Part shown: positions 1-40,034 of the stretch, piece after piece | Position numbering within the stretch: position 1 is the stretch's first letter | How the letters are laid out: every line of letters begins with the position of its first letter | Source: a virus | Taxonomy: Duplodnaviria; Caudoviricetes | Virus record (IMG/VR): IMGVR_UViG_3300044708_000034 | Coordinates: 1 to 40,034 of that record | DNA length: 40,034 nucleotides | Strand: one strand, 5' to 3' | Program-made: the position numbers and the translations under genes | The notes under the pieces: generated by a model | What the model saw: only the letters and a program-made list of their open reading frames with translations | What the model was told of the DNA's origin: nothing | The model's database searches: none

Positions 1-438
1 AATATCTATTTAAGCTTTTTAAATGCGGCGGCAGCATTAGAAATTAAGCTCGGCACGCCTGCGCTCGGTGAGTACTGGGATAAGCAGGGCGGCATCTATG
101 CAGGCATAGTGAGCGGCCGTGATGGCGCACAACCCTATATTCTGATTGCGGGTCCAGAGTTCGATGGATACACGAATTGGAATGTTGCGACGAAATGGGC
201 TCGCGAAATCAACTCCAATGGCTTCAATGATTTCACGCTGCCCTCACGAACTGAGGGGCGTCGACTCATGGATACCGTGCCGCAGTTATTCAAACAAGAA
301 TGTTATTGGCTCCGTGAGCAGCACACTGTTGTCAGCGATTATGCCTGGCTTCAGACCTTCACCAGTGGCGGCCAGCACTACTGGACCAAGACCAGCGACG
401 TTCGGGTTCGTGCCGTTCGCAGATTAATAATTCAGTAA
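1..438 (+). CDS. DGR target protein, DUF1566/Lcl C-terminal (C-type lectin-like fold); 5' truncated by the window
   Basis: Frame is open from base 1 (..PALGEYWDKQGGIYAGIV..LPSRTE..YW..AW.Q.F..G.Q....K.....VRAVRR); VR at the 3' end. Confidence 0.9.
   Translation, partial: NIYLSFLNAAAALEIKLGTPALGEYWDKQGGIYAGIVSGRDGAQPYILIAGPEFDGYTNWNVATKWAREINSNGFNDFTLPSRTEGRRLMDTVPQLFKQECYWLREQHTVVSDYAWLQTFTSGGQHYWTKTSDVRVRAVRRLIIQ
319..423 (+). repeat. DGR variable repeat (VR)
   Basis: Ungapped 105-bp alignment to 987-1091 with 18 mismatches, all at TR adenines. Confidence 0.97.
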
Positions 439-458
439 TTTAACAATTTTTTATCAGC

Positions 459-812
459 ATGGCCCTTTACACACAATTGCCAGTTTACAAAGTTGCATAC
501 GAGCTGCTGAACGTGGCCGTGGACTATGTGCAAAACATGCCACGCGCGTTCAAGGCAGCGATAGGCAGCCGCGTCCGGGATCTGTGTGTAGATATTGTGT
601 TGCTCATTCTCAAGGCTAACTGCGCGCGGAATAAGTCGCCGCATCTCGATACCTTGCTTGAGCGCAATGAAGAGCTGCAATTGCTACTACGTCTTTGCCA
701 AGACAAGCGATTCATCTCAAAAACACAATACGCCAAAGCGGTTGAATTGACGGCCAGCGTTGGACGTCAGATAAACGGATGGAGGAAACATGCGGCATCG
801 CCCGTTACTTGA
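459..812 (+). CDS. avd: DGR accessory variability determinant (Avd, four-helix bundle)
   Basis: LPVYKVAYEL..MPRAFKAAIG..LLRLCQDKRFIS..YAKAVEL..VGRQINGW; sits between target and TR. Confidence 0.9.
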   Translation: MALYTQLPVYKVAYELLNVAVDYVQNMPRAFKAAIGSRVRDLCVDIVLLILKANCARNKSPHLDTLLERNEELQLLLRLCQDKRFISKTQYAKAVELTASVGRQINGWRKHAASPVT

Positions 813-986
813 TCGTCATGGCGACCAGGTCTGCGCGACTATTGATCTGGTTGCGCCGCTGGCAAATGAAGCCACCGACATGCGCGTAGAGGATAGCGAC
901 GGCGAATGCCGTGACGGCTCCGGCGCAGTTTCCGCACTGATCGGCGACAGCCTTCGGTGTGGCGACGTGGATAGCGCAAACCAATA

Positions 987-1091
987 CAGCACACTGATGA
1001 CAGCGATTATGCCTGGAATCAGAACTTCAACAATGGCAACCAGAACAACTGGAACAAGAACAACAACAATCGGGTTCGTGCCGTTCGCAAA
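987..1091 (+). repeat. DGR template repeat (TR)
   Basis: AAC-rich copy of VR with 12 AAY codons in the target frame. Confidence 0.97.
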
Positions 1092-2214
1092 TCAATGTGC
1101 CGATGTTGGTCATGCTGATCTTTCTTTTGAAGAAGTCGTCAATGCATATTTCGATTGTCGCCAGCACAAGCGCAATACGCGCTCTGCGCTGCAGTTCGAA
1201 GCCAATCTCGAAACCAAACTAATTGAGCTTTACGACGAATTGCTGTCGGGGAATTACAGCCCTGGAAAATCAATCTGTTTCGTCATCACGCGACCGAAAC
1301 CTCGCGAAGTCTGGGCCGCCGACTTCCGTGATCGCATCGTGCACCATTTGCTGTACAACCGAATCGGGCCTCGCTTCCTTAATTCATTCATTGTCGATTC
1401 ATGCGCCTGTATCGAAGGCCGTGGCACACTGTACGCGGCAAAGCGACTGGAAGCCAAGGTGCGTAGCATCACTCAGAATTGGCAGCATCGCACGTTCTAC
1501 ATGAAATGCGACATTGCAAACTTCTTTGTCAGCATTGACAAGCCAATATTGCGCGACCTGTTGGCAGCCAAGATCGGTGAGCCATGGTGGCTATGGCTTA
1601 CTGAAACCGTATTGCTTCATGACCCGCGCCAATGCATCAAAGTGCAAAGCAGTGCTGATCGTCTTGCGTTGGTGCCAGCACACAAGAGCCTGTTCAATCA
1701 GTCGGCGAACAATGGCCTGCCGATTGGCAATCTGTCATCACAGTTTTTTGCCAACGTGTACATGAACGAACTCGATCAGTTCGTGAAGCATGTCATCGGT
1801 GCCCGTCATTACATTCGATACGTCGATGACTTCATTTTATTGCATGAAAGCCCGCAGTGGCTGAATGCAGCCAGGCTGCGGATTGAAGCGTTTCTGTTGC
1901 AGCGGTTGGCGATCAAGCTGAATCCCGCCAAAACGATAGTGCAACCAGTTGATCGCGGCATTGACTTCGTCGGCCAGGTGATCAAGCCATGGCGACGCAT
2001 CACTCGACGCCGCACTGCTCATGACGCTGTGCATCGCATCAGTACCGTAGCCGCAGATCGTATCTATGAAGTAGCAAATAGTTATTTCGGTCTGTTCCGT
2101 CAGTCAACGCGTAGTCGGGATGACCGCATTCGGTTGGCGAGAACCTTGATGCGACGCGGTTACACCATCAATTCAACATTCACCAAAACATTCAGAAAGG
2201 CTATTCAGAGGTAA
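1033..2214 (+). CDS. DGR reverse transcriptase (start uncertain; frame open from 790)
   Basis: [59 protein letters not shown]; no maturase or endonuclease tail. Confidence 0.95.
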
Positions 2215-2216
2215 GC

Positions 2217-2654
2217 ATGTCACGCGGAATCAACAAAGTAATTTTGGTCGGTCATCTGGGTGCTGATCCAGAGACCAGGTACATGCCGAGCGGCAAAGCG
2301 GTCACAAACGTTCGCATTGCAACCAGTGAAGGCTGGACTGATAAGCAAACCGGCGATAAGCAAGAGCGCACCGAATGGCACAGCGTTGTGATGTTTGAGC
2401 GACTGGCGGAGATAGGTGCGGAGTACTTGAGGAAAGGCTCGCAGGTTTATATCGAAGGGCAGCTTCGCACCCGCAAGTGGCAGGACAAAGAAGGCAAGGA
2501 TCGATACACCACCGAAGTCGTGTGTCGTGAAATGCAAATGCTTGGTGGGAATCGTGGTGAGCAAGGCCAGCAACGGCAACAGCAACCAGCATCGACCCGA
2601 ACTACAGAACCGCCTGCTGGCGACGACGGGTTCGATGACGATATTCCCTTTTGA
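2217..2654 (+). CDS. ssb: Single-stranded DNA-binding protein
   Basis: [38 protein letters not shown]; acidic tail DDDIPF. Confidence 0.97.
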
Positions 2655-2662
2655 GCACCAGC

Positions 2663-2827
2663 ATGTCACGCGCTCAATTCATCATCGTAATGTCGATCGC
2701 TGCAGTGTTGCTGTATGCACTGCTTGCCAATTGGCTGATACGTTTATGGATGGCCGACACATGCGATGACACTGGGCGCGTGCGGCTCAATCAACAAACG
2801 TATTCGTGCGAAGCACAGGACAGATAA
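2663..2827 (+). CDS. Small membrane protein, 54 aa (not in ORF track)
   Basis: MSRAQFIIVMSIAAVLLYALLANWLIRLWMADTC..; ATG 8 nt after the ssb stop; one hydrophobic helix. Confidence 0.55.
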   Translation: MSRAQFIIVMSIAAVLLYALLANWLIRLWMADTCDDTGRVRLNQQTYSCEAQDR

Positions 2828-2847
2828 GTAATGACATTCAACAGAAC

Positions 2848-2917
2848 ATTGCGAGGGGGAACGGTTGGCTCAACTCTACCCATGCTGAAAGGTGGGCGGG
2901 CCGTTTCCTCTCGCAAT
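2848..2917 (+). other. Long intergenic stem-loop, possible structured RNA
   Basis: ATTGCGAGGGGGAACGG pairs with CCGTTTCCTCTCGCAAT (17 bp, 2 G-U) plus an inner stem. Confidence 0.6.
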
Positions 2918-2949
2918 TTATTTTCACCAGAGCATAAGGAAGGCGGATC

Positions 2950-3600
2950 ATGAAAGCGCATCCAATCCTATTCAGCGCGCCAATGATTCACGCATTGCTC
3001 GAAGGTCGTAAGACCCAGACGCGGCGCATAATTAAAGGGAAAAATATTTTCATCAGTGCTAGCGGCGCGGTGATGGACATGGCCGACGGCCACATTAAAG
3101 AAATCAAGTTTCCGTATGGCGAACAAGGCGGCTATTTGTGGGTGCGTGAGACATGGTATTGCGATCACTACAAAGTTCAGAGGGGATTATCATTTAAGGA
3201 AGTACCCGATGCTCGTGAATTGCTTTATTACCGGGCAACAGATTGCGATAAGAATGGCTCATGTTACACGGGGTTTTCAGGTGAAACGATGGATGTGCCT
3301 TGGAATTCATCTATTCACATGCCTCGCTGGGCTTCAAGGCTCACGCTCAAGATGACCGGCATGAAGGTAGAGCAACTGCAGGACATCAGCGAAGCGGATG
3401 CGAAGGCGGAAGGCGTTCAGGTTCGCGACATTTTTTATCCGGATGAATCACGAACAGATTATAGCTATTGCCATCAATTCAGGTTGCTGTGGGAATCGAT
3501 CAACGGTGAAGGCTCATGGGATTTGAATCCCTGGGTATGGGTGCCTGAGTTCGAAGTCATCAAACAGAACATCGACGCGGTGTTGAAGGCGGCAGCATGA
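2950..3600 (+). CDS. Conserved phage protein, ASCH/PUA-like
   Basis: PILFSAPMIHALLEGRKTQTRR..LWVRETW..SIHMPRWASRLTL..NPWVWV; SD AAGGAAGG upstream. Confidence 0.85.
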   Translation: MKAHPILFSAPMIHALLEGRKTQTRRIIKGKNIFISASGAVMDMADGHIKEIKFPYGEQGGYLWVRETWYCDHYKVQRGLSFKEVPDARELLYYRATDCDKNGSCYTGFSGETMDVPWNSSIHMPRWASRLTLKMTGMKVEQLQDISEADAKAEGVQVRDIFYPDESRTDYSYCHQFRLLWESINGEGSWDLNPWVWVPEFEVIKQNIDAVLKAAA

Positions 3601-3839
3601 GCGACTTATTTCCCGAAACAATCGGCGATGCGTCGCTTGACGATCAACTCAAAGAGATTGATCGAGAACTTGCAATGCGGGAACGCTTATACCCGCAATG
3701 GGTAGCACGCGGCACGCTCAGGCAGTCAACGGCTGATCGACAGATCGCAATCATGAAGGCTGTGCACGAAACAGTTCGCAAGGCTCGCCAAGAAAAACAG
3801 ATGACCAGCGCACTGACTGGCAAGAGGATTGATCAATGA
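3597..3839 (+). CDS. Phage hypothetical protein
   Basis: ATGA overlaps at both ends; RELAMRERLYPQWV motif. Confidence 0.8.
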   Translation: MSDLFPETIGDASLDDQLKEIDRELAMRERLYPQWVARGTLRQSTADRQIAIMKAVHETVRKARQEKQMTSALTGKRIDQ

Positions 3840-4138
3840 GCAACATGTCATTTATTGCGCAGTCGAAAATCGCATGGCGACCGAACGGCGATCGTCAGGC
3901 GACCAACGAAGAAATTCAAATCGGTTGCTTGCAACGCATAGCAATCGCCAGTGAGATACTGGTTGATCGGTTGACGACTCTCACAAGTAGCTATGATCAA
4001 TTGAAGCGCGATCTTGAACATTACAAAAACCGCAACGATGAAAACTATGAGAGGTACCAAAAAGAAAAACGTCGTGCTGCGGCTTTGCGTGGCCACATCG
4101 CTAGAATGAAGCGATCGCTGAGTGGGCCGAATGCATGA
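3836..4138 (+). CDS. Hypothetical coiled-coil protein
   Basis: ATGA coupling at both ends. Confidence 0.75.
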   Translation: MSNMSFIAQSKIAWRPNGDRQATNEEIQIGCLQRIAIASEILVDRLTTLTSSYDQLKRDLEHYKNRNDENYERYQKEKRRAAALRGHIARMKRSLSGPNA

Positions 4139-5015
4139 GTTGGCTCTTTTCGCAGGCGCTGGTGGTGGAATACTCGGTGGAAAAATTCTCGGGTGGCGAA
4201 CAGTGTGCGCAGTTGAATGTGATGCTTACGCAGCAGCCGTACTTGCGCAACGACAAAACGATGGATTACTCAAAGCCTTTCCTATTTGGTCTGACGTGCG
4301 AACGTTTGACGGCAGACCATGGTGCGGCATTGTTGACGTCATATCTTGCGGCTTTCCATGTCAGGACATCAGCGTCGCAGGGGGGGGTGCGGGCATTACC
4401 GGCTCGCGCTCGGGCTTGTGGAAAGAGTCAGCCCGTATCATTGGCGAAGTTCGACCGAATTTCGTGTACGTGGAAAACAGCCCAGCAATCCTTGTTCGAG
4501 GACTCGACGTCGTGCTCAGTGACTTGGCCGCGCTCGGGTATGACTGTCGATGGACAGTGCTGGGAGCTGCCGATGTCGGTGCGTGGCATCAACGCGACCG
4601 CTTCTGGCTTGTTGCAAACATTGGTGGCAGACGATGCAGTGAATCGCAAAGCGGGGAAGTTCAACAGCCGAGGCGAACCGAAGCTGAGTGCACAAGTAAT
4701 GCTCGTGCCGACATTAACTCGCGCCGATGCGACGGGAGGTCCTGGCAGTCAAGGTCGTCAAGGCGGGATGAGCTTGCGGACAGCAATTCAAAAGATGCCG
4801 ACACTGACGGCACAAGATGCGAAGAACAATGGCGCACCGAGTCAAATGGAACGCAATACAAAGCCATTGAACGCGGAGATTGGTGGGCCACTGAACCCGG
4901 AGTGGTGCGAATGGTTCATGGGCTTCCCCATAGGGTGGACAGAATTAAAGCCTTGGGCAATGCACAAGTTCCACTCTGCGCCGCAACAGCATGGCGAATG
5001 CTTACGGGAGCATGA
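4131..5015 (+). CDS. C5 cytosine DNA methyltransferase, catalytic (alpha) chain
   Basis: Motif I LFAGAGG, IV GFPCQDIS, VI VENSP, VIII HQRDRFW, X RIKALGNAQVP; motif IX not in this frame. Confidence 0.9.
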   Translation: MHELALFAGAGGGILGGKILGWRTVCAVECDAYAAAVLAQRQNDGLLKAFPIWSDVRTFDGRPWCGIVDVISCGFPCQDISVAGGGAGITGSRSGLWKESARIIGEVRPNFVYVENSPAILVRGLDVVLSDLAALGYDCRWTVLGAADVGAWHQRDRFWLVANIGGRRCSESQSGEVQQPRRTEAECTSNARADINSRRCDGRSWQSRSSRRDELADSNSKDADTDGTRCEEQWRTESNGTQYKAIERGDWWATEPGVVRMVHGLPHRVDRIKALGNAQVPLCAATAWRMLTGA

Positions 5016-5022
5016 AGCATGA
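4135..5022 (+). CDS. Alternative-frame MTase partner (beta-like chain with motif IX and TRD-like repeats)
   Basis: LNPEWCEWFMGFPIGWT; three PTL.A.DA repeats; ATGA-coupled to both neighbours. Confidence 0.75.
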   Translation: MSWLFSQALVVEYSVEKFSGGEQCAQLNVMLTQQPYLRNDKTMDYSKPFLFGLTCERLTADHGAALLTSYLAAFHVRTSASQGGVRALPARARACGKSQPVSLAKFDRISCTWKTAQQSLFEDSTSCSVTWPRSGMTVDGQCWELPMSVRGINATASGLLQTLVADDAVNRKAGKFNSRGEPKLSAQVMLVPTLTRADATGGPGSQGRQGGMSLRTAIQKMPTLTAQDAKNNGAPSQMERNTKPLNAEIGGPLNPEWCEWFMGFPIGWTELKPWAMHKFHSAPQQHGECLREHEA

Positions 5023-5312
5023 CCATCCAAACAGCTCCGCGTACGCGTACAACTGACGCTCAGCAAGAGATGACGACCTGCGCGCAATGCCACGCCATGT
5101 TTCTGGCACGCAAGCCGGGGCAGTACTTCTGCAAAGCGTCGTGCCGTGCCGCGTACCAGCGCGAAACCGGGTTACAAGGTCAGGTCGCGGGCGTTACACG
5201 ACTGCTGCGAGGCGTCAGCGTTGTGATTCATTTCCCGGACGGACCAGCGGCAGAGAAAGCGATTGCGCTCACCAAACGTCAAACCGTGAGCATCGTTCGG
5301 GAACCAGAATGA
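5019..5312 (+). CDS. Small zinc-finger protein
   Basis: CAQC..F.......FCKASCR; ATGA coupling. Confidence 0.75.
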   Translation: MTIQTAPRTRTTDAQQEMTTCAQCHAMFLARKPGQYFCKASCRAAYQRETGLQGQVAGVTRLLRGVSVVIHFPDGPAAEKAIALTKRQTVSIVREPE

Positions 5313-5542
5313 GCCGGAAACAGGCAACAATCACCTGGCTCCCCTCTATCGGCTCCCCCGATCCAGATGCTATGGTAGAGTTGATTCGTGAAAAACTAAT
5401 ACAGAGGTTACAGGGGCATGACTCCGGCTGCCGCATATCTGCGATCAAGCAAGGATCGCAACGACGTGAGCCTATCCGCTCAATTGCTGGAGCTGAACAA
5501 TCTGGCAGTGCAGCGCGGGCTGACGATACAACAAACCTATGA
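5309..5542 (+). CDS. Small ORF overlapping the integrase start (possible directionality factor)
   Basis: ATGA overlap at 5309-5312; function from position only. Confidence 0.4.
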   Translation: MSRKQATITWLPSIGSPDPDAMVELIREKLIQRLQGHDSGCRISAIKQGSQRREPIRSIAGAEQSGSAARADDTTNL

Positions 5543-6920
5543 AGACGCCGTGCAATCCGGATCTACAGATGATCGCCCTGCTTTCAGAGAATTGATTGCA
5601 GACATAAAGAACGCCAATCGCGGTTGGTCTCATCTGCTGGTATTCGATACATCACGCATTGCACGCGGTAGATACATCGCACAGGCGTTCCGTCATGAGT
5701 GCCGCCGGCGTGGTGTTGAGTTGATCATCGCCAAGATGCCCGAGACGGATCCCATTTCAAATGTGATTCTTGAATCCGTGCTCGAAGCGATGGACGAAGT
5801 GCACTCGATCATGTCGCGCGAGAAAGGCCTCGCGGGCATGCGTGAGAATGTGCGACGTGGTTGGCGTGCCGGCGGGCGTGCGCCGTATGGATACCAGTTA
5901 CAGCATGAAGCAACCGGCACAATTCGCGATGGCAAGCCGGTAATGAAATCGAAGCTGATCGCGGTTGCTGGCATGGATCACTTGGCGAAGTTTCTTAAAT
6001 TGCGCGCCAGTGGAATACCGCGTGTTGAAGCGCGTAAGCGCTGCAGCATCGACTTACCGCCTGCAACACTGGTTGACATGGAATGGAACGCGCTCGTTTA
6101 TGCGGGGCACACGGTTTGGAATCGACACAACGCAAAGAAAGCCCGCGGGAGTGGCAAGGCAAAGCGGCGTGATCGATCGGAGTGGGTGATACAACGCGAC
6201 ACGCATCCGGCAATGATTAGTGATGCACAGGCTGAATCTATTATTGCGCAGTTAGAAACCAGCATGATTGGTCAGGCAGTGAGTGCGGCGAAAGCATCTG
6301 GAAGCGATTACCTATTGTCTGGGCTGCTGCAAACTGAAGATGGCCAGCTATGGGTTGGTGCCGGCATCCATTACCGATTGAAGCCGCGCGATGGAAGAAG
6401 CGGCAAGCGGATCAAGCGTGATGAATTAGAGCGCGGCGTGCTTGTCAAGCTGCGTGAGGATCTGCGCTCCGAATCATTGATCAACGCCATCACTGCCAAA
6501 TCAAAACAGTTAGTGCAATTGAATGATCCAGCAGAGCCGGTACGCAATGAGATTGAGAAACTGAAAAAGAAAAAAGACCGTGCCGCGATGCTCGCATTGC
6601 AACAGAATGATGAAGTGTATGTGCGCTTGGTGGAAGATATGAGCAGGCAGATTGAATCGCTGGAACGCGAAGCAAATGCTTTGGATGCAGAACGTCGAGC
6701 GGGTAATGCGATGGCAGAAATTACACCATCGATCGTTCGCGAAATGCTGTTGAGTTTGGATAGTGACCGCGCCCTGGTCACTTCAATGATTCAGCGAATC
6801 GTATTGACTCGTGAATTAACAGGCCGTATTGAATACGGCCTAGAAATGGCGTCCCCAAGGAGTGCCGACAGGTGGGCCGCGCCTGCTATGATCCGGGAAT
6901 TCAAATTAACCGGTACTTAA
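5418..6920 (+). CDS. Large serine recombinase (integrase)
   Basis: AYLRSS catalytic Ser, DTSRIARG, GGRAPYGY, HPAMIS, YLLSGLL, C-terminal coiled coil. Confidence 0.95.
   Translation: MTPAAAYLRSSKDRNDVSLSAQLLELNNLAVQRGLTIQQTYEDAVQSGSTDDRPAFRELIADIKNANRGWSHLLVFDTSRIARGRYIAQAFRHECRRRGVELIIAKMPETDPISNVILESVLEAMDEVHSIMSREKGLAGMRENVRRGWRAGGRAPYGYQLQHEATGTIRDGKPVMKSKLIAVAGMDHLAKFLKLRASGIPRVEARKRCSIDLPPATLVDMEWNALVYAGHTVWNRHNAKKARGSGKAKRRDRSEWVIQRDTHPAMISDAQAESIIAQLETSMIGQAVSAAKASGSDYLLSGLLQTEDGQLWVGAGIHYRLKPRDGRSGKRIKRDELERGVLVKLREDLRSESLINAITAKSKQLVQLNDPAEPVRNEIEKLKKKKDRAAMLALQQNDEVYVRLVEDMSRQIESLEREANALDAERRAGNAMAEITPSIVREMLLSLDSDRALVTSMIQRIVLTRELTGRIEYGLEMASPRSADRWAAPAMIREFKLTGT
6836..6879. other. 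Putative attP within the integrase gene, core matching a tRNA-Glu 3' end
   Basis: 6847-6860 on the minus strand reads CCTTGGGGACGCCA; dyad CGGCC..CC-AA-GG..GGCCG centred on 6857-6858. Confidence 0.7.
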
Positions 6921-6921
6921 A

Positions 6922-7113
6922 ATGAAACAAACAAGGATTCATGCCGATGACGACGAAACGGCCGAAGTGCTTACCGTCTCCGAATTGATCGAATTATTGA
7001 GATCGATGCCGCAAGATGCGGAAGTGTGGCACCAAGGTTGCGATTGCCAAGGCACTGCGGATGGCGTAAAACTTCAGGACGACGGCACGGTGCTGATTAC
7101 ACGCAGCAATTGA
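6922..7113 (+). CDS. Small acidic hypothetical protein
   Basis: LTVSELIELLRSMPQDAEV, a common phage motif. Confidence 0.7.
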   Translation: MKQTRIHADDDETAEVLTVSELIELLRSMPQDAEVWHQGCDCQGTADGVKLQDDGTVLITRSN

Positions 7114-7115
7114 TC

Positions 7116-7343
7116 ATGGACGACGCGCCCTACTCAGCCAAAATCAATATTGAATACGAGCAATGGTTGTCCATTGAGTGCACGACGTGCCATTACTCCG
7201 TGAATATGCGCATGACAGACATATCAGCCGAAGATCGCGACAAGCTGGCCGAAGGTCGCAGACGGTTTAGGTGCAGCAAGTGCGGGGCTCGGCAGGTATC
7301 CACTAGGCGGTATTGGCAACCGCCGGAACCTCCTAAAACCTGA
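7116..7343 (+). CDS. Small zinc-ribbon protein
   Basis: CTTC..RFRCSKCGAR; ATG 2 nt after the previous stop. Confidence 0.65.
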   Translation: MDDAPYSAKINIEYEQWLSIECTTCHYSVNMRMTDISAEDRDKLAEGRRRFRCSKCGARQVSTRRYWQPPEPPKT

Positions 7344-7926
7344 TCCCAATCCGGCCAAAGACCGAATACCCGCGATAACCCAGATCCGGATTATTTCGGA
7401 CGACATCGATGCCCAAGCGGAACGGGCCAAGGTCGCGGTCGATGAATCCGCCGTATCTCTTATTAATGCGGTCATAGAGAGCGCCCATTGCCCATTTCAG
7501 TTGGCGCTGCTGGGCTGGCATCTGAACTGGAATGTCAATCCCGCCGACAATCTCACCGTCCGATGATGTAGCGATCACCCTGTGCGTATCGTCTTTCATT
7601 GCGACAAGGCCAAGGTCGATATGCACCGGCTCGCAATTGGTCGCGGCATTCAGCGCGGTTGTTGCCTTTGGCTTGGGCTTTACGGTCAACGTCACCGCGC
7701 GCTCAAGCTTCGCGCCTGGCAGCTCCTTCACGGCATCTTTGATTGATTCCGGTACCGGCGCGTCGGGCACGCGTTCCAGCACGTGTGCACCATCTGGCAA
7801 GATGATGGAAGGCGCAGCGGTTTCAACATGCACGGCAACTGGATGCCATAGTGCCCAGCCAATTAACAGGCCAAGCAATACGCAAGCCGAGAGGTGCATC
7901 CAACGCGGAATGATTGGAATGTTCAT
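7333..7926 (-). CDS. Membrane-anchored lysis-cassette protein (spanin position)
   Basis: N-terminal TM helix; C-terminal amphipathic beta strands ending GIRF; last late gene. Confidence 0.7.
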   Translation of the reverse strand: MNIPIIPRWMHLSACVLLGLLIGWALWHPVAVHVETAAPSIILPDGAHVLERVPDAPVPESIKDAVKELPGAKLERAVTLTVKPKPKATTALNAATNCEPVHIDLGLVAMKDDTHRVIATSSDGEIVGGIDIPVQMPAQQRQLKWAMGALYDRINKRYGGFIDRDLGPFRLGIDVVRNNPDLGYRGYSVFGRIGIRF

Positions 7927-8540
7927 AACGCACCGCCTTGATCCGCAATAGGTGCGTCATCGACCACCTTGTCATGCCAGCGTGTATCAATCTTCATGCT
8001 GAGTGATCCGTCGTTATTGCTATGTCGCTCGCCGCACTTTTCGCACGACAGGGTTTCTTGATAGGCACGGCCTTGTTTGTTTGGCCTGACTTGAGGCCAT
8101 TTGCCGCTATGCTTGCAAGTAAGGCAAACGTAATGCGGTTCTATCTCAACATGAGTACCGGGTGGGCGCGTAGTCCAACCTTCAGCGGATGGCTGCGATT
8201 CACTTTTTATTTCATAGAAAGCGAACGGAAAGATTTCATGTTTAATTGCTGGCTTAGCATCATTTCCCAATAGATACGCGGAACAGTACCACGCACCGTG
8301 CATCCCAATGCCGTCTGGATACGCTAAACCGGCACCGCATTTGCACACGGCATAGGCAGAGAAAGACAGTTCATATACGGTAAAATGATTCTTGCCTAAA
8401 GCAATATCACTTAAACGTTGTTTAGTGCGTTCAGCTTCGGCTTTACATTCTTGGTTGAAGGCTTCAAGCGCTGCGTTCTGCCCGCAATCTCTGGCGCGTG
8501 CTTCCGCCAAAGCGATTAATAATTCATTCAGCTTACTCAT
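7923..8540 (-). CDS. Cys-rich hypothetical protein within the lysis cassette
   Basis: CKCG, WYCS, CLTC, CEKC; ATGA overlaps. Confidence 0.75.
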   Translation of the reverse strand: MSKLNELLIALAEARARDCGQNAALEAFNQECKAEAERTKQRLSDIALGKNHFTVYELSFSAYAVCKCGAGLAYPDGIGMHGAWYCSAYLLGNDAKPAIKHEIFPFAFYEIKSESQPSAEGWTTRPPGTHVEIEPHYVCLTCKHSGKWPQVRPNKQGRAYQETLSCEKCGERHSNNDGSLSMKIDTRWHDKVVDDAPIADQGGAL

Positions 8541-8905
8541 TTCGGCACCCGCGGCGTTGCTGAAATCTTAGACTCCAGATCCGGGAAGTACTTGTATAAG
8601 AGTCGGGTACCGATCAAGTACACCATCGGCGCGAATAGCGTGCCGGCAGCGAGTCCCCATGCGAAGCCCAAGAGAGTTGGCCACAACAATACGGTAATAG
8701 TCAGACCGGTCATTGCGGTAGTGATGTACCAAACGCGCCATGGGCCGTTTGGAATGCTTGGTGTGTTGATCACCACGACCTTCACCAACTGAGTTACACC
8801 AATTGCCGTCAGCGTGCCGATGACGACCGCATCAAACTGCGTATGCGCAAGCAGCGTTGCGAACGCCTCTGCGAGAAAATTGAAAATCGATTGTGCTGTG
8901 CTCAT
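8537..8905 (-). CDS. Putative holin (about 3 TM segments)
   Basis: Hydrophobic segments; ATG at 8905 overlaps the endolysin stop. Confidence 0.65.
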   Translation of the reverse strand: MSTAQSIFNFLAEAFATLLAHTQFDAVVIGTLTAIGVTQLVKVVVINTPSIPNGPWRVWYITTAMTGLTITVLLWPTLLGFAWGLAAGTLFAPMVYLIGTRLLYKYFPDLESKISATPRVPK

Positions 8906-9369
8906 GCTTGCAAAACTCCTGGCTTGTAGACTGTATGGCCTTCGATTACGCACGCGGTCAGTATCGATCGCTTTGGTAGATCACCAACTTTCGGAACGCT
9001 TGCATGCGTCCAGCGTCCGAACTCGTGAATCAATTGATTGAATGGCAAGTTCATTTCTTTTATTGCCATGGTCGCGGCATATGGCGTATAGCCAGCAACG
9101 AGAAAGTCTGCAGCACGTCCATCGATATGTTCAGAACCCAGTGCACCGCCGATTGCATTGTTTAACCAGGTGGGACGTAGACCGCTGGTGATTGTGATCA
9201 CGCGACCAAGCTGGTCACGAATTGGCTGCAGCACGTTCTCGCAAAGCAAACGCAGATTCGTGACGTTCTGATCAGTTGGTATGATTTCGCAGCCCATGCG
9301 CGCGGCAATTTGGCTGCTGATGAACTCGCGCAGCCAGAAGCTTTTCGACAGTTGAATATCTGTGTTCAT
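8902..9369 (-). CDS. Endolysin, peptidase M15 family
   Basis: LSKSFWLREF..ITSGLR..LNNAIGG..SEHIDGRAADF..LIHEFGRWTHAS. Confidence 0.9.
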   Translation of the reverse strand: MNTDIQLSKSFWLREFISSQIAARMGCEIIPTDQNVTNLRLLCENVLQPIRDQLGRVITITSGLRPTWLNNAIGGALGSEHIDGRAADFLVAGYTPYAATMAIKEMNLPFNQLIHEFGRWTHASVPKVGDLPKRSILTACVIEGHTVYKPGVLQA

Positions 9370-9563
9370 TGTTGTGGTGGTTTCCAACCGTGCGTGACAA
9401 GGATCAACCAAAGCAATGCAACGATCGCAAGTGCAGCAAGGCTCTTGAGTCCCCAGCGACCGACCTCTGCGAATTTGTCATCGAGCCATTCACGCATTGC
9501 TTCCTTCATAGCGTCCTTAATGTCTTCACGCCGATGGTTTTGCTTTTCTTGTTGGTCGGTCAT
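9366..9563 (-). CDS. Small single-TM protein (holin/antiholin-like)
   Basis: Charged N-terminus, one TM, directly upstream of the endolysin. Confidence 0.7.
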   Translation of the reverse strand: MTDQQEKQNHRREDIKDAMKEAMREWLDDKFAEVGRWGLKSLAALAIVALLWLILVTHGWKPPQQ

Positions 9564-10120
9564 TTCGCACCACCCGAAATAACTGGGAAGCCATTGGGAT
9601 ACCAGCCGAGCTGGAAGTACTTTGTATGCGCTGAATTTTCCCAGCGATAGAACGGACCGCCCTTCCAGCGGAATACAAAGCGCAAGTTGTTTGCCGAGTT
9701 ACGCCATGCACTCCAGAGATATGCACCCCAGCGTGATGCTTCCGGGTTGTATTCGACATTGCCACACAAGCCAGTAACCACACCGTCTTCGTCGTTACCC
9801 CATACGCGATTGAGCCAAGCCCATGACCATATCTCGATGGTCTTCTTTGGCAGGCCAAGTTCTCGCTGCCAGTCGGCTTGATAGATTTGTTCGACTGGTG
9901 TCCACGCACGCATTGCGCAAGGTGCAATTAACAACAGCCAACCGATGATGGCCGCATCCAGGGCAACAACTTGAACAGCAGCGAAATAACACCAGCCGAA
10001 TGGTTTTGCTGTTCTGGCGCCAGTGCAGAGCATCCATAGCGGCACAATGATCGCCGGGACAACTTGCATGCATAGCAATGCCTGCCAGATAAAGAGCAAC
10101 GTCTTCAGCAGAATGATCAT
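9560..10120 (-). CDS. Trp-rich phage membrane protein
   Basis: WGNDEDG..YLWSAWRNSANNLR; operon coupling. Confidence 0.7.
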   Translation of the reverse strand: MIILLKTLLFIWQALLCMQVVPAIIVPLWMLCTGARTAKPFGWCYFAAVQVVALDAAIIGWLLLIAPCAMRAWTPVEQIYQADWQRELGLPKKTIEIWSWAWLNRVWGNDEDGVVTGLCGNVEYNPEASRWGAYLWSAWRNSANNLRFVFRWKGGPFYRWENSAHTKYFQLGWYPNGFPVISGGAK

Positions 10121-10122
10121 GG

Positions 10123-10542
10123 TTACACCAGCTTTTTGCGGAGTTGAATTTTCAGCTTGCGAATCGCATCAAGGTTGTCGCGCGCAACCATGTTGTCGGG
10201 TTCTGCAATAACCTCATCGAGTGCGCGTAGGTGTTTTGCATCGAGCAGTTGCAACTGCGCAAGCGCCTGCGCTTTATCTTGTTGCTTCTTTATGATGTCT
10301 GGCTTGATCTGCCAGCGCTTCGTGTCAGTTATCCATTCGTGATCGTCATTTGGTTGCGGCGGCTGATAGTCAACCACGGTGCCGGTTTCAATATCAACGC
10401 TATACGCTAAATGATCAATCACGCCATCGATGGCGCCGCAACCATCAGGGATATTCTTCTTCAGCAATTCTTCATCGCTTGCCGAAATAGTCATTCCGTT
10501 GAAAATCCCTGTGGCTGGATCGTACAAACTGCAAGTTTTCAT
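10123..10542 (-). CDS. Tail fibre assembly-like protein
   Basis: PPQPNDDHEW....KRW motif; follows the tail tip gene. Confidence 0.65.
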   Translation of the reverse strand: MKTCSLYDPATGIFNGMTISASDEELLKKNIPDGCGAIDGVIDHLAYSVDIETGTVVDYQPPQPNDDHEWITDTKRWQIKPDIIKKQQDKAQALAQLQLLDAKHLRALDEVIAEPDNMVARDNLDAIRKLKIQLRKKLV

Positions 10543-13500
10543 GCCTTGATTGCCTCGCCTTTGACCACAATGTTTTTGATGTCTACAAAGACTGGTGTTC
10601 CGGTCGCTGCGGATTTTGCATTCGCGTAGTAAGTCTGCGTAGTGCCCGCAGCCAATGAAAAAGTATATTCACGTGCAATTGAATAGATGCTGCTGGCACT
10701 GGTATTGTTATAAGCGACTGTGTCGTTGTTGTTTGTACCCGTCGATGATGTATCAATAGCAACATCCAAACTAACCGGATTTGTTGAACCGCTTGCCGGT
10801 AATGTCGTTGTTGCTGTTACGGTTACAACAATTTTGGTATTAAACGCATAGGGCCCCAATGTTACGGATCCCAGGGCAACACGCGTAACGGCACTTGTAA
10901 TCTGAGAGACCAGCGACACTGTCGAAAACACGACGTCTGTTGCTGCATTCGCAGCCAACTGAATCGTATCAACCACTGAAAGATTCGTGGTCGGCCCATA
11001 GCGCAGCGAGTTACATCCGGAGCCAACACCGTTGAAGCTGGAATCCATAAACAGCGTCAGTGAACTGATGGATACCGTTCGAATCGAAACGCCATCCTTC
11101 CAATAAGTCACTGTGCTGCCATCATAAGTGATGGCCATCACTGTCGATGTCACATAGGTGCCGCCCAATGCGGAGCCAACCTCCGACCCGGCCTCATAGA
11201 TTCGCAGCGTTCCTGAGCTGTCGCAGTACCACGCATAATCAAGCGATGTGTAACTTTGATCTGTAAGCGGATCGGTATTCAAGCCAACCATGAAAGCGAG
11301 GTTTGTTTGATTTGCTTTGAATGTCACATGGCATTGCTGATATCCGATAACCGAATAACAATCACTGTCCCATGCGCCTGACCCGCCAATCTTCTGAATG
11401 CTCGCATCAGATACAACGCAATTGCCCCGCGTTAGATAGGGCGACGGCGTAACCATTCCAGTAGGGCCAAAAAACACATTGCGTGCCGACCCATTGGGAG
11501 TATAGAAACTGGAATCGAGTGCGAATGTTTTGTTCTTGTCAAGAACACTGCGCTGCATCGTCCCGTCTTTGAAATACATCACCCGCTGACCGTCGTATTC
11601 GATGCGCAGTACGGTTGTAGTGGTGTATGTGCCAGCTGTTGCAGCGCTTGATCCGTTCTCATAGATGCTGAGATTTCCAGCTGCGTCACAGTACCACGCA
11701 TAATCAAGCGATGTGTAACTTTGATCAGTCGTCGGATCTGAATTCAGGCCGATCATCAACTCGCTATTCGTCTGGTTTGCACTGAATGAAACCGCGCACC
11801 CGCTGGAGAACGTTTGCAGGCTGTAGCAATCCGAATCCCATGCCGATGATCCGGAGGCGTTCTTGAATATTGAATTTCCAATGACTGCGCATGCGCCACG
11901 TGGGATCAAGGTCAATCCGTTCGCTGTCGTGATCTGCGAACTGCCAGCCGTCACAGTATATGAGTAGGCCGTGAGCGATCCCATTGATTCAAGCCCGCCA
12001 CCAAAGATGTTAAAACTCTGGAACTTGAAGTAGAGAGTCTGTCCGATCATTCCAGGATCGAACGGCATGCGGAAGATTGAACCATCAAGGCGAATGAATC
12101 GGGTGGCACTGGAATGCGAACCTGAAATGCTTCCATATTTGCCGCGCCGCAAATAGGTCAAGTTGTAAGCACCAGCACCTGTCAGCGTCGCTGTGCTATA
12201 TGACATGATCTCGCCATCAACATAGATCAGCGTATTCATGTTGTCAGCGTCGGCCGTTGATCCTGAGCTCATGACTGCAGCGGTATTATTGAGCTGAATA
12301 CTCAACGTGTGCGTGCTGTCAGGGTCGCTGCCACTGGCAAGCGATGCAGTCAATGTTCCATAGCGCGCACCACTATATATCGTTCCAACGCTGACATAGT
12401 TGGTATTGTCGCGGCTCATCAATACGCGACAGCCACCCCAATTGCTGGACGCGCTGGGCCCGCCTACCGCAATCCAGATTTCATAACCACCACCGGGATC
12501 AACCAGCAAAGCTGGTGCGGTAATAATGTATGGTGCCTGCACGCTACCTGGTGCAGTCGCATAGTTTGCGTAGTAACCCTGCTCCGCTTGGAAGTTATAG
12601 ACAGGCGCACCGGCAGGGCCGAGCGGCAGTTCTTCAGCGGTGATGGTTATCTCATCTTCTTCGGAATCTTCGACCTCCGTAATGCGCACACGCTGATTCA
12701 CTAATCCAAGGCCGCTATCATTAAGCGCCACAATGTCCATCGGCTCAAGCAAGCAGTAATCGACGCGCACCTTGAATTGATACGCACATCGGTAATACAA
12801 ATTGCGCTGCAGCAGTATCTGCGCAACGGCGCGCGCAACGACACCCGTTGTGATCATGTGTGCGGTCTTCGTTTGCGAAACACGCATACCGTTTAGCGAT
12901 ATGTCCTGTGCGTCGCTGGCCTCCATGATCGCGGTGTTATAGTTGTTGGCGCGATTCAGGTATTCCAGTCGCACCACATTGCGCATGTCCGATTGCGCTT
13001 TGCGTGATACCTGTACCGGGTCGTCGCCTTCCTCGTAGATGTAATCATCATCGCCGAAAGTGAATAGCGGCGTCATGTTTGGCGTGTAGGTTGCGCCATT
13101 GCCAGTGACTGAAGCATCAGCCAGCGGCACAATATTCAAAACGCCAGCCGATTCGAATGCCTGGCTGTTTGTTGTTTCGAGCAGCTCTTTGATGAAGTCC
13201 ATTGCGGGCCGCTGCGATGTTTCAATGGGGCTGATGAAAAATCCCATCGCCTTGCAATAATTTTGGTAGTTCGTCAGTGAACCCAGCGCATTGAAGTTGC
13301 AACCATGATTCGCATCAGTGCAATAGTCAGTGAGGATGGCGGACGGCTCTGCATCGAAAATGCCATTGAGGCCATACTGCTGCAGCCCGTTAATCTCAAA
13401 GCTCAAGTTTGGCAGCGCGGGCGAGTCTTTCAGATCGAATGCACCCGATGCCAGATATGCCGTGTGATCATACGGTATGGCCTGCGTCGGAAAGTTCGTC

Positions 13501-13967
13501 GTCAAGTAAGACCAGGTGGTCTGGCCGCCAGTGCCATAGAACAGCGTCAATCCAAGCGCGCCGATGGTAGTGATGGTTTTATCGGCCCATACATTGCCGA
13601 TGCCGGTAATACTTCCCTCGCATAAGAATCCAAGCAGTGATGCGCTATAGGTGAATGATGATTGAGCGCCGCCACCACCACCGCCACCTTTACCACCACC
13701 ACTACTTGATGATGGCGTTGCTTTGAAATTAGCGTACCAGCCCAAATTCCATGCCAGACGTTGCTGCCCATAGATGAGCGGAACGGGATCACCATAGATG
13801 CTTTTCTGAACTTCGATGCCGTTGTAACGGCTTTCCGCCGGAGTATCTTTTTTGTCCTTAAATATTGCCTTGTAGAGAGTCTTTCCGAGAAACGCGCCGA
13901 CCGGGTCGCCACTGAAAATATTCTGAACCCAGTTATTCGGGTCATTTGGCTTACCAAAGAACCCCAT
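10539..13967 (-). CDS. Tail tip / host-specificity protein (J-like) with duplicated C-terminal beta domain
   Basis: YGDPVPLIYG, LCEGSI..IGNVWAD, LPNLSFE, LEPMDIV, LRRGKYGS; TAATG overlap with the NlpC gene. Confidence 0.88.
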   Translation of the reverse strand: MGFFGKPNDPNNWVQNIFSGDPVGAFLGKTLYKAIFKDKKDTPAESRYNGIEVQKSIYGDPVPLIYGQQRLAWNLGWYANFKATPSSSSGGGKGGGGGGGAQSSFTYSASLLGFLCEGSITGIGNVWADKTITTIGALGLTLFYGTGGQTTWSYLTTNFPTQAIPYDHTAYLASGAFDLKDSPALPNLSFEINGLQQYGLNGIFDAEPSAILTDYCTDANHGCNFNALGSLTNYQNYCKAMGFFISPIETSQRPAMDFIKELLETTNSQAFESAGVLNIVPLADASVTGNGATYTPNMTPLFTFGDDDYIYEEGDDPVQVSRKAQSDMRNVVRLEYLNRANNYNTAIMEASDAQDISLNGMRVSQTKTAHMITTGVVARAVAQILLQRNLYYRCAYQFKVRVDYCLLEPMDIVALNDSGLGLVNQRVRITEVEDSEEDEITITAEELPLGPAGAPVYNFQAEQGYYANYATAPGSVQAPYIITAPALLVDPGGGYEIWIAVGGPSASSNWGGCRVLMSRDNTNYVSVGTIYSGARYGTLTASLASGSDPDSTHTLSIQLNNTAAVMSSGSTADADNMNTLIYVDGEIMSYSTATLTGAGAYNLTYLRRGKYGSISGSHSSATRFIRLDGSIFRMPFDPGMIGQTLYFKFQSFNIFGGGLESMGSLTAYSYTVTAGSSQITTANGLTLIPRGACAVIGNSIFKNASGSSAWDSDCYSLQTFSSGCAVSFSANQTNSELMIGLNSDPTTDQSYTSLDYAWYCDAAGNLSIYENGSSAATAGTYTTTTVLRIEYDGQRVMYFKDGTMQRSVLDKNKTFALDSSFYTPNGSARNVFFGPTGMVTPSPYLTRGNCVVSDASIQKIGGSGAWDSDCYSVIGYQQCHVTFKANQTNLAFMVGLNTDPLTDQSYTSLDYAWYCDSSGTLRIYEAGSEVGSALGGTYVTSTVMAITYDGSTVTYWKDGVSIRTVSISSLTLFMDSSFNGVGSGCNSLRYGPTTNLSVVDTIQLAANAATDVVFSTVSLVSQITSAVTRVALGSVTLGPYAFNTKIVVTVTATTTLPASGSTNPVSLDVAIDTSSTGTNNNDTVAYNNTSASSIYSIAREYTFSLAAGTTQTYYANAKSAATGTPVFVDIKNIVVKGEAIKA
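11224..11726. repeat. 38-bp exact direct repeat (11224-11261 and 11689-11726) in the duplicated domains
   Basis: CAGTACCACGCATAATCAAGCGATGTGTAACTTTGATC occurs twice. Confidence 0.9.
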
Positions 13968-14410
13968 TAGAAAAGACTCCAAACACTATCAAGCCGATGT
14001 TCATGCGTGCGCATTTCGCAAAGCTCAACGTTTCCATGCGGCTTGTAAGCGTGAATCATCATTTCATGATCAACAATGATTGCGCCGTGCGCAGCCGTTC
14101 TGCCAAACCGATAGAGTGCGATGTCACCAGGCTTTGCATCTGCCAATTCAATGCGATGACTGTATTGCTCCATGCCAGCCATGTAGCGTTCTTCGTCACG
14201 ATGCAGATACCATTCCGCCTCGTATGGGCGCGGGTCGAAGTCAGTGGGCACCATCCCGACCGCTTGATAGACGCGCACCAGAATCATTGCGCAATCAACA
14301 CCAATACCCTTGATGTCGCCAAGGTGATGGTATGGAGTACTGAGCCATGACCTTGCCTCATCGACAATGCGCATGCGCAATATCGCGTCTTCGTTATCGT
14401 TAAGGCACAT
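13967..14410 (-). CDS. NlpC/P60 tail-associated peptidase
   Basis: EARSWLSTPYHH..GVDCA..PGDIALYRFGR..HGAI..IHA. Confidence 0.9.
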   Translation of the reverse strand: MCLNDNEDAILRMRIVDEARSWLSTPYHHLGDIKGIGVDCAMILVRVYQAVGMVPTDFDPRPYEAEWYLHRDEERYMAGMEQYSHRIELADAKPGDIALYRFGRTAAHGAIIVDHEMMIHAYKPHGNVELCEMRTHEHRLDSVWSLF

Positions 14411-15377
14411 AGGTAATCTGCTTAGAGTTGCCGCTATAACCAGAGCCGACGCGGATTTCTTTCTGTCCACCAGTGGTGGGCGCGGCCTGCACATTGGCTG
14501 CGCCACCGTCGTATGGCGTCTCTGGGTTTGGAATGTAGGGGTAGCCACGAAAGTGAATCGTGTTGCTGAACTTAGATGCACAGGTGGCCTGCAACTTGTC
14601 GCAGCCGGGAACAATCGAGAATGTATCGCCCGCCGTTGGCACAGAGGGTAACGGGTAGATCATCGTCACCACACCGCTGGTATGCAGGAATGACTTGATG
14701 GTGCGAGACAATCCGTTGTTTGCGCCGCTGGTAAACGTGATTACGCCAAGATCAAAATAACCATCAGCCTGAGTAAGGCCGGTGTTGAATGTGATGTTTG
14801 TTGGCGTTCCGCTGACGGCTCCAGTGTTGGTATAGGTCGCTTTGACGAGTCCACACCCAGTATCAAACAACGCATGCAGACAGGCCGATTGATACACATT
14901 GCGCGGCATCGGCAAGTTCAATTGAGAAATGACGTTATTGCATGACAGTGTTGCCATCCGACGCCCTGGCGTAACCTTATCAATGCTTCCGCGCCACCAT
15001 GGCACTGCACCAGGTGATGTATCCGTCCAACTCGACAGGAATATTTTCGACATCAGCACATCGGCGTTATCCAACAATCCGAGCGAGCACGCTTTCAGTA
15101 TTGGTAAGCCGCCAACAATCGGTCCGCCACCGGGATCATCAAATTGCGGCGCAATGGAAATATCAAGGCTTCCGATCTGTAGTCCCGCTTTCTGGCTGAT
15201 TGATCCACGCTTGATCATTAAGTTGGTTGCATAAGTATTGCCACCGACCGGCGGCAATGCCTCTGCCGTCGTGAATCGATATGTGCCACCACCTTTCAGC
15301 GTGATGTCATACATATCGGCACGGTAGAACTGACCACTCGAAAGAATGGCCAAGGTTGCTGCGCTCGCTGATTTCAT
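14400..15377 (-). CDS. Baseplate hub protein (DUF2163/BR0599, GTA-like)
   Basis: CLHALFDTGCG; PGCDKLQATCASKFSNTIHFRGYPYIP. Confidence 0.9.
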   Translation of the reverse strand: MKSASAATLAILSSGQFYRADMYDITLKGGGTYRFTTAEALPPVGGNTYATNLMIKRGSISQKAGLQIGSLDISIAPQFDDPGGGPIVGGLPILKACSLGLLDNADVLMSKIFLSSWTDTSPGAVPWWRGSIDKVTPGRRMATLSCNNVISQLNLPMPRNVYQSACLHALFDTGCGLVKATYTNTGAVSGTPTNITFNTGLTQADGYFDLGVITFTSGANNGLSRTIKSFLHTSGVVTMIYPLPSVPTAGDTFSIVPGCDKLQATCASKFSNTIHFRGYPYIPNPETPYDGGAANVQAAPTTGGQKEIRVGSGYSGNSKQITYVP

Positions 15378-17095
15378 AACTTGACCGAAATGAATTCAAG
15401 CGAATCGAGCTGCCACCATTTGTACATATGCTTGACGAAATCAAGCGTGTCAGTGGTGAAGCGACAGCGGTAAAAAAACGAACCTGTCCATGTCATGAGT
15501 GCGCCAGTGACTGGTGCAACAGCAAGCGTGATGATGCCGGTTGCGCCGAGCGTGTAGTCAGTGACGCCGACGGCTGCTGTTGTGGTGGGGATGTATGCTG
15601 TTGGGAAATAGGCGGACATCAATGAATTCAATTCTATTTGCGCTCCCCACAAGTAAATCCCATGTCCGACAGTTCCGGCATATGTTGGCGTCGCATTTGC
15701 CTGAGCCGTTCCTAATATCATTTGAATATTTGAAGAGGTAGCGGATTTTGTTGAAACGATAAAAATCCTATACCAACCATTTGGATAAGCGGTAATACCA
15801 GCACTTGGAGTGGACCAATTCGGACCTGTAGAAACAGCTGACCCCAATGATCCAGCACCACTTAAGTTAAAATAGTAATAAGCCGACTGATTGCCGGTTG
15901 TTTCTGTCAATTGAAGATAGCACCACGATGTCGTTGATGCCTTTACCCAACACGAAGCCGTAACAGTTGCGTTACCAATAGAGCTTAGTGGTTGTTCATA
16001 TGCATAGTGCTGAGCGTTGGCCGTTGTTTCATTTATCAAATAGGCGGATGCATCGCCGCGAGGTGAAGTAACTGGCCCAGTTGGGTTTGCATTTGTGAAA
16101 GTCCATGTTGTATTTAAATTTTCACTCTGAATCGCATAATTTGTGCGCGGCACTGAATACAGAAGCTGATTGCCCTGCCAATCATTGCGATAAATTACCG
16201 GTGCGCCGTTGAAATTCTGGATAATGTTCGGCCAGCCAGGTCCGCCGGTCTTTTGGAATTTTGCGGTAAGCTGGAATGCACTCGTTGCGCCATCGCCAGT
16301 TCCGAACTGTTCTGCGGTTACAGTGTTGAAGTCAGGATCTTGATACAAGAACGTATCGAACTGCCCCTGCATCGCTTCAAACAATCCATCGATTGCGCGC
16401 AATTCGCTACCACCACTGGGTACCGATGTTGTCGGTATATAGGTTGTTGCATTTTGGCCGGTTTCTATTTGCCCGCCCCACATGGAAATGTCCGCTGTGC
16501 TTGATGGCTCAAGGCTTCCAATTAAATATAGATCAATGATTGCAAAAGCATTGGCAGAATTAACTGAGAATGAAAATCTCTGCCAATTCGGAGTAACAGA
16601 GAAAAGACGGGACGCAACATTTTGATCCACTTCTAATAGAATATTTCGAGTTGTTCCATCATTTGTTTTCATCCAAATTGATGAAGTTGTGGATTGGCCC
16701 CCAAGAGCAGTGACAATATTCGAATATATCCGAGAAAAATCAGACGATGTGGTACCCGCGCCACGATTGAAGAAAACGCGATCCGCTGTAAAAGTACCGT
16801 CTGGTGCTTGCGAATAATTTGGCGTAATTACTGGAGGAACCCCCGTTCCATTGTTTGTTTTGGTCCAACTACCGCCAGCGTCTAAATCTTGTGACCAAAT
16901 ACAATAGTTTGTCTGGTTGTAATCATCACGCAGCAATTCGTATTGCAGGTTGAACTTCACCCGTGGGTATTGCATGAAAGAGAATCGCGACTCTTTTCCG
17001 CTCACTGCTTCTTGGACAGATGTCTTGAATATGGGCGTGCGAGTAACCCCGAACAGAATGCCGGGAATGTTGGACGGGAAAACGAGACTGCTCAT
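15374..17095 (-). CDS. Distal tail protein (DUF2460) with two inserted carbohydrate-binding-like domains
   Basis: AVSGKESR, QFGTGDGATSAFQL, GSFFYRCRF..D; two inserts TN..WG.QIE..YIPTT. Confidence 0.85.
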   Translation of the reverse strand: MSSLVFPSNIPGILFGVTRTPIFKTSVQEAVSGKESRFSFMQYPRVKFNLQYELLRDDYNQTNYCIWSQDLDAGGSWTKTNNGTGVPPVITPNYSQAPDGTFTADRVFFNRGAGTTSSDFSRIYSNIVTALGGQSTTSSIWMKTNDGTTRNILLEVDQNVASRLFSVTPNWQRFSFSVNSANAFAIIDLYLIGSLEPSSTADISMWGGQIETGQNATTYIPTTSVPSGGSELRAIDGLFEAMQGQFDTFLYQDPDFNTVTAEQFGTGDGATSAFQLTAKFQKTGGPGWPNIIQNFNGAPVIYRNDWQGNQLLYSVPRTNYAIQSENLNTTWTFTNANPTGPVTSPRGDASAYLINETTANAQHYAYEQPLSSIGNATVTASCWVKASTTSWCYLQLTETTGNQSAYYYFNLSGAGSLGSAVSTGPNWSTPSAGITAYPNGWYRIFIVSTKSATSSNIQMILGTAQANATPTYAGTVGHGIYLWGAQIELNSLMSAYFPTAYIPTTTAAVGVTDYTLGATGIITLAVAPVTGALMTWTGSFFYRCRFTTDTLDFVKHMYKWWQLDSLEFISVKL

Positions 17096-19455
17096 GTAAG
17101 CATCGCATTGAAGCGGCTCATTTCCTGATGCAGAGCACCGGCAATGGCTCGACTGTTTTTAGAAAGAAATGAACTGAAAGATTTACTATCCATCGCCTGA
17201 ACGTTGAAGTGAACATGCAGTGGTCTGCCACCAGCACCACCATTGCCATCCGCCATACGTCGAATCGCGTTTGCATGTTTGGCAGGCAGCACCATTTCAT
17301 TTTCATGCAGCTGCGTCATTGGATTAACGCCACTCGGAATGTCATAGCCGCCCTTGGCAGACGAGATGCGACTGGCGAGTCCATACACCGCAGCACCAGC
17401 AGCAAGCGCGAGTACAGGCGCAAGGAAGGGACCGACAATCGGGATACTTGAAATCGCTGACCATACACCGGAGATAACCTTCACGGCATTGATCGCGATG
17501 GTCTTGAGTGCGGCAGCGATGGTTGCAATCAGGCCGCGCTTGGCGCCGGTTTCTTCTGCGGTAGCGCGTATCTCCGCGCCCACGACAGCAGAAGTTGTTT
17601 TAGTCGCTTCTGCTGTGAGTGCCATCGTCAACTTTTCAGTTTCATATTCGATGAACTGCTCAACAATCTGTTGCCCAATGTTGGCAAGTGCCTGCTTGAG
17701 GCTCATCGTATGCTGGATCATTCCCTTGACGGTATTCGCCATCGTATGAGCAATGGGCGACATCATGTTCTGCCAGAACATCTGGTTTTTCAGCGCTGTT
17801 TGCTGTTCGATTTGAAGAATCTGCGCCGTGTGTTGCTTCTCAAGCAATACCTTCTGATCTTCAACTTGTTTGCGCTTGAGCGCATCAGCCTTGACCAGCT
17901 CAAGGCGCTTATTCAGCGCTGCCATTTCAATCTGGTACTTTTCTTGTTCAAGTTGCTTGAGCGTTGCGGCTTCCTGCCTGGCGGTCGTCTTGCCCATGTC
18001 GACGCCGAATTGCAAGGCAGCACGCTTGTTACTGATCTCTTGCTCGCCAATGCTCTTGTCGAAGCTGATGTCTTCTTCTGCGAGCGCACGCTCTTGTGCT
18101 CGGATCGCTTTCTTGACGGATAGTATTTCGCTTTCAATCTTGACGCGAAGGCTCTTTTCTTCTTCGGTATTGCCTTTAACGGTGGCAAGTTTTTCAGTCC
18201 AGTATTGCTGATCCGCTGCAAGGTCTTGTTCGCGGGCTTCGCCCTGGGCATCCTTGATCTGCTTTAACTGCAATTGCATGGCAGCAAACATATTGCCTGC
18301 GGTTGACTTCTTCTGCCCACCAGAGGAATTCTCGACGCCGCCAGCTGGTGCTTTTGATTCAGTGACCTGGCTCTTTGGTAGGGTGCCATTGATTGCGGCA
18401 AATATTTCCTTGCCTGAATTGGCTGCATCGGCCATTGCATCCTTAATGTTCTGCGAGCGAGTCTTCACAACATCCTTGATCTGATCCATGCCGGCTTCCC
18501 ACGAAGCCTTGACGCCAGTCCAATCACCCTTGGCTGTTTTGATGGCAATGTCGGCAACCATCGCGAGCGCAGTGACTGAAAACTCAACGAACATCGCCAG
18601 CACGTTCCATGCAACCTTGATTCGATCTGTGAAGATGCTGATGACATCGGTCAAAATGACAATGGCACGACGTGTCAGATCCACGGCTTGCGGACCGATA
18701 TTGCCGAACCATTGGCCAGACTTGATCAGTGATGGCATAAGCGCATCACCGATGGTCTTCTTGATACCCAGCATCACATCGTCGATCTCGTTCATTGCAG
18801 ATCGGTATGCCTTTACCTGTTGGACGTTTTCTTCGCCAACCAGCAGGCCAAGGGCTTCGGCCTTCTTGCGCGCTTCCTCCATGACTTCTGCAGTCAGTTT
18901 CAATGTGGGCGCGACCTCTGCCCATGATCGCCCGTAGATTTTCTGGCCTTCAATGTTGCGGTCAATACCTTCCTTGAAATCAAGCAGGCGCTTGTTAACA
19001 TCCTGCATCACATCAAAGGTTGATCGGAAATGGCCGCTCGCATCGCGTGTCTTAACGCCGAGCGATGTGATCGCGACCTCATTGGTTCGCATCGTTGTGG
19101 TCAACTTGTTTGCTGCCGTCGACAGCGTGTCTTGCGACACAAATACATCGTCAAGCGCAACCTTCAAAATGCTGGCTTCAGTAGCAGTCATGCCGAACTG
19201 CTTACCGAGTGACATTGACTCCTTCGTCAGATTCATTGTTGCTTCGATGGAGTCCTTGAACATTGCGCCACCAGCAAGTGCGGCAGACAATCCGATCATG
19301 ATCCCATTGAATTTGGTGAACACGCCTTGCAGAGATTCAAAACCGCCTTTCATCTGGGCGACACCATTTTTCACGGACGCAGCAGCCTGACGCATCGCTT
19401 CTTGGGCGCCACTCGCATCGCCTATGATCTTGACTTGTGTGTTATTTTCGGCCAT
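17092..19455 (-). CDS. Tail tape measure protein
   Basis: Long helical Ala/Lys-rich ORF; C-terminal SAKGGYDIP..LHENEMVLPA. Confidence 0.9.
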   Translation of the reverse strand: MAENNTQVKIIGDASGAQEAMRQAAASVKNGVAQMKGGFESLQGVFTKFNGIMIGLSAALAGGAMFKDSIEATMNLTKESMSLGKQFGMTATEASILKVALDDVFVSQDTLSTAANKLTTTMRTNEVAITSLGVKTRDASGHFRSTFDVMQDVNKRLLDFKEGIDRNIEGQKIYGRSWAEVAPTLKLTAEVMEEARKKAEALGLLVGEENVQQVKAYRSAMNEIDDVMLGIKKTIGDALMPSLIKSGQWFGNIGPQAVDLTRRAIVILTDVISIFTDRIKVAWNVLAMFVEFSVTALAMVADIAIKTAKGDWTGVKASWEAGMDQIKDVVKTRSQNIKDAMADAANSGKEIFAAINGTLPKSQVTESKAPAGGVENSSGGQKKSTAGNMFAAMQLQLKQIKDAQGEAREQDLAADQQYWTEKLATVKGNTEEEKSLRVKIESEILSVKKAIRAQERALAEEDISFDKSIGEQEISNKRAALQFGVDMGKTTARQEAATLKQLEQEKYQIEMAALNKRLELVKADALKRKQVEDQKVLLEKQHTAQILQIEQQTALKNQMFWQNMMSPIAHTMANTVKGMIQHTMSLKQALANIGQQIVEQFIEYETEKLTMALTAEATKTTSAVVGAEIRATAEETGAKRGLIATIAAALKTIAINAVKVISGVWSAISSIPIVGPFLAPVLALAAGAAVYGLASRISSAKGGYDIPSGVNPMTQLHENEMVLPAKHANAIRRMADGNGGAGGRPLHVHFNVQAMDSKSFSSFLSKNSRAIAGALHQEMSRFNAMLT

Positions 19456-19741
19456 TGAATTCTGATTTCAGTTTTGCAAATTGCTGGTCATTGGGATCGA
19501 TCGGCTTAAGCACTGCTTGATCACCGGTAATCAATTTGGATGACTTCGATCCAATACCAAGATAAGCAGCCACCATCACATGCAATGGTGGGCTCTTGGC
19601 TTGGTACTGATTGATTTCGAGCACACGCGGAATGGTCATGTGCTCGTCGATATACTCGTAAGTCCATCCGGGGAAACAGGTCAAAAGGTGGGCGTACAAA
19701 TCGCCCCAATCTAACGGCCCGTCGCCCCCGTCGCTTCCCCC
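19442..19741 (-). CDS. Tail assembly chaperone C-terminal (T) portion, reached by -1 frameshift
   Basis: -1 frame from GGGGGAA reads GSDGGDGPLDWGDLYAHLLTC into ORF 19442-19699. Confidence 0.75.
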   Translation of the reverse strand, partial: GGSDGGDGPLDWGDLYAHLLTCFPGWTYEYIDEHMTIPRVLEINQYQAKSPPLHVMVAAYLGIGSKSSKLITGDQAVLKPIDPNDQQFAKLKSEFNGRK

Positions 19742-20034
19742 GATGGAACAAGCCCGCTGATACCCATCACTGCATCAAGCACCGTTTTGAAGTTGGACAG
19801 GTCGAGCATTTCCTCAACCTGTTCAGCGGTGATTTCTGGATAGTTTCGCGATAGTGCTGCGGTGGTTATCTTGATTGCTGAGCTGACAACCTGATCCTGC
19901 GGCGTTCCATTCGCAGTCACGCTATCAATATCAGGCATCAATCGCTTAACCTGGCCAAGCGAAAGCGCGGGAACCGTGTACTGATTCCCGCCCAACGAAA
20001 TTGGCACGCCATCGATCAAAGTTCTATCAGCCAT
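19711..20034 (-). CDS. Tail assembly chaperone (G-like)
   Basis: Between tail tube and tape measure; slippery site near the end. Confidence 0.8.
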   Translation of the reverse strand: MADRTLIDGVPISLGGNQYTVPALSLGQVKRLMPDIDSVTANGTPQDQVVSSAIKITTAALSRNYPEITAEQVEEMLDLSNFKTVLDAVMGISGLVPSGEATGATGR

Positions 20035-20038
20035 TCAA

Positions 20039-20806
20039 TTACTCCGAAGTTGACCAGTCGTATACGTTGCCGGCGCCGTCATCCATGAGCGAGAAATCAA
20101 GCTCGGGGACTGCGAAGTCTTCGTTCTTGAATGGCAAGCCGAACTTCGTGCAGATGCAGTTACGCGCATCCAGGTGGAACTTCTTGCCTTGATAATCCAC
20201 CTGCAGCCGCGCACGGAAGGTGGGCGCATAACCCATCGCTAAATTGCGAACCGTTTGCTTGAAGCCAATGCCAGCGGTGCTCGCTGTGTATTGGTAGTTG
20301 ATATAGACAATCTTTGTCGTATCCGCTGCAGCGAAGGTGTAAACGCCGGTACCGACGTTGACGGCGTACTGGCCGGTTGCAGGCGCAGAGGCGACGCGAG
20401 TCATTGGGTTGCCGTTCTGATCAATTACGCCCAAATCGGCAGCAAAAGTGCCTGAGCTTGGCGGAGCAATTGTGATCTGAAATGGCGTTGAAGGAATCGC
20501 AGTGCCCGCTGTATCCGTGAATGCAGCGATCAATCCGTTGCTGACGGTTTGACCGAAATAGATTGTGTTCCAGACATTCGCCAGAACGCGCGCGCTCTTT
20601 ACTTTGAGCGTTGTCGTTACCTTTCCGCGACCAGTCGCAACAGCGCGCTGGTTCTGGCCGAACAATTCCTTTTTGTCGGCGCTTTCGTCGACAGCGCCTT
20701 CCTGCATTACAAGCAAGGGGTAGCTTGTCGGATTGGCAATGCTATTGCCATTAGCATCTAACAGCGGGGTGACATACATCTGGCCAGCGCCGAATAGTAA
20801 TTGCAT
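20039..20806 (-). CDS. Major tail tube protein
   Basis: Position, GGAG SD, KELFGQNQ..ATGRGK, FKNEDFAVPELDF. Confidence 0.8.
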   Translation of the reverse strand: MQLLFGAGQMYVTPLLDANGNSIANPTSYPLLVMQEGAVDESADKKELFGQNQRAVATGRGKVTTTLKVKSARVLANVWNTIYFGQTVSNGLIAAFTDTAGTAIPSTPFQITIAPPSSGTFAADLGVIDQNGNPMTRVASAPATGQYAVNVGTGVYTFAAADTTKIVYINYQYTASTAGIGFKQTVRNLAMGYAPTFRARLQVDYQGKKFHLDARNCICTKFGLPFKNEDFAVPELDFSLMDDGAGNVYDWSTSE

Positions 20807-20819
20807 GATTTGTTACTCC

Positions 20820-20845
20820 AAAAAAAAGGCCGCACAATGGCGGCC
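20820..20845 (-). terminator. Intrinsic terminator upstream of the tail tube gene
   Basis: GGCCGC-6-GCGGCC then T8. Confidence 0.75.
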
Positions 20846-20873
20846 CTGGTCGGGGATTAAGTGGGGTTAGTGA

Positions 20874-21302
20874 TTAAGAGGAAACTTTAATAAAAATTGG
20901 AATGAGCGCGAAACCTTGATCAGACAACACGCCCTCATCGGTTTGAATCTGCCCTTCGATCCAGCAGTGCTCACACAAACCACCAAGCGTCTGCTTGTTG
21001 GTAATGGTACTGGGCGCAATTGATGCAACCACTGCGTCAAGCAATGGGTTCAATACTTCGTTCGGCGAAATCTCATCATTGCCACCAGTGTTGACGTAGA
21101 TCATCACATCAACTTGCAACGTCCATATGGTGTTAAGACCTGGGACTGTTTCAGCGCCCTCCGTGCGAGGCATCATGTACAACGCTGGTTGATCCGGAGC
21201 GGAGACGTTTGTCCAGTGCTGGAAACGACGCGATGTCGTTTGAAACTGTGCACTTGCTCTCAGCAAATTGAACAGCGCTGAATAAATCGGCTCACGGATC
21301 AT
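20874..21302 (-). CDS. Tail completion/terminator protein
   Basis: Position; QTLGGLCEHCWIEG. Confidence 0.7.
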   Translation of the reverse strand: MIREPIYSALFNLLRASAQFQTTSRRFQHWTNVSAPDQPALYMMPRTEGAETVPGLNTIWTLQVDVMIYVNTGGNDEISPNEVLNPLLDAVVASIAPSTITNKQTLGGLCEHCWIEGQIQTDEGVLSDQGFALIPIFIKVSS

Positions 21303-21304
21303 GG

Positions 21305-21766
21305 TTAGCTTGCCTTCAAATAGGTATTGATTGCACCTTCAATCTCGCCTTGAATCTCTGGCTCCAGCTCTTTCAGCGCTGAGCGCAAAAACGACTTTTC
21401 AGGTACGTCCATTTTCCTTGATTGCGATCGCACCATTGATTCCTTGCCGCTCTTGGCGCGTCGTATGTGTTCACGCACCGTCACCATCCCGTGAAAGCCG
21501 AACTCGTGCACGTGCGCGTACTCGACGTTTGTGCCGACGATTCCTTCAACCTTGCTGGCTGCCTCGGTGACTCTTGTATTGATCGATCGACGCAAGCGAC
21601 CAGACCGAACATTAAGTACTTCGCCATTAAGCTTTTGCTTTGAGAGTTTCTGCACCATGATCACGGCGCGAGTGATTCCCTTTTTCAATGCCGCATGGAA
21701 TTCCTGCGGCATGACTTGAAACTTGGCGACAACCTGCTCGCCACCGATGACATATCCCTTGAGCAT
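21305..21766 (-). CDS. HK97 gp10-like virion morphogenesis protein
   Basis: RSGRLRRSI..VGTNVEYAHVHEFG..PEKSFLRSAL. Confidence 0.85.
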   Translation of the reverse strand: MLKGYVIGGEQVVAKFQVMPQEFHAALKKGITRAVIMVQKLSKQKLNGEVLNVRSGRLRRSINTRVTEAASKVEGIVGTNVEYAHVHEFGFHGMVTVREHIRRAKSGKESMVRSQSRKMDVPEKSFLRSALKELEPEIQGEIEGAINTYLKAS

Positions 21767-21768
21767 CG

Positions 21769-22320
21769 TTAAACGGGAATGACCCGCTTCCAGTTCTGCA
21801 GCATCGTCTGCACTGACTTCGGCATGTCGCCCGTGAAGTACGCTGCAGTTTCGTTTCCGTTCACCGTGGTGGATGTCATGCCGATGCGATCGCGCTCTTT
21901 GTAACGCAGCGACAACAGCTCAATGCATGCCTGTTCAAGTTCTGCCGGCACGGCCACATAACCAGCGGTGTAGGTCAGTACCACGTTTTGAAATCCGCGG
22001 TTAAATCTGTAGCCACGCAACATGATCTGCTGGCTGTCGAACACATACCCGTTGACCGTATAATCGGTCGACACGGGTATGGTGGTCCCATCAATGGACA
22101 ATGAAGCGACCGCCGTAACTGGATAATTCGCCAGCGACATACGAGTGCCGCCGGTACCATTGCGTGACTCGGTGTAGGACTGTTGAAAGATGTCCCGATT
22201 GAGCCATTGCGTGATGAACTGCGTGGACGCAGTGATCAAACGCTTCAGCAATGCATCGTCAGACGTGCCTGTGATTTTCAGCCACGCCTTGACGCTATCC
22301 AATGTCGTTAAATCGGTCAT
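21769..22320 (-). CDS. Head-tail connector protein
   Basis: LTTLDSVKAWL..DDALL.RLI..YTAGY..VPAELEQAC. Confidence 0.85.
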   Translation of the reverse strand: MTDLTTLDSVKAWLKITGTSDDALLKRLITASTQFITQWLNRDIFQQSYTESRNGTGGTRMSLANYPVTAVASLSIDGTTIPVSTDYTVNGYVFDSQQIMLRGYRFNRGFQNVVLTYTAGYVAVPAELEQACIELLSLRYKERDRIGMTSTTVNGNETAAYFTGDMPKSVQTMLQNWKRVIPV

Positions 22321-22323
22321 TGG

Positions 22324-22617
22324 TTACTGACCAGCGCCCGCAGCGGCAGCGGCAGCTTCGGCGGCTTCTTTTTCAGCAGCAATGCGTTTTTCTTCGGCTT
22401 TCTGTTGAGCCTTTGTTAATGGCTTGCCAGAAGCATCGTTGCCGGCGGCATCGTTTTCAGACTCATCCTCTGGAAGGTCTTGTGCGACAACAACACCATG
22501 ACATTGCAGATCCGCAAACGCCTCTGCACTAATGTCCGCGAACCCGTTTTCGTCGGCTTCAATGATTTCGCCTGCGTGCGAAACCGAAGGGCAGCCCTTT
22601 GGGAATTTTACTTTCAT
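22324..22617 (-). CDS. Small head-associated protein
   Basis: GGAG SD; follows the capsid gene; Ala/Lys/Glu-rich tail. Confidence 0.7.
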   Translation of the reverse strand: MKVKFPKGCPSVSHAGEIIEADENGFADISAEAFADLQCHGVVVAQDLPEDESENDAAGNDASGKPLTKAQQKAEEKRIAAEKEAAEAAAAAAGAGQ

Positions 22618-22680
22618 GATTACTCCGAATGAGATCGAGTGAATGGGGAGCGTCCTTGCTCCAGATTTCGTGCCGATTGC

Positions 22681-24186
22681 TTAGGCGATGTTGCTGATGA
22701 TACCCAGAGTGAATGGGATGAAATGTTGCAGCACTTCATCGGCATACACGGCGTATTCGTACTTGCGAGTACGCAGCGGCCATTCGATCTGGTAGTACTC
22801 TTGGCGAGTACGTACACGACAGATGTCGGTAACGCCATCGACATAAGCAGGCACAGAGCCGGTATAGAACATCATCGTGCCGGGCGGCATATTGGGATGC
22901 ACAACCAGATTGATGATCTCGCCAGTGATAGGCGACAGATACTTGCCGACATTTCGACCAGCAACCATCTCCATCGGAGAATTCGGATCAACAATGAACT
23001 GCACGTTTGGATTCGTGCTACCCAATACCAAGTTAGTGATCTTCTGGAATTGGTTGAAGTTCAGGTAGATGTCCGAAGGCTGACAACGGTATTGCTGATA
23101 GTAGTTAGCCAAGGCCACATCAATTTCAACAATGCGACCGCTACCCGCTGTCAATGTCGTACCAGTGCCAGGTGTGCCAGTTGCCAATGCATTGAAATAT
23201 GCATTGTTTGCAGACTTCGCGGCTTGGGTCAGCAAGCCATCAAACTCCAGTACGCTGGTAGAACTGTCCACACCAGTTAATGCAGTAGCAAGTTGACCAA
23301 CACCTGCAAGCGCGGTCGTGAATGAAACTGAATTGATCGTGGTGACCTTCTCCAGCTTTTCACTGCCTGCTGTACCAACGAACCATGCATATGCATAGGC
23401 ACCGCGAACAGCGGCTACAGTTGCGAACAAGTTCTGGGCACCGGTGACAGCAAGTGATGCCGCAGCAGATTTCTGTGCACTGCCGCCACCAAAGGTGTCA
23501 GTGGTTCCATCAGCATTTGTGCGGACGATTTGAGCTGGAACGGTTGCCGTTGCAAGATTCAGGCTCTGGTTCACATTGCCATTGTTGGCACCGGCCAGAT
23601 CCCAATAAGCTTGCAAACCCAGTGCAACGCAGATGACCGAGTATGTGGCATTGCCCAATGTGCCCGAGCCGCCTTGGCTCAGTGTAGGTGTCGGAGTCGT
23701 GCCAAGCGCAAGACTGGTATTGCCACCAAGGATGATCAGCTCTTCAGCAACCATCAAGCCTTGCAGAGATTGCAATACTGCACCTGCCTTCAAGTCCTCA
23801 AAGCCGCGTGCGGCATAATCCGCTTCGAACGTCACGCTCTTTTCCAAACCGATGCCACGATATGCAGCAAGGTTTTCAGTCAAGGTGTGACTGATCTGCG
23901 CGCCGCGCTTACCTTCTGAAACACCTACACGGATGTTTTGAGAGTTGATGCCGGTGATCGCCTTCCAGTTCGCTTGAATAGAAAAGCCACCACCAACACG
24001 CGCAATGCGATTGCGGAGAGGGGTCAGTACTGGATACAGCTTTTTGCTGGGTGCTTCCAGGTCATAAGCCTGTAAGCCAGTAGTCGCTGTGCTGGGCTGG
24101 GTAAAGTTCTTTGCGATGATGTCGGCATTGCTGGCAGCTTGCGCGGTTTTCAGCAGAGCCAATGTCTCTTGAGTGTTTACGTTCAT
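22681..24186 (-). CDS. Major capsid protein
   Basis: After protease/scaffold; AGGAG SD; YDLEAPSKKLYPVLTPLRNRI..HPNMPPGT..YEYAVYADEVL. Confidence 0.85.
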   Translation of the reverse strand: MNVNTQETLALLKTAQAASNADIIAKNFTQPSTATTGLQAYDLEAPSKKLYPVLTPLRNRIARVGGGFSIQANWKAITGINSQNIRVGVSEGKRGAQISHTLTENLAAYRGIGLEKSVTFEADYAARGFEDLKAGAVLQSLQGLMVAEELIILGGNTSLALGTTPTPTLSQGGSGTLGNATYSVICVALGLQAYWDLAGANNGNVNQSLNLATATVPAQIVRTNADGTTDTFGGGSAQKSAAASLAVTGAQNLFATVAAVRGAYAYAWFVGTAGSEKLEKVTTINSVSFTTALAGVGQLATALTGVDSSTSVLEFDGLLTQAAKSANNAYFNALATGTPGTGTTLTAGSGRIVEIDVALANYYQQYRCQPSDIYLNFNQFQKITNLVLGSTNPNVQFIVDPNSPMEMVAGRNVGKYLSPITGEIINLVVHPNMPPGTMMFYTGSVPAYVDGVTDICRVRTRQEYYQIEWPLRTRKYEYAVYADEVLQHFIPFTLGIISNIA

Positions 24187-24204
24187 GGTGATTTCTCCTG
24201 ACAT

Positions 24205-24237
24205 AAAAAAACCGCGCACCCTTTCGGATGCACGGCT
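24205..24237 (-). terminator. Intrinsic terminator upstream of the capsid gene
   Basis: AGCCGTGCATCC-GAAA-GGGTGCGCGGTT then T-tract. Confidence 0.75.
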
Positions 24238-24270
24238 TGTTCGTGGTTGAGTGATTAGATGGTTAGTGGG

Positions 24271-25704
24271 TTAAAGGGATGAAGTAAGTGGATTGAATTT
24301 TTTGCCGCCTGTGGCATGCGCGGCTTTGATGAGCGTGGCAACATCATCGACGCTACCGTCCGCCTTCAAAATTGGTTTGATCTCTGGGTCTTTGTCTGCG
24401 ACAACGATGTCTTCACCTTTGCCGATGGCTTTCAATAGAGCCTTGCCCGGCAATGGCTGCGCGTTCAGTACTTGCACTTGCGCCTCAAGCGTGCTGACGG
24501 TTTTCACCAAGGTTTCGATTTTCTCATCGCGCTTGGCGAGTTCGCCTTTCAGCAATTCGTCGGGTGATTCCGTCTTGGATATTTCAACTGCGGGTTCGGC
24601 TTTCGCTACTTCAATTGCAGCGGCTTTGTCTTTGTCGTCGTCGCCCTGCTTGTCATCGTCCTTGTCGTAGCCCATTCCATCCATCTTGGCGCAGCAATCT
24701 TTCATGGCTTTGTGCACATCAGCGAGCACGGCCTTTGTTTCCTTGCTGTACTTGGCGCCAGCTTTGGCAAGGCTGATGCCCTTTGACAGTTCGTCGATGA
24801 ACACAACCATGTCGCCGCGGCATCCAGCGCTATACAACGCCTTGGATACTTTGTCGTATCCTTCAACCACGTGGTCGACCATTTCGCGGCTGTACTTCTG
24901 CATTTCACTTGGCACTGCTGCCTTAAGCGATGCCAGCAGTTCGCTTGTTTCTTCGGTGACCATGTTCTCGAAGATCATGACGCCGGTTGCCAGCCAGTCC
25001 TTAAGTTGCATCGAAAGCGGAGAGTTGTCGCCTTCCCATATCGCTTCACTTGCCGAGTCTTGAGCAAGCCAACCAATCTGCGAAAGCACTGATACGAAGT
25101 CTTGCAGAGAATACATGCCCTTTTGAACTACTGCAGGCACGATCTTCGCGCGTGGTTCAATAACTAAAATTGATTTCTGTCCGGCCTTAAGCAATACCGT
25201 TGCTGAAATCTTTTTCTCATTCAGCATCTTCGCGATTTCTTCGACGGCTTCCTCGTCGGTCATTTCGACTGATTCCGCTTTGTAGCAGGTCAGCACCGCT
25301 TCTGGATTTGCAGGGCGATCAACCAGTGAAACTTCGATCAGCTTCAAACCAGTGATGCGAGTCTTATCGGCTTCATCGCGCTTGGTGACTTTGCCACCGA
25401 TGCTGAAACCTTTATAAACGCCTGCATTCACTTTCTTGACCGCAATCGGGTCAACGATGTGCGCACCGAATGAAGTTTTTCCATCGTCTTCTACTTTGGC
25501 TTCAATGGCAGTGCCGGCGGCGATCGCCTGATGCATTTCACGCACAGCGCCGAACTTCATATAATCAGGCAATGCGGCTTTCATCGCATCGGATGTGATT
25601 ACTTCGCCGTCGGCGTCAATGGCCTCGCTGCTGGCATAGCCATACACTTTCAACGTGCCATCATCCTGCGGTTCAATCTTTGCAATTTCAGCGTATAGAC
25701 GCAT
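24271..25704 (-). CDS. Prohead protease with scaffold-like C-terminus
   Basis: VYGYASSE..VREMH..YKGFSIGG..EVSLVDRPANPEA. Confidence 0.9.
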   Translation of the reverse strand: MRLYAEIAKIEPQDDGTLKVYGYASSEAIDADGEVITSDAMKAALPDYMKFGAVREMHQAIAAGTAIEAKVEDDGKTSFGAHIVDPIAVKKVNAGVYKGFSIGGKVTKRDEADKTRITGLKLIEVSLVDRPANPEAVLTCYKAESVEMTDEEAVEEIAKMLNEKKISATVLLKAGQKSILVIEPRAKIVPAVVQKGMYSLQDFVSVLSQIGWLAQDSASEAIWEGDNSPLSMQLKDWLATGVMIFENMVTEETSELLASLKAAVPSEMQKYSREMVDHVVEGYDKVSKALYSAGCRGDMVVFIDELSKGISLAKAGAKYSKETKAVLADVHKAMKDCCAKMDGMGYDKDDDKQGDDDKDKAAAIEVAKAEPAVEISKTESPDELLKGELAKRDEKIETLVKTVSTLEAQVQVLNAQPLPGKALLKAIGKGEDIVVADKDPEIKPILKADGSVDDVATLIKAAHATGGKKFNPLTSSL

Positions 25705-25716
25705 GATGTATATCCT

Positions 25717-26031
25717 CTAAGAACGAACAGATAGCACCGCTCGCAATGACGGTGCCTTGAATGAATTGGTGGTGCTGCATGTCACTGCGACACCGTAATC
25801 ACAGCCATCGGTGCGACCGATGACGGGGACAATGATCATGGTTCCGGTCGTATCAATCGACGCGCTACCGTTAGCCAGCAAATTGGGGCTTGCATCAGTT
25901 CCAAATGCCGTATCGAACGCAATCGTAGGCGTGCCAGACAACGTTTCACCCGTGGCGAGATCGTCACTGAAGTCATAAATCAGCTGACGCTTTTCGCCTG
26001 GGCGAATTGGTTTTTTAAATCGTTCTGTCAT
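25717..26031 (-). CDS. Small beta-rich virion adaptor-like protein
   Basis: KKPIRPGEK..YDFSDDLATGETL..G.DY.VAVTCSTT. Confidence 0.7.
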   Translation of the reverse strand: MTERFKKPIRPGEKRQLIYDFSDDLATGETLSGTPTIAFDTAFGTDASPNLLANGSASIDTTGTMIIVPVIGRTDGCDYGVAVTCSTTNSFKAPSLRAVLSVRS

Positions 26032-27179
26032 AGCGTCACTGTGAAATCTCGACGCCTTAGCGTCACAGAAAAATCAGACGGAACAAGCGACACCGTGTAA
26101 TCACGCTTTGGCGCGCGAATTGTCAGTGCACTTGCGAAATACAACGCGACCGTTGTCAATGCGCCACTGGCGATGACTGCACTTTGTGCAGCACCGAACA
26201 GTTTGATAGAAGTACTGAGCGCGCCTGCTGCAGCACTCACTGATTGAGCGCCACCACCAAGCGGTATGCCTGTTGTCAGGGTTCCAATCGCGGTGACGAT
26301 TGACTGTGCTGCACCTACTAACGCCGCTGCATTCGATTGCAGTGATCCGGTTGCAATAACAGTATCCGATGCGTTACCGCCAAGCTTGATGCCAGTCGAT
26401 AGCGCACCCGACGCGGCAGCTTGATCAGATGCAGCACCTAACAATTGAATCGCAGTTGTCAGACCGCCGGTTGCCGTTGCGATCGCTTGAGCTGCACCGC
26501 TCAGTAATGCGCCGCCACTCATGCTTCCGGTCGCGATCGCTGTATCAATTGCAGATCCGGCAAGTTGAATCTGCGTGGTCAAGCTACCGACTGCACTGGC
26601 AATTGCTTGTGCAGCGCCTTGCAGTTTGATCAATGTCGTCAGCGATCCAGATGCAAGCGCCGCACCCTGAGCCGCACCAGATAACGGGATGCCTGTTAAC
26701 AGTTGACCTGTTGCCGTTACAACATCGGCAGCATTACCAGCAAGGGCAGCAGCGGTGCCGCCAAGTGATCCAGTTGCAACCACCGTGTCGCTGGCTGTGC
26801 CGGCAAGCAGTATTGCTGTGGTCAATGCACCCGATGCCGAAGCACTGGCTATTGCATTGACTGCCAATTTAATTGCAGTACTTAAGTTAGCTGTTGCAGT
26901 TGCAACATCCTGAGCATTGCCTCCAAGAGCAATCCCAGTTGTTAATGATCCAGATGCAACTGAGTTATCAGTCGCAGCACCAGCCATCTGAATGGCCGTC
27001 GTCAATACGCCAGCAGCAGTAACAACGTCAATGGCCGCGCCAGCTAATGCAGCAGAACCGCCAGTAACCACTGGGAAAAACCATTCGTTGAAAATGGTTT
27101 GCTGCGTGGCTGCATCACCAACGCCCGGCAAGAATGACTTGCGCAGGATCATCGAGCGGATGGCATTACCCTGTCTCAT
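26028..27179 (-). CDS. Ala/Gly/Thr-rich fibre-like protein with 15 repeats of about 20 aa
   Basis: xLxGxAxxxxxAxGxLTTxI repeats. Confidence 0.8.
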   Translation of the reverse strand: MRQGNAIRSMILRKSFLPGVGDAATQQTIFNEWFFPVVTGGSAALAGAAIDVVTAAGVLTTAIQMAGAATDNSVASGSLTTGIALGGNAQDVATATANLSTAIKLAVNAIASASASGALTTAILLAGTASDTVVATGSLGGTAAALAGNAADVVTATGQLLTGIPLSGAAQGAALASGSLTTLIKLQGAAQAIASAVGSLTTQIQLAGSAIDTAIATGSMSGGALLSGAAQAIATATGGLTTAIQLLGAASDQAAASGALSTGIKLGGNASDTVIATGSLQSNAAALVGAAQSIVTAIGTLTTGIPLGGGAQSVSAAAGALSTSIKLFGAAQSAVIASGALTTVALYFASALTIRAPKRDYTVSLVPSDFSVTLRRRDFTVTL

Positions 27180-28778
27180 TTAAGCACCGCCCGAAATCCA
27201 CACTGAAGCAAGCGGTGCGCCTTTCGCTACATCTCCCAATCCAGTGATGTAGATACCTGCCATCGCTGATGTGGTTGTACCGGTACTGTCGGAAACATCA
27301 CAACATAACAGCGTGCCATCATCGGATGCAGCAAGCGTTCCAGTTGTATAGCTTGACGAATTAGTGCCTACATTCGTGAATGTGCCCGTAACAACGCTGT
27401 AAGTCTTCCATTGATAGCTTAGCGATCCTGTTATCGCTGATCCGGTAACTGTAAAGGTGCATGTACCACCTACAGCGGCATACTGATTGGTCGGCTGGGT
27501 GGTGATATAAGGCCCTAGTTGAACAAGGGTCGCAACCTTCACAGTTCCTGTATGCAGTTGGGATACCGAACTGCCTTCGATCACCAAGCCGCTGCAACCA
27601 TAGACCCAAGCTGCTCCTGAATACGCCATCACATCGGATGAGTAAGCAGCATTGAATACGTTCCACTTTGTCAGATCGAAATGCGCCATCTGACTTATCG
27701 GGCCTACGTCATTAACGCCAAGTGTCGTATAAATTGCCCAGATACGCCCGCTTGAATCAACACCGAATGTTCCAAGCCCACCACGATGCGCCGTGGGCAA
27801 TGGGCTGCCAGGCACAGCGTTTAAAACAGCAGACGAGTCTACATACCAGAAGCTAACACCTCCGGTTGGACTCATCCCCATCATGTATGCACCCTGGTTG
27901 GTGCTCCATACATCCATGATGTTAGGTATCGTCGTGCCGTCATCGTCCACGATGGTTGTGCCTACAGTCGTTGATGTAGGAGCTGTCCAACCGCTTGCGC
28001 CTTTAGCGCATTGTTTATACCAAGCAGCAGCCACGCCAGTGCCGGTATTGTTCAGCGTATCGCCTGCGAATTTATGAGCGCAGAACATCGTCAAATCTTG
28101 CGTTGATCCGCACTGCGCGAACGCAACAGTACTTAGATGGTTTGTCCGCAACGAGTTAGTAGCGTCCGTCAAATTCACAATCAAAGTATCGGAGCCGCTA
28201 CCATCAATTCCCGTAAAACTCGCTGAACTGCTTGGTGTTACATTTGATGATTCTGCGGCATAGTAAGTTAAGTCAGTCGTGCCGGTTGCCAAACCGATTG
28301 CATAAAAAATACGTTCAGCAGCACCGAAGCCAAACACATAGATAACGCCGTACGGTTCAGCGCCGGCGTTCGTATGATTGGTCAACGCAAAAGGCGTCTG
28401 CTGCCATGTATATCCAGTGATGTGGCCACCGCTGGTTGTGAATGTTGCGCGGCCATAACCGCGTGCATTCGTAATCCCGCTGCGGTCAAACATCAAGAAA
28501 TGAATGGCACCATTAGTTACATCTTGTGCAACACAGAGCACGCCGGTTAAGTTGCCGGTATACGGTGTCGTTGCGTCACTGGCCTTTAATGGAAACGTCG
28601 CGCCGTTATCTTGTGATGTATAGAGCTGGATCGATGCGCTGCCCGCGTTCCATCTGAATTGAAATTCATCTCCAGTGCCTGCATCTTTGCCACCTAAGCG
28701 CTGGCAAGCATTCCATTCAAGATCGTCAGCTTTCGGGCTGGACGCCAACGAAAAGAACGACGTGACTTGCAGGGGCAT
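27180..28778 (-). CDS. Beta-rich putative adhesion protein with C-terminal Ig-like domain
   Basis: PYITTQPTNQ..GGTCTFTVT..LSYQWK..SSYTT..DDGT..CDVSDS. Confidence 0.75.
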   Translation of the reverse strand: MPLQVTSFFSLASSPKADDLEWNACQRLGGKDAGTGDEFQFRWNAGSASIQLYTSQDNGATFPLKASDATTPYTGNLTGVLCVAQDVTNGAIHFLMFDRSGITNARGYGRATFTTSGGHITGYTWQQTPFALTNHTNAGAEPYGVIYVFGFGAAERIFYAIGLATGTTDLTYYAAESSNVTPSSSASFTGIDGSGSDTLIVNLTDATNSLRTNHLSTVAFAQCGSTQDLTMFCAHKFAGDTLNNTGTGVAAAWYKQCAKGASGWTAPTSTTVGTTIVDDDGTTIPNIMDVWSTNQGAYMMGMSPTGGVSFWYVDSSAVLNAVPGSPLPTAHRGGLGTFGVDSSGRIWAIYTTLGVNDVGPISQMAHFDLTKWNVFNAAYSSDVMAYSGAAWVYGCSGLVIEGSSVSQLHTGTVKVATLVQLGPYITTQPTNQYAAVGGTCTFTVTGSAITGSLSYQWKTYSVVTGTFTNVGTNSSSYTTGTLAASDDGTLLCCDVSDSTGTTTSAMAGIYITGLGDVAKGAPLASVWISGGA

Positions 28779-28781
28779 GGA

Positions 28782-29594
28782 TTACCCCTGTGTTTCTGTA
28801 TATGACCCAATCAGATTGCTGCTCGTCGTCGTATTAGGAACGATCACAATGAAAGGGACTGCGCCGTTATATAAGCGTGGGAATCCGCTTGTCAGCGCAT
28901 CAATCGCATTGGGTATCAGTGCGCCAGGCAGTTCAAGTGCTGCCAGCATACGATAGGCGACTGCATTGATAGTGCCCGTAGTCCATGCAGTGCCGAATGT
29001 GAACGTCTGCACTGATCGCACACCAGTGTCGCCAGCTTGCAATCCAACCGGGAAGAATGCGCCTGCAATTGTCGCTGTTGCAGTGGGCGCAATTGCGAAT
29101 GATGCTGATCGCGATCCTGTGCCTGCTTGATTGGTATACGCCATCGTGAGAGTCGCCGCCGTGGCGGAGGCCGCAGCACTAGTCTCAATACCGATGAGGA
29201 CGCCGTCACCATTGGTGCTACCTGTTTTATCGCGAGCAGGCCATGTCGGTGTGGTCGGGCTTTGCGCCGACGTGCTATTGACTGTGAGCTGATTGCACCA
29301 GAGACGGTCCAGCAACCAAACTTGGCATGCCTGTGTGGCAGCTAATGATAGCCGCGACAAATACGCATTACCGCTACCCGGATCGACATGCGGAATGGCA
29401 CCATTGGGAATCGTGCTGCTAGAAGATAGAATAGCACCATTCAATGTTGCATCGTATGAACCTGCACCAGGCAGGCCAGCGACTGGCCAATACGATTGCG
29501 GTCGTCCCGCCACCAATGTACCGCTGAGCGCCTTAGCAATTGCTATGGGCGACTGCATCCCAGCCAGGGCCGCATCAAGTGTGCTGATCGTCAT
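28782..29594 (-). CDS. Virion structural hypothetical protein
   Basis: LLDRLW, YTNQAGTGSR, LQAGDTGVRSV motifs. Confidence 0.75.
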   Translation of the reverse strand: MTISTLDAALAGMQSPIAIAKALSGTLVAGRPQSYWPVAGLPGAGSYDATLNGAILSSSSTIPNGAIPHVDPGSGNAYLSRLSLAATQACQVWLLDRLWCNQLTVNSTSAQSPTTPTWPARDKTGSTNGDGVLIGIETSAAASATAATLTMAYTNQAGTGSRSASFAIAPTATATIAGAFFPVGLQAGDTGVRSVQTFTFGTAWTTGTINAVAYRMLAALELPGALIPNAIDALTSGFPRLYNGAVPFIVIVPNTTTSSNLIGSYTETQG

Positions 29595-29599
29595 TGTGA

Positions 29600-30274
29600 T
29601 TAATTATCGATCTGGAACGTCAACGCAGCGGCTGCAAAGCTTGGTGCTGCATCGCCATTGTTAACAGTCTTCGATGTGGTCAGTGCACTCCAATAAATCA
29701 GATTGCCGCCGGAGGCTTGGTCATATACTGCGAAGTGCGTAACCGTTCCCCAGTTGGCAGTCGGTGCTGGGAAAGTCACTGTGCCATTGTTTGAGGTAGT
29801 GCCACCTGTACCGCTTGAAGCAGTGGTGCTTGCACTGGATTGAGTGCCAGCCCAGTTGGTCATGTTCATTGTGACGGCAACGCGTGCATATGAGCCACCG
29901 GATACTTCTGTGCCACCGCCGCTATCGCTCGGCGCTGCAGTAAGCAACCCAACGTAGCCAGTCAATAGCGCTGGCAATCCTGACACGGCTGTCCATGTCA
30001 CGCCGCTATCTGTCAGCGTTGAACCTGGATTCGGTACAGCCAATGTGTTTGTTGATCCAGATGTGCCAGCAGTGGTGCAACGTAAGAACTTTCCGCCTGC
30101 GCCGGTCATATTGGCATGCGGTACGACGACGTCACCAACAGAATAGGCAGTCGTAGCAGTCCAAACGCCTTTTACAACAGAGGTGCTATTTACTGCGCCA
30201 CCGGTACCCAATGCACCACCGCGCATATACCCGTCAATTAGTAGGTTCTCTGCAAAATCAGATAAAGCGGTCAT
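29600..30274 (-). CDS. Fibre/decoration protein with inserted carbohydrate-binding-like motif
   Basis: ALSDFAEN..TEVSGGSYARVAV..FPAPTANWGTVTHFAVYD; insert WTATTAYSVGDVV..RCTTAGTSG; GGAG SD. Confidence 0.8.
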   Translation of the reverse strand: MTALSDFAENLLIDGYMRGGALGTGGAVNSTSVVKGVWTATTAYSVGDVVVPHANMTGAGGKFLRCTTAGTSGSTNTLAVPNPGSTLTDSGVTWTAVSGLPALLTGYVGLLTAAPSDSGGGTEVSGGSYARVAVTMNMTNWAGTQSSASTTASSGTGGTTSNNGTVTFPAPTANWGTVTHFAVYDQASGGNLIYWSALTTSKTVNNGDAAPSFAAAALTFQIDN

Positions 30275-30289
30275 AGTGATTACTCCAAT

Positions 30290-30313
30290 AAAAAAAGCCC
30301 GTACGCAACGGGC
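30290..30313 (-). terminator. Intrinsic terminator after the gpF-like gene
   Basis: GCCCGT-5-ACGGGC then T7. Confidence 0.75.
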
Positions 30314-30325
30314 ATAAATCTTTAA

Positions 30326-31042
30326 CTATTCGTCGTCAGCTAGTACTGGCAATACATCGCACTCGCAGCGCGGGTGCAGTGGTGGACCATCGCCACCGTC
30401 ATTCGGGAATTCGTCATCAAGTGAAACAATGACATCGTTCAGCGCCTGGCATTCATCGCAACAGCCTGGGCTTGCGACCCATTGCTTGCCATCGACAACG
30501 CCGCTTTCTTTGTATGCGATGAGATTGCCCTGCACATCTGCAAAGGCTGTTTCAGTTCGTGCGATCAGCTCAGCGCGTGAATCACTGAACGCGTAGTTGT
30601 CTGCGAGCAAGTCGGCAAGTGCGTCGTTCGACAATCCGTCCTGCATCGCCGTTTCGACATCCGCTCGCAGCATTTCGCGCGTTGAGTCATCGATAACATA
30701 GTCAGCGTCAGGATTCTCGACGAGCTCACCATCAACGACTTTCATGCCAACCAAGTCGGCAGCATGTTCATCGGCATAAGCAACCGCTTTGTCATTCAAT
30801 AACGACGTGATGTCGTCATCGTTCGTGATCCCAACCTGCGCAAGAGCCTCTGCGCCACCGTCGCGTGTGGCGACTTCGAGCAGATCAGCCATATCGCCAA
30901 CCAGTACCGCAGCATCGCCATCATCAAGCGCATCTTGTATCGCCTTCATTGCCTTTTTGGCTTTGTCAGTGGGTTCACTCTTGCCAAGTGTTCGCAAGGC
31001 CTGTTGTACGCGTACAAGGTCGTCACCCAGCTTGCCGCGCAT
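30326..31042 (-). CDS. Minor head protein (Mu gpF / SPP1 gp7 family); possibly made as a portal fusion
   Basis: RAELIARTETA..KQW..CCDECQALN..PPLHPRCEC; frame open upstream to the A9 run. Confidence 0.88.
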   Translation of the reverse strand: MRGKLGDDLVRVQQALRTLGKSEPTDKAKKAMKAIQDALDDGDAAVLVGDMADLLEVATRDGGAEALAQVGITNDDDITSLLNDKAVAYADEHAADLVGMKVVDGELVENPDADYVIDDSTREMLRADVETAMQDGLSNDALADLLADNYAFSDSRAELIARTETAFADVQGNLIAYKESGVVDGKQWVASPGCCDECQALNDVIVSLDDEFPNDGGDGPPLHPRCECDVLPVLADDE

Positions 31043-31071
31043 CAGCTTGGCAAACTTGTTGCGGGTGTGAA

Positions 31072-32508
31072 CTATGACTGCGCGGTCTCGATTAATCGGC
31101 GCGGGCGTGTGTACAGTTTTTTTTTAGCAACCTTGTCGGCGTCCTGCGGCGGCGCTTTCTTTGCAGAAGGCGCGCCGGGCTTGCCGGGTGCTGCAGGGTT
31201 CTCTCCATCCTCACCCACGACGGGCACAGGATTCATTTCTTCTTTTTGCTCGGGTGTTAATGGATCAAGTCCAAGATCGCCGCGAACTTCATCGGGGTGC
31301 TTGACCTTTGCCGTCACGTAAATCTGATCGACCTTGGCTTGATCAAGCGCGTTGAGTTCGGCTTCCTCGCCCCAGGTGAATTGCAAATCTGGACGCTTCC
31401 ACCATTTCGCCAGTATCAAATCCATGACGCCTTTGACCCACTTCATCTGTGGCAGCAATCCTTCTTGGATTGCTTGCGACTGAGCATTGTCCGCCGTAGC
31501 ACGGTTCTGCTGCTTGATGAATGGCGTTGGGTTAACGCTGAATGCAAAGCACACAATGCGTGCGATCCATTCGTCGTATTCGTCCTTGAGCGTGCCTTCC
31601 TTGGTGAATATCGGGTTTGTTCCATTGGGTACAAACTTGGCATGTCGGCGTGCGGCGGTATCGCCTTCCAACAAGCTATCCCAGTAATTTTGAAACTGTG
31701 CGATCTGGTCAGGGTTCCAAGACTCAGGCACTGAGATCAGCGCTTCGGGGATGTTGCCTTCCGTATAGAACTGCAACTGATGCACCTGTCGACGCAACGC
31801 AATGTTGATCGTCATGATGATCTGCTCTACCGGCGAATATCCATACAGCTTGTGCGTGCGTGGATTGCGCGGCATGTAGATCAGCTCGTCTCGCGAATAA
31901 TCGACTGCAGGCAACCCTTTCAAAATCTGCTGATAAGCTGGATCAGGTGGCAATGGTGTACGACCGGTGTAGTCGACAACGCGCTTGATCGTGGCGCCAT
32001 CGACAAGTTCGAAGGCATACACATCGCCACCACGAGTCATGCGTGGGTAGATCGTTGGCGCATCGATGACAAACAAGTCTTCTGCCAGCATTCGCAGCCA
32101 CGCGTCCCACGTGTGCTCTTGATCTGGATAGGCGAAGAAGTCTTGAATCTTCTTTACGTCATCGCCAGCTTCGGCATCTTCGTCCTTCGGTTTGATCGAC
32201 CAGTCCATCGCTGCGATCTGGTCTTTGCGAGTCTCAATGATCAGACGCAACAAATCGTAGCTATCAGCAAGCGCTCGCATGTCAGAGAACTTAATCGGTT
32301 CATCTGAACGCGGCCGCGTATCGAGATTGATGCCAGTGCGATAGTCGTACTGGCGACCAACAGCCTGTGGTGCTTGCGGTACCAGTGGTTGATTCGGCCC
32401 GAACCAATCTTGTGGCATCTTACCGGTCAAGCCGTAGCGAACACCCTGCACAAGCCGGGCAATCATTCCCTGCTCAATTGGTGTTTTGATTCCGCTGACG
32501 TTCGGCAT
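31072..32508 (-). CDS. Portal protein
   Basis: After terL; LRLIIETRKDQI, VDGATI, YGYSPVEQI, NRATA. Confidence 0.9.
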   Translation of the reverse strand: MPNVSGIKTPIEQGMIARLVQGVRYGLTGKMPQDWFGPNQPLVPQAPQAVGRQYDYRTGINLDTRPRSDEPIKFSDMRALADSYDLLRLIIETRKDQIAAMDWSIKPKDEDAEAGDDVKKIQDFFAYPDQEHTWDAWLRMLAEDLFVIDAPTIYPRMTRGGDVYAFELVDGATIKRVVDYTGRTPLPPDPAYQQILKGLPAVDYSRDELIYMPRNPRTHKLYGYSPVEQIIMTINIALRRQVHQLQFYTEGNIPEALISVPESWNPDQIAQFQNYWDSLLEGDTAARRHAKFVPNGTNPIFTKEGTLKDEYDEWIARIVCFAFSVNPTPFIKQQNRATADNAQSQAIQEGLLPQMKWVKGVMDLILAKWWKRPDLQFTWGEEAELNALDQAKVDQIYVTAKVKHPDEVRGDLGLDPLTPEQKEEMNPVPVVGEDGENPAAPGKPGAPSAKKAPPQDADKVAKKKLYTRPRRLIETAQS

Positions 32509-33913
32509 GTTGTTCCGCTAATTTCTGGTAGTAGTCTAAAAGACCGAAAGTACTTTCGTTGTGCAGTGAGAACGCATCCGACAAGCCATCAACCTGGTCG
32601 TCGTTCTTTCCGTTCGGGAACATTCTCAGTTCACCGATCAGTTTGTCATTCCATTCGGCCTTCAACATCATCACGTTGCCGACATTCACTTGTGCAGCGA
32701 ATGGTTCTGCTCGCGTGATCTTGTCACCGCTGACAGGCGCGCTTGTGACGCTGAACCCTGCGAGCTGTTTTGTGAGGTATGCAACCTGAGACTTGCCGGC
32801 CTGTCCTGGGTCTTGCGGCAGTTTGATTCTGCAATTCGCGCCATCACGCTTTGCAGCATTGACGATTGCAGCTTCAACTTCATCGGGACTGCCTTGCAGT
32901 CGCACCATGTCGGCGATGATGTATCGACCAGAAGGCGTGACACCAAGTTGCGGTCCGGCTGTCCAGTCACCGTCATCACGTGTGCCCGCCAAGTCCCAAC
33001 CGCGAACCATGCGCGTGCCTGCAGGTATCGCTTCAACAATCTCGATCTTGTCGGGCTTGAAGATGTTGCCTTCGGGCGGCGCCGGTGATTGTTGGTATTG
33101 GCTTGCGAAGTTATACGGCGAAGCCTCTTGCATACTTCGCAGCAATGCTGCGTCATGCTTTTCGGGCCATAACGCTGTGCCGTCATCCTGCAATGTCTTG
33201 ATGCAGAGATGTTCCCACTTTTCGCCATTACCACCATCAAGTAGCCAACCAGCCAGGTCAGCTTCATGCAGTCGTTGCATGATTAAAATAATCGGGGTGT
33301 TCTTTGAATTCTTTCGGCTTTCCAGTGTGTTCTGGAACCAGTCGATAACGCCGGCGCGAATGGTATCGCTGCGAGCCTCGTCGGCTTTGTGTGGATCATC
33401 AATGATGATCGCGCCACCGAATCCGGGTCGCTCCTTACCAGCACCATAACCGGTGATCGTTCCGCCTGTGCCTGCTGCGTACACAATGCCGCCGGCAGTG
33501 GTTTTCCATTCATCCTTTGCAGCGCTGTCATCCCGCAACCTGGTTGCAGGGAAAATCTCTTGATATGCTGGATGCGTTACCAGCTCGCGTGCGTTCCACG
33601 AATTGTTCCCGGCGAGTCGTCCACTGTAGCTTGCATGGATGAACTCAGCATCGGGAACAAGCCCGAGCGTCCACGCGATGAAGTTGACAACAGCGAGCTC
33701 TGTCTTTGAGTATCGCGGCGCGACGTTGATGATCAGCCGGGTGCATTCACCCGTAAACACTCGATGCAATGCGGCGCAAATCTTCTCGTGATGTGCACCG
33801 CGCAGCCATTTGTATTGCTTGCGCTGTAAGAACATCCATCGTGAGAAAAAATAAAAGTCAGCCTTAGACGCCTGAATTGCAGCCTGCCGCTTTTGTTGCG
33901 GAGTCAGCGACAC
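32474..33913 (-). CDS. terL: Terminase large subunit
   Basis: APRYSKTE Walker A, IIIDDPHK Walker B, GWDLA, NDDQVDGLS. Confidence 0.95.
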   Translation of the reverse strand: MSLTPQQKRQAAIQASKADFYFFSRWMFLQRKQYKWLRGAHHEKICAALHRVFTGECTRLIINVAPRYSKTELAVVNFIAWTLGLVPDAEFIHASYSGRLAGNNSWNARELVTHPAYQEIFPATRLRDDSAAKDEWKTTAGGIVYAAGTGGTITGYGAGKERPGFGGAIIIDDPHKADEARSDTIRAGVIDWFQNTLESRKNSKNTPIILIMQRLHEADLAGWLLDGGNGEKWEHLCIKTLQDDGTALWPEKHDAALLRSMQEASPYNFASQYQQSPAPPEGNIFKPDKIEIVEAIPAGTRMVRGWDLAGTRDDGDWTAGPQLGVTPSGRYIIADMVRLQGSPDEVEAAIVNAAKRDGANCRIKLPQDPGQAGKSQVAYLTKQLAGFSVTSAPVSGDKITRAEPFAAQVNVGNVMMLKAEWNDKLIGELRMFPNGKNDDQVDGLSDAFSLHNESTFGLLDYYQKLAEQHAERQRNQNTN

Positions 33914-33914
33914 A

Positions 33915-34382
33915 TTAAACCTCGTCTTTCAGCTCGCGCATTGCCTCTTTGAACTGATCCAAATCAATTGGCTGTGGTGGCACCAACGGCGCCCCATCCT
34001 TGCCAGTATGTTCAAATCGTTGCTTCCACATGCCAAGATGTCGACCAAGTAAGTCAGCACCCCTGAGCACGCCAACGTGCTCGAACTTGTATTCACCGGT
34101 CGGTATGCCTTGTGGAGTAAGTACTGGCTCAGCCTGTTTGCAGCGTTCCATTGTTTCGACGATGGATGCCAGCACGTAGTCCTGGGTTATTTCAGTCCGC
34201 TCTGCCCGCTTTTTCATGCGGTCGGTTAGGGACTTTTGAATTTCAACATTTTTCAACAGGCGTTCGCCCTGTTGGCCAGCTGTCTTTTCACTGTAGCCCG
34301 CGCGAATAGCGGCCTGCGTTGCGTTTAGGTCAATGAGGTACTCATCGACGAATCGGCCTTGCTTGTCATTAAGGGATGGCAT
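33915..34382 (-). CDS. terS: Terminase small subunit
   Basis: LNDKQGRFVDEYLIDLNATQAAIRAGYS. Confidence 0.95.
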   Translation of the reverse strand: MPSLNDKQGRFVDEYLIDLNATQAAIRAGYSEKTAGQQGERLLKNVEIQKSLTDRMKKRAERTEITQDYVLASIVETMERCKQAEPVLTPQGIPTGEYKFEHVGVLRGADLLGRHLGMWKQRFEHTGKDGAPLVPPQPIDLDQFKEAMRELKDEV

Positions 34383-34386
34383 AAAT

Positions 34387-34419
34387 AAAAAAGCCCGCGA
34401 CGGGGTTAGCCGTGCGGGC
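34387..34419 (-). terminator. Late-leader terminator 2
   Basis: GCCCGCACGG..CCGTCGCGGGC then T6. Confidence 0.7.
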
Positions 34420-34462
34420 GAATTCAGTTCCGGGGGATTCTAGAACTGATCAGGGGCACATG

Positions 34463-34496
34463 AAAAAGCCCCGAGGCGCTTGGCGCTTCAGGGCTT
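34463..34496 (-). terminator. Late-leader terminator 1 (tR'-like)
   Basis: AAGCCCTGAAGCGC-CAA-GCGCCTCGGGGCTT then TTT. Confidence 0.7.
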
Positions 34497-34523
34497 CGGT
34501 GACAGTTAGTCACAATGGATCGC

Positions 34524-34552
34524 TTTATATTCTTTCTGTGCGCACAAATCAA
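34524..34552 (-). promoter_or_regulatory. Late promoter (pR'-like)
   Basis: TTGATT-17-TATAAA just downstream of the Q-like gene; palindrome TGTGCGCACA in the spacer. Confidence 0.7.
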
Positions 34553-34606
34553 GCGAATGGTAGACAACCATGGACGCACCGCTACTTCCATGGACGCATG
34601 TGGACT

Positions 34607-34972
34607 TCAAGCAATCGCACCGGCTACATAGCACTGGGCATTCTTCAACCGGTCATAAAACGTTCGGACTGAAATGTTCATCTTAACGGCGATGGTCTTT
34701 GGATGATTCCCACGAAGGTAAAAGCAATCGATCAGGGTACGTGCAAGCGGGTTCAGCTTAAGCACCGCCCTCTCGACTGGCTTCAAGTGTTCGGGCAAGT
34801 CCGGCTCTCTCCGATTGGTGCGCCCACCACCATGCGATGCCAGCCATAAGATATTCGCTGACGGATACGCGTTGAATCTCATGCGCTCATGCTTGCCCCA
34901 TTCCAAGAGCGCACAATGTCCAGACTCCGCAATCGAGTCGCGTTCCGCATCTTTCGTTTTCGCTCTTGCCAT
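34607..34972 (-). CDS. Late-gene regulator, antiterminator Q-like
   Basis: LLEWG near the N-terminus; C-terminal HTH IAVKMNISVRTFYDRLKNA; position before terS. Confidence 0.8.
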   Translation of the reverse strand: MARAKTKDAERDSIAESGHCALLEWGKHERMRFNAYPSANILWLASHGGGRTNRREPDLPEHLKPVERAVLKLNPLARTLIDCFYLRGNHPKTIAVKMNISVRTFYDRLKNAQCYVAGAIA

Positions 34973-34985
34973 TTCGCCCCATCAA

Positions 34986-35294
34986 TCAGATAAACAATTC
35001 AGCCGCGATACGTCTGCTCTGCTCTTGCAAACGCTCTGCAAGGTCTTTGGTGCTCATCGGTTGCACAGTGAAGCGAAAGCGAATCAGCACCTTGCCTTCT
35101 GGCCGGTTCATCGCCAAAAACCTCGCCACTGCAATCGCAGTCTTTCGATCAGACTCAATCACGGTAACGCCGTCCTTATGGCGCCACCGATCTGGGCGTT
35201 GCGCATTGATTGGATGCGAATACACGTTGCCGTCATGCGTTGCGCGGGCTAGATACATCATCAAATCCTGCTGCCGCCCATTTGATACCCGCAC
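34986..35294 (-). CDS. Hypothetical protein
   Basis: Co-oriented ORF in the nin-like region. Confidence 0.6.
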   Translation of the reverse strand: MRVSNGRQQDLMMYLARATHDGNVYSHPINAQRPDRWRHKDGVTVIESDRKTAIAVARFLAMNRPEGKVLIRFRFTVQPMSTKDLAERLQEQSRRIAAELFI

Positions 35295-35506
35295 TTCGCG
35301 CCGCGAATCGTCATGCGAATGCTTCGACTGTACAAAAGCATCTCCAATGACTTCGGCTTCAATGCATCCAGTTCGGCCTGTAGTCTCGCTGCTTTCTGGG
35401 CTTCGCGATCTCGCTTAAACTTTCGGCATGCCGCCTGAGCGGCTGTTCTGGCTCGCGACCATTCGATGAAGCCGTCACGGTGTTGAAAGTCTGGTGTTCT
35501 TACCAT
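35261..35506 (-). CDS. Hypothetical protein
   Basis: Co-oriented ORF. Confidence 0.55.
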   Translation of the reverse strand: MVRTPDFQHRDGFIEWSRARTAAQAACRKFKRDREAQKAARLQAELDALKPKSLEMLLYSRSIRMTIRGAKCGYQMGGSRI

Positions 35507-35512
35507 GGCTGC

Positions 35513-35701
35513 TCACCAATACTTGATGACGAGTGAGAGATTCCATGCCCACAACGCAACGGTGATGCCAAGTGTCATCTCGTCGCTTTTCTCAAAACCA
35601 CGCGGGTACTGCCAATACTCCTTAACGCCTTCCCATGCCATCCATGACCAAAAGATCAAACTCGCTATCAAGAACACCAGCACTTCGATTGGGCATTTCA
35701 T
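35513..35701 (-). CDS. Small membrane protein
   Basis: GAGGTG SD; two hydrophobic segments. Confidence 0.6.
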   Translation of the reverse strand: MKCPIEVLVFLIASLIFWSWMAWEGVKEYWQYPRGFEKSDEMTLGITVALWAWNLSLVIKYW

Positions 35702-35709
35702 ACATCACC

Positions 35710-35955
35710 TCAATATTTTGGGGCGGGAATGTCGCAACCAGGAGCGTTGCTGTTATCAAGTTCAATGACGTCAGTGCCTACTTGCTCTAGTCGCTGCTCA
35801 TCAAACCAATGGGCGTCACGCAACTTTCCGTCATCGCCGACTGCAGGACTCAGTAACACCTGATTGCATCCCGTGAGGTATTCAACGCGCCCGGTGGCGA
35901 TACCGACAAAGGTGGTTATTCGATCCTTATATTTCATGCCCAATTGAGTTCTCAT
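35710..35955 (-). CDS. Conserved small phage protein
   Basis: LG..YKDRITTFVGIATGRVEYLTGC..WFDEQRL. Confidence 0.8.
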   Translation of the reverse strand: MRTQLGMKYKDRITTFVGIATGRVEYLTGCNQVLLSPAVGDDGKLRDAHWFDEQRLEQVGTDVIELDNSNAPGCDIPAPKY

Positions 35956-35985
35956 AAATGCCCTTGCTATTAAAAATGTTGATTG

Positions 35986-36270
35986 TTAAGCCGTGCGCCT
36001 TGCACCTGAATCGCGATCCACGTCGTCTTTGCTACGCCACATCAGCACGCGCCCATTTCGCTTCTTTGCATCGGCGTGAAACATGTGTTGTTTTGGTGTG
36101 AGATCGCCCGTTGCTGATTTGATTTCAATTGGTGACCAGGCACCGCGCCAAAGGCCGAGCCAGTCACATGGCTCATCCAACTTGTGAAGAAACCACCCGA
36201 TTGCGCGCGCGTATTCAACCAGCTCTGGTTCATTGTCATCGCGCTTGGCTGCATATCGCGGCATGCTCAT
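35986..36270 (-). CDS. VRR-NUC-like PD-(D/E)xK nuclease
   Basis: AAKRDDNE..CDWL..IEIKS..LTPKQ..FH. Confidence 0.75.
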   Translation of the reverse strand: MSMPRYAAKRDDNEPELVEYARAIGWFLHKLDEPCDWLGLWRGAWSPIEIKSATGDLTPKQHMFHADAKKRNGRVLMWRSKDDVDRDSGARRTA

Positions 36271-37037
36271 GCAACTGAGTCCTTGATATGGAATACACCA
36301 GTTGTGGCGGAAGGAATGCAAACCCCTTCCGTTGCCATGCGCTCAAGAACCCTTGCGGCGCGGTTGTATCCAATTCGCAAAAATCGTTGCAATGACGTTA
36401 TCGAAAGCTTGCCTTCTCTTTGAATAAGTACGCAGGCATCTCCATATACCGATTCGTCCGTGTCCTCTGACGACGCAATGACCACGCTTTCGCCGCCGAC
36501 ATTGACGCTTAGACTCGCGCCACCGGGAATGCTGTCGACGAGTCGCTGTGCTGGGATTTTGCCAGAATCGAACATGTCCTTTTGCTGCGCATCCTGGATG
36601 ACGAACGCAAGCAGGCAGTCGCGACCGATCAGCGGCTCAATGTCAGATGCTTCATCGCCTGCGATCTTCCAACTGATTTCTCCAGATAGCAGCGCGCTAT
36701 TTGTTCGAAGATCAAAGGTTGCGCCGCTCCAGTTGGCCTGCTTAAGCGTAATGCCTTCATCCGTTTCGGCTGTGCCTTTGATTCGTCCCGTCACCGTGCA
36801 TTCAAAGCGATGTGCAGTCATTGTCACGTTGATGTAGGGCACACCCTGTTCGTTGTATAACGATTGCTGCGACCACCCGCTTGGCATGCGCAGCAGTTCA
36901 TCCATTTCCTCACGAGTGATAATGATATTGCTGATCTTGAGGTTCGCGATCACTGCCTCCGTGTCATCTTCCAATTTCTCGCGCTTGATGTTGAGCGACT
37001 TGCCCAACTTACCAATGGTGTTCAGTGTGACGTGCAT
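36267..37037 (-). CDS. Protein with C-terminal FtsK gamma (winged-helix) domain
   Basis: SITSLQRFLRIGYNRAARVLERM..EG. Confidence 0.85.
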   Translation of the reverse strand: MHVTLNTIGKLGKSLNIKREKLEDDTEAVIANLKISNIIITREEMDELLRMPSGWSQQSLYNEQGVPYINVTMTAHRFECTVTGRIKGTAETDEGITLKQANWSGATFDLRTNSALLSGEISWKIAGDEASDIEPLIGRDCLLAFVIQDAQQKDMFDSGKIPAQRLVDSIPGGASLSVNVGGESVVIASSEDTDESVYGDACVLIQREGKLSITSLQRFLRIGYNRAARVLERMATEGVCIPSATTGVFHIKDSVA

Positions 37038-37071
37038 GATTGCCCCTATGTGTTGTAATTTACTGCCCAGC

Positions 37072-37242
37072 TTACGCAGCGCTTTTCGCTGCCAACCTCT
37101 TTGCTGTTGCGTGCTCTTTCACGCGGTCCTTGCACCAAGCCTGACGCCCATCGCTGGTAGCCTTGTTCTTATTGAACTGCTCGGTCGCGCGAACTAACTT
37201 GCACTTGCCGCATTGCTTCAAATCGACTTTCTGATCGCTCAT
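37072..37242 (-). CDS. Small degenerate zinc-finger protein
   Basis: KQCGKCK..F..NK..DG..WCKDR (fourth Cys absent); AGGAG SD. Confidence 0.65.
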   Translation of the reverse strand: MSDQKVDLKQCGKCKLVRATEQFNKNKATSDGRQAWCKDRVKEHATAKRLAAKSAA

Positions 37243-37472
37243 GTGGAACTCCTGCTGCGTTGATAAAAATCTTGCTGTTGACACCATGCCGTGTATTCGG
37301 CGAGCGTTTGCTTGAACACCAGTTCAAACCATCGTGACCAGGTAACGGTGACGCCGTTGAACTGACGCTTGCATGGCTCGTATCGATGCTGGAACGCATA
37401 GCGTGCCGCGCCGTATTTGATCTGCTCAGGGATTGGCAGATGGCGAACGTGCGCAAGCGGATCCGCGTTCAC
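37239..37472 (-). CDS. Hypothetical protein
   Basis: 4-nt start/stop overlaps at both ends. Confidence 0.65.
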   Translation of the reverse strand: MNADPLAHVRHLPIPEQIKYGAARYAFQHRYEPCKRQFNGVTVTWSRWFELVFKQTLAEYTAWCQQQDFYQRSRSST

Positions 37473-37756
37473 GAAAACAACTCCCTCTGCATCTGAGCCA
37501 AACCCAGCAACGCACGTGGCTTGTTGGTACCCGCTTCACGGATGTGGCCGAACTCTTGAAGCTTTCCTTTCTCGAGCAAACTGTTGACGCGACCACAAAC
37601 ACCAGACAGTGGCAACTTGGTGATGTCGGCAATACGCTGCCTGGTCAATCGCAAATTCTCATCGCCTCTGAATGCACTCATGACCTGCCGCTCCATGGGC
37701 TGCAGCTCGTTTTGAATTTCGCTGAATGTTTCGCGGCTGGTACGTGCGACGCTCAT
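37469..37756 (-). CDS. Small winged-helix protein
   Basis: LTRQRIADITKLPLSGVCGRVNSLLEKG. Confidence 0.75.
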   Translation of the reverse strand: MSVARTSRETFSEIQNELQPMERQVMSAFRGDENLRLTRQRIADITKLPLSGVCGRVNSLLEKGKLQEFGHIREAGTNKPRALLGLAQMQRELFS

Positions 37757-38739
37757 GCTGCTTGCTCCGCATAAGCTTCACGGAATTGTTTCTCGAGAAA
37801 TGGAAAGCTGTTTACATTGATTTGCCCAAGCGATGCATAGCCACCAATGGCACGCACGGCTTTGTCGATTTTTTCGCCGAGGGTGAATCCATCAGTTCGA
37901 TAGGCTCCGCGCTTGACTGCCTCGATCACTTTCGGCCAATGCTCACGCGCTTCCGATCGGCGTGTCTTCACTGGGTTTTTGATGTCCTGCAAAATTGGCG
38001 TGAGATAGTTCGCCGGGATGGCTTCTGGCTTCGGCTTGCTGATCCGTGCAATGCCGACTGACTCAATCACCTGCGATGGTGTGAATCCTTCCTTGATCCA
38101 TTGGTGCAGCGTCGGGTGTTGGCTGGTGATGTTCACACCCATTGCACGCAGATCGATTGCCAGTTGTGTAGCCACATCGATCTCTGGTTTCTGTGTTCCC
38201 GATTTTCCCTGCAAAGAATCAGCGGCGCCCTCTGTGTCTCTGGTCTGGTCTAGGTCTGGTCTGGTCTGGTCTAGGTCTGGTCTGGTCTGGTCTGGTAACG
38301 ATGATGCGTTACGTGGTGTAACGCTTGTGCGTTTCTCGTTCGTTCTGTGCTTAGCAACACGTTTCTGTGTAAGCGCCTTCTTTCTCGCTTCGACGCCGTT
38401 ATGCTCTTGATAATCCGGCAATTCCACCGTGCGTTCATCGATGACTATCAACCAGTCAGAGGGCATCAATTCGCAAAAACCATCAATGCCGATCCACTGG
38501 TTCAACTCGGTCATCGACATGTCGATGGTGTTGTCTTGTCGAGCATGTGAATCAGCAAAAATCCACAAGCGTGCAAGGGCGCCACACACCAGCGTTACAG
38601 TAGGTAACGCACATGCGTTACAACGATCAAGTTCAGCATCCGTTGCATACATATTGAAACGCTGGCCAAGCGATCGAGCCATTCGCAAGACGCGCGGATC
38701 TGTCTCGAGGTCTTTTTCAATCTTTATCCAGCCAGCCAT
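37753..38739 (-). CDS. Replication initiator (O-position protein)
   Basis: MAGWIKIEKDL.TDPRV..G.L.RLW..AD..DYQEHNG..RVAKHR, PDQTR linker, ANYL..IL. Confidence 0.8.
   Translation of the reverse strand: MAGWIKIEKDLETDPRVLRMARSLGQRFNMYATDAELDRCNACALPTVTLVCGALARLWIFADSHARQDNTIDMSMTELNQWIGIDGFCELMPSDWLIVIDERTVELPDYQEHNGVEARKKALTQKRVAKHRTNEKRTSVTPRNASSLPDQTRPDLDQTRPDLDQTRDTEGAADSLQGKSGTQKPEIDVATQLAIDLRAMGVNITSQHPTLHQWIKEGFTPSQVIESVGIARISKPKPEAIPANYLTPILQDIKNPVKTRRSEAREHWPKVIEAVKRGAYRTDGFTLGEKIDKAVRAIGGYASLGQINVNSFPFLEKQFREAYAEQAA
38239..38295. repeat. Pentamer array (9 TCTGG + 2 TCTAGG) inside the replication gene
   Basis: Read directly; encodes PDQTRPDLDQTRPDLDQTR. Confidence 0.9.
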
Positions 38740-39088
38740 CACGCCACCGCCTTTTGTTGCGATGTTCCTCGCCAGCACCCAGGGAGGGAGCACCCAACCC
38801 CGGGAGTGACGCTCTGGTGGTAGCGGAACACGCACCTGCAAGCACTCCGGTGTCCAACCTCGTCAGGTATGGGTAGGCTACTGACAGCACACTTGCTTGC
38901 AGACAATGTGCCAGGTATGACTTGTGCACTGGCATGCGGATGATCAGTCCGGATCCAGCTTGTGCCCCTTTTTGTATTCATAGTGCCAGCGCATTGGGTG
39001 CGCTTGCGTACAGAACAGACGACTGCAAAAGGTAAAATCGCAACGGGGTGGTGCTGCCTTATGCAATCTGAACGGGTTAAAAAAATAG

Positions 39089-39337
39089 TCATTTGCGCCC
39101 GCTCCGTGTGGCTCCATCATCTTCCGGCGTCTCCCAGTCAAACTCCGGCTGCATTCCGTTTGTCGCCATGCGTTTATCGACTACTCTTTTGGCATGTGCT
39201 TTTTTCTTCGCCCAATCAATCAATATTTCCCGAGCAATTGCGGATTTGTCTTTGCCAAAAGCAACGGCATCGCCTTCGAGAAACCAATCCACGCTCTCTG
39301 GAATGCCAAGTCGAAAATCTTTGAGTGGCGTTGCCAT
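39089..39337 (-). CDS. CII-position small DNA-binding protein (ribbon-helix-helix-like)
   Basis: LKDFRLGI strand, then helices KSAIAREIL..WA. Confidence 0.65.
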   Translation of the reverse strand: MATPLKDFRLGIPESVDWFLEGDAVAFGKDKSAIAREILIDWAKKKAHAKRVVDKRMATNGMQPEFDWETPEDDGATRSGRK

Positions 39338-39601
39338 AGTTCAGCGCACGCCTTGCGCGCGGCAGGCTGTTTCTTGGTTGGCTGCGGAAAACCGAATAAT
39401 TTTAGTAAGCCCCATGCTCATCAGCGTCCCCACACTTTGAGAAATTCATCACGCAATTTTTCACCCGCCGTATCACCCATATGGGTGAGTCATTTTGTTA
39501 ACGCAGTTATGTCAATAAAAACTTGTCAAACATTTCATCCCTCTTTCATTCTTGGCCGCGCATTTGTGCGGATAACAAAGGAAACAAGATATGAAGAAGA
39601 C

Positions 39602-39826
39602 TCAGGCGGTGTTGCGATTGGTGTTCAATCGGGATTCGCAACGCTCTTTATGCAAATCCACCAATTTGATTGCGACGCCTCCTTTAGGCTCGACTGTTCT
39701 CCCTGTTGCTATGTCCCCAACGGTCGAAACAGCTGCACCAACTGCCAGTGCGATTTCCGAAAGCTTCAATCCAGAGGATTGCAAATCTCGAATTTTGGAA
39801 GACCAAGCCGTGGGTGATATGCTCAT
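39602..39826 (-). CDS. cro: Cro-like HTH repressor
   Basis: GLKLSEIALAVGAAVSTVGDIATGRTVEP; divergent from cI. Confidence 0.85.
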   Translation of the reverse strand: MSISPTAWSSKIRDLQSSGLKLSEIALAVGAAVSTVGDIATGRTVEPKGGVAIKLVDLHKERCESRLNTNRNTA

Positions 39827-39834
39827 GGGCGGCG

Positions 39835-39863
39835 ATATTACGGTGCGGCGTAATTCTTGTCAA
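39835..39863 (-). promoter_or_regulatory. pR-like promoter
   Basis: TTGACA-17-TAATAT. Confidence 0.8.
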
Positions 39864-39876
39864 CGCCCCGCCGTAA
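39838..39876. promoter_or_regulatory. Two putative repressor operators
   Basis: TTACGGTGCGGCGTAA (39838-39853) and CAACGCCCCGCCGTAA (39861-39876). Confidence 0.65.
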
Positions 39877-39899
39877 CTGATTTGCGGCCTAATCAGCCC

Positions 39900-40034
39900 A
39901 TGGGCAAAAAAGAGAGCAATCTATCCACGCTCGGGGAACGGGTGCGGCACTGGCGATTAATTCGCAAGATGACTCAAGGCGAGCTCGCAACTGCTATAGG
40001 TGCTGGCGCCGCTTCAACTATTTCCGATCTGGAA
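39900..40034 (+). CDS. cI: CI-like repressor, N-terminal HTH (3' truncated; not in ORF track)
   Basis: MGKKESNLSTLGERVRHWRLIRKMTQGELATAIGAGAASTISDLE. Confidence 0.85.
   Translation, partial: MGKKESNLSTLGERVRHWRLIRKMTQGELATAIGAGAASTISDLE

Follow-up and report, generated by a model that had tools for sequence, protein, structure and literature searches.

The DGR of the Bordetella phage BPP-1 (mtd-avd-TR-brt) has been tested by experiment and diversifies the host-attachment protein of the phage (PMC8008677). The locus analyzed here shares with it the gene order, adenine-specific mutagenesis and an AAC-rich TR, as well as the C-terminal C-type lectin VR and the GC-rich start of the IMH, whereas BPP-1 differs in having a single tail-protein target with a CLec1 VR and a GC-rich inverted repeat after the IMH. 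Among the matches listed, the Bordetella phage reverse transcriptase (RT) is about 30% identical to the RT of this locus. The DGR of the Burkholderia cenocepacia phage Magia (NC_070954.1), with an RT that is 63.5% identical, has the same target(s)-avd-TR-RT order, and the Magia set lies between the immunity repressor and the integrase. The Magia paper names the DGR, lists the short lectin-fold proteins gp47 and gp57 as potential targets and, in its accessible part, proposes only adaptation or host-range change as their purpose (PMC7883833); our scan, in which TR adenines were treated as wildcards, found three VRs in this phage. The myophage Magia encodes a tyrosine integrase and targets of 120-155 aa, whereas the phage described here encodes a serine integrase and a target of, in all likelihood, about 250 aa, including a cysteine-motif domain that is absent from Magia and from the other targets of loci L001-L085 in our set of relatives.

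Broader surveys place the target in a known class. DUF1566 (Lcl_C) targets constitute category 'd' (CLec2) of Wu 2018, in which about half are short single-domain proteins, and the same survey reported multiple and non-adjacent prophage targets and most DGRs without a GC-rich inverted repeat (PMC5758913). Our target likewise has a DUF1566 domain overlapping the VR, with a profile score just under the gathering threshold and an agreeing predicted fold; an early-operon position, a domain fusion, an 8-bp element and an RT frame running through the TR, all described below, find no mention in the accessible part of that survey. Clade 3 of Roux 2021 comprises proteobacterial, often prophage-encoded, Legionella-related DGRs with uncharacterized targets, and its target cluster PC_00009 is classified as non-structural or unknown with 15.8% predicted structural; the accessible text gives neither genomic position nor function for the PC_00009 targets (PMC8144416), and the likeness of our DGR to this clade and cluster is one of clade description only. 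Finally, a distal DGR target of Quimbyvirus, located opposite the structural module, has been proposed to act in phage-host conflict (PMC8008677). As far as the accessible description goes, Quimbyvirus is a Bacteroides phage in which a structural gene is targeted as well and the RT is frameshifted, whereas no structural target was found in our locus.

The window analyzed here, 40,034 nucleotides, is the whole record of a linear virus contig that is about 80% complete, with about 20% of the genome unseen, and shows no terminal repeat indicative of circular closure. Its plus-strand arm encodes, in this order, the DGR target, avd, TR, RT, ssb (2217..2654), a phrog_874 gene, a DNA methyltransferase-like gene (4135..5022; phrog_1008, E 3e-26) and, near the end of the arm, a large serine integrase (5418..6920). 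The minus strand carries the lysis, tail, head, terminase and replication genes of a probable siphovirus, so that the original prediction of a cassette co-oriented with ssb, methyltransferase and integrase and opposed to the virion genes holds for the identified head and tail genes. At the far end of the contig, a gene for an XRE-type HTH protein, likely CI, begins (39900..40034, plus strand; HTH_31, E 0.004, below gathering) and diverges from a small minus-strand gene that is cro-like by position only (39089-39337). The cI-like gene likely heads the arm that resumes at base 1 past about 10 kb of missing DNA, and the missing DNA would then span the region from cI to the 5' end of the target, by analogy to the lambdoid leftward early operon. 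With this cI-like start, the early arm that holds the DGR is likely under repressor control: the integrase is seen downstream of the DGR within the window, and the repressor would be joined to it across the gap. Pfam and PHROGs scans detected no known anti-defence gene beside the cassette in the window.

By its defining features, namely the VR/TR pair, RT, avd, a lectin VR and an IMH-like end, the element is a DGR. The VR (319..423, plus strand) aligns to the TR (987..1091, plus strand) without gaps at an offset of 668, as originally proposed. Of the 39 TR adenines 18 are changed in the VR, as opposed to none of the 66 other bases, and the probability that all 18 mismatches would fall on adenines by chance is 8e-10. 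Within TR 987-1088, 17 of 36 adenines are substituted (6 by C, 5 by T and 6 by G), and the additional change converts AAA to AGA. All 12 AAY codons of the TR are recoded in the VR; with 15 amino acids available to each, the theoretical repertoire is 15^12 = 1.3e14, in agreement with the earlier estimate of about 1e14 variants. The GAT and GAC codons at 328/331 are altered as well. The VR closes with an unchanging GC-rich IMH-like end (403-420), and the similarity to the TR is lost after about 428/1096, which, judging from sequence, suggests that this end diverges from an IMH*. The window contains no second VR: the next-best adenine-wildcard match to the TR covers 34 of 66 positions, and the lectin profile matches only the target and the TR, which bears out the claim that the tail genes lack a VR.

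The target gene (1..438, plus strand) is truncated at its 5' side by the contig end and is identified by the Lcl_C profile, the fold model and the identity to a protein designated P0001. Residues 2-17 form a helix resembling the end of a domain with a CGTxxCxxG motif, and the remainder is an Lcl/DUF1566 C-type lectin domain, which matches Pfam Lcl_C with an E-value of 3e-7 (31.1 bits, just below the gathering cut-off of 34.9). The structural model (pLDDT 95) is predicted to adopt a C-type lectin fold with the VR at the C-terminal face, and its best structural match is the C-terminal domain of Legionella Lcl (8q4e; E 4.6e-6, TM 0.64); the lectin-fold assignment of the original prediction is therefore backed by the model that it called for. 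This closest solved fold is 20% identical to the window lectin. In Legionella, the domain belongs to a collagen-like protein and serves as an extracellular adhesin for glycosaminoglycans (PMC11162425), whereas the DGR targets have no export signal pattern: neither a strong hydrophobic segment (Kyte-Doolittle 19-mer of at least 1.9) nor a lipobox pattern was found in any of 173 target ORFs. These 173, out of 177, match the lectin profile and have a median length of 181 aa, measured from the first possible start. Single-protein DNA scans returned no close relatives of the target in viral contigs and two weak matches in metagenomes. A search for longer forms among proteins of 441-2000 aa, a range that begins above the 255-440 aa interval, gave two matches. 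One 459-aa protein, P0165, ends in the same type of lectin and appears fibre-like by eye. The contig could not be extended to the left: in soil metagenome run X1, possibly the source of the record and covered to about 66%, the sole contig spanning this region begins at base 15.

The best homologs of the target, P0001 (72% identity) and P0002 (70%), are both about 250 aa long. Residues 108-251 of P0001 are 72% identical to the window target; in both proteins the similarity starts at window residue 1 and covers the helix that closes their approximately 105-aa N-terminal domain, and both cluster with the window lectin core in the phylogenetic tree (support 0.999). From the shared helix, the 70-72% identity and the tree, the missing N-terminus of our target, which lies beyond the contig end, is likely the CGTxxCxxG domain, yielding a two-domain protein of about 250 aa. 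Four fusions were found (P0001, P0002, P0036 and the target of locus L090). The L090 fusion is itself an adenine-mutated target, with 19 of 37 adenines and one other base changed in its VR; it is encoded directly upstream of an exonuclease VIII gene, and the cognate RT is the sister of the window RT (support 0.97). The fusion is rare, being absent from the other ~165 loci examined; the N-terminal domain was not detected in the targets of L001-L085, the ORFs of L001-L080 or loci L121-L200.

The same domain also occurs as a free-standing protein, with 574 representatives at E <= 1e-3 and a median length of 148 aa among the best 150. In these 150, CG[TS]xxC is present in 145 and a third cysteine in 116, and the conserved cysteines and histidine suggest metal binding. 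In 3 of 10 stand-alone loci, the free copies adjoin RecE/RecT, exonuclease or integrase genes, and in one locus nucleotide and NAD genes. No tail gene was found near the free domain among the 90 of 125 neighboring ORFs that were scanned; in locus L089, the stand-alone gene lies about 2.7 kb from a same-strand terminase. The presumed N-terminal domain of our target is a phage protein in its own right instead of a virion anchor. The N-domain has no Pfam family, and in PHROGs it corresponds only to the unknown-function phrog_889 and phrog_30739 (37 and 36 of 115 members). The model is confident (pLDDT 91); searches returned no PDB sequence match, no Foldseek hit at E <= 0.001 in PDB or BFVD, a best VIA Z of 5.2 among helical bundles with no clear structural match, only hypothetical viral clusters in Atlas, and no tblastn match in cultured phages. 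A BFVD row annotated 'RDF protein' (E 1.8) was rejected as a chance match. These blank structural searches are not proof of a new fold. The likely fusion of a DGR target to this cysteine-motif domain, itself a free-standing protein in other phages, is described here for the first time.

Evidence of a second target comes from run X1. A 123-nt contig of depth 3 spans TR 987-1088 with 15 differences; the 10 that are listed are all at adenines, 9 of these 10 differ from the VR of the window, and the flanks are unlike those of that VR. Among the VR segments of relatives, none of 116 comes within 12 non-adenine mismatches of the window TR. Most simply, the contig represents a second target of the same template in the missing arm, or a near-identical strain, and a second VR from this template in the likely source run is a new observation. 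No other alleles of the first VR were seen among the contigs of run X1 (about 66% read), although contigs drop rare variants. The claim that the DGR is complete accordingly stands for the VR, TR, avd and RT, all of which are intact, and fails for the 5' part of the target and probably a second target, which lie outside the contig: one target is present in the contig, and a second would be represented by the 123-nt sequence.

The avd accessory gene (459..812, plus strand) is intact as predicted, matching Pfam bAvd with 60 bits (cut-off 40) as well as phrog_3206, though its NCBIfam Avd score of 60.9 falls under the cut-off of 80. It is followed by a full-length RT-15 structured RNA (796..986, plus strand; Rfam RF03018, 165.9 bits against a gathering cut-off of 82), the 5' part of the DGR RNA, whose 3' end abuts the TR exactly; the original prediction does not mention this RNA. 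The RT (790..2214, plus strand) is intact too: the frame is stop-free, retains LPIGNLSSQ and YVDD (the latter at 1819), and matches RVT_1 (55 bits) and phrog_1423 (E 7e-111). The RT start codon is not at the expected place. The frame stays open from 790 through RT-15 and the TR, the conserved core begins at about 1120, and in-frame ATG candidates are located at 790, 880, 995, 1007 and 1031, so that the true start is uncertain.

The relationship between this frame and the TR is conserved across the clade. In 64 of 69 distinct viral loci (the count leaves out 8 loci without the anchor motif), the length of the TR-to-RT spacer is 1 mod 3, over 8 different lengths, and just 2 of the 64 phase-conserved loci have an ATG inside the spacer. 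The RT frame is stop-free over RT-15, TR and spacer in 50 of the 69 viral loci, compared to 1 of 69 for each of the other frames. The genome loci behave in the same manner: the spacer phase is kept in 62 of 63 over 10 lengths, and the RT frame is open in 46 of 63 as against 0 and 0 (63 of 80 loci were usable and may overlap the viral set). Furthermore, among the 41 loci that possess the motif, 37 have the AUG within RT-15 (880 in the window) in phase with the RT. Frame composition and common ancestry account for part of the openness and do not account for the conserved spacer phase. Given the conserved phase, the open frame and the in-frame AUG, the RT is likely to be translated from an upstream start, passing the TR in a shifted frame. 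The legend of Figure 4 in Wu 2018 states that the TR is not translated in vivo (PMC5758913), and the accessible text of Weinberg 2017 raised only as speculation that the RT motifs might be parts of retrons or DGRs (PMC5737381). In the mostly open-access literature, we found neither RT-15 as a DGR RNA nor RT translation through the TR in this clade, and an RT frame open through the TR and the RT-15 RNA across the clade is a new finding.

The region downstream of the VR is unusual as well. The window contains no GC-rich hairpin after the IMH (folding z 0.16), and among 127 VR flanks a single one folds below -5 kcal/mol. Instead, positions 431..450 (plus strand) harbor an AT-rich element with 8-bp periodicity. 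TT[CTG]A repeating at 8 bp is present in 108 of 132 distinct VR flanks (shuffle mean 2.4, maximum 8), compared to 14 and 16 flanks at 7- and 9-bp spacing, respectively; a related motif follows 93 of 127 VRs and is absent downstream of the TRs. This element, which takes the place of the post-VR hairpin and is reported here for the first time, may serve as a target-recognition signal.

A search with the RT retrieved 462 stretches in IMG/VR viral contigs and 377 in GTDB genomes, of which the best 80 of each were kept; the best 80 GTDB loci are mostly from betaproteobacteria, with close RTs in many betaproteobacterial genera. Cultured phages encode RTs that are about 59-64% identical, and five annotated isolates display the same layout. 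Magia-type traits seen here include RTs of about 60-70% identity, RT-15 before the TR and avd directly after the target. When 84 loci and the window were scanned with the adenine-wildcard procedure (locus L077 was too short and was left out), 56 contained two targets, 16 three, 2 four, 9 one and 2 none; the sequence upstream of the RT reaches 2.5 kb or more in 66 loci, of which 63 have 2-4 VRs, two have one, and L020 has none. All 179 VR matches are on the RT strand, and in some loci the extra targets are several kb away in the same arm. A CI-like gene (the labels come from clusters named from one representative each) is present in 35 loci, one of which lacks a VR; of the remaining 34, 33 have all their VRs downstream of the co-oriented repressor. 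Thirty loci also have a co-oriented tyrosine integrase gene downstream. Because the loci are related and include some duplicates or close kin, these counts are not independent events. Collectively, an early-arm, small-target layout is widespread in proteobacterial temperate phages and is partly in print already.

These observations bear on the central claim of the original prediction, that the target is not a tail fibre and is made early, which is well supported by the 33 of 34 repressor-downstream loci, the small anchor-free ORFs and the N-domain found as a free protein. The strand argument offered for it holds in this phage, in which the head and tail genes are opposite, and is weak alone: of the 13 relatives with labeled virion genes, 8 have tail or baseplate genes on the strand opposite the DGR and 5 have co-stranded head genes downstream. 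L025 and L051 carry Mu-type early genes, and there too the DGR precedes the late genes. No BPP-1-type tail or receptor-binding target was found in the 80% of the genome that is available, and the target is in the opposite arm. The element does not qualify as a tropism switch of the BPP-1 type; this contrast is genuine, though published DGRs already include short DUF1566 targets and non-structural targets in prophages. We regard a non-virion role of the target as highly probable, and infer early expression, a cytoplasmic location and a protein ligand.

With respect to the function of the targets, on which the mostly open-access literature yielded nothing (the accessible parts of the cultured-relative papers PMC12860723 and bioRxiv 10.1101/2024.05.07.591244 mention neither a DGR nor a reverse transcriptase nor mass spectrometry), we give about an even chance to an intracellular binder that can be retargeted to a rapidly evolving host protein, most likely a component of anti-phage defence. 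We favor a defence component because several paralogs with 1e14 faces each make sense only if the partner changes fast. By analogy with BPP-1, Avd-RT would copy the TR from RNA with errors at adenines, and the cDNA would replace the VR. The DGR genes would be expressed on infection or induction alongside the recombination, ssb, methyltransferase and integrase genes, and a single template would supply each of at least two targets with as many as about 1e14 binding faces. The lectin might then aim the N-terminal cysteine-motif domain at new partners, or the domain might add valency, and progeny whose variant neutralizes the local host factor would be selected.

The same early-arm evidence would fit an intracellular protein that binds a housekeeping or regulatory factor of the host, such as a protease, RNA polymerase, nuclease or division protein; its diversification would keep pace with differences among host strains and would widen the post-entry host range or tune the decision between lysis and lysogeny. 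Early proteins of phage lambda, namely CIII, Gam and Kil, bind host proteins of this kind, the neighbors of the DGR include recombination and replication-support genes, and close RTs are spread over many betaproteobacterial genera. However, conserved proteins change slowly and should not require about 1e14 variants in 2-4 paralogs, and we consider this explanation rather unlikely. A sensor or exclusion factor made by the prophage in the lysogen and binding proteins of superinfecting phages strikes us as unlikely. DGR-diversified antigen sensors have been proposed for multicellular bacteria (PMC10907252), several targets per element would fit a sensor repertoire, and the fused domain could be the effector, but the targets reside in an arm that the CI-like repressor would be expected to silence, promoter and terminator predictions over 1-7600 were at or below chance, leaving no internal promoter above it, and the scanned neighbors include no NACHT, MoxR or known effector partner.

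There is little probability, in our estimation, that the targets are accessory adhesins that are made early, attach to the virion or leave the cell at lysis, and bind host-surface ligands as Mtd does. The resemblance of the fold to an adhesin domain and the presence of the same lectin type on the fibre-like P0165 speak for such a role, the Magia paper suggests host-range change (PMC7883833), and Roux 2021, so far as accessible, leaves room for uncharacterized structural proteins (PMC8144416). Nevertheless, the targets occur across baseplate/sheath phages, this probable siphovirus and Mu-like phages with different tails; their N-termini are short and variable, without a common anchor; the lambdoid loci have no VR match on the tail-gene strand; and the phage has its own large tail and decoration proteins. 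A selfish mobile cassette in a permissive accessory region, with targets of little function, would explain the very different phage backbones and the variable target numbers and N-termini, but is highly improbable given that the target frames of relatives are intact with near-invariant scaffold residues and that 63 of 66 loci retain at least two targets, some several kb distant in the same arm. Against the preferred reading, that of a retargetable binder of a defence component, stand the lectin of P0165, the closest structure being a domain of a secreted Legionella adhesin, and the stand-alone N-domain gene of L089 close to a same-strand terminase.

Taken as one joint claim, which we put forward tentatively, a single retroelement in the repressor arm of temperate proteobacterial phages would diversify several free lectin binders into an antibody-like intracellular library against host immune proteins, the binder fused to a cysteine-motif early protein of undescribed fold would be a retargetable effector, and RT translation through the template RNA would couple mutagenesis to induction. 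The fusion is the first handle beyond the lectin and leads to an unstudied family, at least 574 clusters strong, that has no clear structural counterpart, and the RT frame through the TR and the 8-bp element point to a variant mode of RT expression and of target recognition. Cultured members, namely Magia, vB_Sb_QDWS, vB_E192a, Cruim01 and Haboob, make what the targets bind amenable to direct tests. A clade represented by 462 IMG/VR stretches and 377 GTDB stretches appears to direct its hypermutation at small proteins of the early arm, and if the targets bind defence proteins, this would amount to an adaptive counter-immune system in phages, with the VRs as baits for host defences.

Among the DGR loci of relatives from viral contigs (L001-L085), a crude motif classing separated the lectin targets into two types, long and short; on the same crude classing, a long type followed by a short one is the most frequent tandem order (29 of the 70 pairs), and the gene adjacent to avd is of the short type in 60 of the 80 entries. 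In one of these loci, L055, a DUF551 domain lies upstream of the target ORF and in frame with it (7965-8873); this may be a further case of a target joined to a domain from an early gene, or else two genes that share one frame. In L025, L028, L050, L051 and L064, the same DGR is followed by head genes on the same strand; L025 and L051 are Mu-like, and genes for a late activator and for either a transposase or Gam lie close by. L020 encodes an RT with no VR detectable within 21 kb, and the VRs of L071 show 14-15 non-A mismatches to the TR; both are likely to be decayed or swapped elements.

The free phage form of the N-terminal domain probably fused to the lectin target of the window (P0013 family; loci L088-L118) constitutes a large, unstudied, phage-borne, phrog_889-like family with the motif CGTxxCxxGxC. 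Its members are often present in multiple copies within one genome (L098, L102, L103 and L115), and structure comparison of the family gave no clear match.

Elsewhere in the window, four or five minus-strand genes that separate the head-morphogenesis gene from the prohead-protease gene (25717-30274) could encode head decoration proteins or fibres. One product is a fibre or decoration protein that resembles Gp80; another (26028-27179, minus strand) is a repeat protein rich in Ala, Thr and Gly, and a third, of 532 aa, is Ig-like at one end. A tail protein of 1147 aa, of the gene-transfer-agent-like Rcc01698 type, is encoded at 10539-13982 on the minus strand; its gene contains a 139-nt direct repeat (11185-11323 and 11650-11788, 76% identical). 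In the replication arm, also on the minus strand, lies the gene for a phage protein that carries an FtsK-gamma domain at its C-terminus (36267-37037). Inside the replication initiator gene, at 38241-38295, GTCTG-like units form a short tandem array that encodes DQTRP repeats and possibly provides origin iterons.

In place of the GC hairpin after the VR, the window (431-450, plus strand) and most VRs of the clade carry an AT-rich element with 8-bp periodicity, found in 108 of the 132 VR flanks. In this clade, RT-15 makes up the 5' portion of the DGR RNA: its Rfam match in the window (796-986, plus strand) occupies exactly the gap between avd and TR. Phage Cruim01 carries the same annotation. 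The RT frame runs without a stop across RT-15 and the TR, both in the window (790-1143) and in most relatives from viral contigs and from GTDB genomes (L121-L200), the phase of the TR-to-RT spacer is kept in 64 of 69 viral-contig loci and 62 of 63 genome loci, and an ATG is seldom present 3' of the TR. Because of this open frame, the kept phase and the scarcity of downstream ATG codons, the RT is likely to be translated through its own template RNA.
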